Below are positions 1-63,760 of a stretch of DNA of 63,760 bases, in pieces. The notes beneath the pieces were generated by a model. It saw nothing but the letters and a program-made list of their open reading frames with translations. It did no database searches and had not been told where the DNA came from. How positions within the stretch are numbered: the stretch's first letter is position 1; every line of letters starts with the position of its first letter. The DNA lies in the IMG/VR virus record IMGVR_UViG_3300022700_000225, positions 1-63,760 of that record; one strand, given 5' to 3'. The DNA comes from a virus (taxonomy: Duplodnaviria; Caudoviricetes). The position numbers were made by a program, and so were the translations under genes.

Positions 1-99
1 CCGACGCGGACGTGATTGCCAGCAAACAGGAGCTGTCGGAGCTCAAAGACATTCTCGGCAACCGCTCTTTGGAGGATCACCGCAAGATGATCGCGGCCA
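1..99. repeat. 99-bp terminal direct repeat, left copy (circular assembly overlap)
   Basis: Identical to 63662-63760; lies inside a CDS that stays in frame across the junction. Confidence 0.97.
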
Positions 100-1436
100 A
101 ACGGAAAAAAATCAACGAGCAGATAGAGCGCATCCCGGTCCGCATTGACGAGGTATCTCAGTCCATGCCGGATATTTCCGAAATCGATTCGGCAATGATC
201 CACCGCAATATCGGGCAGCACAAATTTGACAAGGCCGGGGCGGAAAAGGAAAAGCTTGCCCTGGAGTCCGGCGGTCAGGCGGCCGAGCTGACCAAAAAGC
301 TCCGGGAAATCGAGGCCGAAATCCAGAAAGCGGAAAACGATTTTCAGGCTGAAACAAGCAAAAAGATTCAGGCCGAACAGGAAGATCTGGAATCAGCCCG
401 GCAGCAGATCAAGATTTTTGAAGAGACGATCCGGCTTGCCGAACGAAACATCAAATACAATGGACGCAGCATTGCGGAAAAAGAAGCGGAGATCGAAAAG
501 CTGCGGCAACAGTGGCACGATGAAAACGCCAAGGGATTTGAGGCCGAAGGCACCTGCCCCACCTGCGGGCAGGCCATGCCCGAAGAAATTATCGAGGAAT
601 CCCGCCAGCGGTTTAACCGGCAGAAGGCCGACCGGCTAAGGAATATATCCGAAAAAGGCAAGGCCCTGGCCGGGCAGGCGGAAGAACTCCGAAAGGGCAT
701 TGAGGAATACAAAGAAACAATCGAAAAGGCCCGGGAAGGCATTGACCGCTTCAGGCAAAAGGAAAAGGCGGCAGGGGATAATATTTCCCGTCTTAAAAGC
801 TCCGGCCTTGATCTATGGGACCTGCCAGATCAGAAAACCGACCTGGAAAAACAGATCCAGGCCCTGGCCGACGGCGACAACAAGGCTGCCATCGAGGCGG
901 CAGAGGCCAAAATCAAATATTGCGACGAGCAGATCGAGGCCCTTCAGAAAACCCTGGCCAAACTTGACCAGCACAAATCCGCGCAACAGCGCATCGATGA
1001 ACTCAAGGCAGAGGAAAAGAAACTGGCCGCCAAATTTGAAAAAATCGAGCATGAGCAATACCTCACTGACGAGTTTGTCCGGCAGAAAGTCAATCTGCTT
1101 GAGGAGAAAATCAACTCACACTTTGCCCGGGCCCGGTTCAGGCTGTTTAACCAGCAGATCAACGGGGGTCTTGAGGAAGTGTGCACCACCCTTTATCAGG
1201 GCGTGCCCTACCCTTCCATGAACAACGCGGCCCGGATCAACACCGGCCTGGACATCATCAACACCCTTTCAGAACACTACGGGTTTTCCGCCCCCATCTT
1301 CATTGACAACGCAGAGTCCGTGGTCTCTCTGGCCGAAGCAAAAGCCCAGGCCATCCAGCTTGTGGTGTCGGCGGACCACGATGAATTAACCGTTGAAATC
1401 CAGCAGGAGGAACAATGTCAGAGAAAAGCGTCGTAG
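1..1436 (+). CDS. SMC/Rad50(SbcC)-like ATPase, C-terminal part (gene starts at 63142 and crosses the junction; about 651 aa in total)
   Basis: Long coiled coil with central CPTCG zinc hook and C-terminal Walker B-like IFIDNAES; in frame with the Walker A half at 63142. Confidence 0.9.
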   Translation, partial: DADVIASKQELSELKDILGNRSLEDHRKMIAAKRKKINEQIERIPVRIDEVSQSMPDISEIDSAMIHRNIGQHKFDKAGAEKEKLALESGGQAAELTKKLREIEAEIQKAENDFQAETSKKIQAEQEDLESARQQIKIFEETIRLAERNIKYNGRSIAEKEAEIEKLRQQWHDENAKGFEAEGTCPTCGQAMPEEIIEESRQRFNRQKADRLRNISEKGKALAGQAEELRKGIEEYKETIEKAREGIDRFRQKEKAAGDNISRLKSSGLDLWDLPDQKTDLEKQIQALADGDNKAAIEAAEAKIKYCDEQIEALQKTLAKLDQHKSAQQRIDELKAEEKKLAAKFEKIEHEQYLTDEFVRQKVNLLEEKINSHFARARFRLFNQQINGGLEEVCTTLYQGVPYPSMNNAARINTGLDIINTLSEHYGFSAPIFIDNAESVVSLAEAKAQAIQLVVSADHDELTVEIQQEEQCQRKAS

Positions 1437-2302
1437 AAAGGCCGTCCGACCGGCTCAAGAAAGTAATGCAGGACCCGACTGTAAGCGAACAGTTTAAAAA
1501 TTCCCTGGGCGACAATTCCGGATTGTTTGTTGCCAGCCTGATCGACCTGTACGCCAGCGACAGAAACCTTCAGGAGTGCCAGCCCAAGCAGGTTGTTTTG
1601 GAGGCCCTGAAAGCCGCGACACTCAAACTGCCCATTAACAAGAACCTCGGGTTTGCCTATGTCATCCCCTACAAAGACAAGGGAACGCCGGTCCCGCAAT
1701 TCCAGATCGGATACAGGGGGCTTATTCAGCTTGCAATCCGCAGCGGCCAGTTTCGCCGCATCAACGCTGACAAGGTGTTGGAAGGGGAGTTGAAGCGTTG
1801 CGACAAACTCACCGGCGAAATCGAGTTCGGGGAGCCCGCTGGCGACCGGGTTGCCGGATATTTTGCCTTCATCGAAACCGTCAACGGGTTCAGAAAAACG
1901 GCCTACTGGCGCAAGGAGCAGGTGGAGGCCCATGCCAAACGGTTTTCCAAATCTTACGGCGGCAATTACAGCCCCTGGAAAACCGATTTTGACGCCATGG
2001 CCATCAAAACTGTGCTGAAGCACCTGCTCGGGAAATACGGCATCATGTCCGTTGATATGGTGTCGGCCTTTGACGCTGATCGCGATGATGAGGCCGCGGT
2101 GCAGGACGAAATCGACAAAAATGCCAACAAGGATTTTCTCGACATCGAGCCTGAGGCGGCCGCGGCAGCCCCCGGGGCTGCGGAAGACCCTCCGGCCAAT
2201 GAGGGCGACTCTCCCATGACTAAAGAGGAAAAGGCGGAAATTGAACGCCAGGAGGCGGCAGAAGCGCAGGGCATGACCGGAACAGACGGCCCGGGATTTT
2301 AA
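1415..2302 (+). CDS. recT: RecT-family single-strand annealing recombinase
   Basis: LGFAYVIPY..QFQIGYRGLIQLAIRSG and PWKTDFDAMAIKTVLK motifs; acidic tail; AGGAGG RBS. Confidence 0.93.
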   Translation: MSEKSVVERPSDRLKKVMQDPTVSEQFKNSLGDNSGLFVASLIDLYASDRNLQECQPKQVVLEALKAATLKLPINKNLGFAYVIPYKDKGTPVPQFQIGYRGLIQLAIRSGQFRRINADKVLEGELKRCDKLTGEIEFGEPAGDRVAGYFAFIETVNGFRKTAYWRKEQVEAHAKRFSKSYGGNYSPWKTDFDAMAIKTVLKHLLGKYGIMSVDMVSAFDADRDDEAAVQDEIDKNANKDFLDIEPEAAAAAPGAAEDPPANEGDSPMTKEEKAEIERQEAAEAQGMTGTDGPGF

Positions 2303-2305
2303 ATA

Positions 2306-2343
2306 AGAAATGATGGGGGGCATTTTTTGCCCCCACCATTTCT
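2306..2343 (+). terminator. Stem-loop after recT (terminator or stabilising hairpin)
   Basis: AGAAATGATGGGGGGCA...TGCCCCCACCATTTCT imperfect inverted repeat. Confidence 0.45.
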
Positions 2344-2365
2344 GGCAAAAAAGGAGGCAGCCAAA

Positions 2366-2635
2366 ATGACGCCGGAAGTCTTGAAAAGAGGAAACGAAAT
2401 CATCAGAGAGGTCACCAAATTAAAAGAGCGCCTGGAAAAAATGCGGGTGCAAAAGGACTCTTTAGAGAGAAACCACCTGGAGCCCAAAGTTAACCTTGTG
2501 GTTGGCAACTCTGCATCAATAATCCTTCAGGGAGCGCCCGACGCGGACATGATCAACATGGTTTACATGATGGCCGAAAGCAGAATCAAGGACAGAATCA
2601 ATAACCTTCAGGAAGAATTTGAGGCGCTCAGTTGA
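2366..2635 (+). CDS. Hypothetical coiled-coil phage protein
   Basis: AAGGAGG RBS before ATG 2366; stop overlaps the next start. Confidence 0.75.
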   Translation: MTPEVLKRGNEIIREVTKLKERLEKMRVQKDSLERNHLEPKVNLVVGNSASIILQGAPDADMINMVYMMAESRIKDRINNLQEEFEALS

Positions 2636-3333
2636 ATATCCACACCCTTGCATCCGGATCATCGGGCAACTGCTACCGCATTTCAGACGGGCATACTCCC
2701 CTGTTAATCGAGTGCGGCATCCGGTTTTCCGATATCCGGAAAGGGTGCGGTTTCAAGCTGTCGGAAATCGCCGGGTGCCTTGTGTCGCATGAGCACGGGG
2801 ATCATTCAAAAAGCGCCCGGGAGATCATGCACGCCGGCATCGAGCTTTATGCATCCACTGGCACCATTGAAGCCCTGGGGCTTCAAGGTCACCGGCTGCA
2901 CGTTATTTGCGCCAAAAAGCGCTTTTCAGTCGGCACATGGACAATCCTGCCGTTTGAAACCGAGCACGATGCCGCAGAACCCCTGGGCTTTCTCCTGGCC
3001 AGCACCACAGGCGAAAAACTGCTTTACCTGACCGACAGTTTTTACTGCCGGTACAAATTCAAAGGGATCTCACACGTTATGGTTGAATGCAACTACCACC
3101 TGCCCATCCTGCAGGAAAATATCGAGGCCGGGATTGTCAGCCCCGAGCAGAGAAAGCGAATCTGCCGTTCCCATTTCTCACTGGACAACCTGATCACGTT
3201 TTTGTGCAACAGCGACCTTTCCCGGGTCCGGGAGATCCACCTGCTGCACCTGAGCAACGATAACAGCGACGCGGCCCTTTTCCGGACCGAAGTGGAAAAG
3301 GCGACCGGGAAACCGGTTTATATCGCGGGATAA
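2632..3333 (+). CDS. Metallo-beta-lactamase-fold hydrolase (putative nuclease)
   Basis: ASGSSGNC, SHEHGDH (HxHxDH), HDA, ECNY and LLHLS motifs. Confidence 0.92.
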   Translation: MNIHTLASGSSGNCYRISDGHTPLLIECGIRFSDIRKGCGFKLSEIAGCLVSHEHGDHSKSAREIMHAGIELYASTGTIEALGLQGHRLHVICAKKRFSVGTWTILPFETEHDAAEPLGFLLASTTGEKLLYLTDSFYCRYKFKGISHVMVECNYHLPILQENIEAGIVSPEQRKRICRSHFSLDNLITFLCNSDLSRVREIHLLHLSNDNSDAALFRTEVEKATGKPVYIAG

Positions 3334-3341
3334 GGAAACAA

Positions 3342-3683
3342 ATGCCAAGAAACATGAGTTTTGCCATGACCACGGAACAATATCGAAACCGCTCAAAAAC
3401 GGTGACGCGAAGATTCGGCTGGTGGTTTCTGCAGCCCGGCGACGTTTTTATGGGTGTCGAAAAGGCCATGGGCCTCAAAAAAGGCGAGAAGATAAAAAGG
3501 ATTCACCCCTCCCGCGTTCTATCTGTTCGCCCCGAGCCGCTTAATGCCATTACCCCGGAAGATGTGATCAAGGAAGGCTTCCCGGAAATGACTCCGGAAC
3601 AGTTCGTGGAGATGCTGGTGGCAAAATACAAATGCCGCCCTGATGCAACATGCAACCGGATTGAGTTCGAACATATAGAATAA
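3342..3683 (+). CDS. ASCH-domain protein
   Basis: KTVTRR..W and L.AITPEDVIKEGF...IEF pattern typical of phage ASCH proteins. Confidence 0.75.
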   Translation: MPRNMSFAMTTEQYRNRSKTVTRRFGWWFLQPGDVFMGVEKAMGLKKGEKIKRIHPSRVLSVRPEPLNAITPEDVIKEGFPEMTPEQFVEMLVAKYKCRPDATCNRIEFEHIE

Positions 3684-3692
3684 AGGTCAGCA

Positions 3693-4520
3693 TTGGACGC
3701 AGCACAAAAAATAAACAGGCCAGCTCTCAGATATTACGGCGGAAAATGGAAAATCGCATCATGGGTGATTTCTCATTTTCCGGATCACGTGAATTACGTG
3801 GAGCCGTGCGGAGGCGCAGCATCTATTCTGATTGCGAAGAATCCGGCAAAACTCGAAACGTACAACGATATAGATTGTCGAGTGGTCAATTTTTTTCAAA
3901 TGCTCCGGTCCGAACCGGCAGCATTGATCGAGCAAATTCGGCTCACTCCGTGGAGCCGGGCAGAGTTCTATAGATCGAAAGAAGCGGATATAGATCCAAT
4001 TGAGGATGCCAGGCGTTTTTTCGTCTCGTGCTGGCAATCATTTTCAAAGCATGGCGGTAGCTGGCGGTCAATGTATGATTATTCGGCCCGACCAAGGTCT
4101 GCAACAAAAGATATTAAAGAGATAGACCATCTTTATTTAATCGCCGAGCGTCTAAAGTCTGTACAGTTCGAATGTCGTGACGCCATAGAAGTTGTCCAGA
4201 AATACGATACCGAAAATGGGTTGATATATTTTGACCCGCCATACATCCCCGAAGTCCGGGTCAATAAAAAGTATTACACACACGAAGTTGATGTTCAGTG
4301 GCACATCGATGCATCCAATGTTTTAAAAACAGCGAAGGCGCATGTTGTTGTTTCTGGTTACAGGTCAGGCCTGTACGCTGATCTCTTTGAATCTGCAGGC
4401 TGGATACGTAGAGACATAGCTACGGTTGCGAACGCCGGAGCCAAAAGAACTGAAAGTCTTTGGCTATCGCCATCCATACAGGCGGTAAAAAAAAAGCAAG
4501 AGCAAATGAATTTATTCTAA
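3693..4520 (+). CDS. Dam/D12-class N6-adenine DNA methyltransferase
   Basis: RYYGGK, YVEPCGGAAS, YNDID and catalytic DPPY motifs. Confidence 0.93.
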   Translation: MDAAQKINRPALRYYGGKWKIASWVISHFPDHVNYVEPCGGAASILIAKNPAKLETYNDIDCRVVNFFQMLRSEPAALIEQIRLTPWSRAEFYRSKEADIDPIEDARRFFVSCWQSFSKHGGSWRSMYDYSARPRSATKDIKEIDHLYLIAERLKSVQFECRDAIEVVQKYDTENGLIYFDPPYIPEVRVNKKYYTHEVDVQWHIDASNVLKTAKAHVVVSGYRSGLYADLFESAGWIRRDIATVANAGAKRTESLWLSPSIQAVKKKQEQMNLF

Positions 4521-4581
4521 GCAATCGGCCCACCGGACCTAACGGCCGGTGGCCTCAACCGCTGAAATACCCGGACAATAA

Positions 4582-4881
4582 ATGATCACGGAAGCCGACA
4601 TAAAACGCATAGCTCAAGAAATCAAAGCCTGTACTTCTCAAGGCAAATGGATTCGCGGGCTTCGTACGGCTTCGCAGTATGCAAAAATCAACCGCCAGCG
4701 TCTTGAAAAACTGCTCCGCGCCGGGGAAATCCGGGGCTACATTGACACCGAAACCGGCAAGCCAACCTGGATTCTGGACAGGGAAAGCATTGACGCCTAC
4801 CACAACAAGCGCATTGACGGCGACCAGGCAGAGATTGACAAAAAAGTGGTTGCATTTTTAAAAGGAAGCCGTACAAAATGA
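4582..4881 (+). CDS. xis: Putative excisionase / recombination directionality factor
   Basis: Small winged-HTH-like protein (AGEIRG..WILDRESID), ATGA-coupled to the integrase. Confidence 0.6.
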   Translation: MITEADIKRIAQEIKACTSQGKWIRGLRTASQYAKINRQRLEKLLRAGEIRGYIDTETGKPTWILDRESIDAYHNKRIDGDQAEIDKKVVAFLKGSRTK

Positions 4882-5909
4882 CCGGCATGAATATCAAATG
4901 GATAAACGGGTACGCCTATCTGTGGTTTTCCAGGGCCGAATGGCCGCCCAAAGGCAAGCTGTTATCCATGAAAAAGATCGTCGGCTCCCCGGTCACCACG
5001 CAGGATCAGGCTGAAAAGATTTTAAAGTCGGTCAGCAAAAACAAGCTTGAACAAAAACTCATTGAGCTTGAAGGCGGCAACCGGATATCCATTGAAAGAT
5101 TTGCCGATGAATACGTTGAAGGCGTCCGGTCTGATTTCAGCGACAGTTCACTGCGGATGGACCGGGCCGTACTGCGATACCTTCAAGACGTGACCGGCAA
5201 AACCACGTTGCGCCTGATCAATGACGATGATCTGGTGACATTTAAGAATTATTACCTCTCCCGCATCAGTCCGGAAACGCTGAAAGGTTATTTTCGCCGC
5301 ATCCGGGCTGCCCTGAATTATGCAGCAGAACAGGGCTACATCAAAAAGGTTCCCAAAATCCCATCAGTCAAAGCCCCCAAAAAACAGCCCCGCCCTATCC
5401 CGCTTTCTGACCTTGAAAAAATCCTGAATTATGCTAAGGTCCACAACTTTGAAGTCTGGCGATACGCTCAGTTTTCAGTCTGGACCGGATGCCGCCAGGA
5501 AGAATGTATCCGGTTGCAGTATCAGGATATAACGAAATACGATGAGCCGACCCCAGCAGGCGTGGCCGGGGTCTGCCGGATCACTGGCAAGGGCAACAAA
5601 GAACGCACCGCTTACCTGTTGCCCCCAGCAATGGAGGCCATCGGTGAAATCAAGGATATCGGCCCGGTGTTCAGGCAATGGACCGGGACGACCGTCAGCC
5701 ATTATTTCAAGCGGTGCGTCCGTAAAGCCGGGTTTGAGACTCCCCGGTTCCACGACCTGCGTCACACGGCCGCCACGCGCATGGTGACAGCCGGCATACC
5801 GCTGCCAATTGTGCAAAAGATCCTGGGGCATACAGACATCCGGACAACCCAAATTTACGCCGACATTATTGATAAAGTGGTTGAAACCGAGATGGGCAAA
5901 ATGTTATGA
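4878..5909 (+). CDS. int: Tyrosine recombinase, phage integrase
   Basis: Catalytic set TGCR, GKGNKER, HDLRH, LGH..IRTTQIY; adjacent to attP. Confidence 0.96.
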   Translation: MTGMNIKWINGYAYLWFSRAEWPPKGKLLSMKKIVGSPVTTQDQAEKILKSVSKNKLEQKLIELEGGNRISIERFADEYVEGVRSDFSDSSLRMDRAVLRYLQDVTGKTTLRLINDDDLVTFKNYYLSRISPETLKGYFRRIRAALNYAAEQGYIKKVPKIPSVKAPKKQPRPIPLSDLEKILNYAKVHNFEVWRYAQFSVWTGCRQEECIRLQYQDITKYDEPTPAGVAGVCRITGKGNKERTAYLLPPAMEAIGEIKDIGPVFRQWTGTTVSHYFKRCVRKAGFETPRFHDLRHTAATRMVTAGIPLPIVQKILGHTDIRTTQIYADIIDKVVETEMGKML

Positions 5910-5969
5910 CCCCATCTAAAAAATGCCGAAAAAACGCTGAAACGCCCCGTAAAATGGAGGCCGCCTATA

Positions 5970-6017
5970 GCACTCGTAATGCGCAGGCCAGCGGTTCGAC
6001 TCCGCTCGTCGGCTCCA
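5970..6017 (+). mobile_element. attP core: 3' half of tRNA-Thr(CGT)
   Basis: GCA-CTCGTAA-TGC anticodon arm (CGT), T-arm AGCGG-TTCGACT-CCGCT, acceptor end GTCGGCT-CCA; no D-arm or 5' acceptor strand upstream. Confidence 0.9.
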
Positions 6018-6025
6018 TGAATTTT

Positions 6026-6064
6026 AAGGGATTTCGAGATCTTGTCAAGAATCCCTTTTTTATT
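6026..6064 (+). terminator. Intrinsic terminator downstream of the tRNA fragment
   Basis: AAGGGATT...AATCCCTT stem followed by a T-run. Confidence 0.7.
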
Positions 6065-6324
6065 GCGCTGCCGAAAATTGTATCAAATTGAGCCAAATTG
6101 GACACCTTTTGCCGAAAAAGTGTCGAAAAAATTTTTCGGCAGCATGGCCTGAAATACACCCAGCACTTTCTTTTTTCAACCTCAAAACATACCAGCAATT
6201 TGTTAGCAGAAAGAATTGCCCTGAACAACAGTGCCCGGGCATGATTTGCCATTCAAATGGTTATGTGGTAAAAGGATTACGGATTTATTGCTGTCCACTA
6301 CAACCATAGGCCCGTTTCTCGATC

Positions 6325-6771
6325 ATGCTGGTCCGTTATCAAACAGAAGAGAACAGGAGGCTGGCCGAAAAGGTTTTCATGCTTCGGCTGTCAGGCCTTA
6401 CCTATCAAGAAATCGCCAGCAGAACAGGGCTGACCCTCCAGAACGCAAGGCAAATGGAACACAGGGAACGCGCTTTCAGGTGTGAAGCTTTTAAATACCC
6501 TCTCCTTGAATACATCCCCACGCGAACAGAAAAAACCATCCGGAAAGGCTTGGGAGAAACCATTTTGGCAAATCCGGAAAAACTAAGCGAAATCGAGAAC
6601 CTCAAGACGTTGATTTGCTTACCTGGGGTGAGCGACGTGGTTATGAAGAATCTTGCCGATGGGCTTGCCGAGGCCGGGTATGAATCGTTTGATGTGGAAA
6701 AAATAAAGGATGCCATTTTTACCACCAAACGGAAGGCACAGAGCATGCGCCGGGAGAGGTTTGGGGTGTGA
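6325..6771 (+). CDS. DNA-binding protein: sigma70 region-4-like HTH plus RNAP alpha-CTD-like domain
   Basis: GLTYQEIASRTGLTLQNARQME (sigma4-like); IPTRTEKTIRKG...LICLPGVSDVVMKNLADGLAEAG (alphaCTD-like). Confidence 0.55.
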   Translation: MLVRYQTEENRRLAEKVFMLRLSGLTYQEIASRTGLTLQNARQMEHRERAFRCEAFKYPLLEYIPTRTEKTIRKGLGETILANPEKLSEIENLKTLICLPGVSDVVMKNLADGLAEAGYESFDVEKIKDAIFTTKRKAQSMRRERFGV

Positions 6772-6915
6772 AAAGTGAAAAGTTGCAGGATATCACAATA
6801 AATATTGAAAAAAGAATGGTAACTGATCGAAATGAAAATAAAAATTTGAGCTTTGTTTTCCTGGGATATCAAGCGAGATTTGCAGTCTAACTAATGGATA
6901 TGTGCTCTTGGTGAA

Positions 6916-7326
6916 ATGAAAATCGAGCTCCTACAATGGATATACATTGCAATTGTCGCGCCATTGTTTGGTGCAGTCGGGGCTTGGATCTTCGGTATCA
7001 TCCGAGCTCGGCGATCCAGAAAACAGATCGTTGAATACCTCTCGGGCCTTCCAGGCGAATCTAAAGCAGTATTGGTCGAGTTCATTGCTGCCGATAAACA
7101 TACAATGCGAGGCGACCCACTTAACCCACCAGTTCGGGTTCTCCTTGCGCATGGAGTTCTTTCCAGAGGACCCGGCGGCGGAACACATGATGCAGTCGAT
7201 TCCTACTTGTCGGTTTCATCTAAATCCTGGGCAGTCCGGGACAATTGGCTACTTGCTGACCCAGAAGCAATGCAACTACACAATGAATATATGGGTGTGA
7301 ATCAAGATGAACCGCCCCGCACATAA
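6916..7326 (+). CDS. Superinfection exclusion protein B (SieB)-like membrane protein, gene-cassette ORF
   Basis: N-terminal TM helix and basic patch, then LSGLPGESKAVLVEF...NPPVRVLLAHGVL winged-helix pattern resembling SieB; stop abuts attC. Confidence 0.6.
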   Translation: MKIELLQWIYIAIVAPLFGAVGAWIFGIIRARRSRKQIVEYLSGLPGESKAVLVEFIAADKHTMRGDPLNPPVRVLLAHGVLSRGPGGGTHDAVDSYLSVSSKSWAVRDNWLLADPEAMQLHNEYMGVNQDEPPRT

Positions 7327-7418
7327 CGAACAAAAGCTTCAACCCGACGCCGGGTAACTTCCGGGCCGGCAAGGCCGGATTAGGTATGGGGTGGCGCGGG
7401 TTAAGCTAAACGTTAGGC
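7325..7418 (+). mobile_element. Integron attC recombination site
   Basis: R'' AAC ... L'' AGCTT(C)AACCCG(A)CGCC pairs with GGCGCGGGTTAAGCT ... R' GTTAGGC; two extrahelical bases (G and T on the bottom strand) and an unpaired central spacer. Confidence 0.85.
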
Positions 7419-7438
7419 AGTAACCAGAGGATATTACA

Positions 7439-10400
7439 TTGGAAGACTATTCTATTTTTCTAAAAGCTTTGAATTTTAATAAATCAACCTCTAATAGATG
7501 GGTGAGAAGATTCGTCTATCCCTCATCAGGGGAGTATGTCATTACCATTGATACCGCCAAACGGACTATTGATTATCCCAAGCCCATTATTTTAGGTGAT
7601 CGCACCACCAGCAACTTTGACCACCCGGAAAATTTTGTGGTGCTGGAGTGCGTATGCCGTTTGCTTGCAAAAGGCTACGATCCCGCCACTCTCATTCTGG
7701 AAAAGCGATATCAGGTTGGTCGTGGAGCATCAGGCGGCAAGAGTGACATTACCGTGTTAAGACGCACAACCGACCCCAACGATCAAAAAAACGCTTCGCC
7801 CTTGCTGATTATTGAATGTAAGACCTTTGGCGCTGAGCACGACAAGGAAATACAGAAAACTATAGAGGACGGCGGGCAACTTTTCGGCTATCTTGCCAAC
7901 GACCACAGCGCTACTCATCTCTGCGTCTATTCCTCTAAGCTGAATAACGAATGCATTGAATATCGCTCTGATATCATTCATGTGGAGGATACTCCTGAAG
8001 CTAAAGAAAAATTTGCCAAAAAAGAAAAGACCGATGGCTACACTGCCGCCCGCCAAGCCATACCGTTATTCGAGCACGCCCACAACCGAGAAACTTTGCA
8101 CCATGCCTGGAAAACCACTTACGACGGAACATTTCAGTCCAGCGGAATTTTTGAAGAGGAGTTTACTCCCTACGCCATTGGCTACATTCCTTGGCGGGGC
8201 AAAGACCTCAAAGAATTCAACGGACAAAACGGCAGCATTAGGGTTTTCAACAGTTTCATGGAAATTCTGCGCCACAATAATGTATCAGACAAGGAAAACG
8301 CCTTTAACCGCTTATGCGCTATTATTCTTGCCAAATTAATTGATGAAGATCGTGAACCCGCCGCTATCCTCGATTTTCAATGGTTCCCCAACAAAGACAC
8401 CGCTGAAGATTTGATTGATCGTTTGCAACGCCTTTACAAGCGCGGCATGAAAGAAACTCTGGGCGAGGAAATCACTTACTTTGAAGAGCGTGATATTGAT
8501 CAAGCATTTATCGTCCATCGGCGAGACATAGCACGCAATGAGGTTAAAAAAATCTTTCGCGCCCTTAAATTTTACACCAACAACGATTTTGCATTTAAGG
8601 AAGTCCACAACAAAAAACTGTTTGAACAAAACACCCAGGTGGTGCGCGAGATAGTGGAGTTATTTCAGGGCTATCGCATGAAATATACCAGCAAACAGGC
8701 TTTTTTAGGCAATCTTTTTGAGCTTCTACTAAACAGCGGTTTCAAACAGTCGGAAGGGCAATTTTTTACTCCTATTCCCATCGCCCGGTTTATTGTGCGC
8801 TGTCTGCCGTTGCGTGAACGCATGGCAAATGCCATTAAAGCAGGAACTCCCCACATCCTTCCAAAGATAACAGATTATGCCTGTGGCAGCGCCCATTTTC
8901 TTACCGAAATCATTGAAGAAATCCAAGAAGACCTCGACGTGCTGAAACGACCGGAGGCCAAAAATACCACTTGGGCGAGAGATCATGTATGGGGTATTGA
9001 AAAGGACTACCGTCTTGCCCGCACAGCCAAGATCGCCCTTTTTCTCCACGGCGCGGGCGATGCCAACATCCTCCACGATGACGGGCTGGACCATGCAAAC
9101 TCCATCCTGCCCAAACCGGGTACGGTGGATGTGTTGGTGGCGAATCCGCCCTATTCGGTCAAGGACTTCAAACAACACCTGCGCCTACAAAACAACCAGT
9201 TCACTCTGCTGCCACATCTGACCGCTAATTCAAGTGAGATTGAAATTTTGTTTGTAGAACGTTCCGCACAGCTTTTGGCGGTGGGTGGCATGGCCGGAAT
9301 CATCCTGCCCTCCTCCATTCTGAGCAACAGCGGTATCTATCAGCGTACCCGCGCCCTGTTACTTGAAAAATTCTTACTGCGCGGCATTGTCGAGTTGGGC
9401 GGTTCCGCATTTATCGCCACCGGAACTAACACCATCATCCTATTCATAGAGCGTCGTCCAGACTTCCATCGCGACCATTTCAGCATTCGGGCAGATGCCC
9501 TGTTTGACGAGGAGAAAAAACCCAAAGATGCTGATTATGCCGACAGCGACTTGCTGCGGGCCTACTGCGTAGCCGCCGGTCTTGACTTTACCGACTATTG
9601 CCAATGGTTGGCGGACCCACACGGTGAATTGCCGAAAGAATTGGAACAAACCCCCCTTTTTGCAGCTTATCAGCGCGAATTTGACGGCCTGGCCAGCACA
9701 AAAAGGCGCAAAGCGCAAGTAACGTTCAAAAAACTTCCGCATAATGATCAAAAAGCCGAACTGAGGGGAAAATTCCTCCGCCACTGCCGCGAAACCGAGC
9801 GAAATAAATTTTTCTATTTTGTCCTGGCGCATGTTGAAACATTCGAAAAAGGCGAAATAATTCCGCAACGCACCACCATACTGCGTGGCACGGGAAGTAA
9901 AACCGAAGAGCAAACCTTTCTCGGTTACAAATGGAGTCAGCGCCGCGGCTCCGAGGGGATGGTAAATTTGCGTGAACCTTACGACGGCGGACTACTCTAC
10001 ACGCCGGGCAGCGGTAGCCGGATTGAACCACCCACTAAGGCCGCCTACTATTTCCGCCATGCCTTTTTGGGGACGAAAGCGGATGGATTACCGGATGATT
10101 CTCCCCTTAATGGCAAGCTGCGCATCACTTCAACCTCCAGTTGTTTCGACTTCAGTCGCACCGCTTGCGACCTAGCCGTCAATCTATCGCCAGTCGAGGA
10201 AAATACCGCACCGGTGTTTGATACGCAGTATCCCTTGGTAGCGATAGGGACGATTACGGAAATACGCAACGGCGGCACACCTTCATCTAAAATTGCGGAT
10301 TATTGGGACGGTAATATTCCTTGGGCAACACTTGTTGATGTAAAACAAAAAGAAGTACATTCAACCGCTCGTACAATCTCTCAGTCAGGGCTGGAAAAGA

Positions 10401-10780
10401 GCAACGCACAATTATTACCAAAAAATACTGTTCTTCTGTCCAGCCGCGCAACCATTGGCGAAGTAGCTATAGCCCGTATTGAGTTGGCAACGAATCAAGG
10501 CTTCAAAAACTTTATCTGCAATGAGCATAAAATATTGCCGGAATACTTATATGAGGTTTTGGTTTGGCAAAAAGAAAATATTAAAAAACTTGCAGGCGGT
10601 ATGACTTATGGTGAAATCAGCAAAGGTAAAATTGCCAATTTCCTTATTCCTCTGCCTCCATTAGAAGTGCAACGAAAAATCGTACAGGCCATTGAAACTT
10701 TAGAAAAGAAGGCTGAAACCTATGTTATTAAGGATTTGGAAGAACAAAAGCGACAAATCCTGCTCGACGGCATCAGATGA
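7439..10780 (+). CDS. Fused restriction-modification enzyme (Type IIG / Type I-like: nuclease + N6-MTase + TRD)
   Basis: SDI...IIECK PD-(D/E)xK motif; GQFFTP, DYACGSAHF and NPPY MTase motifs; C-terminal HsdS-like TRD (GGTPS...SSRATIG..TNQGF..IPLPPLEVQRKIV). Confidence 0.92.
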   Translation: MEDYSIFLKALNFNKSTSNRWVRRFVYPSSGEYVITIDTAKRTIDYPKPIILGDRTTSNFDHPENFVVLECVCRLLAKGYDPATLILEKRYQVGRGASGGKSDITVLRRTTDPNDQKNASPLLIIECKTFGAEHDKEIQKTIEDGGQLFGYLANDHSATHLCVYSSKLNNECIEYRSDIIHVEDTPEAKEKFAKKEKTDGYTAARQAIPLFEHAHNRETLHHAWKTTYDGTFQSSGIFEEEFTPYAIGYIPWRGKDLKEFNGQNGSIRVFNSFMEILRHNNVSDKENAFNRLCAIILAKLIDEDREPAAILDFQWFPNKDTAEDLIDRLQRLYKRGMKETLGEEITYFEERDIDQAFIVHRRDIARNEVKKIFRALKFYTNNDFAFKEVHNKKLFEQNTQVVREIVELFQGYRMKYTSKQAFLGNLFELLLNSGFKQSEGQFFTPIPIARFIVRCLPLRERMANAIKAGTPHILPKITDYACGSAHFLTEIIEEIQEDLDVLKRPEAKNTTWARDHVWGIEKDYRLARTAKIALFLHGAGDANILHDDGLDHANSILPKPGTVDVLVANPPYSVKDFKQHLRLQNNQFTLLPHLTANSSEIEILFVERSAQLLAVGGMAGIILPSSILSNSGIYQRTRALLLEKFLLRGIVELGGSAFIATGTNTIILFIERRPDFHRDHFSIRADALFDEEKKPKDADYADSDLLRAYCVAAGLDFTDYCQWLADPHGELPKELEQTPLFAAYQREFDGLASTKRRKAQVTFKKLPHNDQKAELRGKFLRHCRETERNKFFYFVLAHVETFEKGEIIPQRTTILRGTGSKTEEQTFLGYKWSQRRGSEGMVNLREPYDGGLLYTPGSGSRIEPPTKAAYYFRHAFLGTKADGLPDDSPLNGKLRITSTSSCFDFSRTACDLAVNLSPVEENTAPVFDTQYPLVAIGTITEIRNGGTPSSKIADYWDGNIPWATLVDVKQKEVHSTARTISQSGLEKSNAQLLPKNTVLLSSRATIGEVAIARIELATNQGFKNFICNEHKILPEYLYEVLVWQKENIKKLAGGMTYGEISKGKIANFLIPLPPLEVQRKIVQAIETLEKKAETYVIKDLEEQKRQILLDGIR

Positions 10781-10888
10781 AAAACAGAATGTTCAAAGAA
10801 TCACACAACGGAACGTGAAAACTGCAGTTTCCATATAATCAAACTCATTTCATACATTTTTATTCCTTTGGTCAAAGCTGTCTAAATT

Positions 10889-11404
10889 TCACTCCCACGA
10901 TTTGGACCCGACAAACCGCCGGTCCCAATAATCCCCGTCAAAAAGCCTTAAATCCACCGGCCCGGTTGAACTGCCAGACTGCCACACCTCCGGCTGCCTC
11001 GCGTGCATGCCGATATGGCCGTAGGGCCGTTGTTCCTGCAATGTCCACCAGATCCAGTCCCCGCATGCCCCCTCTTTCCAGTGCTTTTCACGGCCTGCGG
11101 CCAGGATGAAATACCGGGCGCTGGTGGTCCTGGGCACGGGCCGGCCGATTTTCTTTTGCACATGATAAACCGCCCCTGAGCAATCAAACCCGCCTTCTTT
11201 AAAAGACTCGCCGCCCCACACATACGGCATGCCCTCCATGCTTTCCCACACAGACACGATTGCCGCACAATCAACCTTTTTCCCGGCGTCAGGAATATGG
11301 TCGTCAGCTGGCGACCCGGCTGATGATAATGGCCAGTCCAAGCAGGAAGGCAGACACAACAAGGCTGCCGCCAGTAAACACATTGCCGGAAAACGCTTTT
11401 TCAA
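10889..11404 (-). CDS. NlpC/P60 peptidoglycan endopeptidase with predicted lipoprotein signal (candidate endolysin)
   Basis: PYVWGG, FDCSG and GHIG motifs; LLAAALLCLPSC lipobox-like N-terminus; end of the lysis cassette; start uncertain. Confidence 0.85.
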   Translation of the reverse strand: MKKRFPAMCLLAAALLCLPSCLDWPLSSAGSPADDHIPDAGKKVDCAAIVSVWESMEGMPYVWGGESFKEGGFDCSGAVYHVQKKIGRPVPRTTSARYFILAAGREKHWKEGACGDWIWWTLQEQRPYGHIGMHARQPEVWQSGSSTGPVDLRLFDGDYWDRRFVGSKSWE

Positions 11405-11513
11405 AATCCCACCCCGGAGTCAAGCGGTCAAAAAGTTTAAAGCCGATCAAAAACAGCGCCACGCCCATCACCCCGCCGGCCAGACATGTCATTAAATAAG
11501 ATCCCACATTCAT
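11304..11513 (-). CDS. DUF350-like two-TM membrane protein (holin/antiholin candidate)
   Basis: FKLFDRLTPGWDF...GN...LGLAIII pattern; ATGA overlap with the o-spanin stop. Confidence 0.65.
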   Translation of the reverse strand: MNVGSYLMTCLAGGVMGVALFLIGFKLFDRLTPGWDFEKAFSGNVFTGGSLVVSAFLLGLAIIISRVAS

Positions 11514-11800
11514 TTGCCCATTTCCTCCTTCCATTCCCGAAGCGCCTGCTTGTCGGACCGGTGCAGGCGGTTGATTTCCCACAAGTCAAGAGCCCAGTCC
11601 CGCAGGTTCCCGTTCTTGTCTCCCTCCAGTGCCGGGGCTTCATACGCCTGCAGGTATTGCTCCGGCGGCAGGACATAGACGTATTCAGTCCTGACAATGG
11701 GCTGTGGCATCCCGCAGGCGGTCATAGACAGCATCAGGCATGCGGGCATCAGCCCACTCGCTGATTTCCTGATTCTCTTTTTCCAGCCTTGCCATTTCAT
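11510..11800 (-). CDS. o-spanin (Rz1/LysC-like lipoprotein)
   Basis: Lipobox MTAC followed by a Pro-rich segment; overlaps the 3' end of the i-spanin; start may be 11749. Confidence 0.8.
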   Translation of the reverse strand: MKWQGWKKRIRKSASGLMPACLMLSMTACGMPQPIVRTEYVYVLPPEQYLQAYEAPALEGDKNGNLRDWALDLWEINRLHRSDKQALREWKEEMGK

Positions 11801-12053
11801 TTTTCAGTTCCTTTGCTTCTTTCCGGATCTCAACCGCCCTGGCCTTTTCCCGGGCGGCTGCCGCCTCGGCCGCCTCGCGCTGCCGGGCAAGATCCTTGAT
11901 CCGCTTCTCCCGGTCCTGGATTTCGGCCTGCTGCTGGACAATCGTGGCGGCCTGTTTCGCCTTTTCCTCGATCAGCGCCCGGTTCTGCCAGAACAGAAAG
12001 CCGGCTGCGGCCAGAAGTGCCGCAATGATTCCGATCTTGATTTTAGTCATCAT
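11685..12053 (-). CDS. i-spanin (Rz/LysB-like)
   Basis: N-terminal TM, coiled coil, C-terminal WADARMPDAV motif. Confidence 0.85.
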   Translation of the reverse strand: MMTKIKIGIIAALLAAAGFLFWQNRALIEEKAKQAATIVQQQAEIQDREKRIKDLARQREAAEAAAAREKARAVEIRKEAKELKNEMARLEKENQEISEWADARMPDAVYDRLRDATAHCQD

Positions 12054-12420
12054 GCCTCCTGCCCTTGCCGTTTCCGCCGTTTAAAATCTTGGCCTGCTGG
12101 TCCGGGGTAAGATTGGGCATGTGGGCCACCAGAGACCGCAGCATGTAATACTGAATTTGACTGCTGGCCTTTGCCTCCCGGTGCTGGCGCTCAGTGGTTC
12201 TCCGAAGGTCGGCCAGTTCCCTGGAGACCATTTCAATGTGCTGGTCAGAGGTCTCCCGCTTGCTGTCGCGGAGATGGCCGCACTGAACAATATGCTGGCT
12301 GCACTGGTCGTGCGTGACAAACTTGGATGACATTTTCCAGACAACCGTCACCCCGCCGACCACTGCTGACGCGACCCCTATCGCTATTGTTGCAACCCCA
12401 AAAGCCATGGTTGGTTCCAT
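12043..12420 (-). CDS. Single-TM membrane protein, putative holin
   Basis: N-terminal hydrophobic helix plus coiled coil; first gene of the lysis cassette. Confidence 0.5.
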   Translation of the reverse strand: MEPTMAFGVATIAIGVASAVVGGVTVVWKMSSKFVTHDQCSQHIVQCGHLRDSKRETSDQHIEMVSRELADLRRTTERQHREAKASSQIQYYMLRSLVAHMPNLTPDQQAKILNGGNGKGRRHDD

Positions 12421-12437
12421 CCAATAAACTCCTTTCC

Positions 12438-15400
12438 CTACATCCCTGCCCGCTGCCTCAGCCTTTGCGCATACGGCCGCAGATATTCCGGCGGCTGCCG
12501 GCCCTGCATCCGGGTGGCAATCGAGTGTTTCAGGTCAATGATATATTCAAACCGGCCCCGTTCTGCCTGTTCCCGGTTCCAGTCCGCGACTTCTTTGGCA
12601 ATTTTGCGCACCTCCTTGAAATCGCCCTCATGCACGGCCTTTGCCATGCGGTCGGCAAAATTGCGCTGCTTTCTGACCTTGTAGGCCCGAAGATCCCCGA
12701 TCTTCTGAGTCATTTCCCATGACTTCTGATTTTCCACAGGCTGAAACCCGAAGGCTTTGGCTATCGCCTGGGGTGCAGTAATCCGCCTCGGTTCCACTTC
12801 TCCGGGCAGCACAATGGGCCGGCCCGTATGCGTGTAAAGCCCTTCGGAATAGGCCCGGTGGGCGCGAATCGGGTTGGCGATCACCGGCGGCAAAATGCTT
12901 TCAAGCGCCCGCAGCGGGTCCCGGTTGTATGCCGCGGTCATGGTGCGCTCAATATCGACCAGCATGGAGTAAGGAATGCCGATTGCTTCGGCAAAAAGCC
13001 GGGCGCCCTGCCCGGTGGGCGACTGATCCACCCGGTATCTTGACAAAATGGGCAGCTCCATGCTCATGGAAGATCCCAGGGTGGTGCCGCCGACAGTGGG
13101 CAAACCGTATAAGGCCATGTCCCGCACCCAGTCCATGTCCTCATCATCGGGCAGCAGCTTGTCCACGGTCTTTTCCTCCCAGTCATCGCCTGTGAGCTGC
13201 CGCATCATCGCCATGAAGGTTTTATACAAGGGGAAGGACGTCAGGCCGCCGAACGCCACCACAGCCGCGAGCGAGCGCATAAGCGCCCTCTGGCCGGAGC
13301 CGCCCTGCTTCCACTGCCATTTCCACAAAGACAGCAGGTTGTGGGTGAAAAACCGGAATGTGTAACCGGTGCCGGCCACGTACCGGACAATCGGAGACTT
13401 GTCGGCCCGGACCAGCTCGGGCCGGTTGTGCCGGCCAAAGTCAAAGTTGGTGTCTGTGTTGATCTCGCTGGCAAAGGCCATTGCCTCATCGTATGAAAGC
13501 GCTTCGCCGGCCTTTTTGTTAAACTTCTTCAAGGTCTTCGGGTTGGTGATCTTGCCTTCCCGGGCAATGTTAAAGGCGGCCAGCCCCACGGTGGTCCGGT
13601 TGAACCGTTCCGATATGGCCATGGGAATGCCCAGCAGCTTGACAAACCGGTCCCAGCCGGAAGCTACCGGGTCCCTTGCAATCTGGCCGGAGACTTCTTC
13701 TGTAAACTGGGCGCCGGACAACCCCTTTTCATAAAAGTCATGCAAAAACCGCCGCTGCTCCATGGTCAGGGTCTTTTTGCCGTTTAGCGCGTCTGTCAGC
13801 ATCTTGCCGGTGGTGCCCAGATAGCGGGAATTGGCCCGCTTTGTTTCCATGGACAGCCGGGACGTGCCGGCCACAATCACCTGAGTGAGGTTCAGCACCG
13901 GGGTTTTAATCGATGCTCCCAGGTACTTGGCAAAAAACAGGGACTTCATCCAGGCAATACGCTTGTCGTGCTGATCTGAATTGCGCAGCATGTCAGACAC
14001 ATAGTTTTTGGACGCCTTGTAGAGCTCCGGGTCTTTTTTTGCATCCAGGGTGGCCAGTATTTTGGAATAATCCCGGCTGGCCTCCATCTTGGTCATCCAC
14101 CCGTTGCTGCCGGTCAGATACCGGTAGAGCACCTTCTGGATGTCCCGTTTTTCATGGCCCGGGATGTCGTGCTGGCGGATGGTGTGCGCCCCGAATCCCC
14201 GCATCTTCAGCACGTCTGCCACCTTTTCGGGCAAAATCTGCTCAAATGCGTGGGCAAGATCCGGACCGGCCTGCTGGGCCGCGGTTTTCAGGATCTGTGA
14301 AATGGCATCTGTGGGAATCGGGGTGTCATAGATGGACTCCTCGGGCAGGTTTTCGTTTCTGCCCACCTTGACTTTCATGTTTTTGAACTCGGGGTATCTG
14401 GCAAAGATTTTTTCCAGCTCCTTTGCCGCTGCCCTGCGCTGGCTCAAATTGAGCCTGGCATCAAAATGGGACCGGAACACCACCTCGCCTTCCTGATCCC
14501 GGATCTGGATATAGTGATTGCCGTAGCGCACATGCGGAAAATAGTTTTTCTTGTACCGGGCATCCTTTCTGAATTGATCAATCTGGTTGCGGTCCACTTC
14601 CGATGAGCGGGCCAGCAGGGCGTCAATCTGGGTCCATTTGTTGTCCAGCACCCGGCGGACCTGCACCACTTCTTTGGCAACCTCTTTGGAAACGCCCAGA
14701 TTTTTTACGATCCAGTTTTCCAGCGCCGGATACGCCTCTTCATTGACCTGCAGGCCCTTTTCCGCATCCACTATAAGGCTGTCTGGCACGCCCTTGATGT
14801 CCTGGCCGTCAATGGTCCAGATCACGTCCCGCACCGCCTCCAGGTTTTCGCCCCGCAGCTTCCAGAAGGAATCCAGGGTCACAACGTCTTTGGTGTTTAG
14901 ATCGTTTCGGGTTTCAATGCGCTTTTTGGTGCGGTCATAGAGCTTGCCGAAGGCTTCCGGATAATACTTTGCCATCCATTGCGGCAGCATGAGGGCCCGC
15001 TGCGTGACCCGCATTTTCTTTTCGTCCTTGCCGAAAGTGACATTGGGCGGCAGGTCTCCGGTGCGCAGGAAGTGGGCAAATTCTCTGTCAGGATTTTTGG
15101 GCTGGTATTGTTCGTCACCCCAGGCGGCCCGGCGGATTTGCGCGCCGGAATGTCTTGTCTTTTTGACCGGAGCGCCGTAATCGGAAGCCTTGAGGCCGGG
15201 CGGGAGGTCGCCGGCGCGGGCAAAGCGGGCGCCTTCTGATCCTGCCGGAGGGGTTGTCCCGTCGGGAAGGGAGGTTAAGTCTCGATTTTTGGCCGTGTCG
15301 GTTTTTTCAGAGGGCTGCCGGGAGGCTACTTGCTCTTGAACAGATCCTTGAACTTGCCCCGCGCCTGGTTCGATACCTGCCTGCCGTGCTGCCGCAAGGA

Positions 15401-18400
15401 TTCGATCTCGGAGGTCGTCAAGCGAAGGCTGTCTTGCAATGTAGTGGGCTTCTTTTTGGGTGAGGGCTTCGAGCTTTCCGGCGATGTTGTGTTCCCGGAG
15501 GAATTTTTCTGTTTGCTGTCTGCCATGTTTATCCTCGATCTTCTTGATGATTTGCGTATCTGGCTTGATTTTACTGCCGTATATGCCGGATGTCAATGCG
15601 GAAACAGCCGCCACCTCTCCGCCGTTGTTTTCGATGAAGTGGCGCAGTTCAGACATAGTGCCGCCCTGCCCCAGGGCGTCGTCTATAAGAATGTACTTGC
15701 GTCCGGCCTGGACCTTGCCGTCAAATTCGGGGCGGGCAACAAGCCGGAGCGGGGAGTCTTTTTCTGTGCGGGCTGCCCGGTTGGACTGAACGATGTCAGT
15801 GTTTACCTCGAATCCGGCATCCCTGTAAGCCTCCGCAAGAACACGCGGAATGGCATTTTTTCCGGCCGCCTCTTCGGCATGAGGGGCCACCACAACCGCA
15901 TCCGGATACTGTTTTTTCAGGTTCAAAATCTTTTCCGGCTTGACCAGATCCCGGACAAGGCTGATTGCAGCCCTGGCGTCTCCGGCCTTGGCCTTCTTGT
16001 ATTCCGGATGCCCTGTCAACTTGCTCATGGAGGTGTGCAGCGTGGCATTTGCAAAATCCTTGGGCCAGGACTTAACTGACGTGCGGGCAAAGCGGGTGTC
16101 GGGGCTGGCCGGGTCAAACGTGCCCTGGTTTCCTGTGGCGGATTTGATTTGTTCGGGCTCAAAGGCAACATAGACCCCCGCATGTTGCGCCTCAAAATCT
16201 TTGACTCCATCAAAGTCTGTTACAAGCCCGCCCACGCGCTCATCGTATAAGTCCACATAGGCAGAATCAAACTCATTGGTTCGGAGGCTGCGGTTTTTGT
16301 CTATCTTTACCTGGCCTGTTTTTTTGAGCGTCTCTTTTTGTTTGGCAGTAAGCCGGGTCGGCTCTTCGTGAACATACCCGTCAAAGCCGCTTTCTTTTAA
16401 CCGGGCAGTGATTTCCCGGGTCGTATATTCTTTACCTTCTTTTGATAATTGATTTATGGCTTTAGCAACATCTTTCTTGCTGGCAGGATTTTTAATGGAA
16501 AGATAAAATGCCCGGGTTTCACTGTCGGGCGCATTGGGCCGGCCCCATGGTCGCCGCCCGTGCATATCTGCATCTTCCCGATTCCCGGAGAACCAAAAGC
16601 CCATTACTGGGGCATCAGGATCATGGGAATTTATTTTGCTCTTATCAAATTCAGAGAATCCCGGCGTCGGGCTCCCATGATAGACGACCAAGGGCCCGCC
16701 GTTTTCATCCACCACCTTGGAGGCCTGATCATGCTCTGCCTTGACTTTTCCCAGCCATTGCTTTAATTTTTTATCCATAGGGCCGGATTGAGCATTGATC
16801 CCCGGCGCCCTAATGCCGGCAAGATGATGCTCCGATTCGGCCCTTGTTATTTCCACGCTGGAAACAAAAGCATTGTGCAGCTCGTTTCCTTCCGGCTTGC
16901 TGGCCTCTCTGACGGTAAAGCGGACCCAGTAATCTCCCGTATCCGGATCATTGACCTTTGACAGATAATTGTGATGGGCAATGATGTTGTTGTGTTTTGC
17001 CGGATCTCGTTCGCTTTCCGAATAAATGGGCTCTGCTTTTTCGAGCAGGGGCTTAAACTGCGGTATGATTCTCAGCATCAAGTCCCGCTGACGATGGCCG
17101 AGGATCTTTTTAAAAGCATTGGTTACAAAAAGAATCCTTCTGCCGTCCCGCTGATTGACCGCACTGCCGGCTGCTTTGTATGCCTTGCGCGCAGATTGCT
17201 TGTCCACTGCTGCCGGTTCAATGGACATGGCCGGCATTTCAATCACCCGTCTGTATTGCTCCGCCGATTCCCAATCGCCGAACCATTTCTTGAAATATTT
17301 GGACTGCACGCCCTTTTCGGCCCATTCCCTCCGGGCCTCCGCCCGCTGTGCAGCCTCCGCCCCGGCCTCATCGGATCTGGCAAACCGCACCCCGGCCTGA
17401 TCGTCATAATAAACGGTTGTCAGCACCTCTTCGGGGTTCTGGCCCATTTTCATCAGGCCTTCCCTTTTGAGCATCGCCTCCAGGGTCTTCCATGGTGGCT
17501 CCGCCTTGCGCTTTTCCGGCGACAGCTCCAGGCGCTTTTGGGTCAGCCGGGCCTCGGCCTCGCCGGCCAGGGTAAGGTAGGCATAGCCCCGGGCCACGTA
17601 ATCGGCTTCGCGCTTCAGCTTCACAGCTTCCGCATTGACCTTTGATCGTTGATCCCGGTCCTTGATCTCCATGGCGGTGCGGACTTTGCTATTGGCTTTC
17701 CGGTACAGCTGTTCCGCCCTCGGCACGCCCCGGGCCGGTTCCACGGATGACATGCTGCCGCCCCTGGCAAAGCCCTCCCGCCGCTGAACCGCGTGCTGGA
17801 GTTCGTGCAAAAGGTGGCTTTTCAGTTTCGATGCCGGCACCTGGGAGCCAACCAAAATGCTCTGGTTGTCATGGCTGTATCCGGCCCCGGCTTCGTTGAC
17901 GGGGTGGACCCCGACGCGGATATCCATTAAAGACGGATATGCTTTAAAAAGCGCCGGCGCCTCGATCAATTCATTGAGTTTGAAATATCCCTTTTCCCCG
18001 GCCACCTGCTCTATCACGGCCTGGAAAGGCATGCCCTTCTGGTTGATCCGCCGGTTTAGCCGGACCTGTCCGCTGTCGATTTCAAAGCTCCACTGGCCGG
18101 GCACGATCTCCCACCAGCCGGTTGTCTTCCAAATCTTCTCCCGGCTTGCCGTGCCTTTTTCCTTTGCCAGCTTGGCTTTTTCCAGCATGCCGGTATCTGC
18201 GGTCGCGGCCTTTTTGCCAAGGAACAGAAAACGGGGATCTGCCTTTAAGCCCTGGCCCACAAAGCCGGTTTCGCCCTTTTCAATCACTTGATCCGCCCGG
18301 GAAATGACCATGCGCAGATCCGCCCGGGTCAGCCCTGTGTTGGGAAACAGCTTTCGCACCCATGCGGCAACCCTGGAAACAAACCGGTCAAGCAGGGTCC

Positions 18401-21400
18401 CGGTCTCGCCGGCCCGGATCTTTTCCACCAAAACCTCTTCTGCGGCCATGGCCCGGTTTTCGGCAGTCCCGGAAATGTTGTGCTTTTTTAAAAAAGCGTC
18501 CACGTCGCGCTTGTAGCGGGTGGCCACCTTGCCGAAAAACGCCTGCTTGCCCTTGCGCCCCCCAAGGATCTGATCCAGGGCCAGGTGCCGGCCTTCATGC
18601 CGCAGCAGCCATTCCACATGGGCTGCGGCCATGGCATCCGGGGCGGCAATGTTGTCTGCCACAAAATAGAGCCTGTCTTTGTGGAAAACGCCCAGCCATT
18701 CACCCGACATGCCTTCGGCCTCGATGGTGTCCTGCAGGGTCTTCGGAAGCTCGGATTCATGGTTTAAGATCTCGATCTTGCCCTTGAGCCCGGAGTAAAG
18801 CTCGCCTGTGGCTGCGTCCATTATCTTGTGCAAAACGCTTTTGGGCACGGCCGCACCTTCGGGCACCCGGCGGGCGGTTCTGGCAAAGCGGGTTGAGCGC
18901 ATCTGCTCCCACCGGGAAAAATCCTTGGCCTCTGTATCGTCTGTTTTTTCTTCCTCGGCGCGAAGCTCCCCCAAGACTTCTTCGTGTCTTTTCCAGGCCT
19001 CTTCTAACCGGCCCTCCTGCTCAAACGGGGCATCCACCCGTTCCTTGAGTTTCGGCAGCTCTTTTTTGTTTTGCTCCAGCTCTTTGGCAAGGTCGTCTTT
19101 TAGGGATTCGGCATTGTTTTCGACATAATTCACCTTGTTGTTCATGCGGGAGAAAAACCCGGTGGCTGAAAATTTGTCCGCAAACTTGCCGGTGCCGTCA
19201 ATGACATAGCTTGGCGGGAACAGATTGCCTTTCCGGGTATAGACGTCATATGCCTTGAATTGCGGCTCCAAAACGACCGCGCTAAAATGCCGGGACCGGG
19301 AGGCGTCAAACTCAACGCCCCGAAATGTGACGGTAAATTCCTTTCCGGTTTTTGCTGTCTGCTTCAAGGCTTTTTCAACAGCATTGCCGGCCGCGTCTTT
19401 TGCCCTTTTTAATGCGGACTCGTTGGCTTCGCGGGCAGCCTTGACCTCTTTTTTGTTCTCCCTGGTCTCTTCGGACACCGGAACCAGGTTTTCGGCCCTG
19501 TAGGTCTTGCCGTCCACCGTGATTTCCCAGCCTTCCGGGCTGTCATCGCGGGGATTGTTTTTGACGGTCTCCAGGTCCGCGTTGATATCAGCGGTATAGT
19601 CATCATATCTTTCCTGGAAAGTCTCAATCGCTTTGATCCTGCCCTGTGCGGAAAATCGTTGAGACCTGTGGTTGCTGCGCAGGGACTCCAGTTTCCCGAT
19701 CTCCTGGCGCAGCTGGATCTCTTCCAGGATCAGTGGGTTTCCGGATGCAGCAGCCTTCATGTCGGCCGCATTGGCCGCCTCGCCCACAGAGTCTTCTATG
19801 GACTCGCCCCACTGGTGGTTGCCGGCCCGGAGTTGCTCAATGCTTTTGGCCTTTCGCTCAATGATCTGCCAGCGCCGGGTGTCAAGCGTTTCCTTGGTGG
19901 AATACCGGTGAATGCCGACTTCAAAAATCCCTTCGCCCTTTTCGAGCTTTTCCTTGAAAAACTCGTTTCCCTGCCGGATGATCCTCCCTTCCCGCTGCTC
20001 CAGGTCAGAAGGACGCCACGGGGCGTCTAAGTGGTGAAGGGCCACAAGTTTGTTTTGCACATTCATTCCAGCGCCCATCTTGGAGGTCGAGCCAATCAGC
20101 ACCCGGACCCGGCCGGCCCGGACCTTGCCGAACAAATCCGCTTTCTGCTTGTCGGTATTGGCGTCATGGATAAAGGCAATCTGGTGCTCCGGGACTCCTT
20201 TCTGAATCAGCTTGGCCTTGATGTCGTCATATACGGAAAAGTTTGAATCTGCGGCAATCAGTTCTCCAAAAGAGTATTTGCCGAGCTTTTCGGTTAGCCG
20301 GTTGTATTTGTTTTCCAGTTCCACCGCATTCTCCGGGCTTGCCGACTCCAGAGCCTGCTCTGCCTCCCGGATCTGTCCGCGCAGTTCATTGATCTCCGCT
20401 TTATGCTTTGACGCAGCCTTTTTAGGAACTGACAAATCACAGAAAACAAGCTGTGCGCCCTTCCTGTCATTCCATTGCTGGTAGGTGTCATAGATGTTTT
20501 CAACTGCCAGGTTGACCTTGGAGCCCGGAAAATCAGGCAAATTCGGGTCAATCAGCCGGATATCAAGCGCGGCCTTCATGGCCTCGCCCGTGGCTTTCAG
20601 CGGGTTGTCTTCTCTGGGGTCTTTCGGCATGTTGTCCATGCGGTGAACAATCCAGTCCATAAAGCTCTTCTGGTCCTCGGATCGTTCGGCCACAACGTTT
20701 TCCGGCTTGCCGCCCTTAACGTTGGGGACAGGCCACACATTGCCCTGGCTTTCGGCCCACTCCCGCAAATCTTTTGTGGAAATAACGTCTGCAAAGTCCT
20801 TGTAGATGGACATCATACCGGGCACGTTTTGGAAGGTCAGCTGCGATTGGAGTTTATACCGGGTGCCCGTAGCGTCTACCTGCCAGTCATTTTGAACGCT
20901 GGCAAAAAGATTTGCCCACTGGTCAAAGTGAGCTGCTCCCATCTCCTTTAGCTGGCCATAGGACATATACCGCATCATGGTATACATCTCGGCTATTGAA
21001 TTGGAAACCGGCGTCCCGGTCAGGAAAAATACGCCCCGGCCGTTATTCGCCTCCTGCAGGTATTGGGTTTTGACAAACAGATCAAAGGCTTTCTTTGACC
21101 CGGCCGGGTCTCCAAGGCCGGCCACGCGCGTCATTTTGGTGGCATAAAACAGATTTTTAAACTCATGGGCTTCATCCACAAACAGGGCGTCCACGCCAAG
21201 CTCTGAGAAATCCACGACATCGTCTTTGGTTTTGTCGGACAGGGCTTCGAGCTTTTCCTTTATTCGGTCCCGGGCTTTTTCCATCTGCTTGACCGAAGGC
21301 GTTTTTTTGCCCTCTTCCTGGGAAAGCTCAAGGATGGCCTCTTCGTATTGGCTGATTTGCTCCTGGTAAAACTTCGCCTGATGCTCTGCCGGCATCTTGA

Positions 21401-24400
21401 TAAAGCCAAAGGAGGAATGCGCCATAACCACCGCATCCCATTCTCCCGTGGCAATGCGACCCAAAAACTCCTGACGGTTTTTCTTGGCAAAATCCTTTTT
21501 GCCGATCACAAGGACATTGGCCCCGGGATATAGCGTCTGGAAATCCGCCGCCCATTGATCCACCAGATGGTTGGGGACTGTATACATGGGTTTTTTTGCA
21601 AGCCCCATCCGCTTCATTTCCATGCCGGCCGCGATGGCTGCAAAGGTCTTGCCGGAGCCCACAACATGGTCCAGAAGGCCCTTGCCTTTCTGGATCAACC
21701 GCCATGCCACGTTTTTCTGGTGATCCCGCAGCTGATTGTCCCGGCTCTGGCCGGCGTTGATAATGCCCATGCCGGGAAAGATCATGTGGGAGCCGTCAAA
21801 AGTTCCTTCAATTGTGGTGTTGACTTTGTCATTAAACTCTTTGGCCGCAATCTCGCGGCGGTCCATATCTTCCAGGACCCAGTCCTGAAAAGCCTTGTTC
21901 ATCCGGTCAGCCGCGTCTTTGGCAATATCGGTTTCTTTTTTGTTGAGATAGGTCTTGCCGTCATCGTCTTTGTCCCGGACAACAATTTCCCGGCCTTCCA
22001 GGTTTCTTTGAAACAGCTTCTGTGCTGACATCCGCCGGGTTGAAAACTCTGTCTCGCCGGTGGGCCGGCCAAGGGCTACATGCCATTGGTCAACGCCTTC
22101 TGCATATTTGATTGTGGCCGGCGTTTTCAGCACTTCTTCGGCAAATTGCTCGTAAATGCTTGTCGGCATCCAGGGGGTGCCGATCTTGAAAAATATTTTA
22201 TCCGGAGGGACATCTTCGGGGATAACCTTTTCCAGGGCCTTGATATTTTCGATAAAAGCCGGATCGTCCTGGGCCGCCTCTCTTGCCTCGGCCAGCTTCT
22301 TTTTGACATTGCCGGACAAATAGGTGTCCGCAGTTTCCCATGTCTCTGACGCCGGATCTTTGAAAACAAGGCCGCTCAAGTCTTTTGCGGCCTGGGCCGC
22401 AGAAGCGTCGTAAAGGTCCGCAATGCGGTCCATGCTGACCGCCCCGTCTTCGCGCAAAACAACGGCAAGGGCTTCTTTTGCGTCCTTGGCCTTTTTTACC
22501 GCCCGGTAGGGTTCTCTTGTCCGGACAGAAAAAATAGACGCTTTCTCCGCCTTTGGAGGCCGGGCCTTCTCCCCTGTCTTTTTTGCCTGGGCTTTGGATA
22601 TTCCCGGGTCAAAGTCTTTTTCCAGAGACCGCAGCAGCGGGAAGTCCGTTGGATCGTCCTTCATCAGGTCCTTGTTGGCCGGCTGATTCAGATATCCATG
22701 ATTTTTGACAAAGGCGTCATAGGACTGGTTTAATGCCTTGCGGTAATCTTGCATGCGCGGGTCATCGGCAATCTCGGCCCGGATCAGCCGCCGCACCGCG
22801 TCTCGTATTTTCATAACGCCTTTAAACCGCTCAAGCCGCTTGCCTTCCAGGGGCTTGCCGGCATGCAAAACCGGTTGAAAAACCTGCCGCCCCTCCGAGT
22901 CCGGCAGCCGGCGCACGGCCTGCCCGTTATCGTCAAGCGTATATCCGTAGGGCTTTGCAAAGCCCGGGTCTGACACAACTATTTCCGGGCGCTGCACTTC
23001 TTCAAAGGTCTGCCCCTCCTGGTAAACATTTTCAGGCAGGCGGGAAAGAGCCTTGTCCAGATCGGCCTGGGTATATGTCCCGCTTAACCCGGCAACCGCA
23101 TCATAAACGCCGTCCACCACTTTGCCGGGAAACAGCTTGTTCGGGGCCAGTCGGCCCAGCATCATTTCCGGATGATTTGCAAAATACTCATTGATCCGAT
23201 AAACAACTCCGTCTTTTTCGCTGGCGACATCCTGGAGATTTTGCCACTTGTTACCTTCAATCTTTTCGCCTTCTGCCCGTTTGCGCATAAAAACCAGATC
23301 GGTTGTAACATCTGTCCCAGCCGTGGATCGAAACGCAGTGGAGGGCAGGCGGACCGTGCCGAGCAGTTCGGCGTGCTTGTTGAGCCATTGCCGCTGTGCG
23401 CCGCCGGCTTTGTCCATCATGTGAGAAGACACCACCATGGCCAGAAGGCCGTTTGGCCGCAGGGCCTTAATGCTTTTGGCAAAGAAATAATTGTGGATGG
23501 AAAAGTTTTTCAGGTCTTTGTGTTTGGGGTCATGCAGCTTTTTAGAGCCAAACGGAGGATTGCCGACAACCGCGTCCTTGGAGTTCGGAACAATGTCAAA
23601 ATCCTGAAACGCCGTGTGGGCAAGGTTTTGATTGGGGTACAGCAGCTTGGCAATTTTTGAAGTAAGAGGATCAATCTCAGCGCCGGCAACATGGCTTTTG
23701 CTGCGCATATCGGCCGGCATCAGGCCGACAAAATGCCCGATACCGTAAGCGGGCTCAAGGATTTTGCCGCCCTTAAACCCCATCCGCTGCAGGGTGCTGT
23801 ATATACCCTGAATAATGGGCTCGTTGGTGTAGTGAGCATCCTGAGTAGTTGACCGGGCGGCCTCGTACTCTTGCTGGGTGAGCAGGTCTTTTAACTCTTT
23901 TGCCTCTGCCTCCCAGCCTTTGGCGACAGAACCGTCCGGACGGTAAAAAGCCTGGGGCAGCCCGCCCCAGCCCACATATTTGACCAGCTTGGCCTGCTCT
24001 GCAGGAGTGGCGTAACGGTCTCCGATTTCTTTAACCAGGCGGAGCGCCTCCAGGTTGTCTTTAAACTTCTGCTTGGGCCCGCCTTCCCCGATCCTGTCTT
24101 CGGCGGTGATTTTATAATCTACAGGGCGTAAAGGTCCCTGACCACCACTTCTTCCGCTTCGTAGTCCCTCATCCCGCCGTCCATCAGCTCTTCTTTCTGC
24201 TCCATCGCCTGCTCGCCCTTCATCTTGCAAAACGCCTTGAGATCCCCCGCTTTCCTGAGCCTCTTGTAAAGCTCCGGATCTCTCTCCGGAAGATTGTTCA
24301 TCAGCTGATGCGCGTATCTGTTCATCTGATACCTCCGTTTCTGTGGTTGCAGCCTTCCTTTTATCATTAATAATATCAGATATTTCGCTGGTGTCAAGTT

Positions 24401-27400
24401 CTTTTATGTTGGCCGGATCTGTCATGCCCTTGGCGTCAAAGCCGGGGTAATGGCGCACCGCCTCATACCAGCTTCGCAGATACGATTTTACCGCCTCGCC
24501 CAGATCGGCCATCATGGCCTTTGAATAGGCGGTAAAAGACCTGGCGCCGGCCTCGATATGATAGCCGGCCAGCTGAATGCCGGCCTGCACGATTTCCGGG
24601 TCCAGCCCTGTGCTGACCTGCCCCAGTTTTTTCCGGAGCAACTCCCGGGCCTTGTCTGCGGCATCCCTGGTAAAAACCGTGTTGGTTTCGCCATAGCCGG
24701 ACTCTTGGGCTCCACTTGTTTCAGCAGGAGACGCCTGCTCCTGTGCAGACGCCTCCGCGCTCTGTGTCGAAACATCAGAGGGGGTTTGCGTTTGCCCAGC
24801 CTCACCCTCGCCCAGATGGGGGGTCAGACGGTCTTTTTTGTCCTGGCTTAAATAGTCCCAAAGCGTTTTGGAAAGCTGTCCGGCTTCGGCATCAGAATAT
24901 CCTGCAGTTTTGGCCGCCTGATACCGGCCTTCACCGGTCAACTCGTTGCGCCACGCCTCTTCAGGGATTTTTGCGCTCTGCCCCTCGGTTTCGGCTGCCC
25001 GGCCAGCCCGGTCAACTTCTTCGACAAGCTGCTCGCGGGTTTTGTCCCTGGTGTCGATCCCTTCCTGTTTTGCCACCTGCCGGGCTTTCATTAGGTGGGC
25101 TCGCCAGCCGTCAGGACGGGCGGGTGCCCTTTCTTCGGCTTTGGCTGAAGCCGCCCCCTTTTCAGGGACGGCTTCGGATACCGTTTCAGCGCGTGGCTGA
25201 TCGGCTGATTTGAATCGTTCCACTTCCTCATTGGTCAGGTATTGTGTACGGCCTTTTTCGTATAGCTGTTTCGGAGACTTGACCCCGGCCTCCGGTCCGG
25301 CTCCGGGCACTACATCGACGGGGGCCTGAATCCGGACTCCGTTTTCAACAATAAAACGATTCCCTGCCTTGTCCTGGTAAACGGTCTTGCCTTCGGAATT
25401 TCTACCAACTTTGCCGAATTTTTTTCCGCCGGGTGCCGTTTCAGACAATGCCTGACCTTTGCCGCCTCCAGAATCGTCCAATTTTGCGCTTCTGGCGGCT
25501 TTGGCCTGCAAACCCGCATCTGGCGATGGTTTATAGTCGCCTTCCTCGGCTAAAATCTCATCCATGTCCTGCTGACGGTCCCGGGCAGCCTTTCTTATCC
25601 GGTCCTGGGCCGGGGTGATCCCCCGGGCCTCGCGCGGGCCTTCCAGTGAAGATTCATCCGGCAGGTCTGACAGGTCGGCGTCAAATTCGTCAACTCTGCG
25701 CCAGCCCCACTGATCGTTTCCAAGGTCCACGGGCTCGACGGCTTCCCCGGCCTTCTGCTTGTCGTGCACCAGCTTGTCAATGCCCTTTTTGGTATAGGGC
25801 TTGCCGGACTTCATCACGGCCACGGTGCCGGGCAACGGCTCGCCGGCTGACAGCTCATGGCCGGTATCAATCGTACCGGTTTCGGCCCGGGCCTCTGCGT
25901 CGGCTTCGGGCGTCCGGCCTTCTGGTTCTGCCTGGGACCGGGTTGCCGGGGCGGATTCTTTGCGTGTTGCCGGCACATCTACCGCCTGGGCAATATAAGG
26001 CTGCGGCAGGTTTCTGCCATACAGCTCATGGAGGTGATACAGGGCGTAGGGGTCGCGCTTTTTGGCGTCATTGACATGATCCCGCAGCTCGTTGACCTGC
26101 TGCCAGCCCGGGTCATTGTTGGGTTTGCCCCGCATTTTCCGGCGCATGGATTTCAGGGCGGTCTCGGCGTTAAAGATCACCTTGCGTTCGTCTTTTTTCA
26201 GGTCCGGGGCCTGGCCCTCGGCTTCCGTCAGCTGCGCGTCGGCCCGCTCCTGGTCGGCAATGTCTTTGTCCAGCCCGTCCGGAAACCGGTCCTGCTCTGC
26301 CGGAATGTCGCCCGCGGCCTGGGCCTCGGCCCTTTGCTGCCGGGCCGCCTCCTGCCGGGCAGTGAAAATTTTGGCGTCAATGCCGTCAATCTCATCCTGG
26401 ATCTTTTTCTTTGCCGCCTTGCCCCGGGCCTTCTGCTTTCTGGCAACCGCGTTGTTGCGCCGGGCCTGGAGGTTTTCCACGCGCTTTTCATATCGCGGGG
26501 CCTGCCGGGCGAGGGCTTCTGCCTGCGGCCGGGTCTCCTGCGCCGGCCCGGCTTGCGGTGCGGGCTGCTCTGCGGCTGCCGGCTCTCCCATCTGATCCAT
26601 GGCCTGCTGGTTTAGCTTTTGCCTTGCCAGAACCGGGTCATTAATTTGCTCGGTCTGCCCGGCTGCGGCCCGGGCCTGCTCGGCAACCCCCCGGTTTTCC
26701 GCCTCACCCATCAGGCGCACCATCAGACGGTTGGCCCGCTGGGCCGTGTTCTGATCCGTGCTTTGAAAAGACTGTGCGGTGGCCCCGATGGTCTCCACCA
26801 GTTCATCGTCAGACATTTCCCGGACCACCCGGTCGGTCCAGTCCCGCTCGGCCTGTCCGGCCGCCTGTGCTGTCTGCTGCGCAAGGTCTTTTTCAATGGC
26901 CTGGATCTCTTCTTCTGTGGCCCCGGCCTTCTTTGCCTCATCAATGACCTTTTTGCGCTTCTTGTCCAGGGCCTCCACGGTGCTGCGGCCAAACACGCCG
27001 CCGGCCATGCCGCCTGCCCCGGCTCCGCCGATAATGGCCTCAACAATGCCTTCGGTGAGGTTCCGGGTTTTGTCATAGCCTATCTTGGCAATCGTGTTTT
27101 GCCAGAGGTTTTGAGACGCTTCCTGCATCCCCTCTTCTGCCCCGCCGTTGGCAATGCGCTTGATTGCGCCTTCGGCCGCTTCCTTGCCGGCGCCGCCAGC
27201 CCCGGCCCGTTTCAAGATCCGGGAAATGGGTATGTATTCCAGCAGGGCGGTTCCCATGGTGGAGGCCAGGCCGACACCGGAAGCATACGCCTTTCCCTTT
27301 CCGGCCTCCCGCGCCTCTTCATACTGTGGTGCGCCTTCCAAAAGTCCAAGGGCAGTCGCGCCGCCCGCAGCCCCAATGCCTTCAGCAGAAAGCCCCTTTG

Positions 27401-28181
27401 CACCTGTACGAAGCAGCTGGGCAGCACGGGGAATGCCGGCCCGGGCCGCGGCCCCTGCGGCTCCTGCACTGACAACCATGGCTGCCATCAAAGAGGGCAT
27501 GGCCTCACCAACAATGCCGGCTGCCCGCTTAAAAGACGGGTTTTCCATAAACGTGCCGGAAAAGGTGAACTCATCCGGCGCCGCCCAACCTTCCTGTGCG
27601 GCCTTGTTCCAGTATTTGGACGCGGTTTTGCCCCAGTCAGAAACAGTGTCAATGTTGGTCACATCCCCGGCCCACCGGGTCACGGAGCCCACGCCGGAGG
27701 CAAGGCCCTCTGTTCCGCGCACCAGGCCCTTGCCGATGGTCTCCAGGTATCCGTGCTGGTTTTCCTCCATGTACCGGTTGCCCAGCCATTCAATATCGTC
27801 AATGGTCAAAGGTTTTTCAGATTTGGGCAGACCCCTTTGCACGTTTTCCCGGTACTTGCGGATGCCGGCGGCCAGAACTTTCTGGTCCCGGTCCGGGAAC
27901 TTTTTGGTCAGAGAGTCAAACAGTTTGTCCTGATTGCCGCCCTTGCGTGGCTCCTGCAGATGTTCCAGGGCGGAGCGTTCCGGCGCCGGGGTCTGGTTGA
28001 GCTTTTGCCGGGCAGGGGCCGGGTCGGCCGAAGCTGTTTCCGGCTGCCTGGGCTGCAGGATGTCATATGGTCTTTGCCCGGCCCCGGGTCTCGGGGAAAG
28101 CACGTCTTTTGCCGGCCGTGCAGGGTTGCCGTTATTTCGCAGGCGATTTAACCGCTCTTCCAAATTGGCATTGCTTTGCAT
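12438..28181 (-). CDS. Giant polyvalent virion/ejection protein (5247 aa): DarB-like N6-MTase + SNF2 helicase, metallopeptidase, LPD23, LPD3-like, ADP-ribosyltransferase, PRTase, PLxRFG and LPD38-like domains
   Basis: ILEPAYGIGHF/NPPF (about 23550-23760); HVVGSGKT, DEAH, QREGRIIRQGN (about 19970-21670); HEGRH (about 18590); HELQH..EGFARGG (about 17800); VVYHGS..GFWFS..QIKSATGNQGTF (about 16100-16720); ILIDDALGQGGT (about 15670); YFPHVRYG (about 14530). Confidence 0.92.
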   Translation of the reverse strand: MQSNANLEERLNRLRNNGNPARPAKDVLSPRPGAGQRPYDILQPRQPETASADPAPARQKLNQTPAPERSALEHLQEPRKGGNQDKLFDSLTKKFPDRDQKVLAAGIRKYRENVQRGLPKSEKPLTIDDIEWLGNRYMEENQHGYLETIGKGLVRGTEGLASGVGSVTRWAGDVTNIDTVSDWGKTASKYWNKAAQEGWAAPDEFTFSGTFMENPSFKRAAGIVGEAMPSLMAAMVVSAGAAGAAARAGIPRAAQLLRTGAKGLSAEGIGAAGGATALGLLEGAPQYEEAREAGKGKAYASGVGLASTMGTALLEYIPISRILKRAGAGGAGKEAAEGAIKRIANGGAEEGMQEASQNLWQNTIAKIGYDKTRNLTEGIVEAIIGGAGAGGMAGGVFGRSTVEALDKKRKKVIDEAKKAGATEEEIQAIEKDLAQQTAQAAGQAERDWTDRVVREMSDDELVETIGATAQSFQSTDQNTAQRANRLMVRLMGEAENRGVAEQARAAAGQTEQINDPVLARQKLNQQAMDQMGEPAAAEQPAPQAGPAQETRPQAEALARQAPRYEKRVENLQARRNNAVARKQKARGKAAKKKIQDEIDGIDAKIFTARQEAARQQRAEAQAAGDIPAEQDRFPDGLDKDIADQERADAQLTEAEGQAPDLKKDERKVIFNAETALKSMRRKMRGKPNNDPGWQQVNELRDHVNDAKKRDPYALYHLHELYGRNLPQPYIAQAVDVPATRKESAPATRSQAEPEGRTPEADAEARAETGTIDTGHELSAGEPLPGTVAVMKSGKPYTKKGIDKLVHDKQKAGEAVEPVDLGNDQWGWRRVDEFDADLSDLPDESSLEGPREARGITPAQDRIRKAARDRQQDMDEILAEEGDYKPSPDAGLQAKAARSAKLDDSGGGKGQALSETAPGGKKFGKVGRNSEGKTVYQDKAGNRFIVENGVRIQAPVDVVPGAGPEAGVKSPKQLYEKGRTQYLTNEEVERFKSADQPRAETVSEAVPEKGAASAKAEERAPARPDGWRAHLMKARQVAKQEGIDTRDKTREQLVEEVDRAGRAAETEGQSAKIPEEAWRNELTGEGRYQAAKTAGYSDAEAGQLSKTLWDYLSQDKKDRLTPHLGEGEAGQTQTPSDVSTQSAEASAQEQASPAETSGAQESGYGETNTVFTRDAADKARELLRKKLGQVSTGLDPEIVQAGIQLAGYHIEAGARSFTAYSKAMMADLGEAVKSYLRSWYEAVRHYPGFDAKGMTDPANIKELDTSEISDIINDKRKAATTETEVSDEQIRASADEQSSGERSGALQEAQESGGSQGVLQDEGRAGDGAERRADGRRDEGLRSGRSGGQGPLRPVDYKITAEDRIGEGGPKQKFKDNLEALRLVKEIGDRYATPAEQAKLVKYVGWGGLPQAFYRPDGSVAKGWEAEAKELKDLLTQQEYEAARSTTQDAHYTNEPIIQGIYSTLQRMGFKGGKILEPAYGIGHFVGLMPADMRSKSHVAGAEIDPLTSKIAKLLYPNQNLAHTAFQDFDIVPNSKDAVVGNPPFGSKKLHDPKHKDLKNFSIHNYFFAKSIKALRPNGLLAMVVSSHMMDKAGGAQRQWLNKHAELLGTVRLPSTAFRSTAGTDVTTDLVFMRKRAEGEKIEGNKWQNLQDVASEKDGVVYRINEYFANHPEMMLGRLAPNKLFPGKVVDGVYDAVAGLSGTYTQADLDKALSRLPENVYQEGQTFEEVQRPEIVVSDPGFAKPYGYTLDDNGQAVRRLPDSEGRQVFQPVLHAGKPLEGKRLERFKGVMKIRDAVRRLIRAEIADDPRMQDYRKALNQSYDAFVKNHGYLNQPANKDLMKDDPTDFPLLRSLEKDFDPGISKAQAKKTGEKARPPKAEKASIFSVRTREPYRAVKKAKDAKEALAVVLREDGAVSMDRIADLYDASAAQAAKDLSGLVFKDPASETWETADTYLSGNVKKKLAEAREAAQDDPAFIENIKALEKVIPEDVPPDKIFFKIGTPWMPTSIYEQFAEEVLKTPATIKYAEGVDQWHVALGRPTGETEFSTRRMSAQKLFQRNLEGREIVVRDKDDDGKTYLNKKETDIAKDAADRMNKAFQDWVLEDMDRREIAAKEFNDKVNTTIEGTFDGSHMIFPGMGIINAGQSRDNQLRDHQKNVAWRLIQKGKGLLDHVVGSGKTFAAIAAGMEMKRMGLAKKPMYTVPNHLVDQWAADFQTLYPGANVLVIGKKDFAKKNRQEFLGRIATGEWDAVVMAHSSFGFIKMPAEHQAKFYQEQISQYEEAILELSQEEGKKTPSVKQMEKARDRIKEKLEALSDKTKDDVVDFSELGVDALFVDEAHEFKNLFYATKMTRVAGLGDPAGSKKAFDLFVKTQYLQEANNGRGVFFLTGTPVSNSIAEMYTMMRYMSYGQLKEMGAAHFDQWANLFASVQNDWQVDATGTRYKLQSQLTFQNVPGMMSIYKDFADVISTKDLREWAESQGNVWPVPNVKGGKPENVVAERSEDQKSFMDWIVHRMDNMPKDPREDNPLKATGEAMKAALDIRLIDPNLPDFPGSKVNLAVENIYDTYQQWNDRKGAQLVFCDLSVPKKAASKHKAEINELRGQIREAEQALESASPENAVELENKYNRLTEKLGKYSFGELIAADSNFSVYDDIKAKLIQKGVPEHQIAFIHDANTDKQKADLFGKVRAGRVRVLIGSTSKMGAGMNVQNKLVALHHLDAPWRPSDLEQREGRIIRQGNEFFKEKLEKGEGIFEVGIHRYSTKETLDTRRWQIIERKAKSIEQLRAGNHQWGESIEDSVGEAANAADMKAAASGNPLILEEIQLRQEIGKLESLRSNHRSQRFSAQGRIKAIETFQERYDDYTADINADLETVKNNPRDDSPEGWEITVDGKTYRAENLVPVSEETRENKKEVKAAREANESALKRAKDAAGNAVEKALKQTAKTGKEFTVTFRGVEFDASRSRHFSAVVLEPQFKAYDVYTRKGNLFPPSYVIDGTGKFADKFSATGFFSRMNNKVNYVENNAESLKDDLAKELEQNKKELPKLKERVDAPFEQEGRLEEAWKRHEEVLGELRAEEEKTDDTEAKDFSRWEQMRSTRFARTARRVPEGAAVPKSVLHKIMDAATGELYSGLKGKIEILNHESELPKTLQDTIEAEGMSGEWLGVFHKDRLYFVADNIAAPDAMAAAHVEWLLRHEGRHLALDQILGGRKGKQAFFGKVATRYKRDVDAFLKKHNISGTAENRAMAAEEVLVEKIRAGETGTLLDRFVSRVAAWVRKLFPNTGLTRADLRMVISRADQVIEKGETGFVGQGLKADPRFLFLGKKAATADTGMLEKAKLAKEKGTASREKIWKTTGWWEIVPGQWSFEIDSGQVRLNRRINQKGMPFQAVIEQVAGEKGYFKLNELIEAPALFKAYPSLMDIRVGVHPVNEAGAGYSHDNQSILVGSQVPASKLKSHLLHELQHAVQRREGFARGGSMSSVEPARGVPRAEQLYRKANSKVRTAMEIKDRDQRSKVNAEAVKLKREADYVARGYAYLTLAGEAEARLTQKRLELSPEKRKAEPPWKTLEAMLKREGLMKMGQNPEEVLTTVYYDDQAGVRFARSDEAGAEAAQRAEARREWAEKGVQSKYFKKWFGDWESAEQYRRVIEMPAMSIEPAAVDKQSARKAYKAAGSAVNQRDGRRILFVTNAFKKILGHRQRDLMLRIIPQFKPLLEKAEPIYSESERDPAKHNNIIAHHNYLSKVNDPDTGDYWVRFTVREASKPEGNELHNAFVSSVEITRAESEHHLAGIRAPGINAQSGPMDKKLKQWLGKVKAEHDQASKVVDENGGPLVVYHGSPTPGFSEFDKSKINSHDPDAPVMGFWFSGNREDADMHGRRPWGRPNAPDSETRAFYLSIKNPASKKDVAKAINQLSKEGKEYTTREITARLKESGFDGYVHEEPTRLTAKQKETLKKTGQVKIDKNRSLRTNEFDSAYVDLYDERVGGLVTDFDGVKDFEAQHAGVYVAFEPEQIKSATGNQGTFDPASPDTRFARTSVKSWPKDFANATLHTSMSKLTGHPEYKKAKAGDARAAISLVRDLVKPEKILNLKKQYPDAVVVAPHAEEAAGKNAIPRVLAEAYRDAGFEVNTDIVQSNRAARTEKDSPLRLVARPEFDGKVQAGRKYILIDDALGQGGTMSELRHFIENNGGEVAAVSALTSGIYGSKIKPDTQIIKKIEDKHGRQQTEKFLREHNIAGKLEALTQKEAHYIARQPSLDDLRDRILAAARQAGIEPGAGQVQGSVQEQVASRQPSEKTDTAKNRDLTSLPDGTTPPAGSEGARFARAGDLPPGLKASDYGAPVKKTRHSGAQIRRAAWGDEQYQPKNPDREFAHFLRTGDLPPNVTFGKDEKKMRVTQRALMLPQWMAKYYPEAFGKLYDRTKKRIETRNDLNTKDVVTLDSFWKLRGENLEAVRDVIWTIDGQDIKGVPDSLIVDAEKGLQVNEEAYPALENWIVKNLGVSKEVAKEVVQVRRVLDNKWTQIDALLARSSEVDRNQIDQFRKDARYKKNYFPHVRYGNHYIQIRDQEGEVVFRSHFDARLNLSQRRAAAKELEKIFARYPEFKNMKVKVGRNENLPEESIYDTPIPTDAISQILKTAAQQAGPDLAHAFEQILPEKVADVLKMRGFGAHTIRQHDIPGHEKRDIQKVLYRYLTGSNGWMTKMEASRDYSKILATLDAKKDPELYKASKNYVSDMLRNSDQHDKRIAWMKSLFFAKYLGASIKTPVLNLTQVIVAGTSRLSMETKRANSRYLGTTGKMLTDALNGKKTLTMEQRRFLHDFYEKGLSGAQFTEEVSGQIARDPVASGWDRFVKLLGIPMAISERFNRTTVGLAAFNIAREGKITNPKTLKKFNKKAGEALSYDEAMAFASEINTDTNFDFGRHNRPELVRADKSPIVRYVAGTGYTFRFFTHNLLSLWKWQWKQGGSGQRALMRSLAAVVAFGGLTSFPLYKTFMAMMRQLTGDDWEEKTVDKLLPDDEDMDWVRDMALYGLPTVGGTTLGSSMSMELPILSRYRVDQSPTGQGARLFAEAIGIPYSMLVDIERTMTAAYNRDPLRALESILPPVIANPIRAHRAYSEGLYTHTGRPIVLPGEVEPRRITAPQAIAKAFGFQPVENQKSWEMTQKIGDLRAYKVRKQRNFADRMAKAVHEGDFKEVRKIAKEVADWNREQAERGRFEYIIDLKHSIATRMQGRQPPEYLRPYAQRLRQRAGM
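15326..15526 (-). CDS. Small overprinted protein (66 aa) nested in the +1 frame at the end of the PRTase module
   Basis: GAGG-ATAAAC-ATG; amphipathic C-terminal helix LTTSEIESLRQHGRQ. Confidence 0.45.
   Translation of the reverse strand: MADSKQKNSSGNTTSPESSKPSPKKKPTTLQDSLRLTTSEIESLRQHGRQVSNQARGKFKDLFKSK
24119..24325 (-). CDS. Small overprinted TnpV-like helical protein (68 aa) nested in the +1 frame just before the DarB MTase module
   Basis: GGAGGT-ATCAG-ATG; PELYKRLRKAGDL...AEEVVVRDLY; the host frame is a low-complexity linker here. Confidence 0.65.
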   Translation of the reverse strand: MNRYAHQLMNNLPERDPELYKRLRKAGDLKAFCKMKGEQAMEQKEELMDGGMRDYEAEEVVVRDLYAL

Positions 28182-28202
28182 TCAAATCTCTCCTGGCGCT
28201 GA

Positions 28203-29585
28203 TTACATGTTCCGGCTTGAGGTCCGGTCCCACCATTTCAGGAAATTGCTGATTTCCTCCTTTACCTTCTGCGGGTTCCGCTCGCGCTCAAGGACTTTGT
28301 TCAACCGCTCTTTCATGCTGCGCACCGCAGGCTTGTCATCTTTTTTGACATCCAGGGAAAAACCCTCTGCTGTTTGCCCCATAACGCTTTGTTTCGGGGC
28401 CCGCCCGGTCTGCCCGCCTTTCGGTACAAGGTAGCGCCGGGCTGTGGGTTTTTCGTCTGCCTGCCGGGCACCCTGCTGTTTTCTCTTCGTTTTTTCATTC
28501 TTTGAAACGTTCTGTTTTTTGGCCCGGGGCTTTGCGGCTTCCTCCTGCTTGCCCTCACCCTCGTCCCAAAAAGCAGATGCAGCCCTTTGCCGTAAATCAT
28601 CCCGGCCGGACTGGCCTGCCCCTGTATCCCGGCCCCGCCGCTTCACCTCATCGGACAGGCCTGCATTTTGGCCGGGCCTTTCCTCGCCGCCCCCGGCCAC
28701 ATCGCCAAACACGCCGGTAATGGCCCTGTCCACCGCGCTTGCGGGCTGGCGCTGAATCTCCTGGCGCTGATCGCCAAAGCCAACCGCTGTGACGGATTCC
28801 TGCGGCGGGCGCATGTCCCTGCCGGCGTCCGCACCCCGGCCCTGGTGGGTGAATTTACGGTAAACCCCTTCTTCTCCGGCCCGGCCTGCATCAACCGGGT
28901 TGCCCTTCTCATCCACAAGGGAGGTCATAAGATTCTGATCAAAGTGCTGACGGTTTTTCAGGCTTTCTTCTCTTGCGGTTTGCGCGGACTCCGGCATGGT
29001 GGCCACCTGCCGGCCCTGTTGCGGAACGATCCCGCCGGCAATCCTGGCCTGGTTTTGAAGCCGCTGCTCGGCCACGTAAGCCTGGGCCTGCTCCGGGGTC
29101 AGAGGGTTGCCGGCAGCGTCTTCCTTGGGCAGGTTTGCCCGGGCCGCCGGATCGTTCAAGGCCTCCATGTGATCCCCGGCAGCGGAAAACGCCTTGTCAT
29201 AATCAATCCCCGGTATGCCGGTGCCGCCGCTCCTGGATGTCGTACCGGATCTGCCGCCCGCCTGCCCCCCGCCGCCAAAAGCCTCGGGCCGGGCCAGCAT
29301 CAGGGATTGCGCATTGGGCGATATTTCCAGAAGGGCCTGTCTCGGGTCTTTTCTGCCAGAGCCAACGCCCTGCATCCGGCCCTGGTTGTAATATTTTTGC
29401 ACAACCGGCTCCATGCGCTCTGAACGCCGGTCCTGCCGCTCCTGGCGGAGGATTTTGTTTTCCCGGGTCCGCCGGGTATTGCGTTTGGACTGCTCCATGG
29501 CAAAATTCTTTTTGTTATCCTGCCTGTGACCCCGAAGCGCCCGGATATTTTCATCCACCAATCTGTCAAAAGTATTGGAAGCCAT
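28203..29585 (-). CDS. Putative internal virion / DNA-ejection protein
   Basis: Charged Gly/Gln/Arg-rich 460-aa ORF immediately upstream of the giant protein. Confidence 0.55.
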   Translation of the reverse strand: MASNTFDRLVDENIRALRGHRQDNKKNFAMEQSKRNTRRTRENKILRQERQDRRSERMEPVVQKYYNQGRMQGVGSGRKDPRQALLEISPNAQSLMLARPEAFGGGGQAGGRSGTTSRSGGTGIPGIDYDKAFSAAGDHMEALNDPAARANLPKEDAAGNPLTPEQAQAYVAEQRLQNQARIAGGIVPQQGRQVATMPESAQTAREESLKNRQHFDQNLMTSLVDEKGNPVDAGRAGEEGVYRKFTHQGRGADAGRDMRPPQESVTAVGFGDQRQEIQRQPASAVDRAITGVFGDVAGGGEERPGQNAGLSDEVKRRGRDTGAGQSGRDDLRQRAASAFWDEGEGKQEEAAKPRAKKQNVSKNEKTKRKQQGARQADEKPTARRYLVPKGGQTGRAPKQSVMGQTAEGFSLDVKKDDKPAVRSMKERLNKVLERERNPQKVKEEISNFLKWWDRTSSRNM

Positions 29586-29589
29586 AATT

Positions 29590-30831
29590 TCACCCCTCTT
29601 CGTTATAAAAAGCTATGGGAACAATCACCAGATCCTCGGCAATCTCGCCCTCGTCCTCTGGTAAAACCCGCACCTGGTCCAAAGACAAAAAGGCCATGCC
29701 CTCTTCTTTTTGCTCCCCCTGTGTTTCTGCCATTTTCAAAATGCCCACCCGGTCGTCTTTTTCGTATTCAAAAAAATCAGAAGCATTGATCAGGACCTCC
29801 CGCCCCTGGACCCGGACCGTGTATAGATTGCCGATGCCGCCGTCTGCCCGGTCTGCTTCCCGGACCACTTCTGTGACAACTCCTGACGTCAGATGCCGGG
29901 TTTCAAACCAGCAGCCGGCATACAAAAACGGGGAAGATTTCTGAAACCACCATACATGGGGCGGAACAGCTGCCGGCTTGCACAAGAATCCGATAAACTC
30001 ACCGGGCACCGGGAACCGGTCTTCTTTTCGCAGCCACAGCCGCAGCCAGCCCTTGGGCCGGATGTCTGGATAAATGTCGGCCGGAAAATGCGAAGCCAGA
30101 ATTTCCACGGCTGTTTTTTCCGTTTCCGCCGGCGCATATCCGCTTTCCAGCAGGTGGCGGCCAAAGCAAAGGTTTTCGCCTGCTCTCTCGCGCGGCGGGA
30201 ACATCTCAGGCGGGATCTGGAAAACAGGCAAGGATTCGTCGCGCAGCTCAAAGTCTTCGGCTTCCAGATGGGTTGCCTCGCCGAAAACCGAAATCACCTC
30301 CATTACCCCCAGTTGTCCCATGGGCACTGCAATATATCCGCTATATTGATCCGGGTCGTATCCTTCCGGCCCACGGGACGGAAAATTGATTCCTTCGCCT
30401 TTTATCTGCGTTTCAAACACGGCCTGCTGCACAAAATAAACCCCGTTGTTCTCCCAGTTCTCGCTTGCCCCGTTAAAACTCCACCAGGGAATTGGATCGG
30501 AGCCCAGCTGGGACAGATTCAAAAGCGCACGCAAGGGCCGGATGCCTCCGAGCTTCTCTGCCAAAAACACCAGCTGTTCATCCACATAAGTCCTCCCCCG
30601 GTCCTCGGTGCCCTCTTCTGTCTCCACAAGGTTTACATGGTTGTGCAGATACCAGACATCATAGGCGATGGGCGCGGCCACATTGATTTCAACACCGTCG
30701 CCGCCGGAATAGTCTCCGGGGTCCAGGGTCAGGTGTCCGCCATCCTGCAACTCCCGGAATTTTTCCAGCACATTGCCGGTCCCGGAAATCCCCTTCAAAG
30801 AGGCAATCAGATTTTTTATCTGGTTTGACAT
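29590..30831 (-). CDS. Virion-associated protein with C-terminal OB-fold-like region
   Basis: 413 aa, coupled to neighbours; SGVVTEV...YTVRVQG...DDRVGILK. Confidence 0.55.
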   Translation of the reverse strand: MSNQIKNLIASLKGISGTGNVLEKFRELQDGGHLTLDPGDYSGGDGVEINVAAPIAYDVWYLHNHVNLVETEEGTEDRGRTYVDEQLVFLAEKLGGIRPLRALLNLSQLGSDPIPWWSFNGASENWENNGVYFVQQAVFETQIKGEGINFPSRGPEGYDPDQYSGYIAVPMGQLGVMEVISVFGEATHLEAEDFELRDESLPVFQIPPEMFPPRERAGENLCFGRHLLESGYAPAETEKTAVEILASHFPADIYPDIRPKGWLRLWLRKEDRFPVPGEFIGFLCKPAAVPPHVWWFQKSSPFLYAGCWFETRHLTSGVVTEVVREADRADGGIGNLYTVRVQGREVLINASDFFEYEKDDRVGILKMAETQGEQKEEGMAFLSLDQVRVLPEDEGEIAEDLVIVPIAFYNEEG

Positions 30832-32357
30832 CAGTCCGCCTTGCCGATGGAATGGGTCATGGTGGTTAAAATATCGGCTGACGCCGCAATCTGGGCCGCC
30901 TCAATGGCCGCATCCCGGGACGTGCGCGATGCCGTACGCCGCGCCCGGTACGGCCATTTGGAAGCCGTGTCCATCCGGGGCTGATACTCGTCTTCATGGT
31001 CTGCGGATTCATGGTCCGCCTGCAGCTTGATCCGCCGGTAAAGCAGGGACAGAAGCTGTGCGGTCAGCTGAATGTCCATGCGCTCCAGCCGGTGACGGTG
31101 CCGCGCGTTTTGCTGATTTTGCTTCAATCCGGCAATGGTGTCTTCAATGGCGCGGACCGCCTCAGTATGGGCCACTTCATCAGAAATGGTTTCCTGTTGG
31201 ATCTCTGCCATGGCAACCCGGTAGGCGTAGATCTCCAGGCTTTTTTCCGCCACCTGCTGCCGGATCTCGGCCATGTCCATTTCTTTTTCAAGCAAAGGCG
31301 TCTGGGCGATCTGTTCCCGGGCCCGGGCCACCTGCACTTTCATGTTGGCAATGTCTCTGTCGGTTTTGACTTCCTCCAGGACAACGCCCTTGATCCGGGC
31401 CTCTGTCTGAGCAATATCGGCATCTGTGTTGACACCCCGAAGATCGGCCTCGATAACGGACTGCTCGGCCCGCTTTCTGGCAAGCTCGGCATTGGACAGC
31501 TCCAGGCGCACCCGGTCGGTCTGCAAAATCTTTTCTTCCGTGTTGGCCTGCTCGATCTGGAGCCGGGCCATGTCCCGCCGGTGCTCCACTTCTTTTAATC
31601 CGGTTTCCACAATCTGCATTTGCGTGCGCAAAATGTCATGGCCCGCCCGGGTGATCTGTAAATCTTTTTGCGCCTGCTCCAGTTCGGCCCGGGCAACCTG
31701 CAAATCCTTTTCATCCAACCGCATGTTTTGTTCAAGGATCTGTGTTTCTTTTTGGGCAATGGAAATATCGGTGCGGGCCGCTTCAATATCCTTATAGGAA
31801 AGCTCGGTGTCCTTGGCCGCCAACCGGGTTTCTTTTCTGGCCGCATCCATTTCAGCCCTGGCAATATCGACATCCACCATCTGCCGGTTTACATCTTCGC
31901 CGTAGATCTGCGCCTGCAGCTCTGCTATTCTGGCCCCGGTCTGCTTCTCTCGCTGCTCCAGCCGCACACCAAGGGTCTCAAGGGATTTGTAATCGGCCTG
32001 CAATGCCTCAAACCGGGCGTCCATCAGGGCGTCATCGTCTGCCACCTGCTCTCTGCGGCCGGCCATCTGCGCGTCATGCACGGCTTTGTCGATCCGGGCC
32101 AGATACCGCTTTGTAACAATATCAAGGACCGCCTTTTGCTCTTCTGCGTCCAGGGCCGCCATTTTCTGCTCATAGTCGGCCACGATCATTTCAAGCTCGG
32201 CGTCCTTGTATGCCTGCAAATACTGCCGGCCGTTTAAATAGGCCGAAGCGTAAAGCCCGAACACCAATGCCCGGGCCTGGCGCTGGTCAGCGGTCATGCC
32301 CGGCATGGAAAACATAAAGGGTTTCCAAATTCTGTTTTCGCGGTTTGTCATGCTCAT
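30831..32357 (-). CDS. Long coiled-coil virion protein
   Basis: Heptad-repeat ORF; likely start MSMTNRE at 32357. Confidence 0.7.
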   Translation of the reverse strand: MSMTNRENRIWKPFMFSMPGMTADQRQARALVFGLYASAYLNGRQYLQAYKDAELEMIVADYEQKMAALDAEEQKAVLDIVTKRYLARIDKAVHDAQMAGRREQVADDDALMDARFEALQADYKSLETLGVRLEQREKQTGARIAELQAQIYGEDVNRQMVDVDIARAEMDAARKETRLAAKDTELSYKDIEAARTDISIAQKETQILEQNMRLDEKDLQVARAELEQAQKDLQITRAGHDILRTQMQIVETGLKEVEHRRDMARLQIEQANTEEKILQTDRVRLELSNAELARKRAEQSVIEADLRGVNTDADIAQTEARIKGVVLEEVKTDRDIANMKVQVARAREQIAQTPLLEKEMDMAEIRQQVAEKSLEIYAYRVAMAEIQQETISDEVAHTEAVRAIEDTIAGLKQNQQNARHRHRLERMDIQLTAQLLSLLYRRIKLQADHESADHEDEYQPRMDTASKWPYRARRTASRTSRDAAIEAAQIAASADILTTMTHSIGKAD

Positions 32358-32380
32358 TGCTAAACCTTTTTTTTCAAGCC

Positions 32381-32662
32381 CTACGAACAAAGCCCGCAGG
32401 ATTTGCATTGCTCCTTGAGGCCGCATGCTCCACAACCTCCGCAACCGCGACTCTCATCTTTTTTACTGGGATGAAAGTCCAACTCCAATTCAGCTATCCG
32501 CGCAATGGCAGCCCGCCTGGTCGGCTGCTCTTCGATTTCATGCTTGCTGCTGGTCATATCGGCGTCTGTGCCTTCGACGAGCGTAATCACCCTTTGACCG
32601 TCATGGACAATCCGCCATGCCCGGCCTTTGGCTTGGATTGTCTTGTTTTTGGAAATAATCAT
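32381..32662 (-). CDS. Small protein with Cys-rich C-terminus (fibre-associated?)
   Basis: Follows the LRR gene; tail GCGGCGACGLKEQCKSCGLCS. Confidence 0.65.
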   Translation of the reverse strand: MIISKNKTIQAKGRAWRIVHDGQRVITLVEGTDADMTSSKHEIEEQPTRRAAIARIAELELDFHPSKKDESRGCGGCGACGLKEQCKSCGLCS

Positions 32663-32671
32663 GGATGGGTC

Positions 32672-34027
32672 CTATATATTCGCTGTTACAGTCCAGTCAT
32701 TGGTTTGCAGTGTTTCCAGACAGACCTGCCCTGCCTCGGAAGGAGCTGAATTATTGCCGCCAATATCGAGGGTGCCTCCAGATGCGTCATCGAATCCAGC
32801 AAGGTCACAAAGAAAATCATCGACCTCCTGCTGTGACAGGCCAAGGTTTCTGAATTTTAGGGAGAACCTGCTCCAGGCAGAAGGCCAGTCCAACGTAGTT
32901 GATGTATACGTATCCACGGAGGTGTCGGACAGCTCCAGAGTGTAAAGCGAAGGCATGCTTGCAAGAATTCCGATATCTCCGTGAACACCGGTTCCGGACA
33001 ACCTGATAGTCCAGGTATTAGGCAATGCTGAAAGCGATCCGATATCTCCGTACACAGGCGCATTCGTCAGATCCAGCAAACCAAAGGAAGCGCCGGATAG
33101 ATTGCTGACGTCGCCTGTAACTTGCGTGTCGGACAAGGATAAAGAGCCCATTTTGGATAGATTCGATAAATCGCTAAGATCCCCTGTAACGGAAGTCTCT
33201 TTAAGTGCAATGCGTTCAAGGCCGGACATATAAGAGATGCTGCTCAGGTTGCCATCAATCCCGGAAGAGCTGTTATTGCAAGATAGAACAAGTTCAAGCA
33301 AACCATTTAAACCGGACAAACTGTCAATACTTCCATATACCTGGGTTCTATTCAGACGCAGCCCTGTCAAATCTGGAAAATTGCTCAACACGGCAAGGTC
33401 GCCGCCAAGCGAGGTATTTCCCGCGTAAAGCGTCTGTAACTTGCTCAAGCTGGACAGCGACATGATATCCCCGACAACCGAAGTATGGTGTAAGCGGATT
33501 TCAGTTAAATCCGTCAGTCCCGACAGGCTGCTGATATCACCTGAAACAGAATTATAGTTTAAACGCACAACCTCAAGACACCGGAGCTCTTCGAGGTCGC
33601 TCAGGTCTCCTGTGATGTTTGAAAAGGCCAGATTCAAATGTTTTAACCTTTTCAATTCACCCAACGAGCTGAGGTCTCCTGCCAGGCTATATGCGAGGGT
33701 CACGTATATCCTTTCCAGATAAGGCAACTTTCCAAGATGGAAAAGCCCGTCTCCTTCCATATTTTGGACTCTTGGCAGGTTAACCTCGCGGACATGACCA
33801 TTGCGAACGACAACGCCATGCCAGTTGCCCGGGTTTGAATCTGCAAGCCACCCTTGTTTGGGGTTTTCCCCAATGCTGCTGGACCACTCGGAACCATTTG
33901 TGGCATTGAAAAAACCGACAAGCGCATCCAACTCGCTTTTGGGTATCCGGGGGCGGACGGCCGGATTCCGGCGAATTCCGCCGAAAGGCGGGGCTTGAGA
34001 ATTGGCTGCTGGTGAACTTAACGGCAT
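32672..34027 (-). CDS. Leucine-rich repeat protein, putative receptor-binding/spike protein
   Basis: About 12 repeats of about 23 aa (GDLSxLxxLxxLxxLxLxxTxVT); N-cap ALVGFFNATNG..W...WHGV. Confidence 0.9.
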   Translation of the reverse strand: MPLSSPAANSQAPPFGGIRRNPAVRPRIPKSELDALVGFFNATNGSEWSSSIGENPKQGWLADSNPGNWHGVVVRNGHVREVNLPRVQNMEGDGLFHLGKLPYLERIYVTLAYSLAGDLSSLGELKRLKHLNLAFSNITGDLSDLEELRCLEVVRLNYNSVSGDISSLSGLTDLTEIRLHHTSVVGDIMSLSSLSKLQTLYAGNTSLGGDLAVLSNFPDLTGLRLNRTQVYGSIDSLSGLNGLLELVLSCNNSSSGIDGNLSSISYMSGLERIALKETSVTGDLSDLSNLSKMGSLSLSDTQVTGDVSNLSGASFGLLDLTNAPVYGDIGSLSALPNTWTIRLSGTGVHGDIGILASMPSLYTLELSDTSVDTYTSTTLDWPSAWSRFSLKFRNLGLSQQEVDDFLCDLAGFDDASGGTLDIGGNNSAPSEAGQVCLETLQTNDWTVTANI

Positions 34028-34028
34028 G

Positions 34029-34346
34029 TCACACCCCCGTTAGCCGACCAACGCCCACGCCCACGGGAGCGATGGTTGTCGACTTAACAACGCGAAATTC
34101 CATGGGCCTGTAAATAGACATTGGTGTATCATCTTCAGTCAAAGCCAAAACATTTCCGTCCCGCTTGCAATCTCTCCAATCCTGTCCATCAGGATATTGG
34201 ATTTTCACACTTTCTTCAGCGCCAAGCGGTCCTCCCAGCAAATAAAGCGTTATGCCAGTGGTTGGGGTGTGGTAACCTGAATCCGTGCCATTTTTAATTA
34301 TGCGGCTTTCGCATTGCGCTGTGGTCTTCTCAATAAGTGTTTGCAT
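34029..34346 (-). CDS. Small beta-rich virion protein (spike base/adaptor candidate)
   Basis: 105 aa directly upstream of the LRR gene; AGGGGG RBS. Confidence 0.6.
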   Translation of the reverse strand: MQTLIEKTTAQCESRIIKNGTDSGYHTPTTGITLYLLGGPLGAEESVKIQYPDGQDWRDCKRDGNVLALTEDDTPMSIYRPMEFRVVKSTTIAPVGVGVGRLTGV

Positions 34347-34372
34347 TTATTCCCCCCTTATACGTTTACTAT

Positions 34373-35983
34373 CTACATGCTCAGCAGGTGCTGAAGGTTT
34401 GCGGTGATTTCAGGCGTTGCATTGATCTCTGCGCGCCGGACAGTTGCCTCTTCCTGCCGGTTGGCCACATACCGGGTGGTGCCCTCCTCGGCGTCCTTCA
34501 TGGTGCGGTGGCTTGACAGGGCCCGGTCCAGGGCCTGCTGCAAAATGCTGACCCGGGAGTCTTTTTCTTCTGCCACAACGCTTTGCTCCTCGCTGTTAAC
34601 CCGGTCTGCGTGGACGTTTTCGCGCTCAATCAACTCGTAAATGTCTGAAATGCTCATGGACAAAAGCGTTTTATCAAGAATCATGCGAGCCTGTTCCCGC
34701 CCGTTTTGCGCTGCTGACAATGCCCGGCGCAGCTCTTCGGTCTCAAGGTTCTTTTCAGCCACCTCGGCCTCTTTGTCTGCCCGGTCAAGCGCCACCCGCT
34801 CGGTGTCCACTTTCACGTCCATGGTGTCGGACCTGATCTGGATCTGCTGCTCGATAGCGCCCTCAAGGTTGTCATAGGCTTCGGCCAGATTGGCAATTTC
34901 CGGGACCAGCACTTCGGCCTGATGCTCGGCCAGATTGGCGGATGCCTCTGCGAGCTGCATGGTTGCATCGGCCAGCTGCCGCTGCTTCTCCATCACCATG
35001 CCCAGCTTTTCAAGCCGCTGCTGCTCAAAGTCTGCGGTCTCGCCCTGCACCTCGATAATATCCTGATAAATGGAAATACGCTCGTTTAACTCGGTCAAAT
35101 ACCGCTGATAGACCTCAACAAGATCATCCATGGCCGGGCCCAGTTCGTCCTGCCGGAGCTGTGCCAGGTCGGTTTGGGCGGAAATCAGGTCTTCCTGTAC
35201 CTCGGCGCCGTCTTGCTGAACGTCTAAAAGGCCCCACTCCTTTGAAATAATGCCCTGGTTGGCGGCCACCACCTCGGCGGTTTTCCGGATCACCTCGCCA
35301 ATTTTCTCCTGAAGGGCCTGCTCCTTTTCCAGAAGCGTTTGGGTTTTTCCAAGGATCACGTCGTTTTTGCCGACAAGCTGCCATTCCTTGTCAACAAGGT
35401 CGCGCTCGATTTCCACCAGCCGTTGCAGGTACGGGATGACCTCCAGCTTTTTTTCTGCTGTCAAAAGCCGGGCGTTTGCCAGGGAAACTTCATAATCCGC
35501 GGTCTGTCCGGCCAGGGCTTCGATCTGCTGCTGCAGCCCTTCTTTTTCCACAGCAATGGACGCCTTGGCCTGCCCCAGGGAAAGGCCCCGCCGGGCCACT
35601 TCCCGGGCCAGGGCCTTGATCTGCTCTTCTTCCAGGGCCTGCTCCTGCCTGATCCCGGCAAGCTCGCGCTCCCAGTCGGCAAACAGCTGCTGTTTTTCCA
35701 GTTCCCAGGCCATCAGGGCGTTTTTATAGGCAATGTCGTATTCCAGGCCCGCCTGCTTGATCTCAAGCTCAACGGCGGCCTGGTGGAGCTGAAAGTTTAA
35801 GGCAGACAGCTTCTGCTTGACCTCAAGCTCAATCTCGGTGTGAATGTCATGGAGAAAGCCCGGGGCTGCATAAAACCCCCGGCCTGCGGTCTGGTTTAAC
35901 GCCTGGCGCCGTTTGGCCTGATATTCGGCCAGAACCGGCGTGGCTTCTTTCCTGAATTGCGGTTTGATCTGGTTTTCAGCCAT
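34373..35983 (-). CDS. Long coiled-coil virion protein (paralog-like to 30831-32357)
   Basis: 536-aa heptad-rich ORF with a similar C-terminal motif. Confidence 0.7.
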   Translation of the reverse strand: MAENQIKPQFRKEATPVLAEYQAKRRQALNQTAGRGFYAAPGFLHDIHTEIELEVKQKLSALNFQLHQAAVELEIKQAGLEYDIAYKNALMAWELEKQQLFADWERELAGIRQEQALEEEQIKALAREVARRGLSLGQAKASIAVEKEGLQQQIEALAGQTADYEVSLANARLLTAEKKLEVIPYLQRLVEIERDLVDKEWQLVGKNDVILGKTQTLLEKEQALQEKIGEVIRKTAEVVAANQGIISKEWGLLDVQQDGAEVQEDLISAQTDLAQLRQDELGPAMDDLVEVYQRYLTELNERISIYQDIIEVQGETADFEQQRLEKLGMVMEKQRQLADATMQLAEASANLAEHQAEVLVPEIANLAEAYDNLEGAIEQQIQIRSDTMDVKVDTERVALDRADKEAEVAEKNLETEELRRALSAAQNGREQARMILDKTLLSMSISDIYELIERENVHADRVNSEEQSVVAEEKDSRVSILQQALDRALSSHRTMKDAEEGTTRYVANRQEEATVRRAEINATPEITANLQHLLSM

Positions 35984-37714
35984 TTACCTCCCCCTTGCCA
36001 GCACCACCGGCACCAGGCTGATAAAATCGAGTTCGTCAAAGTCGGCCACGGTCAGGGTCCACTTTCTGCCCACCAAAGACCGGGTTGCATGCACCTGGCT
36101 GTTGTCCTGGATCTCGTAAATGATGCCCGCACCGTCTTCCGTTGCCATTGCCACAACCGGCGTGCTGCCAGAAACGCCCAGGTAAGCCTTCCTGAACCGC
36201 TTGCGGTTGTTGGCGTTAAAATTGGTCTGGCTGAAAATCGCGCCGGTGGGAATCTCTGCGCCCTCATCGGTGTCACCGGCAATTTCATAGATGCCGTCTT
36301 TGCCGGCCGCATAGGTCCGGCCCGCATAGGTGCAAAAAGAGTTAAAGGCAAACCGGGTATAGACTGAAGGCTGGAAATTGGCGGTGTTTAAAGCAAAGCA
36401 CTCCCAGATTTCGCCGTCTTCATCTGCAAACACCACATGCACGTCCATACGGAAGGCGTCTGCAATTGCCACCCCATAGCTGCCCTGTGCAAAAAGCGAT
36501 TCGGCCAGGCCTATTACCTCATCTGCTGTCAGATGCTGCCTGCGGGAGGCGATCATCTCGCCGGACAAACCCATCTGCTCGAACAGGCTACCCGTGGCAT
36601 AGGCCAGAAAAGAAAGCTCGCCGGTCATTGAAAGCACGTCTTCGGCCAGAGCCAGAAGCGCCATGGCAATCTGGTCGGTCATTTTAAAAAGATCGGATGC
36701 CACGCTGTTGTATGCGCCTTTTTTGGATATGGCCCCGGCCATGTTGACGGTTTCTGAAAGCTGTGCGCCAAATCGCGGGGTTGCCGCTGCGTCGGCATTT
36801 AACGTGTCAATCAATGCTCCCAGCCATGAAAGGATGGCCTGATCCGCCAGTTTCACAGAATCATCGGTATCGGCATGAAGCGAAGCTGCGCCAAGCAGCT
36901 CCACCCGGACCCGCAACGCCTCCCGGACCAGGGTAACGAGCTGTGCTGCGGACAGGACATTTAAGTCCAGGGCTTCGGCAATTTCGGCCACAGCAGTGCG
37001 TATCCGGTGTGAGAAATCTTTAAAATCAAGCGTTGATGCAAGCCTGGTTGTCAGGGCCCATCCGGGACCAAGGCTTTCTTGCGCGCGAAAAGAGTCCGGC
37101 AGCAATACGGACAACAGGCCGAAGGTTTCTGCCGAAAACCCGGCCCCGCTCTGCGCCGTCATGGCCCACATTACCTGCGGGGCGTCGAAAAACATAAGTT
37201 GCCGGTCGTGTACGGAAATGATGGGCACTGTTTTGATTTCCGGCGGTGAAACTACAAAGGCGGACACGCTCCCGAAATCCGCCTCGGCGTTGCCGGCGGA
37301 TACCGGGACTGACGTGATGTATGCGGAAATGTCAATGCTTGGCGAACCCGCAACCGCTGCCCCCGGCTCGACAGAGACGGGAACAATAACGGAAACGGTT
37401 GGCGGGGTATCTGCAACGCTCGCGTCCGGGAAAATTTCAACAATGGCTTCGGCAATATATGACCAGACATCCGAGTCTGTTTCAGCCGCACCGGGTATCA
37501 CAGGTATGGAGGCGTCGCCTTCAACAGGTATAGACTCCGGCCCGGCCGCCTCTGCGTAAGAACCAGACAGCAGCACAACCAGGTCACCGGAAATCAGCAC
37601 TTCCGGCGACAGTGTTTCGGCGGCTGCCGGAGAGACCCCGGCGATCTGATCTCTGGGGGGCGCAGTCTGCGAAGCCTGCAAAAAGTTTACTTGTGCGCTG
37701 TAATAATCAGACAT
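35984..37714 (-). CDS. Tail/virion structural protein
   Basis: 576 aa, Ala/Asp/Ser-rich repeats and C-terminal NRKRFRKAYLG domain. Confidence 0.6.
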   Translation of the reverse strand: MSDYYSAQVNFLQASQTAPPRDQIAGVSPAAAETLSPEVLISGDLVVLLSGSYAEAAGPESIPVEGDASIPVIPGAAETDSDVWSYIAEAIVEIFPDASVADTPPTVSVIVPVSVEPGAAVAGSPSIDISAYITSVPVSAGNAEADFGSVSAFVVSPPEIKTVPIISVHDRQLMFFDAPQVMWAMTAQSGAGFSAETFGLLSVLLPDSFRAQESLGPGWALTTRLASTLDFKDFSHRIRTAVAEIAEALDLNVLSAAQLVTLVREALRVRVELLGAASLHADTDDSVKLADQAILSWLGALIDTLNADAAATPRFGAQLSETVNMAGAISKKGAYNSVASDLFKMTDQIAMALLALAEDVLSMTGELSFLAYATGSLFEQMGLSGEMIASRRQHLTADEVIGLAESLFAQGSYGVAIADAFRMDVHVVFADEDGEIWECFALNTANFQPSVYTRFAFNSFCTYAGRTYAAGKDGIYEIAGDTDEGAEIPTGAIFSQTNFNANNRKRFRKAYLGVSGSTPVVAMATEDGAGIIYEIQDNSQVHATRSLVGRKWTLTVADFDELDFISLVPVVLARGR

Positions 37715-37717
37715 TGG

Positions 37718-38719
37718 CTACCAACTTGTGATTTGAAACTCGATTGCCAGAAAAGCGTGCTTGATTTTGGTTTCGCCGGCTTCATAGTCAAAATTATAAG
37801 TTGATCCATATCGGCTTAGACCATGGGCGTTAGAGTATGCGTCGGCCAACTCCCGAAAGTCTCCTTTGTCAGAAATCCACGGGTTAATGTGGAACACGCC
37901 GTTTGAATCGAGAAAATAGTCTAATCCGGCACTTGGAAACCCGCTCCAAACCTCAGCCTCCCCGGATATAATTTTTCCGATTTCAGGCAAAGACAGGGCC
38001 ACGCCGCCCGAAGACGGGTTTCCGTCGTAATCCAAAACGTCCGCAAGCAAAACCAAATTAAAAAAAGCCTCACTGACTATATTGCTTCCGTCTTGATACC
38101 GATCCCAATCAGTAAAGGCTTCAGCATTGATAGACACCCATAAATCTTTTAATGCTGTTTCTTTAATCGGGAGATACCTTAGATACACAATCTTGTCCTC
38201 ATGGGAGGCATTGAATGTAAAGGCCGTGAGAAGCGCCTCCTCCACAAAAGAGGACAGGTCCAGCAAGTCGCGCTCTTCCTGTTCCTGCCACCCGTGCTTG
38301 AGCGGCGGGAACCCGTCCACATCATGCGTTGTGCTCCAGGGCTCATCAAAGCTGTTGTCTGAAAAGGTTTCATACATGATGGCGGACTTGTATTCCGGGG
38401 GATAAAAAACAAACTTGGCGGAATCAATGTCTTTGGGCAGCACAAACTCTACCTCTGTTTTGCCGGAAACCTCGGCTGAATAGGTCCTTGTGCCGTCATC
38501 ATTTTCAACATAACTGTATTCGGCTTTGCTTTTCCCCCCGCCGGATGTGTTCCATACCGTGGGATGATCGCCATATCCCGGCGTTGTGAACTGGATATTG
38601 CGAGGATCATCGCTGTCAGGATCGTCGGTGAACCGCACGACTTCATCATGCCCCGAATCGGAGTTCGTGACATTGACTTCGTAAGACTGCCCGCTCGGGA
38701 CGCTATCCCACCAACCCAT
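37718..38719 (-). CDS. Acidic hypothetical virion protein
   Basis: 333-aa ORF with AGGAG RBS in the structural operon. Confidence 0.6.
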   Translation of the reverse strand: MGWWDSVPSGQSYEVNVTNSDSGHDEVVRFTDDPDSDDPRNIQFTTPGYGDHPTVWNTSGGGKSKAEYSYVENDDGTRTYSAEVSGKTEVEFVLPKDIDSAKFVFYPPEYKSAIMYETFSDNSFDEPWSTTHDVDGFPPLKHGWQEQEERDLLDLSSFVEEALLTAFTFNASHEDKIVYLRYLPIKETALKDLWVSINAEAFTDWDRYQDGSNIVSEAFFNLVLLADVLDYDGNPSSGGVALSLPEIGKIISGEAEVWSGFPSAGLDYFLDSNGVFHINPWISDKGDFRELADAYSNAHGLSRYGSTYNFDYEAGETKIKHAFLAIEFQITSW

Positions 38720-38731
38720 AACGATCTCCTG

Positions 38732-39181
38732 CTATGCAGCCTGGTTTCTGTGCCAGCGAAGCCCGTTGCTCAGGTTGATCTGGAGCACCTTGGTATCCGG
38801 GGTATCGTAATTGGCTTCAAACTGGATATGGAGCACCACGGTTTTGCTGGCATGGGTGTCATTGTAGACAATCGCCGAGCCCGTGGTGGCTATCGCCCCG
38901 CCGCTTGCGGTCCAGGACGGGTTGTCCGCGTCGATTTCCACCCGCTTGTCCGCGGTGTTGATAGATGCTGCCACATTTGCCAGGGTCTGCCCGCCGGCCG
39001 TATAGCCGTTGCCACCTGCGATTTCATCCGCGCTGACATCCGCCCATGTCCCGTGGATTGTCTCATCGAAGCTGAAAGACGGGACCATCAAAGCAACCTT
39101 CAGCGTATCGTTTTCAAGACCGTGTTCCTTGCGCAGCATTTCCAGGAAGAATTGAAGTGAATTTTTAACTGTTGCAGCCAT
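38732..39181 (-). CDS. Conserved phage tail/virion protein
   Basis: DTLKVAL...EIAGGNGYTAGGQTL motif. Confidence 0.7.
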   Translation of the reverse strand: MAATVKNSLQFFLEMLRKEHGLENDTLKVALMVPSFSFDETIHGTWADVSADEIAGGNGYTAGGQTLANVAASINTADKRVEIDADNPSWTASGGAIATTGSAIVYNDTHASKTVVLHIQFEANYDTPDTKVLQINLSNGLRWHRNQAA

Positions 39182-39192
39182 TTGATATCTCC

Positions 39193-41265
39193 TTAGGATA
39201 AATAAATTTTGGGAATCCGGACGTCATCGCCTTCGCCATTCCAGGAAAAGTTTTCGTCCATAAAAGCCTGAATCCCTGCCGCCTCCGGGCCCATAAAAAC
39301 AGGGTCAACGGTTACGGGCGCAAAGCCCGGCCACCTGCCCCCGGCCCGGCCAAACACCTGACAGGCAAAACAAGACCCATCCGGGGCTATTTTGCACGCA
39401 ATGCCCATATCCCGATGGTCAGGGTTTAAAATATTGGCCCAATGGCCTGCCGATCCGGCCCATGAATTCATAAAGCCCCGGGCGGTATATTCGCCAAGTT
39501 CATTGTAGCCAAAGCCCGTGTTCTCATATGCGGCCGGGATATGGCCGGTCAGCCACATTTTGCGGTGATTGGCATAGCCCTCTTCTGCCGCCCGGTCCTG
39601 TGGCATGGACCCGTCCGTGCCTTCGTGGGTGCCCTCCTCTGTTGTTCGGAAAAGCTCTTGATACTGCTCATAATGCGCAACCATGTCATTGGCGTGGCGC
39701 CGGGCCGCCCATTGCAGGTTTAGCTGAAAAACGACCGGCTCAAGATCCCGGCTGACCCTTTCCTGATTGACGAGGCGCAGGATTTCCTGTTCGATGGGAG
39801 TCAAAACAAACTGATGGGATATGCAGCAATAAATATGCAGCCCGTGGCTGTGCTCATCATTTTGATGCAAGTGATAAGCGTCATAAACCACGCGGTTTTC
39901 ACCGCTTTCCGCAATCCCTGCCGTGGTGTTCAGAACCCCGTCACTGTCAGGCACTGCGTTTTCCCCGGAAATGCTGCAGTCCCGCCATGAGTCGAATATG
40001 TTTTCAATGTTAAAACTGGGCCGGGCCAGAAAGGACAGCAGGTTAAACAAAGGGGCAGACTCATAGTCCCATCCGAAAACGGGCACATAAAACAAAAACG
40101 CCCGGGCCTGGAGCATGACGCCGTTGTTTTGGGTAGTTGGCGAAACCCCGGTCAGCGCCTCATACTGGTCCCTGATGTAGGGCACATAGGAGCAGGCAGA
40201 GCCCTGATAGTAATAGACCACCGGATATATCGGCCCCTCCTCTTCCCCCTCTGCGTAATTGCCCCGCACATGGCTGTATTCAAACCCCATTGTCTTGAGC
40301 CAGTCAGCCCGGCCCGTGGTGGCATCTTCAGAGGTCGTAGGGTATCCTGAATTGCCTGCGTCCACATACTGGTGGTCTATTGACGGCCCGTAGCTGTCGC
40401 CCGTGATATAGACGTTTCGCACCCCGTCGCTGTTGGGCTTGATGTAGAAAGTAAATGTCCAGTCCTGAGAGATGGCGTCAGCGCCGTTGTTGATCCACAC
40501 GTGATCCATGTCGAACTCGGCTGCCTCATCGCTTGCATTTACGCTGACAAGCTCCACATTCGTGCTGCCCGCAGTAGTCCGCAAGACAACCGTATCCCCG
40601 GTGCTCCATTTTTTCCGGTGCTCGTTAAACTCTTCATCTTTTTCCGGATCACCGTTGGGTCCAAACGCCAGGGCCCGCCAGAACAGAAAGTTTCTGCCTG
40701 AAGAAGCTTCCAGAATGGTTTGGGCCTGGTCTTCCTGTCCCTCGATAACCGTCACATATGTATATCCATAATCGTCTGCCACCTGAGACCACAACGGGTA
40801 AGAGGCGGTGTGCTGGTATGTCCCGCTTGCATCGGCCAGAACCGGCTCCCGGCTGACCTGCGTTGCAACCGCAGCGTAGGTGTCAAGATCGGCATAAAGC
40901 TCATTGCGGATCACATCCCAGGCAAACGCCTCATCGCCCGACGGCGAGGAAATGATCAATATGCCCGGCCTGCAATATTTGATGCCGCCCATGTGGCCGA
41001 TAACAAAACACTTTTCGCCTGACCGCTGCCGCAAAACCACCACTTCATCGCCTTGCGCAAAGCCCGCAGCCGCCCCTTTCAGCGCCCCGTTCTCCCGTTT
41101 TTCCGCATCCGGGGCGCAATGGTAAAAAATCGGCGCCTCCGCATATGAATGCTCCCCGACAGTCACAGTGCAGGTGTCGGTCTCACAGTCAACCGCATCG
41201 ATCACGCCGGGGACATATTCATACTGCTGAAGCTCGCCAAAATTCTGGAAGTTCTTTTTGGGCAT
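39193..41265 (-). CDS. Virion protein with N-terminal OB-fold-like region and C-terminal CAP (SCP) domain
   Basis: LVNQER...AARRHANDM...HEGTDGS...EN...SWAGSAGHWANILNP..RDMGIA. Confidence 0.8.
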   Translation of the reverse strand: MPKKNFQNFGELQQYEYVPGVIDAVDCETDTCTVTVGEHSYAEAPIFYHCAPDAEKRENGALKGAAAGFAQGDEVVVLRQRSGEKCFVIGHMGGIKYCRPGILIISSPSGDEAFAWDVIRNELYADLDTYAAVATQVSREPVLADASGTYQHTASYPLWSQVADDYGYTYVTVIEGQEDQAQTILEASSGRNFLFWRALAFGPNGDPEKDEEFNEHRKKWSTGDTVVLRTTAGSTNVELVSVNASDEAAEFDMDHVWINNGADAISQDWTFTFYIKPNSDGVRNVYITGDSYGPSIDHQYVDAGNSGYPTTSEDATTGRADWLKTMGFEYSHVRGNYAEGEEEGPIYPVVYYYQGSACSYVPYIRDQYEALTGVSPTTQNNGVMLQARAFLFYVPVFGWDYESAPLFNLLSFLARPSFNIENIFDSWRDCSISGENAVPDSDGVLNTTAGIAESGENRVVYDAYHLHQNDEHSHGLHIYCCISHQFVLTPIEQEILRLVNQERVSRDLEPVVFQLNLQWAARRHANDMVAHYEQYQELFRTTEEGTHEGTDGSMPQDRAAEEGYANHRKMWLTGHIPAAYENTGFGYNELGEYTARGFMNSWAGSAGHWANILNPDHRDMGIACKIAPDGSCFACQVFGRAGGRWPGFAPVTVDPVFMGPEAAGIQAFMDENFSWNGEGDDVRIPKIYLS

Positions 41266-41275
41266 TGCCGGGCCT

Positions 41276-41869
41276 TTAACTGGTGGTGGCCGAAATCTCG
41301 TATTTGACAGCCAGCTCGTCGGTGTCTTCCACGTCCTTTTTGTTGTCAAACCGCTTTGCCGAAATCAGGGCCCCGGAGGTGGATGTTTTGGCCTGACTGG
41401 TCACAAGAAACGCGCCGTAAACGGATATGGCCTGCTTGAACGTAAACTCGGCCCGGCTTGCCGCGTTAGTGCAGTCGGCCGTGGTGGTGGCTGCAATCAC
41501 ATATTCGGGCCGGTTGGTGGCCGGGTCATAATCCGCATCCTGGCATTCGCCGTAAGTTCCCGAAGCGCCCAGCCGGTCAACAGCCGTGTCGCCGGCCACA
41601 GGCGTCACGTTGTTTTTAAAAATGCCAACATAAACTCCGCTCGGCTTGGCCGTGCCGCCGAAAATCACGTTTAAAATCAGCGCCCGGCCCTCAACGGTAA
41701 ACAGGTTCTTGCCGGTCTCTCTGGAAATCAGCTTGCCGTTTCTGAAATGCTCGGCAGTGACCATGCCCAGAAAGTCCAGGCCGGACTCCTGGAGGTGTTT
41801 TAGGGCATAGGCCAGGTCCGGCTGGTCTTTTGCCGGCAGAAAGGGATTGATGGGAAACTGGTTGCTCAT
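41276..41869 (-). CDS. Conserved phage tail/virion protein
   Basis: Start MSNQF at 41869 with AAGGAG RBS; NLFTVEG...VYGAFL motif. Confidence 0.7.
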   Translation of the reverse strand: MSNQFPINPFLPAKDQPDLAYALKHLQESGLDFLGMVTAEHFRNGKLISRETGKNLFTVEGRALILNVIFGGTAKPSGVYVGIFKNNVTPVAGDTAVDRLGASGTYGECQDADYDPATNRPEYVIAATTTADCTNAASRAEFTFKQAISVYGAFLVTSQAKTSTSGALISAKRFDNKKDVEDTDELAVKYEISATTS

Positions 41870-41888
41870 GGGTATAACTCCTTGTTGT

Positions 41889-43196
41889 TTAATCGTTTGG
41901 CAATCCGCCCTTGCGGATCTCTGCATCCACAGAGTCGGAAAACCCGGCAGCCGAAGTGTGCGCCCTGCCGGCCTTAAAAACCATGTCTGTTGCCGCATCC
42001 CCGCCGTCTGACAGGCTTGCAGCAGTGATAAACTGAAACACTCCGCCAACGGTCCGGTACAATGACGCGCCACGGGCCGGGGTTCCCATTCGGAGTTTGT
42101 TCTTGGTGAGATTAAACAGCCGCCCCGCAGCATTTCCGGCCACAACGCCCTCTGCTGTCCGCCAGACCGGCACGTCCACATAACCCTTTTCCGGGGTGCC
42201 GAGCACGTCGCCCAGCTCCGGCAGGTTGTTGGCATAGGCCAGGGTCCCGGGAATACTTGCCGCGCCCGCATCAGACTGCTGCATTTCCTCGGGCACGATG
42301 CCGGCCAAAAACCGGGTGCTTTTCTTCGTGCCCACAAACAGCCCCGTTGGCACCTTGGCAATCACGGTGATCTCCGCATCCATATGAAAATAATTGGATG
42401 TCGGCCGAAACAGCGACAGCAGAAACGGCTCTGAATACACCAGCCGGTCTCCGTCTGCCCCCCACATGCGCCCAAAGGCATAACAAAGCTGAGTCATGGG
42501 CGGCGGGGGCAAGCACATGAAAGACGGCAAAGGCTCGCGCGTGGGCAGGTCCACCACCTTATCCGCTGCGCCGGCCAGATAAAAAATCGGCTCATTGGTG
42601 TCCGTGATCCAAACCAGAGCGTTTGCCGGGCGGTTTAAAATTTCAATGCCGCCCTCAGCTGTCAGCTCGATTTCAGATACCGGACCGTTGCCCGAAATTT
42701 CATCGCCGTCTGCCGCAGTCATGGCGACGCGATAAATCCCGGCAGGCAGGCCGCCGTCTCCGGAAACAACCATAGGCCCGCCCGGAGGGGTCAGCCCCCA
42801 TTTGGTGAGCTCGTTTGTATTGGGATTGAAAATCCCGGTGTTAAAGGCGTTTGCCACATAAACCCGGTCTTTTGTCTCTTCAAACACAACCGGCGAATCC
42901 ATGCCGGCAAGATTGGCAATTGCAACCGCCCCGTCCTGCACGATCCGGTACAAAACCCTGTCGGCCACGCAAAGCATGCACGTCCGGCCAGCCCACAGGC
43001 TGTGCGCCCCGGGCAGGTCCAGGATCTTGGCAAAGCCTTCACGCTTCTGCAGCCTGCCGGCAATGCCGGCATCAGCGTTGATGATGATCCTGGGCTCGGC
43101 CACGCCGTTTTTTGCATCTGCCCAAAACCGGCCCGCAGCTTTCAAATTGTTCATGCCCGAAAAGGCGCGGATGTTAATATCTGAAGACAAAGTCAT
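41889..43196 (-). CDS. Tail tubular/nozzle-like (beta-propeller) protein
   Basis: FSGMNN...N.D...GRLQKREG start and GRMW..DGDRLVYSEP motif; follows the adaptor gene. Confidence 0.6.
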   Translation of the reverse strand: MTLSSDINIRAFSGMNNLKAAGRFWADAKNGVAEPRIIINADAGIAGRLQKREGFAKILDLPGAHSLWAGRTCMLCVADRVLYRIVQDGAVAIANLAGMDSPVVFEETKDRVYVANAFNTGIFNPNTNELTKWGLTPPGGPMVVSGDGGLPAGIYRVAMTAADGDEISGNGPVSEIELTAEGGIEILNRPANALVWITDTNEPIFYLAGAADKVVDLPTREPLPSFMCLPPPPMTQLCYAFGRMWGADGDRLVYSEPFLLSLFRPTSNYFHMDAEITVIAKVPTGLFVGTKKSTRFLAGIVPEEMQQSDAGAASIPGTLAYANNLPELGDVLGTPEKGYVDVPVWRTAEGVVAGNAAGRLFNLTKNKLRMGTPARGASLYRTVGGVFQFITAASLSDGGDAATDMVFKAGRAHTSAAGFSDSVDAEIRKGGLPND

Positions 43197-43878
43197 CATC
43201 CTCCGGAACATGGAACGGGGCCGCATCTTCCCCGGCAAACCGGGCCATTTCCTCCAAAGCGTCAATTACCCGGGACATATGGTATTGCAGGCCGGTTCCC
43301 CGGCTGTTTTCCCCGTCCTCGATCCCTTCTCCGTAAATATCGGCACAGACCGCATGGGTCAGAATTTTGCGCTGCAAATGCTCCGGAATGCCCTCTGGCA
43401 CATCGGTTTCCGCCGCCAGCACAGCCGGCTTCCGGTAAAATTGCAGGGACAGGGTTTCCGGGGTTTCGGGCACGCCCTGATAATACAGGCGACGGCCCTT
43501 TACCGCTGCAATATAGACCGCCCCGGTCTCGGAAAGATCCCGCTCCGGCACCCGGTCCATGAACAGGGCAAAGCTGTAAAAGGTGCCGCCCCGTGGCGCA
43601 TTGACGCCCCACAGGCTCTGCCCGTCCACCCGCTCAAGGTCCCGCTGGTATTCCTCCGGCAGATCGGTCCATGCCTGGCCCTCCACCGTGTCCGCGGTGC
43701 CGATGACAAACAGATCCGGCAAAGGCGGGCTTAAAGATCCCCGCTCGGGCAGCATCACGCCTGCGGCCACGCGCTGGAGCGCCTCGTTGATCCGCTCGTG
43801 AATATCCGGGTCCGGATAGGCCGCCGGGTCCTGCACGATGTCCTGGATGGATTTGGTTATCTGTTTTAATGTCGCCAT
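43174..43878 (-). CDS. Head-tail adaptor protein
   Basis: MATLKQI...INEA...FYRKP..L...TDVPEGIPEHLQ pattern; position after the capsid genes. Confidence 0.7.
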   Translation of the reverse strand: MATLKQITKSIQDIVQDPAAYPDPDIHERINEALQRVAAGVMLPERGSLSPPLPDLFVIGTADTVEGQAWTDLPEEYQRDLERVDGQSLWGVNAPRGGTFYSFALFMDRVPERDLSETGAVYIAAVKGRRLYYQGVPETPETLSLQFYRKPAVLAAETDVPEGIPEHLQRKILTHAVCADIYGEGIEDGENSRGTGLQYHMSRVIDALEEMARFAGEDAAPFHVPEDDDFVFRY

Positions 43879-43900
43879 GCCTGGCCTCCCGCTTCAGGGG

Positions 43901-43930
43901 CCCCGCAGCCGCTATTTAGCAGCTGCGGGG
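43901..43930. terminator. GC-rich hairpin after the decoration gene
   Basis: CCCCGCAGC...GCTGCGGGG; no clear U-tract. Confidence 0.4.
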
Positions 43931-43948
43931 TGTTGGGGGTGGTGGCGG

Positions 43949-44311
43949 TTAAACCTTGCGCCCGTAGGGATCAAACTCCACGGACAAATGGGCGTCTGCC
44001 GCAGCGGCTGCGTTGGCGGTCTCAATGTTGATCACGTCGCCGGCCTCCAGCACGGTGTTGCCGTTGTCGGCATCAAGGGTAAAGGTGCCGGTGCCGCCGG
44101 CCGAAACAGTGTCGCCAAAAGCAACCTCGCCCAGGGCATTGCCCGCGCTGTCCTTGACAGTGATCTCGTTTGCGCCCGTGTCGCCGGGATCGCCCTGGAG
44201 GGCGGCCAGCACATTGCGCAAAGTGCAGCGGTACGGCACCACCATGTAGTGCGCAGCCGTCCCGGTATCCGAATAAGAAACGGTAATTTCTTTGGTAAGA
44301 TCCTGATCCAT
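43949..44311 (-). CDS. Capsid decoration/cement-like protein
   Basis: 120 aa, beta-rich, directly after the MCP; AAGGAG RBS. Confidence 0.55.
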   Translation of the reverse strand: MDQDLTKEITVSYSDTGTAAHYMVVPYRCTLRNVLAALQGDPGDTGANEITVKDSAGNALGEVAFGDTVSAGGTGTFTLDADNGNTVLEAGDVINIETANAAAAADAHLSVEFDPYGRKV

Positions 44312-44348
44312 TTCAAATCTCCTTGAATCGGTGAAAAGTCGGTTAAAT

Positions 44349-44377
44349 CCTGCCGGGTCCCGTCAGGACCCGGCAGG
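44349..44377. terminator. Perfect 12-bp hairpin after the major capsid gene
   Basis: CCTGCCGGGTCC-CGTCA-GGACCCGGCAGG. Confidence 0.55.
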
Positions 44378-44418
44378 GGCCGGAAGCGCTGTAGCAGCCC
44401 TTCCGGGGATGATTACGG

Positions 44419-45390
44419 TTAGCCGGTGATCATGTTGGTATGGCGCACATGAGCTTTCCGGTTGCGGCAGATCAACTGCCCGATCCAGCGCACATTGGCC
44501 ACAGCCACATCCGGCTGATCAATCGGGGACTGCCAGACCGGCTTGGTGAACTGGTAGTCCTTGTGGGTCTTGATTGAGAGAAACCGGGTGTTGAGACCGT
44601 CAATCCGTTTTTCGGTCTGATTGTCGTCGGCCACTACGGGCACGCCGGAAAACAGGATGTTCTCAAAGCCTGCCTGGGCCAGCTTGTGGTCCGAGTACCG
44701 GGCCTGCTGCTGGAGCGTGGCCTCGAACGCATCCTTGAGCACGTCAGTGGTCACGTAAATATCGGGCTTGTTGCGCCGGTTCTGGCCCACCTTGGCGGTC
44801 CGCCGCAGCTGCTGCATGGCCGCAAAAGACATGGTGGTCTCGGTGGAAAGCACATTTGCCTTCCACTCGGCCATGTTGTCTTCTGCAATGCTGCCGTACT
44901 CCTTTGAGGTGGTGGTATCAAACAGATTCCCCAGCCCCAGCATGGCCTTGGCGTCAGAAGCAGAAGCGTAAACATCAGCACCCATCTTTTTGCGGATGGT
45001 CTTTTTGATGTTTTCCAGCTTGCCGTAGGTCATCTTCACAATGGCTGCATCCCCGCTGTTCTGGACCTTGTCGTCCAGATCAATGGAGTTGGCCGCGTGA
45101 TAGCCGGCCCACCGGAAAAGGGCCGCGTTGTAGATTTCCTTTTTTGACAGCGGGATCTTGGTGGTGTTGCCGTAGGTGCCGGAGTGCGCTTCGTCATGCT
45201 CCAGGATGATCTTGATCATCTTGCCGCCGTCCACGGTCTCGCCGGAGTCGGGCCCCACCAGGTTTTCCGCCATCATGCCCTTGCCCATCAGGACATAGAG
45301 CAGCACATTTTCCTCGAAATACACGTCAATGGGCGTTTTCTCGACATAATCGTCGGTGATCGCCTGCAGTTCAGTTAAAGATAAAGGCAT
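44419..45390 (-). CDS. Major capsid protein
   Basis: 323 aa after the scaffold; strong RBS; GFENILFSGVPVVAD...W.GQLICRNR pattern. Confidence 0.88.
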   Translation of the reverse strand: MPLSLTELQAITDDYVEKTPIDVYFEENVLLYVLMGKGMMAENLVGPDSGETVDGGKMIKIILEHDEAHSGTYGNTTKIPLSKKEIYNAALFRWAGYHAANSIDLDDKVQNSGDAAIVKMTYGKLENIKKTIRKKMGADVYASASDAKAMLGLGNLFDTTTSKEYGSIAEDNMAEWKANVLSTETTMSFAAMQQLRRTAKVGQNRRNKPDIYVTTDVLKDAFEATLQQQARYSDHKLAQAGFENILFSGVPVVADDNQTEKRIDGLNTRFLSIKTHKDYQFTKPVWQSPIDQPDVAVANVRWIGQLICRNRKAHVRHTNMITG

Positions 45391-45414
45391 GATTTACTCC
45401 TTATAAGCGAACCA

Positions 45415-46227
45415 TCACCCGCCCCGGGCCGCCTTGAGCCGCTCCATCATCGAGTTCTGAACGTCTTTTGGCGACGTCAGCGGTTGCTGGTTCTTTTGTC
45501 TGATTGTCTGGCCCGGCTTTGACAGCACCTTTCCGGCCGCTGCATCCCCGGACGCCAACTGTTCCATTTCTTTTTTTCCGCGCTGATACGCTTCATCGGC
45601 CGCGGTCTGGGCCTTGTAGGCGTAATAGGCGGAAAAGTCGTCATGCAGGCCCGGCAGCTGTTTCTTGACCTCTTCCAGGGTCCCGGTCTGGCGCAATTCC
45701 TCAAAATCCGGGTGCTCCTTGTGAAACTGGTTTAAAACCTGTTCTGCCTGGGTGTCCTGCTGATACTTCTGGAGCCGTTGCTCCGCGATTTGCTCCGCTT
45801 CCATGCGCGACATCTGGGCCACCACATTGGCTGTCTGAAACATGGCCTCATCCGGGGACAGATCCCCTTCGTCGAGCTGCTTGCGGATGCTCTGCAGCTG
45901 ATCCTGCAGACCCTGGCTTTCCTGCTGGCCCTCTTCGGTCTGCTTCGGCTGCATCTGTTTCAGGGCATCTTGCAATTCCTGGTTCTGCTGCCGCAGAGTG
46001 CCAACTTCATCGCTCTGCTCCCCGAGCTTTTGTTCAAGATGCCTGTAGCGCTCTTCCCAGTTAGGTGCGCCTTCTTTGCCGGCCTTTGCATCGGCCGGCT
46101 CTGCCGCCTGGCTGTTGTCATCAGGTTCTGCTGCGTGTCCCGGGTCGCCCGCTTCGGGGTCATCTTCCGGGGGCAGGTCGCCTGCCGGGTAAAATTTCCG
46201 GTCGTCCAGGTCTTCGGGTCTTGGCAT
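45415..46227 (-). CDS. Capsid scaffolding protein
   Basis: Acidic N-terminus, YRHLEQKLGEQSDEVGTLR coiled coil; AAGGAGG RBS. Confidence 0.8.
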   Translation of the reverse strand: MPRPEDLDDRKFYPAGDLPPEDDPEAGDPGHAAEPDDNSQAAEPADAKAGKEGAPNWEERYRHLEQKLGEQSDEVGTLRQQNQELQDALKQMQPKQTEEGQQESQGLQDQLQSIRKQLDEGDLSPDEAMFQTANVVAQMSRMEAEQIAEQRLQKYQQDTQAEQVLNQFHKEHPDFEELRQTGTLEEVKKQLPGLHDDFSAYYAYKAQTAADEAYQRGKKEMEQLASGDAAAGKVLSKPGQTIRQKNQQPLTSPKDVQNSMMERLKAARGG

Positions 46228-46290
46228 TTTCGCCTCCTTTGCGGGATCGGCTGCCGGCCGGGTGCCCCGCTGCTTGAAAAGTTGTGTGAT

Positions 46291-46348
46291 AAAAAAAAAG
46301 CCCGAATCCGACGGGGGAGCGCATGCTCCGTGTCCATCAAATTCGGGC
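46291..46348 (-). terminator. Intrinsic terminator/attenuator upstream of the scaffold gene
   Basis: Minus strand GCCCGAAT...ATTCGGGC + T9. Confidence 0.75.
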
Positions 46349-46442
46349 CTCTAAGTCCCCCGACAATCGGGGTTTATTGGTAACCGACTTCGCTGCTTTT
46401 CAGGTCGCATTTGCTACTTTTGAAGCAGCAAATGCGGCTTGC

Positions 46443-46649
46443 TTATTTCCGGCTCACCTCTTTTCTGAAATCCTCGCGCAAAAACGCCCTGCCAATGCCG
46501 CCCTGCGACAGGTTGATCTCCATGGTCACAGTCAGGGTTCCGGTGGCTCCCTCCCTGGCTTGAATGCCTTGATAGACCGCATCTTTTGCCAGAATTGCCA
46601 AATGCGCCATCTGGTCGTCGCGCGAAAGTTTTTGCCTGCTCTTTTCCAT
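46443..46649 (-). CDS. Small protein, DUF2292/YezD-like
   Basis: TGATG-coupled to the upstream gene; TGTLTVTMEINLSQGGI beta-hairpin; followed by structured RNA. Confidence 0.55.
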   Translation of the reverse strand: MEKSRQKLSRDDQMAHLAILAKDAVYQGIQAREGATGTLTVTMEINLSQGGIGRAFLREDFRKEVSRK

Positions 46650-46942
46650 CAACACCTCTCCACAATGCCGTGTTTTTCCAGGTGCTGCTTGTACTCGGTC
46701 CGGGTCTCAACCGGCTTTTCCAGGCCGGCGGCCACATCATCATCGTCCTGGATGCAGCCCCGCACCTGATCGTTTAACCAGGTTGGGTTCTCGCTCTGAA
46801 ACCCGCCATGGCCCAGCACGATCACCCGCTTTGCCCATGCCCCGCATTCCGGGCAGGCCACGGCTGTTCGCGGGTGACTGATAGACATGAACAATTCAAA
46901 CTGGTTTTCGCATTTCTGGCACTTGAAGTCATAAAGCGGCAT
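46649..46942 (-). CDS. FmdB-family zinc-ribbon protein
   Basis: MPLYDFKCQKC..FE...CPECG. Confidence 0.88.
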   Translation of the reverse strand: MPLYDFKCQKCENQFELFMSISHPRTAVACPECGAWAKRVIVLGHGGFQSENPTWLNDQVRGCIQDDDDVAAGLEKPVETRTEYKQHLEKHGIVERC

Positions 46943-46945
46943 GTT

Positions 46946-48994
46946 TTAAGCCCTCGCCGGTTCTGGTTGTCCCTGCTGCACAGCTTCTGTAGCGCCTCCC
47001 TGCTGCCCCTGGCCTCCCTCGCTGACCGATTTTCCGGCAGCCGGCTTGCTCTGCGCACCCTTGCCGCCCGGCGGGTTCTGGGGCCGGTTGCCCGGTCCGC
47101 CCTGAGTCTCCTGCAGCACCTGATTGAGCACCTGGGCATTGAACAGGTCATAAATACTGCCGTCACCCGGCGGCTCCTCCGGCAGCCCGGCCTGCACCAG
47201 CAGCTGAATGGCCTGGCCCATCTGCCCTTCGCCCACGCGCTCGATGATCTCCTGGGTGCGCGGAAACTCGATGGCCTCAAGATAAGCCTGCCGGTCAATT
47301 GCTCCGAGCTGATAGGCTTTTTCTGCATCGGCTCGCAGCTGCAATGAAGTCCGCGGCATAGTTGATCCGCTCTCCACCACAAAATTAAAATCCCGGTCCC
47401 GCAAATCCGTGCCCCGGAACTGTCCGATCTCTCCGGCCACCTCCACAGCCTCGGTCTGTATTGAAAACTGCTGGAGCATGGACACAAACGACTGGCCCCG
47501 AAACTCCACCAGCTCATCCACGGCGTTGATCTTTTTTTGAATCAGCACCGCATTGCGCTCCTGCAGGGCCATGATGGCCGCAGCCGCAATCACGCCGCTC
47601 GGCGCCTCGCCCCGATCTGCATCTTCGATCTGATAGATCCGGTCATAGAGGTTGACGAACATATCGAAAAAGTTGAACAGCTGCTGGGGCACATTGGGGA
47701 CCTGGACAAACCGAATCGAATCAGCCACCTGACTGTTTTTGGGCTCCAGCACCAGATTGGGCTTTGACGACACCGCAGACCTCGGAATCCCGGAGTCCTG
47801 GGGTATGATCAACGGCGGGAACATCACGCGGGAGGCCCACCCAAACATCCGGCTAAACACCTGGTCGATCTTGAGGTTGAGATCCCCCACCTGCTCGGCT
47901 GCCGAAAAGCCCCAGATGCTTGTCGGGTCTTCATAGCTGGTGCCCAGCGCAAACGGAAACCGCCAGAACAAAAAACTGTTTTGCGCGTGCTCCCGGGCAA
48001 TGTGCGGGTTGATGTTGGGATTGGGCATATCGGCCAGCAGCTTATGGCCGTTGTTTGTCACGGTGATACACCGGATATTGCCAGGGTACTTTGCCCGCTC
48101 GACTTCCGCGGTGACAATCGCCCCGGTCTCATCGTCCTGGCCCACAACCTCTTCGACCGTTTCCTTGGTATAATCCCGCACCCAAACTTCAACGATCAAA
48201 GCCCGGCGCTCACGGAAATTGCGGTCCGCAAAGTCATGCCGGATCAAAGACGCCTTGTTGTCATAATGGCCTGACGGATTGGCTACCTGCTGCTGGCGCA
48301 CCATGGCCGGCCGGTCTTCCTCCCGGTTTTCGCCCAAAATCGAGTAAACGTCAGACGGCAGAATCCCGTCCACATCATAAGCCGCTTCCACCACTTCCAC
48401 GGTTTCCGGATAGGCATGGCAGGCATAAGGCGCATCCAGGCTGATATCATCGTAATAGCCGGGAGCCGGAAAAAACGCGAAAGGATCAAGCACGGCAATA
48501 TCCGGCCGCTTCTTCTCCGCGTTCCAGTAAGGCTTTTCGATAGTGGCCCCGTAAATCTCCATCTGCAGCACGGTTGTTGACAGCTTGCGCTTTTGCCTGG
48601 AGTCTTTCCACCACTTCAACCCAGAAGCTGTCAGCTTCCGGTCGTTCTGATCCGGATCATCCCCGGACAAAGAGACAACCTCAAACTGCGGATTCCGCGC
48701 CGTGATGTTGGCCTTGGTCCGCTCCACATTGGCAAAAAACAAATTGAGCTCCACCACGTTCTGCGCGTTTTTCATCCGCTGCAGGCTGTGGGTGCCCCGG
48801 TAAAGCTGATAGTTGGTTGACCATCGCTCCGGCAGCCCAAGGCGATCCCGCTCTTCCCTGGCCAGTTCAAACAATTGCCACGCCCAGGCAGCCACATCCT
48901 TGTCGCCCTCAGGCGGTGGATTGGCGATTGTCCATTTCGGGTCCGGCATGGGCGCTGTCGCCAGTGATGCCGGGTGATCAGCCGTTGCTGCCAT
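46946..48994 (-). CDS. Portal protein
   Basis: 682 aa between terminase and scaffold; RGEAPSGVIAAAAIMALQE..., DFNFVVESGSTMP; Gln/Gly-rich tail. Confidence 0.88.
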   Translation of the reverse strand: MAATADHPASLATAPMPDPKWTIANPPPEGDKDVAAWAWQLFELAREERDRLGLPERWSTNYQLYRGTHSLQRMKNAQNVVELNLFFANVERTKANITARNPQFEVVSLSGDDPDQNDRKLTASGLKWWKDSRQKRKLSTTVLQMEIYGATIEKPYWNAEKKRPDIAVLDPFAFFPAPGYYDDISLDAPYACHAYPETVEVVEAAYDVDGILPSDVYSILGENREEDRPAMVRQQQVANPSGHYDNKASLIRHDFADRNFRERRALIVEVWVRDYTKETVEEVVGQDDETGAIVTAEVERAKYPGNIRCITVTNNGHKLLADMPNPNINPHIAREHAQNSFLFWRFPFALGTSYEDPTSIWGFSAAEQVGDLNLKIDQVFSRMFGWASRVMFPPLIIPQDSGIPRSAVSSKPNLVLEPKNSQVADSIRFVQVPNVPQQLFNFFDMFVNLYDRIYQIEDADRGEAPSGVIAAAAIMALQERNAVLIQKKINAVDELVEFRGQSFVSMLQQFSIQTEAVEVAGEIGQFRGTDLRDRDFNFVVESGSTMPRTSLQLRADAEKAYQLGAIDRQAYLEAIEFPRTQEIIERVGEGQMGQAIQLLVQAGLPEEPPGDGSIYDLFNAQVLNQVLQETQGGPGNRPQNPPGGKGAQSKPAAGKSVSEGGQGQQGGATEAVQQGQPEPARA

Positions 48995-48996
48995 GG

Positions 48997-49353
48997 TTAT
49001 TTATCCCCTTTTTGCGCTGCCATGCGCTTTGCCATGCTCTTGCTCTGTGCCGCAATCAGCTGCATGCCAACAGTCACCAGGGCCGCCCCGCAGCCCGGGC
49101 ATTCCATGTGCCCGGGGCCATCGCCAGGCGGCGGCGTGTTGACATCCTGCCAGCCCCAGGACCGGTACGGTTCTTTCAGCCGGACCATGGACGTGTTGGG
49201 CACGCGGGCCGGGTCGTAGTGCTCCGTAGTTTCGTAAAACACCCCGCGGCATTGCGGGCAGATCACGTCTAAGACCGGGCCGGCCCCGGGCTTTTTTGCA
49301 GCCTGCTTACGCTTTGCCGGTTTCGGCTTTTGCGCTTTCTTTGCTTCCGCCAT
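48997..49353 (-). CDS. Zinc-finger hypothetical protein
   Basis: CPQC...CPGC; start MAEAKK with GAGG RBS. Confidence 0.65.
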   Translation of the reverse strand: MAEAKKAQKPKPAKRKQAAKKPGAGPVLDVICPQCRGVFYETTEHYDPARVPNTSMVRLKEPYRSWGWQDVNTPPPGDGPGHMECPGCGAALVTVGMQLIAAQSKSMAKRMAAQKGDK

Positions 49354-49705
49354 CTGCCTCACCTTTCTCCTGGTCCGGCGGCACCGGCGCTTCAAACGGC
49401 TTTGCCGCGCCATGCCGCCCATACTGCTGATAGCCCTCCCCGGCACCGAATATGGTTTCGCCCGGGTCAAAAGACTTCTTGAACCGGTCCATGTGCTTTT
49501 GCACGCTTTCCGGCATCTGCTCGCTCCAGTCCGGCTCCTCTGCAGTCAGGCCGTCATCAATGTGATAGGCCCCGCCCTTGCCTGTGCTGAACAGTCCACC
49601 GGTCTGGCCGGTGGCCTTGTAAACCAGGTGCCCGCCAACCAGCACCCCAGACAGCGTTGCCAACCACGCGAATCCCAAAAGTGCAATTGCGGTTAGAAAT
49701 TCCAT
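49307..49705 (-). CDS. Single-TM hypothetical protein
   Basis: N-terminal hydrophobic helix; GGAGG RBS. Confidence 0.7.
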   Translation of the reverse strand: MEFLTAIALLGFAWLATLSGVLVGGHLVYKATGQTGGLFSTGKGGAYHIDDGLTAEEPDWSEQMPESVQKHMDRFKKSFDPGETIFGAGEGYQQYGRHGAAKPFEAPVPPDQEKGEADGGSKESAKAETGKA

Positions 49706-49718
49706 TTAACCCTCCAAT

Positions 49719-49765
49719 AAAAAAAAAGCCCCATAGAGTCCGGCCTCCGGACCCCATGAGGCTTT
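49719..49765 (-). terminator. Intrinsic terminator/attenuator downstream of terL
   Basis: Minus strand AAAGCCTCATGGGGTCCGG-AGG-CCGGACTCTATGGGGCTTT + T-run. Confidence 0.75.
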
Positions 49766-49842
49766 CGCGTTATGGGCTTGCCCCTGCGCGCTGCCGAAGC
49801 GAGGCACAGAAGCGGTCAATCTTTCATTATTCGGCTATCGGG

Positions 49843-49941
49843 TCAGATCCTCTCCCCCTTCGCCACCTTCTCCAGCAGCGACACGGTAAACTTCAAGCCC
49901 CGGATCAATGCCTTGATAATCTGCCTGGATTCTTCGCTCAT
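49843..49941 (-). CDS. 32-aa peptide MSEESRQIIKALIRGLKFTVSLLEKVAKGERI (not in the ORF track)
   Basis: TGATG overlap with the terL stop; amphipathic helix. Confidence 0.6.
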   Translation of the reverse strand: MSEESRQIIKALIRGLKFTVSLLEKVAKGERI

Positions 49942-51476
49942 CAATCCCCATACCCATCGTCGATATGAAAGGCGCCCGAGTTGTCCGGCGCGTTTAAAAC
50001 CACTTCCCAGTCCTGCTCGGCCTGGGTTTTGGGTTTTCGGTCCTCCGCGATAGCCAGGTGCGAAAACAGGGTGTAAGCCAGGGCGTCTCCAGCATCCGGC
50101 GAAGCCAGGCCCCGCTTTTTCATATCTTCTTTTTTCTCAAGCTGAATCCGGCCCTTGGGATCATACTGATATTCCGGGCCAATCAGATCATCGTAAAGCT
50201 CCTGGTCATCTGCCGGAATCGAACCGCCGGCCCGCAGCCATGCCAGCATGTCGCCCCACATCTCCGCCCGCTTGTTGTAATACACCAGCGGGTCACTGGG
50301 AGCATCTCCGCTAAGCACTTCAAAAATAATTGAGCCGTACCCGAGTTGCCGCAGCCGGTCAATCACGCCGGCGCCGATACCCACTGCGTCAACATTGACC
50401 GCCCTGGGGCCATACTTTTTGATTGTCTCAACCACCATGGCGGCCAGCTGCATGGTGTCCATTTTGAGAAAACGGCGAATCTCGTGCGTCTGCAAGCCCT
50501 GACGAACATAGATAACCGATTTGTCGTCGCCAAACCGGGCCACGTCCACACCGAGAACCACCGGTGCCCAATTCCAGACATGCTCATTCGGCCTGCCATA
50601 ATTGGCTTTTTGCGCTGCCTCCACCACATCGCTGGGAATAAACTGCGCAACAGAAGCCCGGGGAAACTGACCCTTGACACGGACCCGCACAAAGTCAGAA
50701 TCCTCGCCGTAGTCCTCAATCCACTGCTGGACCTGGGCCTTGTTGACCATCTTCGCTGTTCGCGAATCAATCTGCCGGGTGATCCACCGGTGCCGATACC
50801 GTCCAAAACATTCCTTGAAACGCCCGGTGTTCTGGGTCGGATTGCCAAAAGCCACCCACAAAGTTCCCGGCGTGGTCATGGCACCTTCGGCCACCTCCCA
50901 GATGATGTCGTCAATGATGCTGGCCTCATCGAACAAAAACAGCACATGGGATTCATGCGTGCCGGCAAACGCCTCTGACTTGTCTTTTGTCCAGGGGATT
51001 GCCGCCGCAAACCACGTTGACGGATGCTCGTTGTGATAAAACCGGGTCGCGGTCCACTTGAACAAATGCCCGTCCCGGGCCTTTTGGTTCCACTTTGCCA
51101 GCTCGCGCCACGTCTTGGTTTCGAGCTGATTTTTTGTGTTGGAAGTGACAACAATCTGCGGGTGCGGGCGGGTTGCCTCAAACCACTTCAAAATCCAGGA
51201 AATCAGAGCTGTTTTGCCAATGCCGTGGCCGGAAGCCACAGCCAGCCGGACTGACGCCATCTTTTCTTCGGCAGCCCCATACTCACCTGCGGCTGCCAGG
51301 CGCATGGCCTCGCCAATGTCGTTTAAAACATCGGCCTGCCACTTGTCCGGCCCCTCGCCCTTGTCAAAATCCCATTCCCAGTTGAAATACACATAGCCCA
51401 GCGGATCATAGACAAACTCCGCCAGGCACTGTATCAACTGCTCGTCCTGGGATATGTCGCGGGCCGGTTCAGCCAT
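49941..51476 (-). CDS. terL: Terminase large subunit
   Basis: ASGHGIGKT Walker A, FDEAS Walker B, GNPT, GVDVARFGDD and SPDAGDAL nuclease motifs. Confidence 0.96.
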   Translation of the reverse strand: MAEPARDISQDEQLIQCLAEFVYDPLGYVYFNWEWDFDKGEGPDKWQADVLNDIGEAMRLAAAGEYGAAEEKMASVRLAVASGHGIGKTALISWILKWFEATRPHPQIVVTSNTKNQLETKTWRELAKWNQKARDGHLFKWTATRFYHNEHPSTWFAAAIPWTKDKSEAFAGTHESHVLFLFDEASIIDDIIWEVAEGAMTTPGTLWVAFGNPTQNTGRFKECFGRYRHRWITRQIDSRTAKMVNKAQVQQWIEDYGEDSDFVRVRVKGQFPRASVAQFIPSDVVEAAQKANYGRPNEHVWNWAPVVLGVDVARFGDDKSVIYVRQGLQTHEIRRFLKMDTMQLAAMVVETIKKYGPRAVNVDAVGIGAGVIDRLRQLGYGSIIFEVLSGDAPSDPLVYYNKRAEMWGDMLAWLRAGGSIPADDQELYDDLIGPEYQYDPKGRIQLEKKEDMKKRGLASPDAGDALAYTLFSHLAIAEDRKPKTQAEQDWEVVLNAPDNSGAFHIDDGYGD

Positions 51477-52098
51477 TACCGCTGCTCTCCATCATCTTTG
51501 CCTTTTGCTCCAGCGCCCGGCTCAAGGCCTGCTCATGGGTGTGCTTGACTTGGCCCTTGACGGTATGATCATGCTTTTCCGCCGCATAACTGCCCTGGAC
51601 TTTAAACGCCATATCCAGGGACCGCCGCTGCAGCTCCAAATTCTCAACCTCGATTCCAATTAAGCTCTCGGTCTCGGTATAGGCATCGCCCTTGTTGTTG
51701 AGCTTTTCCTGCGATGTTTCGGCTATGATCTCAACGCCCGGCTTGAGCTGCCCTATCTTCCCTTTCAGGGTTTGGAACCTGGTTTCCTTCCCCTCCAAAA
51801 GCGAAATCAGCTTTAATTTCAGGGCGCTTTCGGACAGGCCGGCCTCGTCAAGCCAATTATTAATCTTTTCAGCGAGTTTTGTAGAGTTCTGGCAACCGAT
51901 ATGCCGCAAGTATTCATCGTTTTTTGTTTTGTAACCCGCCGCCCTGGCGGACTCTGTTTTATTGAGAAAAGTCGAAGGGTTGGAGTCGTCCAGATAATAC
52001 TTGAGCCACAGGTCCCTCTTGGTCACCCGGGGCGCTTTTTGTGTTTTCTTTTGTTTTGGAGATGCGGCTTGTTTAGTCATGGCTCCATTTTCCGCCAC
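51469..52098 (-). CDS. terS: Terminase small subunit
   Basis: N.TESARAAGY HTH motif; overlaps the terL start. Confidence 0.85.
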   Translation of the reverse strand: MAENGAMTKQAASPKQKKTQKAPRVTKRDLWLKYYLDDSNPSTFLNKTESARAAGYKTKNDEYLRHIGCQNSTKLAEKINNWLDEAGLSESALKLKLISLLEGKETRFQTLKGKIGQLKPGVEIIAETSQEKLNNKGDAYTETESLIGIEVENLELQRRSLDMAFKVQGSYAAEKHDHTVKGQVKHTHEQALSRALEQKAKMMESSGNG

Positions 52099-52124
52099 AT
52101 TGCACAGAAGGTCAAGAGGGTTGA

Positions 52125-52140
52125 ATACTACATGTAGTAT
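52125..52140. promoter_or_regulatory. Perfect 16-bp palindrome resembling an NrdR box, upstream of terS
   Basis: ATACTACATGTAGTAT. Confidence 0.65.
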
Positions 52141-52158
52141 AGCTGAAAAAATTTTTTC

Positions 52159-52344
52159 TCATTTTTCCGGCCGACCGATCGGTTGGGTTGCTTCTTTCGG
52201 CTCAACCCAATAACTCACCTGTTCATGCGTCACCCATCCCAACCCGCATGTTTTGCAGCGCCGATACCGCCGGATCAGTGTCGGGCTTTTCAGCCTGGAG
52301 TCCTCAACGCAGGTGTGCTGAGATTTACACCTCGGGCAGTTCAT
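52159..52344 (-). CDS. NrdR N-terminal zinc-ribbon-like regulator (no ATP cone)
   Basis: MNCPRC...VEDSR...IRRYRRCKTCG..WVTHE. Confidence 0.8.
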   Translation of the reverse strand: MNCPRCKSQHTCVEDSRLKSPTLIRRYRRCKTCGLGWVTHEQVSYWVEPKEATQPIGRPEK

Positions 52345-52475
52345 TTCGGCCAGACCCTGTACTCGATATGATCCGACAGATCGTTTTTCCGGGCTGCGCT
52401 GCACAAACAGCCGGCCAACAGGCCCAAAGTCCCGCCCACCAACAGACAGACAACAGCCACAATGACATACCACAT
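52341..52475 (-). CDS. Small TM protein (44 aa; not in the ORF track)
   Basis: MWYVIVAVVCLLVGGTLGLLAGCLCSAARKND...; GGAGG RBS; ATGA coupling. Confidence 0.6.
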   Translation of the reverse strand: MWYVIVAVVCLLVGGTLGLLAGCLCSAARKNDLSDHIEYRVWPK

Positions 52476-52492
52476 GCTTATCCCTCCCCCTG

Positions 52493-52801
52493 TCAAACCT
52501 CCTCGATTTTCACCGGATAAATCGATTCAACCATTTTCTTTTTATCGATATACTGCTTTGTGCGGTGCCCCTTGACATCGATAAACCGGACATTGCCCTC
52601 CGAGTCGAACACCTGGAAATCCACCCGGTATGTCACTCCGCCGGGCAGATGAAACGGCACCTGCCTGAGAAAAAAAACAATATTGCCGGCCTGCTGCCGG
52701 AGTTTGAGCTCTTGATAAAACCGCGCTTCTTTTTTCGAATCAAACCGGATGCCATCGGCCTCGGTTGGTTTTGCCCGGAACTTGTGCTGCGGGTATTTCA
52801 T
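52493..52801 (-). CDS. DUF1064-family PD-(D/E)xK endonuclease
   Basis: DGIRFDSKKEA...QVPF.L...YRVDF...DVKG. Confidence 0.88.
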   Translation of the reverse strand: MKYPQHKFRAKPTEADGIRFDSKKEARFYQELKLRQQAGNIVFFLRQVPFHLPGGVTYRVDFQVFDSEGNVRFIDVKGHRTKQYIDKKKMVESIYPVKIEEV

Positions 52802-52878
52802 GCGTAACCTCCCTTTGAAAACCTGTCATGAGGTTTGCCTTCCTGGATATTGCCTTTCGGTGCAGTGCTTTCCATGAG

Positions 52879-53430
52879 CTATCCCTCGATCAATCCGGTT
52901 TCACGTTTTTTCTCTGTATCGCCGATCCCGGAAACAAGTTTCTTCAACCGCTCAGGCGCCGCGAGCTTTTGCACTTCCTCAACCATTTCCGGGCGGCCGG
53001 CGTAAGCCTGATAAGCCTCGATAAACTCTTTTCTCCACCACTTGACTTCATCCTCGGTCACATTCGGAGCCCACCGCTCCCATTTCCAACGGGTTGACAT
53101 TAGATGCGCTGTCACCGGATCTAAAAACTTGGGGTTTATGCGGCTGCCCCGCTGCTGCAGGGTTTCTAAGACAATATCTGCCTGAGCCTGGGCGTTGTCT
53201 TTATTTGAGCCGTTAATTGCTTCAAGAAACTCTGCAAAGGTGGGCATTTTGGAAATAGTCCGGGTTTTTAAAATTTTCAGAGCCGCATACCGGATCTGGT
53301 CCAGGGAGATTCCTTCGGATTCAAAACCCCGTGCCCAAATCTTGACGGTGTTGTTGTCAACCGTATCGCCAAAATTCCCGGCCAGCCCGAAAAGGATTTC
53401 AGCAAGCGCCTGCCGTTCCTGTTTATTCAT
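52879..53430 (-). CDS. Replication-associated protein (helicase loader/inhibitor-like, DUF6475-like)
   Basis: MPTFAEF and WWRKEFIEAY motifs; follows the initiator gene. Confidence 0.6.
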   Translation of the reverse strand: MNKQERQALAEILFGLAGNFGDTVDNNTVKIWARGFESEGISLDQIRYAALKILKTRTISKMPTFAEFLEAINGSNKDNAQAQADIVLETLQQRGSRINPKFLDPVTAHLMSTRWKWERWAPNVTEDEVKWWRKEFIEAYQAYAGRPEMVEEVQKLAAPERLKKLVSGIGDTEKKRETGLIEG

Positions 53431-54190
53431 CCTCGCCTCCGTTTTCGATGAAATCATGCAATACCTGGGCGTTGTGCCGCTGTTTAAAACTCAACACCGA
53501 ACCGCCCTGCCCTTTATTTTTTGGCGGATATATCCCCTGCCAGCCCTTTTCGATTGCCATGTTGATCAAGTCATCCGGCTGATGCCCCTGCTCCATGAAT
53601 TTTTCGAGCTTGTTGATATTGAGCTTTTCAGCATGGGGTGTCATAGGCTTGCCGATTCGCCTGCGGTGTGCCTTAAATTCATTCCATAATTTTTGATTGA
53701 GCCAGTCCGGATAAATCACGCTTTCCCCCTTGGGGGGGTTAGGGGGGGTATTTATTTCATTCTTACATTCTTTCTCATTCTTGTTCTTAGTGTGACCCTT
53801 TTGTTTCCTCCGTGTTTCCTCCGCGTTTCCTTCGCTGTTGCCTCCGTAATTTTTCGGATCTTGATAATAGCTGTAATTTAAAATAGTTATATATATTCCA
53901 TGTGTTGCTTTCGCCGTTTCCACCATGTTTCTTCCGCGTAGCTTCCGTAGAGATTTCGTAAGTTGCGGTTTTGAATATTTCATTTTGCGATATCCAGAGT
54001 ACCAATGCAGGGCTTCCTGGATCTCGCCCAGGTTGAAAAAACCCGTACCTCGTTTGTACTTCCCTTGATCGGTATGGTTAACCCGACGCAACAGGTAAAA
54101 CCACAACTCCCGAACCACCGGGGGCTCGTGCATAATGTCTGAATCATCGATGCATCGGGGTTGGAGGATATAGCCGCCTGGGATCGTCAC
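53423..54190 (-). CDS. Phage replication initiator protein
   Basis: N-terminal winged helix (ITILNYSYYQ), PPNPPKG linker, C-terminal WNEFKAHR...AIEKGWQGIY. Confidence 0.8.
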   Translation of the reverse strand: MTIPGGYILQPRCIDDSDIMHEPPVVRELWFYLLRRVNHTDQGKYKRGTGFFNLGEIQEALHWYSGYRKMKYSKPQLTKSLRKLRGRNMVETAKATHGIYITILNYSYYQDPKNYGGNSEGNAEETRRKQKGHTKNKNEKECKNEINTPPNPPKGESVIYPDWLNQKLWNEFKAHRRRIGKPMTPHAEKLNINKLEKFMEQGHQPDDLINMAIEKGWQGIYPPKNKGQGGSVLSFKQRHNAQVLHDFIENGGEDE

Positions 54191-54435
54191 TCCCCCACCT
54201 CCTGCAAAACTCCGGACGCATGGCCCAGCTCAATGGCCGTCACCATGCCGCGGACCAACAGTTTTCCAGGACTCATGCCCAAAGCGCGGGCCAGCCGCCG
54301 GAAATCTTTTTCAATCTCCCGGCCTTTTCCCGGCTCATGCTCTCCATAATCCGGCTGTAGGGCCGGCTCTGCATGCCTGCGGTAAAATCCTTCAGAAAAC
54401 AAATGCCGGGTGTCCGGGTACGGATTGCTGCTCAT
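54187..54435 (-). CDS. Hypothetical protein, first gene of the leftward operon
   Basis: AAGGAG RBS before ATG 54435; GTGA overlap with the initiator start. Confidence 0.55.
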   Translation of the reverse strand: MSSNPYPDTRHLFSEGFYRRHAEPALQPDYGEHEPGKGREIEKDFRRLARALGMSPGKLLVRGMVTAIELGHASGVLQEVGE

Positions 54436-54494
54436 GATGCGGGCTCCTTTTCGGGGCAGGCGGAAAAGCAACGCCGGGCAAGACGAAAAAAGAC

Positions 54495-54695
54495 AAAAAA
54501 AGCCCGAACCCCGCAAATAATGCGGTATCCGGGCTTTTGTATTTTCAGACGCAGAAAACGGGTTTGACCTGTCCGGGCTACCCGGCGGTCAATCCCCTGC
54601 GCTGGTTTTGCCTCTCTTGTCCTGCCCAACGTTGCTTATTCCCCGCGTTGGGCTTCGGGGAAGGATGAGGATCAGATGATCCTCGGGTGTGGGTG
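54495..54695 (-). ncRNA. Structured leader RNA ending in an intrinsic terminator
   Basis: Hairpins GAGGATCA/TGATCCTC, GCCCAACG/CGTTGGGC, long CGCAG..TTGACC..CCGGG stem; terminator 54495-54538. Confidence 0.55.
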
Positions 54696-54700
54696 TATAA

Positions 54701-54730
54701 AGCTTAAGAAATTTTTGGTGGGGTTGTCAA
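54701..54730 (-). promoter_or_regulatory. sigma70-type promoter of the leftward operon
   Basis: TTGACA-18 bp-TAAGCT. Confidence 0.6.
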
Positions 54731-54852
54731 GGAAATATTTTCGGGCTTAAAGGAGGATAATTTCCGACAACAACCAACCTGTTCAGGAGAGGGTATTTTA
54801 GCTTCTGATTTTCTGGGTTGCCTAAGCTTGGAATCAAAAGTGGAATATTTTA

Positions 54853-54881
54853 TTGACAAATTGCAAAAAACAAAATATAGA
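54853..54881 (+). promoter_or_regulatory. sigma70-type promoter of the XRE-ImmA operon
   Basis: TTGACA-17 bp-TATAGA. Confidence 0.55.
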
Positions 54882-54915
54882 GTTGATAAATCAAACAAAA
54901 AAGGAGATTGCCTTA

Positions 54916-55524
54916 ATGACTTTTTTATCCAAAACCGAAGCTGACACAATTTTACAACCTTATTATTCTGCTTTAAGCAGGACAATAGAAAAAGCCTTTG
55001 ACAGGTATAATAATTTTAAGGATAAGGTTGGACACAGTCCGAGATCTCGAGCCAGCTTGATCCATGACTTTATGGTAAATGAAGCTGAAAAAGAGTTCGA
55101 TGATATTCCAGAGGTATCAACCCATTCTTACCGGGGTCTCTTCGCCTTATACTTTCATGACAAATTGATCATTAGATTTAAAAAACTAAATAATAAATTG
55201 AAAGCGGCGAACATACCCACACAACAGGCTCTTCGGTTTGATGCCCAGGAACAGTTATCTTTATTTCCAGGAGAACCCATTGCCTTGGCAACTCTCACTG
55301 CCGGCTATGTGCCAGGTCAAGCTTGGACAAAAATTGAAAAAATAGCAATTGTATGTTGGCACAATTCCGAACTTCTCTGGTGCCTTCCGATCGAGAAAGA
55401 AGAAAAGAATGTAACAGAATTTCCGCAACAAGCCCAAAACAGCGAATTTAAACGAACAAATACATGGAAAAAACCAAAACATCTTATTAATAAAGAGATA
55501 GACTATGACACAAGTAAACAATAA
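54916..55524 (+). CDS. Hypothetical protein, putative toxin/effector partner of XRE-ImmA
   Basis: AAGGAG RBS; IRFKKL...NIPTQQA..F...LTAGY; 20-nt overlap with the next gene. Confidence 0.75.
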   Translation: MTFLSKTEADTILQPYYSALSRTIEKAFDRYNNFKDKVGHSPRSRASLIHDFMVNEAEKEFDDIPEVSTHSYRGLFALYFHDKLIIRFKKLNNKLKAANIPTQQALRFDAQEQLSLFPGEPIALATLTAGYVPGQAWTKIEKIAIVCWHNSELLWCLPIEKEEKNVTEFPQQAQNSEFKRTNTWKKPKHLINKEIDYDTSKQ

Positions 55525-56560
55525 GATGATAACACTTGCCCGGGAATCTAGGGGGTATAGCCAGCGCGAGCTTTCTCAACTTTTAAAAGTCAGCCAAGGA
55601 AAACTGTCAAAAGTTGAACAAGGCACTCTTAGCGTATCTGATGATATGCTTGAAAAAATGGAAAATTTTTTAAACTATCCCAAGAAGTTCTTTTATGAAC
55701 CCGAAAATATATACCCGCCTATTACTCCATTTCACAGAAAAAGGAAGCGCCTGTCAAAAAAAGCACAGAATTTCATAGAAGCAAAAGCCAACATATACCG
55801 AATCCATATCTCAAAAATGCAACAGTCTGCCGAACTGGACCAGGATATTATATTTTGTGATCTGGATGACTATGGCGGGCAACCGGAAAATATTGCAAAC
55901 GTACTGAGGCGGTATTGGAAACTGCCGAAGGGTCCCATCGACAATTTGACGAATGTCGTGGAACAAGCCGGAATTGTGGTTATATTTTTTGATTTTCAAA
56001 CCAATTTACTTGATGGGTTTACATTTGTCACCCCGAAATCATTCCCAATCATTTTTCTCAATAGTAAATTTCCCGGCGACAGGTTGCGTTTCACGCTTGC
56101 CCACGAACTCGGACACATTGTGATGCATCATGTACCAACTATAACAGCCGAAGACGAAGCAAATCGTTTCGCTTCTGAGTTCTTGATGCCTTCAGAAGAG
56201 ATAAAGCCGCAACTGAAAAGGCTCACCTTGGCCAAACTCGCAAACCTTAAACCCTATTGGAAAGTCTCAATGGCTGCCCTCTTGGTGAAAGCAGGGAAGA
56301 AGGGGCTCAATCTATTAACTTATAATCAGGAAAGGTATCTTTGGCGTCAAATGGCCCCATATAGGACTGTTGAGCCATTGAAGTTAGACATACCCCAAGA
56401 GCAACCTTCCTTATGGAAAGAACTAAATGAATTCCACCTAACAGAGCTTGGATATAACGAAAAAGAATTATGCGATCTCTTAAACCTATTTCCACAGGAA
56501 TACCCAAATTACTATCCTTTTCATCATAAGTTTACCAAAAAGCATTTGAGGATAGTTTGA
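55505..56560 (+). CDS. XRE HTH + ImmA/IrrE (M78) zinc metallopeptidase
   Basis: ARESRGYSQRELS..VSQGKLSKVEQG; RLRFTLAHELGH; EDEANRFASEFLMP. Confidence 0.93.
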   Translation: MTQVNNKMITLARESRGYSQRELSQLLKVSQGKLSKVEQGTLSVSDDMLEKMENFLNYPKKFFYEPENIYPPITPFHRKRKRLSKKAQNFIEAKANIYRIHISKMQQSAELDQDIIFCDLDDYGGQPENIANVLRRYWKLPKGPIDNLTNVVEQAGIVVIFFDFQTNLLDGFTFVTPKSFPIIFLNSKFPGDRLRFTLAHELGHIVMHHVPTITAEDEANRFASEFLMPSEEIKPQLKRLTLAKLANLKPYWKVSMAALLVKAGKKGLNLLTYNQERYLWRQMAPYRTVEPLKLDIPQEQPSLWKELNEFHLTELGYNEKELCDLLNLFPQEYPNYYPFHHKFTKKHLRIV

Positions 56561-56599
56561 GCTGTTGGCAAAAAGTGATAAGCTAAAAAAGTTCTTAGT

Positions 56600-56650
56600 T
56601 AAAGCACAACCCCCGGTTTGTATACATGATAGCCGGGGTTTTGTGCTTTA
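56600..56650. terminator. Bidirectional hairpin between convergent genes
   Basis: TAAAGCACAACCCCCGG...CCGGGGTTTTGTGCTTTA. Confidence 0.65.
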
Positions 56651-56664
56651 TCAAAAAAATCATA

Positions 56665-57068
56665 TTATGAATTGGCAATCCTAAAACGGCTGTCTTTCAT
56701 TATGTCTCTTGTGAGAACATGCAATAATAGGGTCGCCTGAGACTTGAAAAACCATTCGTATTTTTTAATTCGGGAGGGATGATTATCTACATCTTTTAAT
56801 GAAAATCGAAGTATCGCATCGATATTTACAGTAAAAGTCTTTTTATTTTTATCCTTTTGGCCTTTTTCATTTCCGCTAAAGCCATCGATTTGCAAAAATA
56901 CATTTACAAGCAACTCGGTGTCTGTGAATTCGAGACTAACACCCAAGTCTTTACTTACTAAGGGGGCCAAAATTAGATATACATTAAATCTAAAAATATT
57001 TTCAATTATTTTAATGTGTAATACAACCTCTTGCTATGCGTAAACTGCAAATCTAATTTTGCACTCAT
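56665..57068 (-). pseudogene. Possible SecB-like chaperone remnant (frameshifted 5' end)
   Basis: Beta-strands then ATLLLHVLTRDI helix; frame is open upstream of 56970 to a TAG, and the nearest ATG (57068) is in another frame. Confidence 0.35.
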
Positions 57069-57182
57069 TAGTAACTACAAAATTTTTTTCTTATATCTTG
57101 GCAATAATTAATTTATTGTGCCAATATTTCTAACTGTTCCAGGATTCGAGAACTATAAGCTTGAAAGAATATTTAGTAATGA

Positions 57183-57986
57183 TCATCTAAATTTTAAGGT
57201 TACAGTGAATTTAGAATAATTGACACCCTCTTTGCTAAATTGAGGTTTTCCAGAACTAACTTCCAAAGTTCCATTTTCAATCATTACCAAGGTATTGGCT
57301 AGATAAAGTCCAATGCCTTGCCCTGAAACCTTTTTACAACTCTTTGCGCCATTTCCTCGAAATCCACGGTTTATAAGGCATGAAATTTCATAGGACTCAA
57401 CCGTGGGTCCAATAGAGGATATATCTACCTTCACCCTACATCCTGTACTCGGATTGTCCGTAACAAAGATTTTTATATCCTGCCCATCTGGGGAATACTT
57501 AACAGCATTATCGATCAAAACGAAAGGCACCATCTCGAAGGCTGGCAATACGTCAATTTCATTGTGAGATGGACCTGTCAGTTGAATGTTGATTTGGCGT
57601 CTATTTGCGCTGCGAAGAAGAATATGACGAGCCTTATCGAATTTTTTATAAACCCCTGCGCTGTAGCGAGGCTGTCTTGTAATAGCTTCAGGATTAAGCT
57701 CGAAATCGGTAAATGCCAGGCGAGATGAAAGTATGCCAGATTTATAGAAGACATTACCTGCCTCTTCCGAAGCTTGCTTGTAGTCAAAGTTACTGATGTG
57801 CTTGGATATCTCTTCGCATGCATTCTCAATTTCAGAGTTCAACCTACGCGTATCGTGCATGATGCCGTCGAGAATTTTGTAAAGCCTTTGACAATCCTCT
57901 TCAGCTTTTTCAGCGGCAGCAATCGCTTCATTTCTTTCTTTTTTGAATTTCTCTATCTTACGGTTCTGCTTATCGTAGTTAATCAT
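57183..57986 (-). CDS. Sensorless histidine kinase (HisKA-like + HATPase_c)
   Basis: H-box MHDTRR, N-box IDNAVKYS, RGFRG, G2 GQGIGLYLA; no TM segment. Confidence 0.88.
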   Translation of the reverse strand: MINYDKQNRKIEKFKKERNEAIAAAEKAEEDCQRLYKILDGIMHDTRRLNSEIENACEEISKHISNFDYKQASEEAGNVFYKSGILSSRLAFTDFELNPEAITRQPRYSAGVYKKFDKARHILLRSANRRQINIQLTGPSHNEIDVLPAFEMVPFVLIDNAVKYSPDGQDIKIFVTDNPSTGCRVKVDISSIGPTVESYEISCLINRGFRGNGAKSCKKVSGQGIGLYLANTLVMIENGTLEVSSGKPQFSKEGVNYSKFTVTLKFR

Positions 57987-58641
57987 AATTTGTATAACTT
58001 TTGATGATTTGTATAAGAGATATTCTGGCGAAAGTTATTGCTATTTCCTTGATCTCCTCTGGGACCTTCTCCACTTTGAACTTGGATGCATCTCGCTTTT
58101 CAACAGCTTGGATGAATCTTTGCTCCATTTCGAATATGTCATGGAGTTCAACACCTTTTTCCAAAAGCATCTTTCGCATTCTAATCCAGCGTTCCTTTGG
58201 GTTTCCCACCTTTTCAAGCCCGTTTTCTAAGGTCGATACCCAATGCTCGGTTGGGGAATCTTTATTTAGCGAGACGTCTACGCCCTTAAGGGACTCATTA
58301 TAACTTGCGTCAAAATGCGCCCCAGTATAGGAAACGAGGAATTTGTCTGGATAGGCTTTGCGTATCTCGGATAAAAGATGAGCACCTTCAAGAGAACAAT
58401 CTAGTGCTCCTCCAACCCCTCGGATATCACAAACCACGATCGGGAATTCGGCTACTTGATCAACTGTACGGATGTCTCCAAGCTCTACAAGATTAAATCG
58501 ATGAGCGCGAAGTGCGTCGGCTTTCACGAAAGCTTCGTCGTCAATCACAGCGATCTGGTAGTGTCGCTTTAAATATGCCTTATCCTGAAGTACGACAGGA
58601 AGTGAAGATAATCGCTTGGGCTTTCCAATTTGGAAGTACAT
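57979..58641 (-). CDS. Response-regulator receiver-domain protein with helical C-terminal extension
   Basis: IAVIDD, VVCDI (phosphoacceptor), SYTG, LNKD; overlaps the kinase start. Confidence 0.8.
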   Translation of the reverse strand: MYFQIGKPKRLSSLPVVLQDKAYLKRHYQIAVIDDEAFVKADALRAHRFNLVELGDIRTVDQVAEFPIVVCDIRGVGGALDCSLEGAHLLSEIRKAYPDKFLVSYTGAHFDASYNESLKGVDVSLNKDSPTEHWVSTLENGLEKVGNPKERWIRMRKMLLEKGVELHDIFEMEQRFIQAVEKRDASKFKVEKVPEEIKEIAITFARISLIQIIKSYTNYD

Positions 58642-58796
58642 AGGATCTCCAGAAAGAGCTACACGGCAAATAAGTTACGCCATTTTTTATATCGGCCGAA
58701 CTTGCGAATAGCTTGGTTAAGCAGCCGGTTGGATTACCCCAACTGATTTTAGTATGGGTTCTCTGCACATCATCAAACACTATTGAAATTCCTTGA

Positions 58797-59006
58797 TTAA
58801 GCTAAATTTTGAACATTCGCTTGGAGCAAATCAGCCATTGCTTGAAATTCTCCCTGAGTGCCGGTGATAGTGATTGTCTTCGTTCCTGTGCGCGTCGGCT
58901 GGGTGATTGTCAATTCACCAGCGTCACGCATATGCTCGATATCGCTCTGATCAAGTGTGACCACATGGGGGCCTTCGCTTGTACTGTATCTCACTTCAAT
59001 TCTCAT
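58797..59006 (-). CDS. Small hypothetical protein downstream of cI
   Basis: AAAGGAGG RBS; 69 aa. Confidence 0.7.
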   Translation of the reverse strand: MRIEVRYSTSEGPHVVTLDQSDIEHMRDAGELTITQPTRTGTKTITITGTQGEFQAMADLLQANVQNLA

Positions 59007-59061
59007 CGGTCCTCCTTTAGGTTATTCTGACGCCCTTGTACTTTATTATGCTTTAAATCTT

Positions 59062-59859
59062 TTAAGCCTCCTCCAAATCCCGCCACATCCAAACCACCCG
59101 GCCGATGACAAGATCGTTCCATTCCGCGTCCGTGATGATGGGAAGGTGGTCCCGGTTTTCGCTCACCAGGGCGAACCCCTGGAATCTTTCCTGCTCGATT
59201 TTCCGGACCCGCTTGACCATGGACACCGGGCTTGACGGGTCCGGGTCCCTGGGGTCCCTGACCGCGTAAATTTTTTTGTCAATACACTCCCTGTCATTGA
59301 GATCCACCACAACGATGGACCCGGCCGGCATGATCGGCTCCATGGAGTCGCCGCCGATTCTCAGGGCTCTAAGATCGTGGCGGACCCTGCCGTGAAGCTC
59401 GGGCCGGTAAACCACCACCGTGGACTCGGGGATTTCGTTTTCATCAAAGGTGTATCCGCCAGAAAAGGCGGCCAGTTTTCCGGATTCGTACAGGGGGACG
59501 CCGCGGTAATGATCGGCGTGTTCTTCGAGGTGGATTTTTTCAAAGCCGTTGAGGACTTCGACGACGAGGTTTTGGTCTGAATGCGAAGTTGATGAAGATT
59601 TTTTTTCCTGAAGACCAATCATTTCTTCATACGAAACGCGGATATATTCAGCAACCTCTCTTCTCCATTTTTCGGTGCTTCCCCTTCTTCCTTCAAATAT
59701 AGCATTAAGTGTTGATTGGCTGACCCCAAGATCTTTCGCAAACTTCGCCTGTGAAACCCCTTTGTTTTTAATCTTTTCTTCAAAGTGGTCCCTGAGTTTT
59801 TTCCCGAAATATCTTTCTATCTCGGTAATTTTTGTGTCTGGGAGCTTTGGTCTTTTCAT
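59062..59859 (-). CDS. cI: CI-like repressor (XRE HTH + S24 autopeptidase)
   Basis: SQAKFAKDLGVSQSTLNAI; GDSMEP (Ser) and MVKRV (Lys); divergent from cro. Confidence 0.92.
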   Translation of the reverse strand: MKRPKLPDTKITEIERYFGKKLRDHFEEKIKNKGVSQAKFAKDLGVSQSTLNAIFEGRRGSTEKWRREVAEYIRVSYEEMIGLQEKKSSSTSHSDQNLVVEVLNGFEKIHLEEHADHYRGVPLYESGKLAAFSGGYTFDENEIPESTVVVYRPELHGRVRHDLRALRIGGDSMEPIMPAGSIVVVDLNDRECIDKKIYAVRDPRDPDPSSPVSMVKRVRKIEQERFQGFALVSENRDHLPIITDAEWNDLVIGRVVWMWRDLEEA

Positions 59860-59933
59860 TACAGATTGTAATACCACAAGCTTTAATTACAATGTGTGAT
59901 TTTTTTATTGACATATTAATTACAATTTGTAAT
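59858..59933. promoter_or_regulatory. Lysis-lysogeny switch: three operators ATTACA-N3-TGT(A/G)AT and divergent promoters
   Basis: Operators at 59858-59872, 59886-59900 and 59919-59933; TTGACA at 59908-59913. Confidence 0.85.
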
Positions 59934-59943
59934 TAATGCCACC

Positions 59944-60183
59944 ATGAAATCGATCCCGGTTACACATATCGCAAAGAGCGCGTCTATTTCCCAAAGTCAC
60001 TTGAGCTTGATCCTTTCGGGCAACCGCCGCCCATCCTGGCCTGTCTCCCAGCGCCTGGAAAAAGCCACCGGCATCAGCGCCGTGGACTGGATCGACGGGC
60101 GGGTTGACCGCGAGTACCTGTTTGAAAACTACTGTCCCGCTTCGGGGTTATCCAACGAAAAAGCCACCAGGGGAACCGTATAA
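59944..60183 (+). CDS. cro: Cro-like HTH regulator
   Basis: ISQSHLSLILSGNRRPS....LEKATG. Confidence 0.85.
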   Translation: MKSIPVTHIAKSASISQSHLSLILSGNRRPSWPVSQRLEKATGISAVDWIDGRVDREYLFENYCPASGLSNEKATRGTV

Positions 60184-60644
60184 TGGCCGATTCTCGAATC
60201 TCAAGACTGCTCAAGGAAATCCTTGTCTACAAACATCCGGGCGCGATTGAAAAGGTCGCCGACTGCCTGGGAGAAACCTACGACCATATCTGGAGCCAGA
60301 CCCATGGCCGCGTGAATCCAAAAATCGAAGTGGTCAAGGCTGCGTTTATTGTTACAGGCGACCAGCGCCTGAAACGGGAGCTTGAGCCAGAGGGCTACGA
60401 ACTGGTCTGGGAGCGCGCCGCCCCGGTGGGCCTGAAGGACGCGGAGGCAGAATTGACCGACATTGTGCTGGCCTCCGCCCGGGTAATTACCCGGTTGCGG
60501 GAATCGGCCCCTGACGGGCGCATGACCGCGGAGGCGCTTGACGATCTGGAAAGGTGCTTTTGCGACCTTGAAAAAGAATTTATCGAGGCCCGGCACGCCA
60601 TCCGCAACATGTCGGACAGAAGGGGATTTCGGGCCGTAAAATAG
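60183..60644 (+). CDS. CII-like regulatory protein
   Basis: Coupled to cro; N-terminal HTH-like region and C-terminal DGRMT..E helical bundle. Confidence 0.55.
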   Translation: MADSRISRLLKEILVYKHPGAIEKVADCLGETYDHIWSQTHGRVNPKIEVVKAAFIVTGDQRLKRELEPEGYELVWERAAPVGLKDAEAELTDIVLASARVITRLRESAPDGRMTAEALDDLERCFCDLEKEFIEARHAIRNMSDRRGFRAVK

Positions 60645-60736
60645 AACCCGGCTTCGGGGGAAGGAAAAGCGGGTGTGGGGCTCGCCTTAGACTTTAAACC
60701 ACAAGCATTTTCACACAACCAACCAAAGGAGGATTT

Positions 60737-61144
60737 ATGCATTCTAAACACTACATCGGCGTGAAGCAGGTTCAGGCATGGCCCGAGGAAAGAAACGGAC
60801 AGGAAGGCTACGGGGTCATGTATCTGGGCGGCTACGTGTCCTGGAGCCCGAAGGAAGCCTTTGAAAAGGCGTATTTCCCCATGGGCGATGATCCCACAAA
60901 GGTTTCGCAGGAAATGGTGGATGCCTTTACCAAGGAAGATGTTTTCAGGTTCGGCGAAAAAACCACCCTGGTCAAGGCCAAGGCCCTCACTGGCTTTACC
61001 ATGATTGAAGCTTCATCCTGTGTTGACCCTGAAAATTTCAACACGGAAACCGGGCGGAAAATCTGCGCCGAGCGCATTGAAAACAAGGTCTGGGAACTGC
61101 TCGGCTTCGTGCTCCAGTGGGCGCGTAACGGCCTGGGCCGCTAA
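60737..61144 (+). CDS. Fusion of a YIG.K..SWSPK..FE.AY domain and an N4 Gp49/Sf6 gp66-family domain (candidate anti-defence sponge)
   Basis: HYIGVKQVQA...GYVSWSPKEAFEKAY; GFTMIEASSCVDPENFN.E.G.KIC...IENKVWELLGF.LQ. Confidence 0.8.
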   Translation: MHSKHYIGVKQVQAWPEERNGQEGYGVMYLGGYVSWSPKEAFEKAYFPMGDDPTKVSQEMVDAFTKEDVFRFGEKTTLVKAKALTGFTMIEASSCVDPENFNTETGRKICAERIENKVWELLGFVLQWARNGLGR

Positions 61145-61233
61145 CCCTTTTAAGCCCTGCCCCGTCTGAAGCCTCATGGTCCTCCATGGGAGATTTGTAG
61201 GCCGGGGCTGGGGCTGACCCGTAAACCAAGGGG

Positions 61234-61443
61234 GTGAAATTGAAGGGATTACCATTTGCCGAACTGGTTGCTTACTTGCTCAAGCAGCGAAGGAAAACAC
61301 CTTCCGTGATGGTCACAAACCACGGCCAGTTGCATAACAACTACTTTTATCGCGCCGGGCAGCGGTCCGGACGATTCAAGGCCAACCAGCGCAAGGAACG
61401 AAAAGCCGCCCGGCGGCGCAAAATGCCGCCGAGGGCAAGGTAA
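61234..61443 (+). CDS. Small basic, Arg-rich protein
   Basis: C-terminal RFKANQRKERKAARRRK; start uncertain. Confidence 0.45.
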   Translation: MKLKGLPFAELVAYLLKQRRKTPSVMVTNHGQLHNNYFYRAGQRSGRFKANQRKERKAARRRKMPPRAR

Positions 61444-61472
61444 TAAAACATAACAAAGTCGGAGGTTCGAAA

Positions 61473-61820
61473 ATGGAAAGACTCTCACTTGCAACTCTGT
61501 GCAACGGCTCCGCAATAGAGCGGTTCGACCACGAGCTGCAAAAAATCCTGGAAAACATCAACGACCCGAACACCGAACCTACAGCCGCCCGGGAAGTCAC
61601 CCTGACGGTCAAGATCAAGCCGGACGAAGACCGGGAAATGTTCCGCACGGAAATGACCGTCAAGCCCAAACTCGCAGGTCTGGCGGCGGTGTCGTCCATG
61701 GGTGTCATGGGCAAAGACATCCACGGCAACGCCGAGGCCCATGAATATCCGCGGCCGAAGCAGCAGGAACTGGAATTCGGCCAGAACGTCACCCCCATGA
61801 AAAAGGAGCAAAAACAATGA
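61473..61820 (+). CDS. Conserved phage early protein
   Basis: ELQKILENINDPNT....REVTLTVKIKP motif; GGAGG RBS. Confidence 0.8.
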   Translation: MERLSLATLCNGSAIERFDHELQKILENINDPNTEPTAAREVTLTVKIKPDEDREMFRTEMTVKPKLAGLAAVSSMGVMGKDIHGNAEAHEYPRPKQQELEFGQNVTPMKKEQKQ

Positions 61821-62551
61821 TCAAACAGGCAATGGAACATATCGAGGCGATCAGCAAGCCGCAGCTTTACGAAGTCAATGGCCGGACCTACACGGACAGA
61901 CGGCTGGTCAACCTTCCGGACCGGAAGGTCCCCGCCCCTCTTGAGGTCAACACCCTCACGGGCTTTCGCGATTACATCAAATCCAACTTTGACGTGGAAA
62001 TGGAAAGCTGTCTGCTGATCCATGTCGCCGCCCACAATCATGTGGCCCTGATTACAGAACTGTTCGGCACAGACAACAGTCAGCGGGCCGCCATTGTTGA
62101 AGCCTGTACAGGGGCGATCCTGCATCATGGCTTCACCTTTGACCGGTTCATGTCCATTCCCGAGTTCATCATCGGCCTGCAGGCCAATTTTGCGCACACC
62201 GAAGACAGGCAAACCCTCCTGGAGCTGGTCAGCAACATCAAGGCCGAGCAGAGCCAGTCCTACCTGGACACCGGCTATTCCCAGGAGGTTGCCGCAAAGC
62301 GCGCAACCGGCTCATCGCTGTCCACCCGGGTCCAGGTGCCCAACCCGGTCACGCTCAAACCCTACCGGACATTCCTGGAAGTGGAACAGCCAGAATCCAG
62401 CTTTGTTTTCCGGCTCCGGTCAGGCGACGAGGGCAATTCGCCCGCATGTGGACTGTTTGACGCCTCCGGCGGTGCCTGGAAGCTCAACGCGATTATGAAC
62501 GTCCGCGAATGGCTGGAAGGTCAAGAACTCGGAATTCCCATTATAGCGTAG
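61817..62551 (+). CDS. Conserved phage protein (partner of the upstream gene)
   Basis: VPNPVTLKPYRTFLEVEQPESSFVFR...GGAWK motif; ATGA coupling. Confidence 0.8.
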   Translation: MIKQAMEHIEAISKPQLYEVNGRTYTDRRLVNLPDRKVPAPLEVNTLTGFRDYIKSNFDVEMESCLLIHVAAHNHVALITELFGTDNSQRAAIVEACTGAILHHGFTFDRFMSIPEFIIGLQANFAHTEDRQTLLELVSNIKAEQSQSYLDTGYSQEVAAKRATGSSLSTRVQVPNPVTLKPYRTFLEVEQPESSFVFRLRSGDEGNSPACGLFDASGGAWKLNAIMNVREWLEGQELGIPIIA

Positions 62552-62576
62552 CACAGACCCGTAAAAGGAGGCTTCA

Positions 62577-62768
62577 ATGCCTGAAGAACAGGAAAAATAC
62601 GGAGAGCTCAAACAGCCGTCTTTCAAGATTTGCCCGTTATATCAGGAGTGGTGCAGAGAAGGGCGCTGCGCCTGGTGGGTCACACACTGGGCCGGCACCG
62701 AATATGAACACTCCGAGTGCGCGATTGCAAGCCTGTCGCTGCTCAACGATATCTCCTTGAACGGTTAA
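62577..62768 (+). CDS. Small Cys-rich hypothetical protein
   Basis: CPL...C....CAWW...CAI; AAGGAGG RBS. Confidence 0.7.
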   Translation: MPEEQEKYGELKQPSFKICPLYQEWCREGRCAWWVTHWAGTEYEHSECAIASLSLLNDISLNG

Positions 62769-62777
62769 GGGGGGCTC

Positions 62778-62969
62778 ATGGTTATCGAACTGCAAAAAGA
62801 AAAGACCCGCCGGGCCATCGGCTCGGCGGTGATCGAATGCCCGGTATGCGGAAAGCCGCTGTCTTTCCGGGATGAAATCCCGTTTTGCAGGGCAGAAAGC
62901 TGCCCGCTCAACAAATGGTATGACGGCAGCCGCGCGGCACACATCATTGAAACCATCCGGAGGTGCTGA
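62778..62969 (+). CDS. Small zinc-ribbon protein
   Basis: CPVCG...FC...C. Confidence 0.6.
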   Translation: MVIELQKEKTRRAIGSAVIECPVCGKPLSFRDEIPFCRAESCPLNKWYDGSRAAHIIETIRRC

Positions 62970-62972
62970 GAA

Positions 62973-63176
62973 ATGGAACAACAACCCATCACGGCATACG
63001 ACCGCCTGCAAAGAGCCGGCAATATCGCAGACAAAATCCTGCAAAAATACAACAAGCCGGGCAATCCCATGTGGGAGGCCCTTTTGCAAATCAGTACTGA
63101 ACGCATTGAATACAACAACACCATCGGCATGGGGGAGCGGCATGAAAACAATCAGGCTCAACAATCTGCGGCTTAA
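62973..63176 (+). CDS. Hypothetical protein
   Basis: GGAGG RBS; 67 aa. Confidence 0.5.
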   Translation: MEQQPITAYDRLQRAGNIADKILQKYNKPGNPMWEALLQISTERIEYNNTIGMGERHENNQAQQSAA

Positions 63177-63760
63177 AAACTTCAAGGGCGTCAAAAGCCT
63201 TTACCTGGATCTCCAGGGCTGCGACGCGGCCGTCTACGGCAGCAACGCCACCGGAAAGACCACAATTTACGACGCCTTTCTGTGGCTATTGTTCGGCAAG
63301 GACTCCCAGGGAAAGGCGGATTTCGACATCAAAACCCTGGACGAAAACAACAACCCCATATCCGGCCTGGAACACGAAGTCGAGGCCGAGCTGGATATCT
63401 CCGGCGAGGCCCTCACCCTCAAAAAAGTATTCCGGGAAAAGTGGACCAAAAAGAAGGGCGCGGCAACCCCGGAATTTACCGGCAACACCACGGAGCATTT
63501 CATAAACGGCGTGCCGGCAAAGAAAAAGGAATGGGACGCCAGGATAGCCGAAATCACAGATGAGGAAACCTTCAAGCTGCTTACCGGCTCCAGGTATTTC
63601 AACGAGCAGCTCCACTGGCAAAAGCGCAGACAAATCCTGCTTGCTGTTTGCGGGGATGTGCCCGACGCGGACGTGATTGCCAGCAAACAGGAGCTGTCGG
63701 AGCTCAAAGACATTCTCGGCAACCGCTCTTTGGAGGATCACCGCAAGATGATCGCGGCCA
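63142..63760 (+). CDS. SMC/Rad50-like ATPase, N-terminal part (continues at position 100 on the circle)
   Basis: Translated by hand: MKTIRLNNLRLKNFKGVK...GSNATGKTTIYDAFLWLLFGKD (Walker A); open to the contig end; absent from the ORF track. Confidence 0.9.
   Translation, partial: MKTIRLNNLRLKNFKGVKSLYLDLQGCDAAVYGSNATGKTTIYDAFLWLLFGKDSQGKADFDIKTLDENNNPISGLEHEVEAELDISGEALTLKKVFREKWTKKKGAATPEFTGNTTEHFINGVPAKKKEWDARIAEITDEETFKLLTGSRYFNEQLHWQKRRQILLAVCGDVPDADVIASKQELSELKDILGNRSLEDHRKMIAA
63662..63760. repeat. 99-bp terminal direct repeat, right copy
   Basis: Identical to 1-99. Confidence 0.97.

Follow-up and report, generated by a model that had tools for sequence, protein, structure and literature searches.

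A lone integron gene cassette with a SieB-like gene in the genome of a complete temperate phage

In the phage genome IMGVR_UViG_3300022700_000225, taken from IMG/VR, a hairpin with the features of an integron attC site lies between two genes of defence type. How did a recombination site of bacterial integrons come to lie in a phage, and does it belong to a single gene cassette or to a piece of a longer array? We analysed the complete record of 63,760 nt, which is referred to as the window in the following. It is a whole viral record with direct terminal repeats (99 nt, exact) that CheckV rates as 100% complete, and it represents a complete temperate tailed phage. The genes and segments around the locus are listed here.

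Integrase-side block, + strand: SbcC-like protein, RecT and a metallo-hydrolase
3693-4520, + strand: Dam-type methyltransferase
4582-4881, + strand: Xis-like HTH protein (weak resemblance)
4878-5909, + strand: tyrosine integrase
Region from the integrase block to the tail genes: lower-GC stretch with the 148-aa protein, a spacer, the 136-aa ORF, the attC site and the restriction-modification (RM) gene
In the lower-GC stretch, before the AT-rich spacer: 148-aa sigma-70-region-4-like protein (HTH)
Between the gene of the 148-aa protein and the ORF at 6916-7326: AT-rich spacer of 126 nt, GC 0.31
6916-7326, + strand: SieB-like ORF of 136 aa, stop codon TAA at 7324-7326
7439-10780, + strand: Type IIG RM enzyme of 1113 aa with a TTG start; nuclease, N6-methylase and specificity domains fused
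59062-59877: CI-like HTH/S24 repressor
Structural genes, - strand: terminase, portal, capsid and tail genes

The first of the two genes flanking the site encodes a predicted membrane-anchored protein of the SieB family, the superinfection-exclusion type, and by family resemblance it may act in exclusion or abortive infection. In the AF2 model of this 136-aa protein (pLDDT 88, pTM 0.71), a predicted N-terminal helix (residues 2-43), hydrophobic in its first half, is followed by a helix/strand domain of the winged-helix type. The Pfam profile SieB (PF14163) matched the protein with 23.6 bits, which is below the gathering score of 26; within its family, 14 of 16 members were matched at E ≤ 0.01, the best of them at 2.4e-7. 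The language-model Atlas placed the protein in clusters named SieB (0.96). The sole viral fold match under E 0.001 was the 195-aa phage P22 protein Q38660 (E 3.4e-5, TM 0.54), which we take to be the SieB protein of that phage. A fold search against the PDB returned weak MarR-type winged helices only (best E 5.5e-3), and a sequence profile search of the PDB, as well as PHROGs and PADLOC, returned nothing. Moreover, the protein had no match in GenBank phages, PLSDB plasmids or IMG/VR, and members of its SieB-like subfamily turned up solely in cassette arrays and this phage. The likeness to SieB of P22 and lambda (PF14163) thus consists of the weak sequence match, the P22 fold match and the location in a prophage accessory region, but the protein is shorter and stays under the Pfam gathering threshold.

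The second gene, downstream of the site, was recognised by PADLOC as REase_MTase_IIG with 793 bits over residues 8-1104, and Pfam found the domains N6_Mtase, Methylase_S and Eco57I. A reading made from the sequence alone (the sequence-only reading) had described both neighbours of the site as defence-type genes, and this holds for the SieB-family protein as well as for the Type IIG enzyme. The ribosome-binding site and the TTG start of the RM gene are found 9-20 nt past the attC site. As this leaves no room for a promoter between the cassette gene and the RM gene, we read both as one operon, presumably co-transcribed from upstream. Our scan of positions 6000-11500 showed neither a promoter-like site ahead of the cassette nor a terminator-like one at the attC site, and the counts equalled those of shuffled sequences.

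The phage was also said to lack the integron integrase IntI. This was borne out by the profile TIGR02249, which reached only 42.9 bits on the phage integrase compared to a cut-off of 265 and matched at model positions 240-303 only. Close relatives of the SieB-like, 148-aa HTH, RM, integrase or Dam proteins were not found in IMG/VR, and the DNA of positions 6300-7700 had no match among GenBank phages. The terminase has homologs of at most 55% identity when 301 genomes from the order of G001 are searched, and five contigs with a terminase that is 90-91% identical do not reach positions 1-12000 of the window.

The attC site itself can be divided into the following parts.

7321/7325-7418, + strand (recombinogenic bottom strand, -): attC site, recognised by sequence, fold and covariance model
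7321-7327, + strand: R'' as ACATAAC, overlapping the TAA stop codon; or 7325-7331, + strand: R'' as AACGAAC, with canonical spacing
+ strand: 5' spacer of 5 nt (7325 register)
7337-7351, + strand: L'', CTT-C-AACCCG-A-CGCC, with C7340 and A7347 unpaired
+ strand: variable centre of 41 nt
7393-7405, + strand: L', GGCG-CGGGTT-AAG
+ strand: 3' spacer of 6 nt
7412-7418, + strand: R', GTTAGGC

A length of 94 nt, AAC/GTT cores, an unpaired spacer and two extrahelical bases had been ascribed to this element, and each of these features is correct in the sequence and in the folds. Its position had been given correctly as well: the element (7325-7418) begins within the TAA stop codon of the SieB-like ORF and ends 20 nt before the TTG of the RM gene at 7439. 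On the - strand, the extrahelical C7340 and A7347 correspond to an unpaired G and T, with a stem of 6 bp between them. R' fits GTTRRRY perfectly, and AAC is found in two R'' registers. The 7325 register yields the canonical spacers of 5 nt and 6 nt, and its box AACGAAC pairs with R' at only 4/7 positions and matches 2/4 of the RYYY positions, compared to 3/4 for ACATAAC. In addition, the spacer between R'' and L'' is 4 nt longer than in the closest cassette that we found, L004. Because of the poor R'' box and the extra spacer nucleotides, the present activity of this attC site is uncertain.

Single-strand folding of either strand reproduced the attC shape, with -21.7 kcal/mol for the + strand (z -3.0) and -19.0 kcal/mol for the - strand (z -2.8); in both cases, 1 of 200 shuffles was as good. 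As an alternative, the site could be a chance hairpin or a functional one, a terminator or regulatory stem that mimics attC, which would make the preceding gene a common phage moron. The intergenic position is compatible with this explanation, as hairpins between genes are frequent in phages, whereas the missing T-run past the stem argues against it. A simple pattern scan gave the site the top score of 16, but look-alikes scoring 12 occur elsewhere in the window; the scan is therefore unspecific when taken alone, and the look-alikes count in favour of a chance hairpin.

A covariance model had been named as the check on the attC assignment. We built two of them, both made in this analysis and distinct from the models of IntegronFinder. 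R1 was derived from 4 short attC seed sites outside the window, and R2 from the 13 best R1 matches in four cassette loci (L004, L008, L011 and L012), with no window sequence included. R1 was too narrow a seed model and matched the L box but no other part of the site (14.7 bits, E 0.2), and an Rfam search found nothing at the site. When the whole window was searched with R2, with filters off, positions 7325-7418 matched over the full model length with 26.6 bits (E 1.9e-5). Three matches were obtained in the window at E ≤ 10, namely this site, positions 4516-4567 and one match of 12 bits (E 1.3). No match at E ≤ 10 was found in 82 unrelated phage loci comprising 273 kb, and when the window and these loci were searched together (336,983 nt), the same three matches appeared, all within the window. 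The check with our own model thus came out in favour of the site, and the clean phage controls speak against a chance hairpin. Compared to array sites, which score 30-84 bits, the score is modest, which is a point for the chance hairpin.

Relative to the consensus, the L box shows compensatory changes (AAGCCG/CGGCTT to AACCCG/CGGGTT and GTT/AAC to CTT/AAG). Among 32 aligned model matches, changes on both sides were seen in 18 of 21 pairs. Pairing was found in 90.6% of the cells of this alignment compared to 68.8% in shuffles, none of 500 shuffles reached the observed value, and pairing fell to 28-42% in slid controls, although the alignment was fitted to the model and is hence biased towards structure. 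The triplet pairs were conserved over the 32 sites (A-U in 32/32 and 31/32, C-G in 31/32), and 7325-7418 conforms to them.

The second strong match, at 4516-4567, scored as high as the attC site (26.8 bits, E 1.6e-5). The hairpin sits immediately upstream of xis-int. It carries AGC/GCT instead of AAC/GTT and is the sole exception among the 32 aligned sites; an equal score in a hairpin that has no AAC/GTT triplets is a further point for the chance explanation. We also considered a complete integron, which has IntI with attI, or a CALIN, which has at least two attC sites, and rejected both, as there is no IntI and the only other strong R2 match is this hairpin without AAC/GTT triplets.

If the site is a true attC, relatives of the preceding gene may be expected in integron cassettes. 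Among 38 candidate proteins, 4 were related to the 136-aa ORF at E ≤ 0.001, and their alignment was used for scans of metagenomes, which gave 10 loci (L004-L013), and of genomes, which gave 4 loci (L014-L017). L005 duplicates L004 along the shared part. The four genome loci are as follows.

L014: Rhodocyclaceae MAG
L015: Verrucomicrobia MAG
L016: Aromatoleum evansii KB740
L017: Phycisphaerae MAG

An R2 attC match adjoins the homolog gene in 11 of the 14 loci, and 6 of these 11 (L007, L009, L010, L014, L015 and L016) lie outside the training set of R2. In the flanks that were read, canonical attC sites end a few nt before the start codon of the homolog and begin at or just past its stop codon. 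The upstream site was found in 9/14 loci (L004, L005, L007, L008, L009, L011, L012, L014 and L016) and the downstream site in 8/14 (L004, L008, L010, L011, L012, L014, L015 and L016). Among the 6 loci without a downstream site, there are 4 (L005, L007, L009 and L013) in which the contig ends before the stop codon or within 50 nt past it. R2 found no site near the homolog in L013 and L017, and weak matches only in L006 (14.2 and 12.7 bits). In the Rhodocyclaceae MAG (L014), a complete integron carries the homolog (9995-10414) as its third cassette; attC matches lie at 9063, 9917, 10409, 11362 and 11900, and the IntI gene (L014:7769-8710, - strand; TIGR02249 489.8 bits, cut-off 265) is divergently oriented. 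An IntI above the cut-off is encoded in 3 of the 4 genomes with a homolog, and the copy of A. evansii is broken by a stop codon.

The sequence-only reading had been prepared to give way if homologs were never cassette-borne; with adjoining attC sites in most loci and one complete integron with its IntI, that outcome clearly failed to appear. The chance explanation is likewise already largely refuted by the context of the homologs, since 8 of 14 loci, among them the complete integron, have an attC site in the corresponding place, and since the attC site of L004 and that of the window align box by box. Overall, a chance or regulatory hairpin is now highly improbable, and with high confidence we regard 7321/7325-7418 and the ORF that precedes it as a true attC site in a true cassette.

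Next to the attC site, the boundaries of the cassette bear on how it may have arrived. The following elements were found on the + strand, with the arrow marking the crossover.

6885-6891, + strand: R''-type core (RYYYAAC) GTCTAAC in the AT-rich left flank, 5 nt before the junction
6897-6903, + strand: left cassette junction G↓ATATGT (expected G↓TTATGT, one mismatch)
6898-7412, + strand: gene cassette of 515 bp, consisting of the 5' leader, the SieB-like ORF and the attC site up to the crossover G

The closest cassette is that of L004, with 69% amino acid identity. The nucleotide similarity of the two begins at G↓ATATGT in the window and G↓TTATGC in L004, and runs through leader, ORF and attC site. 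Upstream of the junction, similarity to L004 is absent; L004 has a preceding attC site there and the window has AT-rich sequence. The cassette of L004 starts with bases that are fully complementary to its own R'' (GCATAAC), a pattern to be expected when a cassette circularises. In the phage, GATATGT (6897-6903) complements the R'' of the cassette (ACATAAC) at 6/7 positions, and compared to L004 the left triplet carries a single substitution. On the right, the boundary lies at G7412↓TT. From the point where similarity starts and the complementarity to R'', we conclude that 6898-7412 is one whole cassette. The match between left boundary and R'' also speaks against a chance hairpin.

A cassette could also have entered the record during assembly, if a metagenomic assembler had fused an integron cassette with a phage contig, and the record is indeed a metagenome-derived viral contig. 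However, such a join would need two breakpoints exactly at the cassette ends, in a contig that closes on a 99-nt repeat, and the start signals of the RM gene directly follow the attC site. We therefore regard an assembly artefact as scarcely credible.

The left flank holds a second core-like motif. GTCTAAC is a 6/7 inverted match to the right-flank R' (GTTAGGC), and the + strand of the window (63,760 nt) has 43 copies of RYYYAAC, or about 0.67 per kb. Given this rarity, a copy so near the junction is unlikely by chance. GTCTAAC may be one half of an attI-like target or the leftover of an earlier attC site. At the right flank, G↓TT is followed by C-A-G at positions 6-8 past the cleavage, which fits GWT and 3/4 of CRGM. 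Short repeats around the junction (an 11-nt repeat, a 9-nt repeat and GGATATCA, which occurs twice) were judged to be chance.

How, then, did the cassette reach this position? Taken as a whole, we consider it probable that it is a lone complete cassette inserted by a host IntI at a secondary site. The clean left boundary points to the insertion of a single cassette by IntI rather than to the capture of an array fragment. In such a course of events, a circular cassette would be released from a bacterial integron, and the integron integrase of the host would insert it at a secondary, non-integron site in the leader that precedes the Type IIG RM gene. This target would resemble attG (G↓TT) and have an inverted motif similar to a core at its left. 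A lysogen would then be protected in two ways from one operon, by exclusion or abortive infection and by restriction. As to the route itself, we lean slightly towards a single circular cassette put by a host IntI into an attG- or attI-like site in the RM leader. Several points weigh on the other side, among them the poor R'' box, the modest R2 score, the L-box match of R1 and the sub-threshold SieB score described above. The left junction is GAT and not GTT, and in the published scheme the W goes to the right junction, so that the A requires a later substitution. Furthermore, the TTAGGC of the right flank and the cassette-like distance to the RM start would equally fit an array fragment. Finally, no related phage that covers the cassette locus was found in IMG/VR or among GenBank phages, neither with an empty site nor with signs of cassette turnover.

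The capture of part of a host cassette array had been the original proposal for this locus. It is not supported, as only one cassette can be demonstrated: R2 found no attC site before the cassette and none past the RM gene. In this version, illegitimate recombination or aberrant excision would have brought part of a host array into the phage, the SieB-like and RM genes would be neighbouring cassettes and the flanking attC sites would have been lost later. Several observations agree with it. The TTAGGC past the crossover G matches a canonical cassette start and the RM start codon follows 20 nt beyond the attC site, GTCTAAC at 5 nt before the junction could be the R'' stump of an attC site with a deleted hairpin, and the GC contents of the cassette (0.51) and the RM gene (0.47) are both under that of the structural region (0.56), with flanks at 0.31. 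In contrast, the sequence to the left of the junction shows no trace of a foreign cassette, and at 3.3 kb the RM gene is far above the typical size of a cassette. The only RM homologs found are distant (36-41% identity), and R2 detected no attC site in the two loci that hold them (2/2), which tells little either way on whether the RM gene is a cassette. Loci of Dam homologs (39-41% identity), four in number, had no attC site. In addition, the adjacency to attP that the original proposal included is not demonstrated, as attP was not located. From the literature, the array version gains in that integron segments captured by temperate Vibrio phages have already been published, and RM systems are known in cassettes (both PMC9892861). 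On balance, we consider array capture to be rather unlikely, though it is the alternative to be taken most seriously.

Returning to the insertion of a single cassette, the locus can be compared to known systems. The phage cassette stands by itself in the accessory region, where IntI, attI and a further canonical attC site are all missing, and by published naming it is of the SALIN type. SALINs were defined by Loot et al. (10.1101/2022.09.11.507474), who counted 3400 of them in 2469 bacterial genomes and who demonstrate insertion, expression of cassettes near a promoter and occasional excision. According to the same work, the core consensus of attG sites is GWT, and the CRGM motif is important in attG hotspots (10.1101/2022.09.11.507474). 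The phage cassette shares with these SALINs and attG insertions (10.1101/2022.09.11.507474) the single coding sequence with an attC site that has neither IntI nor attI nor a further attC site in its vicinity, the right junction G↓TT that fits GWT, and the insertion just before a resident gene, where a cassette is expressible. It differs from them in its carrier, which is a bacterial chromosome there and a complete phage genome here, and in its left junction, which is GTT there and GAT here. In the passages of that work considered here, phages are mentioned only in a comparison with lambda integrase (10.1101/2022.09.11.507474).

Integron parts in phages were described by Qi et al. 2023 (PMC9892861), who screened 10,705 phage genomes with a criterion of at least 2 attC sites within 3 kb and report 21 that carry integrons, CALINs or In0 elements. 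Of the 6 phage attC sites that they tested, IntI1 recombined 5 with attI1 (PMC9892861). A 2026 review restates the point made by Qi et al. The phage studied here resembles theirs (PMC9892861) in the phage-borne attC sites and cassettes, in inverted boundary motifs of the GTTRRRY type and in methyltransferase genes that adjoin attC sites. Their cargo, as far as the main text describes it, consists mostly of methyltransferases or genes of unknown function, and their two-attC filter would drop a lone cassette like the one of this phage (PMC9892861).

The third related field is that of defence cassettes. Darracq et al. (10.1101/2024.07.02.601686) and Kieffer et al. (10.1101/2024.07.02.601719) report that integron cassettes often encode anti-phage systems. 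These cassettes (10.1101/2024.07.02.601686, 10.1101/2024.07.02.601719) are like ours in being small genes of the anti-phage type, often for membrane proteins. Some of their homologs outside integrons keep an attC site, and a Brc24 homolog was read as an attG insertion; prophages are the preferred location of some systems (10.1101/2024.07.02.601686, 10.1101/2024.07.02.601719). In the text of each of the two papers, the words 'SieB' and 'superinfection' have 0 occurrences, and in the passages considered here an attC-bearing cassette within a phage genome is not described (10.1101/2024.07.02.601686, 10.1101/2024.07.02.601719). Overall, our literature searches brought up no earlier description of a phage with a lone SieB-type cassette, although supplementary tables may list a similar case.

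Integron parts in phages, SALINs with attG sites and defence cassettes are thus already published, and the cassette of this phage is a clean new example that reveals no new mechanism. It provides natural evidence, at the level of sequence, that an integron cassette of the anti-phage type passed from bacterial integrons to the genome of a complete temperate phage, with intact cassette boundaries and in a place where expression together with a restriction system is expected. In this way it joins three themes, namely the insertion of cassettes outside integrons, integron parts in phages and integrons as stores of defence genes. Moreover, it suggests that lone phage cassettes are missed by screens that demand at least 2 attC sites.

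A swappable slot, as had been envisaged for this locus, is mechanistically plausible. If a host IntI still used the lone attC site and the GAT junction as a working exchange point, defence cassettes would move in and out during the prophage stage, and the phage would shuttle cassettes among integron-bearing hosts. As part of the same idea, the hairpin at 4516-4567 might be an attP that mimics attC and would let the phage integrate into cassette arrays. We consider this combined reading improbable. A counterpart to its second part is the Vibrio prophage flanked by attC repeats that Qi et al. described (PMC9892861).

A second attC-like hairpin was matched in the window by R2, the attC covariance model that we built from 13 sites of other loci.

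4516-4567, + strand: second attC-like hairpin (R2 match of 26.8 bits, E 1.6e-5)

The 5′ end of this hairpin lies at the stop codon that closes the Dam methyltransferase gene, and the Xis-like ORF that precedes the integrase gene begins 14 nt past the end of the hairpin. The C and A bulges were found at their canonical positions. The core triplets are AGC/GCT and not AAC/GTT, a paired double change that is the sole case of AGC/GCT among the 32 aligned sites. In four loci harbouring distant Dam homologues, no attC was found (0/4). The hairpin could represent a decayed attC, a mimic of an attachment site or a chance occurrence.

SieB-like cassettes were also observed in other loci. An in-frame stop interrupts the SieB-like cassette gene of Aromatoleum evansii KB740 (L016:10001-10384) after its first 23 codons. 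The gene has attC sites on either side, and the IntI of this strain is encoded on a different contig. The metagenomic contig L012 (L012:1-1903; 1.9 kb) is a dense cassette array, with five attC sites that are all on the same strand. Some of these are near-identical to one attC of L011, a distinct metagenomic contig.

Furthermore, the window harbours a second low-GC island between 55000 and 59000 (GC 0.38-0.40 vs 0.54 overall), which adjoins a CI-like repressor (59062-59877) and is possibly a further accessory or defence module. Two proteins are encoded in this island:

55505-56560: HTH and Peptidase_M78 (IrrE-like) protein
57183-57986: HATPase_c protein

Two additional features were found in the window:

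61151-61217, + strand: DUF3800-VIII RNA motif (Rfam, 45.4 bits, above the gathering score of 40.2)
12438-28181, − strand: 'large polyvalent protein'-type ORF (5247 aa, a single ORF)

The RNA motif is immediately preceded by a Phage_gp49_66-family ORF (60737-61144). The 5247-aa ORF contains N6-methylase/Eco57I, SNF2/ResIII helicase, Helicase_C, LPD23, LPD3 and ART-PolyVal (ADP-ribosyltransferase) domains, and its product is probably a counter-defence protein delivered by the virion.

Follow-up and report, generated by a model that had tools for sequence, protein, structure and literature searches.

The tetrapeptide RFAR, which recurs at the module borders of a giant phage protein, is, by sequence comparison, the local 'dialect' of a junction peptide that is widespread in the polyvalent proteins of phages and plasmids. 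Our best reading, that these junction peptides are processing sites cut near the R|F bond by a zincin built into the same chain, falls in our judgement just short of an even chance; the cutting itself, the scissile bond and the peptidase responsible are what we infer. We further suggest, as a tentative generalization that may sooner prove wrong than right, that the polyvalent proteins of phages and conjugative elements are true self-processing polyproteins, with a lineage-own code of three to four residues at each joint that would be read by a co-evolving IrrE-like LPD23-zincin in the same chain. In the literature searched, a junction motif of this sort is named nowhere.

Layout of the giant protein

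The window, i.e. the whole stretch of DNA that was analysed (63,760 nt), is a 63.7-kb phage genome, and a 99-bp terminal repeat indicates that it is complete. One gene, which we call P0001, occupies 25% of it and lies on the same strand as the genes for the portal, the major head protein, the head closure protein and the terminase. P0001 has the properties of a polyvalent protein: at least two disparate activities are joined in one chain, LPD domains included, and it is phage-encoded near virion genes. Its parts are as follows.

12438..28181, minus: giant polyvalent protein gene (P0001), ORF of 5,247 aa
19968..23789, minus: N6-adenine methylase and SNF2/ResIII helicase core, aa ~1465-2738 (Pfam Eco57I, N6_Mtase, SNF2-rel_dom, ResIII, Helicase_C)
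18879..18890, minus: RFAR-1, aa 3098-3101, border of helicase tail and first HExxH module
18234..18878, minus: HEGRH module of an unnamed family, aa 3102-3316, HEGRH at aa 3195
18222..18233, minus: RFLF, aa 3317-3320, where a junction-type R-F merges into the opening beta-strand of LPD23, as modelled
17388..18233, minus: LPD23 and IrrE-like zincin module, aa 3317-3598, HELQH at 3459, GEAEAR at 3540, pLDDT 83.6
17376..17387, minus: RFAR-2, aa 3599-3602, in a predicted disordered linker
16095..17375, minus: LPD3 and ART-PolyVal module, aa 3603-4029, with the tail IKSATGNQGTFDPASPDT
16083..16094, minus: RFAR-3, aa 4030-4033, border of ART and PRTase
15228..16082, minus: KfrC-like phosphoribosyltransferase (PRTase) module, aa 4034-4318, confident fold to ~4276
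15216..15227, minus: RFAR-4, aa 4319-4322, in a predicted disordered linker ahead of the conserved C-terminal region
12441..15215, minus: C-terminal region, aa 4323-5247, 85% identical to that of the relative P0005

Within these parts, Pfam places Helicase_C at aa 2656-2738, LPD23 at aa 3320-3375 (E 4e-14), LPD3 at aa 3664-3765 (E 2e-10) and ART-PolyVal at aa 3825-4022 (E 2e-23). The PRTase module (aa ~4034-4276) matches phrog_22413 (E 7e-56), is modelled with pLDDT >90 in most blocks and is 37-40% identical to plasmid KfrC-like proteins. An earlier note on this DNA had located four RFAR and, at 18222-18233, one RFLF, all of which we recovered in the minus-strand ORF 12438..28181. Its placing of them at module borders also held: all five lie at borders set independently by Pfam/PHROG matches, alignment ends and model confidence, and the four modules that precede the identical RFAR tetrapeptides are unrelated to each other. 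Two of its module labels fared less well. The first HExxH module (aa 3102-3316), called a metallopeptidase, does carry the HEGRH string but belongs to no Pfam or PHROG family and matches unnamed Atlas clusters only. The name 'PLxRFG region' was not borne out for the C-terminal region, where we found no PL.RFG-like string and no named domain, with zero Pfam matches at E<=5 in aa 4319-5247.

Junction peptides in related proteins

In other giants, the peptide after the ART-PolyVal tail reads R[FY]S-x, TFS-x, Y[HK]Q-x, FNQI or L-x-Q-S. Among 22 diverse giant relatives, namely the proteins with at least three ART-tail junctions, the dialects include RFSx, TFSL, YHQI, FNQI and LNQS and are uniform within a protein and variable between proteins: within-protein identity at positions 1-3 was 0.711 versus 0.305 after shuffling, and none of 5000 shuffles reached 0.711. 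Part of this uniformity could be a product of tandem duplication of the ART module, which counts against the cleavage reading. Non-ART modules, too, carry the dialect of their own protein, as in P0012 with '...EDVAREDQIAI FNQI AGKRGAANLD'. Of the R[FY]-type junctions found elsewhere, 2/60 have A at position 3 and 3/60 have R at position 4. A short conserved peptide is hence found at the joints of unrelated domains, with a site sequence that is specific to the protein.

The peptide also goes with a fused context. Junction-type residues stand ahead of LPD23 at 76/111 starts in proteins of at least 1000 aa versus 2/42 in those <700 aa (Fisher p 1e-13), and R[FYW][SAT] follows the ART tail in 20/117 cases with at least 40 aa downstream versus 2/73 with less (p 0.002). 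The motif falls at the natural ends and starts of stand-alone modules. Nine of the 20 zincin tails that lie <=25 aa from the protein end stop 0-2 residues past the Arg of '...QIVR', and in 14/32 internal copies of this tail the next residue is F, M or L. The alignment to the stand-alone PRTase family phrog_22413 starts at profile position 10, corresponding to aa 4042, and in alignments to other giants ART ends at aa 4028-4037 and PRTase starts at aa 4021-4042.

Local structure of the junctions

Two RFAR sites fall into stretches predicted to be disordered: pLDDT is <50 over model residues 292-307 at RFAR-2, and likewise low in a second model, and is 30-38 over model residues 730-799 at RFAR-4. 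At RFAR-3 the low-confidence stretch stops at model residue 470 and the R is residue 471, at the edge of the confident fold. The model places RFLF, with a pLDDT block mean of 94, and less so RFAR-3, with 76, inside the fold that follows, and both may therefore be structural module starts. According to the model, RFLF differs in character from the RFAR sites, in that its F-L-F-L-G opens the LPD23 module as a first beta-strand; the residue preceding A/G-G is F in 140/169 LPD23 starts.

The confident strand behind the R of RFLF and the PRTase fold that begins at RFAR-3 would both suit a junction peptide that is a structural element of module ends or starts, a cap or strand insulating the folds, which is never cut while the giant works as one chain. 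Consistent with this, the tail IKSA.GN.G.FD..NPDI that precedes the motif and the zincin tail DVP...QIVR persist in stand-alone proteins, and the ART-PolyVal tail IKSATGNQGTFDPASPDT is kept in short ART-PolyVal proteins. Moreover, the main text of Iyer et al. 2017 (PMC5512222) reports the MPTase-bearing N4 vRNAP, ArdC and TraC1 as delivered uncut, which counts against cleavage, and the first two of these favour an element of this kind. We nevertheless consider it unlikely. A cap owned by a fold would not be expected in one protein-specific form across unrelated modules, yet the same tetrapeptide follows unrelated folds and, at RFAR-2 and RFAR-4, lies in predicted disordered linkers; the small proteins, for their part, largely do without junction-type residues (the 2/42 and 2/73 above).

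Candidate peptidase and proposed processing

The best candidate for a cutting peptidase would be the IrrE-like LPD23-HELQH module. It has the HExxH helix and downstream Glu of zincin-like MPTases: H160, E161, H164, E242 and E244, i.e. the residues of HELQH and the GEAEAR glutamates, are invariant in a 43-sequence alignment, and a GEAEAR glutamate would probably act as zinc ligand. Its profile matched IrrE among PDB sequences (E 0.0029), the match covering only ~45 residues. Foldseek with the module model gave zero matches at E<=0.001, the top rows being IrrE/PprI (E 0.15) and minigluzincins; a wide structure search (VIA) was filled by a helical hairpin, and Pfam DUF6782 scored 19.7 bits, under its cut-off of 27. 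The zincin fold went unconfirmed in these structure searches, a point against cleavage. The same IrrE-like HExxH module is present in 106/120 giant relatives, a figure that overstates the co-occurrence, since the zincin was part of the search query. HExxH is absent from 5/211 proteins of at least 1000 aa.

As we envisage it, P0001 would be made as a single chain, which would probably be packed into the capsid and ejected together with the DNA; a 2811-aa polyvalent protein is reported as detected in phi24B virions (10.64898/2026.04.10.717836). The built-in zinc peptidase would then cut the flexible linkers at or beside the R|F bond and release about five pieces, namely aa 1-3098 (methylase/helicase), the peptidase block, LPD3 with ART, the PRTase and the C-terminal region. 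Cleavage at RFAR had been suggested in the earlier note; it gains strength from the recurrence of the motif, the dialects, the module ends and the predicted linkers at aa 3599 and 4319, and is unproven.

Four of the five HExxH-free proteins, the P0094 group, retain TF[AS]L junctions without the LPD23-zincin. This counts against cleavage by the built-in enzyme and would suit an outside reader of the peptide, which could come from the host (a protease or chaperone), from the phage (another of its proteins) or from the machinery of packaging or ejection through which the chain is threaded; the host lineage could explain the dialects as well as a built-in enzyme could. Such an outside reader seems to us improbable. 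No other likely gene of the phage, the portal, capsid and scaffold-position genes among them, contains a string of the type RF[ASLV][RF] or R[FY][AS]R, and RFAR-like strings outside the P0001 gene occur in antisense or short frames only; a PHROG scan of 20 neighbouring ORFs yielded zero head-protease families; and the motif class occurs in phage-type as well as conjugative-element-type proteins, which would have no virion machinery in common. Nor does P0001 show, as judged from the head genes and the 20 scanned ORFs, the marks of a capsid cargo processed by a head protease.

Comparison with a close relative and nucleotide level

P0005, the one close relative of P0001, keeps RFAR at 3/4 sites and has RFVR at the fourth. 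RFAR-1 is kept despite 0/20 identity (ungapped) in the 20 residues to its left. An extra module of ~185 aa begins in P0005 exactly after RFVR, the equivalent of RFAR-4, and ends in the degenerate copy ASFTYA (ARFARA in P0001). The LPD3 indel between the two proteins breaks elsewhere, at FKKWFGD / KQWLGK, ~35 aa downstream of RFAR-2, and thus the proposal that module breakpoints map to RFAR was borne out for one indel and failed for the other.

The extra module of P0005, together with alignments to other giants that start and stop at the motif, would fit recombination joints, where a short shared sequence permits the swapping of cassettes and the peptide is a mere footprint. The DNA strings on which the earlier note had based its microhomology reading are present as given (plus-strand TCTGGCAAAGCG, TCTGGCAAACCG and GCGGGCAAAGCG, the last one twice). 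The likeness is, however, limited to 12 coding bases: identity in the 45-nt flanks of the five sites is 18-42%, versus a background of 27.5 +/- 7%, and the RFAR cores, with 9-12/12 bases identical, differ synonymously at Arg codons (CGC/CGG; AGA/CGC). TTT and GCC are the commonest Phe and Ala codons of the P0001 gene. Nucleotide conservation does not extend beyond what the peptide requires, and we rejected microhomology joints on these grounds. With the second indel breaking at another motif and conservation at the amino-acid level spanning very distant proteins, recombination is left with a slim chance as the explanation of the peptide.

RFAR occurs four times in P0001 versus 0.099 expected from composition (Poisson P(>=4) = 3.7e-6). 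One other 4-mer, EEVL, likewise reaches four copies (0.135 expected), and 4-mers with at least four copies and an expectation <=0.1 averaged 0.027 per shuffle, with a maximum of one, in 300 shuffles; therefore the count alone is only moderately convincing, and the case for RFAR is made by position and comparison. With every copy at a module border, three retained in P0005 and the motif class found family-wide, a chance repeat in a very long protein rich in Arg and Ala can be dismissed as very unlikely given the comparative data.

Relation to known systems

Self-processing is familiar from other multi-effector proteins and from viral polyproteins. MARTX toxins are cut between their effectors by their own cysteine protease domain, and site-specific processing is also known for 3C/3CL protease sites and for the head-protease motifs of T4 gp21 and phiKZ. 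P0001 resembles these systems in its logic: many activities share a chain, a short conserved peptide marks the joints, at two sites within predicted flexible linkers, and the site dialects would go with a protease. It differs in that its candidate enzyme is a zincin and in that it is a candidate virion or ejection protein of an uncultured bacteriophage, and the motif was not found in the head proteins of this phage. IrrE/PprI and ImmA are zinc-dependent endopeptidases that cut one defined repressor site. Their strand-turn-strand and HExxH helix (PDB 3dte, 8slm) align to the module profile (E 0.0029 and 0.051), and they are the top but weak Foldseek rows. The profile match spans only ~45 residues, the structural one is not significant, and the module has two parts of its own, the N-terminal LPD23 part and the GEAEAR helix.

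A close parallel in composition is given by the polyvalent proteins of Iyer et al. 2017 (PMC5512222), which likewise combine methylase, SNF2 helicase, LPD23, LPD3, ART-PolyVal, PRTase and HExxH modules in one chain, are phage-encoded beside virion genes and for which processing into units by the MPTase was proposed. The main text of that paper, the part compared here, does not appear to define a cut site or a junction peptide (PMC5512222). Cutting of polyvalent proteins after injection has been an idea since 2017 without a defined cut site; with a junction peptide that can be read off the sequence and a candidate peptidase that can be named, it becomes directly testable. If the cleavage reading were true, there would be a rule by which giant proteins of phages and plasmids, unannotated and numbering in the thousands, could be split into working units, and it would be explained how a new effector cassette can join the chain and leave its neighbours undisturbed. 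If the generalization to all polyvalent proteins held as well, the sequence alone would suffice to predict the exact effector fragments in thousands of mobile elements.

In its methylase and helicase core, P0001 resembles P1 DarB. Both ends of P0001 match phrog_10089 (E 3e-41 for the N-terminal and 8e-20 for the C-terminal region), whose family name 'DarB-like antirestriction' is an annotation rather than a tested function, and are collinear with its profile of 4647 positions; in contrast to the phrog_10089 giants, the middle of P0001 holds another set of cargo and the RFAR junctions.

Gene neighbourhood and domain layout of the giant protein

The window carries the same 99 bases at both ends as an exact direct terminal repeat (1-99 = 63662-63760), and no tRNA genes were found in it; this points to a complete phage genome of 63,661 bp, assembled as a circle. 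One giant gene takes up a quarter of this genome, and the genes for the terminase small and large subunits, portal, major head protein and head-closure protein lie upstream of it on the same strand. A second large gene (7439-10780, plus strand, 1113 aa) runs opposite to the giant gene and matches DNA-methyltransferase-type PHROGs (phrog_2713, E 2e-37; phrog_13671, E 3e-12); the giant protein, P0001, has a methylase of its own. P0001 is a classic example of what Iyer et al. 2017 (PMC5512222) call a polyvalent protein.

Domain layout of P0001 (aa, residues of P0001)
12438..28181, minus: giant polyvalent protein, single ORF, 5,247 aa
aa ~1465-1636, minus: N6-adenine methylase (Pfam)
aa 2150-2343, minus: SNF2/ResIII (Pfam)
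aa 2656-2738, minus: Helicase_C (Pfam)
aa 3320-3375, minus: LPD23 (Pfam)
aa 3664-3765, minus: LPD3 (Pfam)
aa 3825-4022, minus: ART-PolyVal (Pfam)
after ART-PolyVal, minus: KfrC-like phosphoribosyltransferase (PRTase) module (phrog_22413, E 7e-56; plasmid KfrC/PRTase proteins 37-40% identical)

A 4,647-position PHROG profile with the annotation 'DarB-like antirestriction' runs collinear with both terminal regions (N-terminal E 3e-41, C-terminal E 8e-20). Residues 1-1400 (window 23982-28181) also match the N-terminal part of a 'virion RNA polymerase' PHROG (phrog_2206, profile 215-602 of 3406, E 1.5e-11) and aa 1128-1264 part of a long 'endolysin' profile (phrog_938, E 4e-29). This region could be a common frame for packaging or ejection. 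Of the labels in the earlier note, 'PLxRFG' for the C-terminal region was found there neither by Pfam nor by string search, and 'metallopeptidase' for the first HExxH module is unsupported, the HEGRH string being its sole basis.

RFAR lies at independently defined module borders

RFAR occurs at aa 3098, 3599, 4030 and 4319 (RFAR-1 to RFAR-4) and RFLF at aa 3317, exactly where the earlier note had placed them and with the DNA strings it gave. All five sites coincide with module borders defined independently of the motif: the ART-module alignments of 120 other giant relatives stop at aa 4028-4037, their PRTase alignments begin at aa 4021-4042, and the longest LPD23 alignments begin at aa 3316-3320. 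An AlphaFold model based on 43 aligned sequences covers aa 3300-3625 (mean pLDDT 83.6); the chain is predicted to be disordered as far as the R of RFLF, with the first strand opening at F-L-F-L-G, and disordered again at aa 3591-3606, which includes RFAR 3599. In a second model (aa 3560-4420, mean pLDDT 64) RFAR 3599 and RFAR 4319 fall within stretches of pLDDT <50, and the confidently predicted PRTase fold opens exactly at the R of RFAR 4030.

A protein-specific junction peptide in polyvalent proteins

Among the giant relatives, of which the best 120 of 394 with E<=0.001 were compared, module ends carry a peptide of the same kind. In many giants R[FY]S-x comes after the ART-PolyVal tail '...IKSA.GN.G.FD..NPDI', in others TFS[LIV], Y[HKQ]Q[IAS], FNQI or L[NAD]Q[SA] takes this place, and the same tetrapeptide also stands after non-ART modules and directly before LPD23, as in '...EDVAREDQIAI FNQI AGKRGAANLD' (P0012), 'SSNTES YKQI IGIGGARRLD' (P0019) and 'QQVSEM LSQF AGPKARTAN' (P0244). 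A search with the LPD23-containing module against 1.84 billion representatives returned 7,903 proteins at E<=0.001, and 169 LPD23 starts could be placed among the best 147 new ones. The residue immediately preceding A/G-G at these starts is F in 140 of 169 and belongs to LPD23 itself; junction-type residues upstream of it were present at 76/111 starts in proteins of at least 1000 aa vs 2/42 in those below 700 aa (Fisher p 1e-13). Likewise, among giants and short ART-PolyVal proteins, some of the latter possibly truncated by contig ends, R[FYW][SAT] follows the ART tail in 20/117 cases with at least 40 residues downstream vs 2/73 with fewer (p 0.002).

The junction peptide is uniform inside a protein and different between proteins. 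In the 22 proteins with at least three ART-tail junctions, the mean within-protein identity at positions 1-3 was 0.711, compared with 0.305 when sites were shuffled among proteins, and none of 5000 shuffles reached 0.711. Tandem duplication of ART modules could be behind part of this uniformity; it cannot account for P0001, because its four sites follow four unrelated modules and all read R-F-A-R. Among R[FY]-type junctions elsewhere, A is at position 3 in 2/60 and R at position 4 in 3/60. RFAR is the form taken in P0001 by a junction peptide that is widespread among polyvalent proteins, specific to each protein and under selection at the protein level.

A built-in zincin as candidate processing enzyme

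The module behind LPD23, with HELQH (together with LPD23 the LPD23-zincin module, aa 3317-3598), keeps H-E-x-x-H and the two GEAEAR glutamates invariant in 43/43 aligned sequences, and its profile hits IrrE in the strand-turn-strand-HExxH core (E 0.0029). With the predicted zincin model, the top Foldseek rows against the PDB were IrrE/PprI and minigluzincins, with weak scores and nothing at E<=0.001, and a wide structure search was dominated by a predicted helical hairpin (residues 184-234). Small stand-alone LPD23-zincin proteins (P0305, P0310, P0380, P0383 and others) share a strongly conserved C-terminal tail, '...PPW.T.DVP...QIVR', which is often the protein end; minigluzincin zymogens are among the weak Foldseek rows, and the tail might sit in the cleft of its own enzyme.

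Where such tails lie within 25 aa of the protein end, 9 of 20 stop 0-2 residues past the Arg of '...DVP...QIVR', and in internal tails F, M or L comes next in 14/32, e.g. QIVRFSVA and QIVRFARARAM. On the downstream side, the alignment with phrog_22413, a family of stand-alone PRTases, opens at aa 4042 with profile position 10. Taken together, these natural ends suggest that the upstream unit ends at Arg and the downstream unit begins around the aromatic residue, from which we infer R|F as the scissile bond, the putative cut falling there within the junction peptide. A hydrophobic residue right behind the cut would be in keeping with a thermolysin-type zincin. The idea that the motif is the conserved N-terminus of stand-alone PRTases was weakened: two of three plasmid (IncP) KfrC-type proteins start M/L-S-S-[FY]-S-R, and none of 12 short PRTase homologs, several of them truncated, does so; fused PRTase forms (P0391, P0007, P0020) have [FY]SR or RYSV before the WP..F motif. 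Among the natural module ends the IncP KfrC N-terminus is a weak point, the other short PRTases having different starts.

Processing by the built-in zincin is, tentatively, the most likely reading of RFAR. At least one LPD23-zincin module is present in 106 of the best 120 of 394 giants, Akkermansia-type TFSL proteins included, a share inflated because the query contained the module. Five of 211 proteins of at least 1000 aa have no HExxH, and four of these (the P0094 group) retain TF[AS]L junctions, which speaks against a built-in zincin as the reader. A complex prediction of LPD23-zincin with a 45-aa peptide spanning RFAR 4030 and Zn weighed neither for nor against (score 0.01, mark 0.32). The two main rivals, that the motif is structural punctuation that is not cleaved and that it is recognized by another factor, possibly of the host, are each less likely. 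Head-protease processing is unsupported: no other likely gene of this phage carries RFAR-like strings, and the 20 neighbouring ORFs yielded no head-protease family.

In its main text, Iyer et al. 2017 (PMC5512222) propose MPTase processing of polyvalent proteins and make no mention of RFAR, linkers, boundaries or a conserved motif; the supplementary domain alignments might show it. The literature searched on polyvalent-protein processing or cleavage, ART-PolyVal and virion proteomics yielded no named junction motif. Virions of phi24B contain a 2,811-aa polyvalent protein, on whose processing the available text of that 2026 preprint (10.64898/2026.04.10.717836) states nothing.

Module gain and loss, and the likeness of the DNA

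The earlier note had alternatively read the sites as microhomology joints for module swapping, which we consider unlikely. The 45-nt flanks of the five sites share 18-42% identity (ungapped), vs 27.5 +/- 7% in random in-frame pairs of the same gene; the 12-nt cores vary at synonymous positions, with CGC or CGG for the first Arg and AGA or CGC for the last, and TTT (72%) and GCC (53%) are the giant gene's commonest Phe and Ala codons. Peptide and codon bias together thus account for the DNA likeness, and it is on the protein that selection acts.

Scans of viral and genome contigs gave no further close relative and two metagenome scans only one distant 3.9-kb locus (L004), leaving P0005 as the only close relative (64-85% identical over collinear parts). 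Distant hits in phage records include Pseudomonas N4-like phages and vB_PaeM_USP_18. Three of the sites still read RFAR in P0005, the fourth RFVR; RFAR-1 is an island, with 0/20 residues identical to its left (ungapped comparison). The expectation that module breakpoints would map to RFAR held in one of two cases. An extra module of ~185 aa follows exactly after the RFVR of P0005 and ends in a degenerate copy of the motif, which favours recombination joints; against them, the LPD3 module (aa 3630-3812, window 16746-17294), missing from P0005, is bracketed in P0001 not by RFAR but by FKKWFGD and KQWLGK, a second short motif in two copies. Over evolution, modules do come and go at short conserved motifs. 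The extra module ('...Y.P.KTV.AYKL...PLFI.KN...', P0005 aa ~4350-4530) also stands after LPD23-zincin in P0254 (aa ~460-520) and is probably an unnamed mobile cassette. FKKWFGD/KQWLGK corresponds to 'F..WFGDSKVVD', with which ART and LPD3 modules usually start, and serves as a joint of another kind.

Chance repetition is very unlikely: EEVL likewise occurs four times in P0001, but equally rare 4-mers with at least four copies averaged only 0.027 per shuffle, with a maximum of one (300 shuffles, all tetrapeptides). The RFAR count (four observed, 0.099 expected from composition) is by itself suggestive and not decisive; the EEVL copies (aa 2015, 3067, 3248, 3584; 0.135 expected), with no obvious tie to module borders, are a reminder that a bare count is weak evidence. 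The stretch after RFAR-4 recurs ~50 residues on, as 'RFARAGDLPPG' and 'EFAHFLRTGDLPPN' (aa 4319-4329 and 4367-4379; window 15195-15227 and 15045-15083), and the corresponding stretch of KfrC proteins reads 'VVRNGDLGSL'.

What the first reader, a model, noticed from the sequence alone, without database searches (positions are those of the whole stretch)
15326..15526. Overprinted small gene at the end of the PRTase module: built-in antidote?
Seen: a same-strand +1-frame ORF with GAGG RBS whose C-terminal amphipathic helix (LTTSEIESLRQHGRQVSNQARGKFKDLF) overlaps the C-terminal helices of the PRTase module and stops just before the next RFAR. Inference: a separately translated immunity protein or chaperone that neutralises the PRTase during virion assembly and travels with the module when it is swapped.
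Basis: partly seen in the sequence, partly recalled or inferred. Interest (0 to 1): 0.75.

Follow-up and report, generated by a model that had tools for sequence, protein, structure and literature searches.

The report
Hidden small gene inside phosphoribosyltransferase module
A 66-codon reading frame nested out of frame inside a giant phage protein is a conserved hidden gene that also sits, unannotated, inside the kfrC genes of well-studied conjugative plasmids, and what its small helical product does is still unknown.

Summary
It overlaps the C-terminal helices of a KfrC-like PRTase module. Within this window it is unremarkable: 15 of 104 +1-frame ORFs in the same gene are at least as long.

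Homologs change the verdict. In 87 of 93 related phage and metagenome loci, and in all 4 plasmid kfrC loci fetched, the +1 frame carries a conserved unit, (R)LTPSEIESLRQD..A......F.HL. Main-frame third positions are suppressed only over this stretch. The +1 residues are kept through synonymous +1 codons while the main-frame residue changes. A start codon with an SD-like site lies upstream in 49 of 80 loci, against 20% expected. The gene occurs embedded, overlapped, separated and free-standing. No consensus RNA structure, no conserved frameshift site and no known family was found.

Verdict: a genuine, apparently undescribed embedded gene family (about 0.85). It is untested and weakened by units that occur without any PRTase (about 0.3 to 0.4).

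The parts
12438..28181 (-). Host gene: 5247-aa polyvalent-protein ORF (SNF2/helicase, methylase, ART-PolyVal, LPD and PRTase modules)
   Evidence: Pfam domains precomputed for P0003
15216..16094 (-). KfrC-like PRTase module, main-frame aa 4030-4322, bounded by RFAR motifs. The catalytic core is roughly 15555..16094 and the family-specific C-terminal helices follow downstream
   Evidence: The DD motif is intact in 94 of 94 aligned sequences
15533..15536 (-). GAGG Shine-Dalgarno-like site, 6 nt before the ATG
   Evidence: A start with an SD-like site is enriched at this place in homologs (49 of 80 against 20% expected)
15326..15526 (-). Embedded +1-frame gene, 66 codons plus TAG
   Evidence: It is the only match in the window to the profile built from 60 +1 peptides including its own, so the score is partly circular (3e-23)
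15386..15421 (-). Conserved unit core LTTSEIESLRQH (family consensus LTPSEIESLRQD), predicted start of an amphipathic helix that runs to the ORF end
15375..15422 (-). Zone where main-frame synonymous sites are suppressed (module positions 225-240, main aa 4254-4269)
15216..15227 (-). Next RFAR module-boundary motif, main frame

Best explanation
The +1 ORF is a real protein-coding gene embedded out of frame in the 3' part of a KfrC-like PRTase module. It belongs to an apparently undescribed family of small proteins of about 50-70 aa. The functional part is a helix of about 30 residues, (R)LTPSEIESLRQD..A......F.HL. The S/T/P/K-rich N-terminus is dictated by the overlapped main frame. The gene is most likely translated from its own SD and start codon on the mRNA of the giant gene, not by frameshifting. 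By inference only, the peptide acts through its amphipathic helix on a partner. The most likely partner is the PRTase module it is nested in, as a regulator or off-switch made only where the element's genes are expressed. Shown: ORF conservation, protein-level selection in the +1 frame, enrichment of initiation signals, and natural separated and free-standing versions. Inferred: actual translation, and the partner and function. My odds: real translated gene about 0.85; own initiation rather than frameshift about 0.75; function tied to the PRTase about 0.35-0.4.
For: (1) Presence. By regex, 90 of 97 loci carry the +1 motif. By profile, 87 of the 93 loci L002-L094 have the unit in the +1 frame, 1 has it in frame 0 after a stop, and 5 have none, one of which is cut by a contig end. 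All 4 plasmid kfrC loci fetched also have it.
(2) Synonymous suppression. In 87 unique sequences main-frame pos1/2/3 diversity is 0.50/0.41/0.66 overall. In the window at positions 225-236 it is 0.52/0.34/0.27. This is the only region where pos3 falls below pos1; every listed window starting at or before position 213 has pos3 >= 0.579. Codon examples: Leu CTT 34 of 35, Asp GAC 55 of 55, Asp GAT 49 of 50, Ala GCT 27 of 27.
(3) Protein-level selection in +1. The +1 Leu is invariant in 81 of 81 sequences through TTG 40, CTG 26, TTA 8 and CTC 7, while the main-frame residue there is L31/A21/V13. The +1 Arg is kept through AGG 28 and CGG 22, and one +1 Ser through all four TCN codons. Of the six frames, +1 has the lowest amino-acid diversity over the motif (0.41 against 0.61 for the main frame) and 0 stops in 948 codons.
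(4) Openness. The stop-to-stop +1 segment holding the motif has a median of 77 codons (minimum 54) and ranks first or second in 50 of 80 loci. The per-locus chance of that is about 0.06. The Leu at position 211, which precedes Thr, uses CTY in 78 of 79 sequences; CTG, TTG and TTA, which would create a +1 stop, are absent and CTA occurs once.
(5) Initiation signals. A start with an SD-like site lies within 40 codons upstream in 49 of 80 loci, against 19.9% in control windows. ATG with SD occurs in 32 of 80, against 10.2%.
(6) Architectures. Of 81 unique sequences, 67 are embedded, 12 overlapped and 2 run off the contig. L069 is separated. Free-standing ORFs include an annotated 55-aa CDS on an IncQ1 plasmid and a chromosomal ORF.
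(7) Link to the PRTase. In unit-first searches, 17 of 21 loci have the PRTase core directly upstream. P0113 and P0073 show the unit in frame after a PRTase core. RA3 KfrC's PRTase domain is reported toxic, and the published 1-249 clone, which by my mapping on pFBAOT6 truncates the embedded ORF, could not be obtained.
Against: There is no direct evidence of translation. In the window alone the ORF is within chance. Start positions are not conserved: they lie at about -35, -27 and -20 codons from the motif, 13 of 81 sequences have no ATG upstream, and at the window's ATG column T-ending His/Tyr codons are only mildly enriched, 30 of 42 against a 57% background. Loci are phylogenetically related, so the binomial p-values are inflated. 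Against the PRTase link: L009 and L089 keep an intact DD motif but have no +1 ORF. The unit sits embedded in giant ORFs with no PRTase core in L105 (after a MuF_C domain) and in L112/L113. It is free-standing in a 3.5-kb plasmid, an IncQ1 plasmid and chromosomes, and the one chromosome searched for it has no KfrC-like PRTase. Co-occurrence is forced by physical overlap, so it is weak evidence of a shared function. The P0113 and P0073 fusions each rest on a single short contig (for P0113).
Confidence: 0.5

Rival explanations
1. The gene is real and embedded, but its product has nothing to do with the PRTase. It would be an autonomous small helical protein of mobile elements, for example a binder of a host or element factor during establishment. 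It would simply reside in the poorly constrained stretch that follows the PRTase domain.
For: The unit occurs without a PRTase core in L105 and L112/L113. It is free-standing in small plasmids and chromosomes. The Arenimonas genome holds the unit but only a weak, generic PRTase match (E 1.6e-6 over positions 145-202). Tandem-unit small proteins are annotated in bacterial genomes, such as P0049, named as a hypothetical protein of Desulfonatronum lacustre. Downstream of the motif the main frame is not conserved.
Against: Most units found by a unit-first search sit directly behind a PRTase core (17 of 21). In-frame PRTase-unit fusions exist. Embedded phage gene pairs such as Rz/Rz1 encode partners (PMC6139136, passages read).
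Confidence: 0.33
2. The +1 frame is reached by programmed ribosomal frameshifting from the main frame. The product would be a truncated PRTase with an alternative C-terminal helix that terminates the polyprotein.
For: P0113 and P0073 look like hard-wired versions of such a product. 13 of 81 sequences have no ATG upstream of the motif.
Against: No conserved slippery site was seen: main-frame third positions upstream of position 225 stay far more variable than in the suppressed zone. Start plus SD is enriched about threefold. Separated and free-standing versions have their own starts. The shift would have to be +1 or -2, which from my recollection is rarer than -1.
Confidence: 0.07
3. It is a chance ORF, or a by-product of main-frame constraint and codon bias, and is never translated.
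For: In the window its length and SD are within chance. The N-terminal two thirds of the +1 peptide show a main-frame-type substitution pattern (0.49/0.63/0.55).
Against: Main-frame third positions are the least variable sites over the motif. The +1 residues are kept through synonymous +1 codons while the main-frame residues change. The ORF stays open in loci with only 33-60% main-frame identity, including loci of 34-35% G+C, L016-L018.
Confidence: 0.03
4. The conserved stretch is a nucleic-acid element, either an RNA structure or a protein-binding DNA site, and not a coding sequence.
For: About 36-48 nt are conserved at the nucleotide level inside a coding region.
Against: RNAalifold finds 0 consensus pairs in 39 sequences over 105 nt. 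Variation follows +1 codon periodicity and uses synonymous +1 codons that differ at first and third positions. The stop lies 22-33 codons after the SEIESL core in most loci.
Confidence: 0.03

Closest known systems
Two-component spanin genes of phages (lambda Rz with embedded Rz1)
   Same: A small gene lies inside a larger phage gene in another frame on the same strand. The family exists in embedded, overlapped and separated architectures (PMC6139136, passages read), as found here: 67 embedded, 12 overlapped, and separated or free-standing cases. The two spanin products are partners.
   Different: There is no lipoprotein signal, no membrane role and no lysis-cassette context. The host gene here is a PRTase module of a polyvalent protein or plasmid kfrC. 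Partnership of the two products is not shown. That Rz1 lies in the +1 frame of Rz is my recollection.
comS inside srfAB of Bacillus subtilis
   Same: A small regulatory peptide is encoded in a distinct reading frame within a giant multi-modular ORF and acts by binding another protein (PMC12915044, passages read).
   Different: There is no sequence relation, and the host and function differ (competence control). The unit here is spread over hundreds of mobile elements.
KfrC of IncP-1 and IncU plasmids, and the PRTase domain of polyvalent proteins
   Same: The host module is a homolog, at 36-40% identity to plasmid kfrC products. The PRTase family of invasive elements is described in PMC5512222 (section read). 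Toxicity of the RA3 KfrC N-domain is described in PMC8124265 (section 2.3 read).
   Different: Word searches for 'overlapping' and 'frameshift' in these two papers returned no occurrence, and in PMC7414963 the passages shown for 'overlap' did not concern kfrC. The five plasmid kfrC/PRTase records I opened annotate no overlapping CDS.
Toxin-antitoxin and effector-immunity pairs
   Same: A growth-inhibiting enzyme domain has a tightly linked small ORF. Orphan copies occur elsewhere, as is common for immunity genes (the last point is my recollection).
   Different: The small ORF lies inside the enzyme's coding sequence rather than beside it. Neutralisation and binding are untested. No PADLOC, Pfam, NCBIfam or PHROG family matches at a significant level.

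Membership tests
Embedded (overprinted) protein-coding gene | ORF lies wholly inside another CDS, in another frame on the same strand | tested here: met
Embedded (overprinted) protein-coding gene | ORF stays open across divergent homologs more than chance allows | tested here: met
   87 of 93 loci. The motif segment has a median of 77 codons and ranks first or second in 50 of 80 loci.
Embedded (overprinted) protein-coding gene | Synonymous sites of the host frame are suppressed over the overlap, with substitutions that fit the second frame | tested here: met
   The signal is confined to about 16 codons (module positions 225-240); the N-terminal part shows no such signal.
Embedded (overprinted) protein-coding gene | Own translation initiation signals | tested here: met
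   ATG with GAGG in the window. In homologs 49 of 80 against 20% expected. Positions vary and 31 of 80 have no SD-like site.
Embedded (overprinted) protein-coding gene | Direct evidence of translation (ribosome profiling, peptide) | not testable with these tools
   No such data were available. The 1370 database hits are ORF predictions, not proteins.
Toxin-antidote or effector-immunity pair | The partner enzyme is toxic | not tested
   Literature only: RA3 KfrC and its DDT-to-AAA mutant (PMC8124265). Nothing is known for this phage module.
Toxin-antidote or effector-immunity pair | The small protein binds and neutralises the enzyme | not testable with these tools
Toxin-antidote or effector-immunity pair | Strict co-occurrence of the two partners | tested here: not met
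   The unit occurs without a PRTase core in L105, L112/L113, L098-L100, L128 and L129. A PRTase occurs without the unit in L009 and L089.
Programmed ribosomal frameshift site | Conserved slippery sequence upstream of the conserved alternative-frame segment | tested here: not met
   no run of invariant third positions upstream of position 225
KfrC-like PRTase of invasive elements (host module) | PRPP-binding loop with the DD motif, and homology to kfrC products | tested here: met

The most novel reading that the evidence does not exclude
The unit is a portable off-switch or immunity peptide for an injected or transferred PRTase effector, and it is written inside the effector's own coding sequence. 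The PRTase would arrive as protein, packaged in the virion or delivered with plasmid DNA, and act early. The embedded gene would be expressed only once the element's DNA is transcribed, and would then shut the enzyme down. Orphan copies on small plasmids and chromosomes would act as immunity genes against incoming PRTase-bearing elements.
Probability: 0.22. Interest if true: 0.9.

Novelty: new member of a known kind. Interest (0 to 1): 0.8.

Why it matters
Gene callers discard nested ORFs, so this family has gone unannotated inside kfrC of IncP-1 and IncU plasmids. The same holds for the PRTase modules of phage polyvalent proteins, although plasmids such as RA3 have been dissected genetically. 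Every kfrC deletion or truncation made so far also hits this hidden ORF. For example, the published KfrC1-249 construct cuts it by my mapping on pFBAOT6, so some published phenotypes may need re-reading. It is a clean, widely replicated case of dual coding in DNA elements. It can be tested in laboratory E. coli with a single mutation that is silent in one frame. If the product controls the PRTase, it would show an effector that carries its own antidote inside its reading frame.

Tried and rejected
Chance ORF: plausible from the window alone and rejected by the homolog analysis.

Antisense coding: the three antisense frames have higher amino-acid diversity (0.55-0.67) and contain stops over the motif.

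RNA structure: 0 consensus pairs.

Frameshift site: none conserved.

Known families for the peptide: no significant or consistent hit in Pfam, PHROGs, NCBIfam or PADLOC. The PDB sequence search gave nothing meaningful. The Atlas, queried with the stored homolog P0049, returned only unnamed clusters with scores of 0.76-0.77.

DNA of the closest relative P0004 (73% identity): not found in viral contigs.

I used a degenerate DNA pattern of the motif instead.

Expression: no RNA holder listed.

Start-codon selection at fixed columns: weak or absent, with NAT 30 of 42 against a 57% background, and TAC 24 against TAT 12 at the GYG column.

Literature: searches for KfrC; for polyvalent proteins plus PRTase; for overlapping gene, phosphoribosyltransferase, plasmid and alternative reading frame; and for synonymous constraint, overlapping genes, bacteriophage and nested. 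Judged from titles and abstracts of the listed papers, none describes this ORF. Supplements were not opened, and File S2 of PMC5512222 (the PRTase alignment) was not seen.


Full report
**Setting.** The window is a complete 63,760-bp virus record with direct terminal repeats. The finding lies inside one giant ORF, 28181..12438 on the - strand, 5247 aa. This is a polyvalent protein by its Pfam content: SNF2/helicase, methylase, ART-PolyVal and LPD domains. The module between the RFAR motifs at aa 4030 and 4319 (window 16094..15216) is a phosphoribosyltransferase (PRTase). It has the DD and PRPP-loop motif. It is homologous to modules in 43 other giant proteins and, at 36-40% identity, to the products of plasmid kfrC genes (157 plasmid records).

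**Observation.** The ORF is real: ATG at 15526, 66 codons, TAG at 15328..15326, and GAGG at 15536..15533 with a 6-nt spacer. It is in the +1 frame of the giant ORF and overlaps main-frame residues 4219-4286. By itself it proves nothing. The same gene has 15 of 104 +1-frame ORFs of >=66 aa (8 of 76 with ATG). An SD-like tetramer precedes 25 of 270 ATGs.

**Homologs.** I collected DNA of 93 related loci, 13 from IMG/VR and 80 from metagenomes, at 33-60% identity in the main frame. I also fetched annotated plasmid kfrC loci.
- Translating the +1 frame over the homologous region gave a recurring peptide...(R)LTPSEIESLRQD... It often starts with M at the position of the window's ATG. The stop falls 22-33 codons after the SEIESL core in most loci.
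- A regex found the motif in 90 of 97 loci.
- A profile of 60 such peptides (A2) found the unit in 95 of 100 loci. Among L002-L094, 87 have it in the +1 frame of the PRTase and 1 (L069) has it in frame 0 directly after a PRTase stop. None was found in L008, L009, L010, L042 and L089.
- L042 is cut by its contig end. L008 and L010 have an open +1 frame with a degenerate motif. Only L009 and L089 (28% and 40% G+C) have a +1 frame full of stops, despite an intact DD motif.

**Is this more than a shadow of the main frame?**
- Using the main-frame codon alignment of 87 unique sequences, nucleotide diversity at main-frame positions 1/2/3 is 0.50/0.41/0.66 overall. Every listed 12-column window starting at or before position 213 has pos3 >= 0.579.
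- Over positions 225-236 the values are 0.52/0.34/0.27. This is the only region where pos3 is below pos1.
- Per column, synonymous choice collapses exactly from position 225: Leu CTT 34 of 35, Asp GAC 55 of 55, Leu CTC 29 of 30, Arg CGA 47 and AGA 31 of 79, Asp GAT 49 of 50, Ala GCT 27 of 27. Leu and Arg columns upstream use five or six codons.
- Read in +1, diversity over the 12 motif codons is 0.31/0.24/0.50, a normal coding pattern. The N-terminal zone of the +1 ORF shows the main-frame pattern, 0.49/0.63/0.55.
- The +1 residues are kept through synonymous +1 codons that are non-synonymous in the main frame. The +1 Leu is present in 81 of 81 sequences via TTG 40, CTG 26, TTA 8 and CTC 7, while the main-frame residue is L31/A21/V13. 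The +1 Arg is kept via AGG 28 and CGG 22, and a +1 Ser via all four TCN codons.
- Both frames constrain some sites. ATT is absent for the +1 Ile, since it would give TGA in the main frame. TCG is nearly absent at the first +1 Ser, since it would change main-frame Arg to Gly.
- Of all six frames, +1 has the lowest amino-acid diversity over the motif: 0.41, against 0.61 for the main frame and 0.55-0.67 for the others. It has 0 stops in 948 codons.
- The stop-to-stop +1 segment holding the motif has a median of 77 codons (minimum 54). It ranks first or second among all +1 segments of the local main ORF in 50 of 80 loci, at a mean +1 stop density of 0.036 per codon.
- The conserved main-frame Leu-Thr pair at positions 211-212 uses CTY in 78 of 79 cases. 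CTG, TTG and TTA, which would create a +1 stop, are absent, and CTA occurs once.
- Caveats: the loci are related to one another, and the +1 alignment favours the +1 frame. However, the main-frame alignment gives the same picture.

**How is the frame reached?**
- A start codon with an SD-like site lies within 40 codons upstream of the motif in 49 of 80 loci. Control windows of the same length, in the same frame and the same ORF, give 19.9%. ATG with SD occurs in 32 of 80, against 10.2%.
- The sites cluster at about -35/-33 (the window's position), -27 and -21/-19 codons, often with AGGAG. The closest loci with DNA (L015, L023) have GTG with AGGAG at the window's position.
- There is no strong selection for a start at one fixed column.
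- There is no conserved slippery site, and RNAalifold finds no consensus structure.
- I therefore favour independent initiation over frameshifting.

**Architectures and range.**
- Among 81 unique sequences, 67 are embedded, 12 are overlapped (the PRTase stop lies 16-103 nt before the +1 stop), and 2 run off the contig.
- L069 has the PRTase stop immediately followed by the unit ORF in the same frame.
- In plasmids, the +1 peptide of an RA3-like plasmid hits 110 records, 92 at >=80% coverage. In the 40 records listed these lie almost always under CDSs annotated as phosphoribosyltransferase or kfrC.
- In the IncU plasmid pFBAOT6, KfrC is 355 aa with DDT at 141-143 and an N-terminus that matches the RA3 primer. 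The embedded ORF there runs from about residue 207 to 260, with GGAGG upstream.
- In Moraxella phage Mcat8 the 3' part of the +1 ORF is annotated as a 39-aa hypothetical protein. A Burkholderia phage carries a variant unit.
- Free-standing units exist. One is an annotated 55-aa CDS after mobC on an IncQ1 plasmid. Another is an unannotated ORF on a 3.5-kb plasmid. A third is an 88-aa ORF in an Arenimonas chromosome whose genome has only a weak generic PRTase match.
- In a sample of 301 genomes of that class, 5 had the unit. Of the 3 further genomes I read, one sits on an internally deleted PRTase and two have no PRTase.
- The profile finds 1370 predicted proteins at E <= 1e-3 (203 at <= 1e-10) among 1.84 billion representatives. 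Most are 50-110 aa. Some have 2-3 tandem units. A few have the unit in frame after a PRTase core. Many of these are simply the same embedded ORFs as called by gene finders.
- No Pfam, PHROG, NCBIfam, PADLOC or PDB family matches at a significant level.

**What the product looks like.** The family consensus over 189 aligned units is ..SP..KP.TS....(R)LTPSEIESLRQDkkEA.a(Y/W)a(R/K).a(F/L)a.L.
- The SP..KP.TS part is forced by the conserved main-frame ALTESEA.
- From my reading of the sequence, TPSE is a helix-capping box. The conserved hydrophobic positions (I, L, A, Y/W-A/M, F/L) are spaced 3-4 residues apart, which fits an amphipathic helix of about 30 residues that should pack against a partner or itself.

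**Function.**
- Overproduced RA3 KfrC retards growth. A DDT-to-AAA mutant does not. The 1-249 fragment could not be cloned (PMC8124265, section 2.3). By my mapping on pFBAOT6, that fragment lacks roughly the last 10-12 codons of the embedded ORF. It also lacks the whole C-terminal domain, so the result is ambiguous.
- In unit-first searches, 17 of 21 loci have a PRTase core directly upstream.
- Fused forms exist, each on a single contig.
- Embedded phage gene pairs such as the spanins encode partners and show the same three architectures (PMC6139136).
- Against the idea: co-occurrence is forced by the overlap. The unit also sits embedded in giant ORFs with no PRTase core, namely L105 after a MuF_C domain and L112/L113. 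Orphan units persist without any KfrC-like PRTase.
- Orphans are compatible either with an independent function or with orphan immunity.
- I put a PRTase-linked function at about 0.35-0.4 and an independent function at about 0.33.

**Novelty.** The four literature searches, judged from titles and abstracts, listed no description of this ORF. Word searches in PMC5512222 and PMC8124265 found no mention of an overlapping ORF or a frameshift, and the passages shown for 'overlap' in PMC7414963 did not concern kfrC. Supplements were not seen. Embedded genes are a known kind (Rz1 in Rz; comS in srfAB, PMC12915044). This is a new, widespread member whose function is open.

Noticed in passing
window 18890, 17387, 16094, 15227 (- strand, main frame); homolog modules: RFAR occurs four times in the giant protein, each time at a module boundary. 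Homologous PRTase modules begin and end with the related K/R/Y-F/M-S-R motif (for example KFSR, YSR, RFSR...SFSR). It may be a processing or docking motif of polyvalent proteins.
   Followed up: partly
window 14897..15223 (-) and other +1-frame ORFs listed: The same +1 frame holds 14 further ORFs of >=66 aa in the giant gene. These include a 108-aa TTG ORF that starts right after the RFAR downstream of the finding, and a 117-aa ATG ORF at 27076. None was tested for conservation.
   Followed up: no
window 15330..16079 (+): A 249-aa antisense ORF shadows the whole PRTase module. Over the motif the antisense frames are less conserved than +1 and contain stops in homologs. It is probably a shadow ORF.
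   Followed up: partly
L060:2096-2428 (= P0090); L067 and L068: In L060 the embedded +1 ORF is 134 aa with three units in tandem inside a continuing giant ORF. L067 and L068 carry two units after a duplication of the main-frame segment.
   Followed up: partly
P0046, P0048, P0049, P0054: Predicted small proteins exist with two or three tandem units. One (P0049) is named as a hypothetical protein of Desulfonatronum lacustre on a 3.76-Mb contig. Their genomic context was not seen. P0180 joins a main-frame-type C-terminal segment to a unit in one 186-aa ORF, which I could not explain without its DNA.
   Followed up: partly
L105:3962-4102; L112 and L113: The dual-coding stretch, or in L105 the whole C-terminal helical segment with its embedded ORF, occurs in giant ORFs without a PRTase core. 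In L105 it lies behind a MuF_C domain. The cassette therefore moves separately from the catalytic domain.
   Followed up: partly
L123:1679-1993 (Moraxella phage Mcat8, KR093632.1): The GenBank record annotates a 39-aa hypothetical protein (AKI27356.1) that is the 3' part of the 105-codon +1 open frame overlapping the end of a 580-aa CDS labelled 'coat protein'. That CDS ends in a PRTase module.
   Followed up: yes
L069 (1471-nt metagenome contig); L127: Two natural variants have a shortened PRTase. In L069 it stops at about module position 180. In L127 it is internally deleted. Both keep an intact unit ORF. Sequencing error cannot be excluded for L069.
   Followed up: partly
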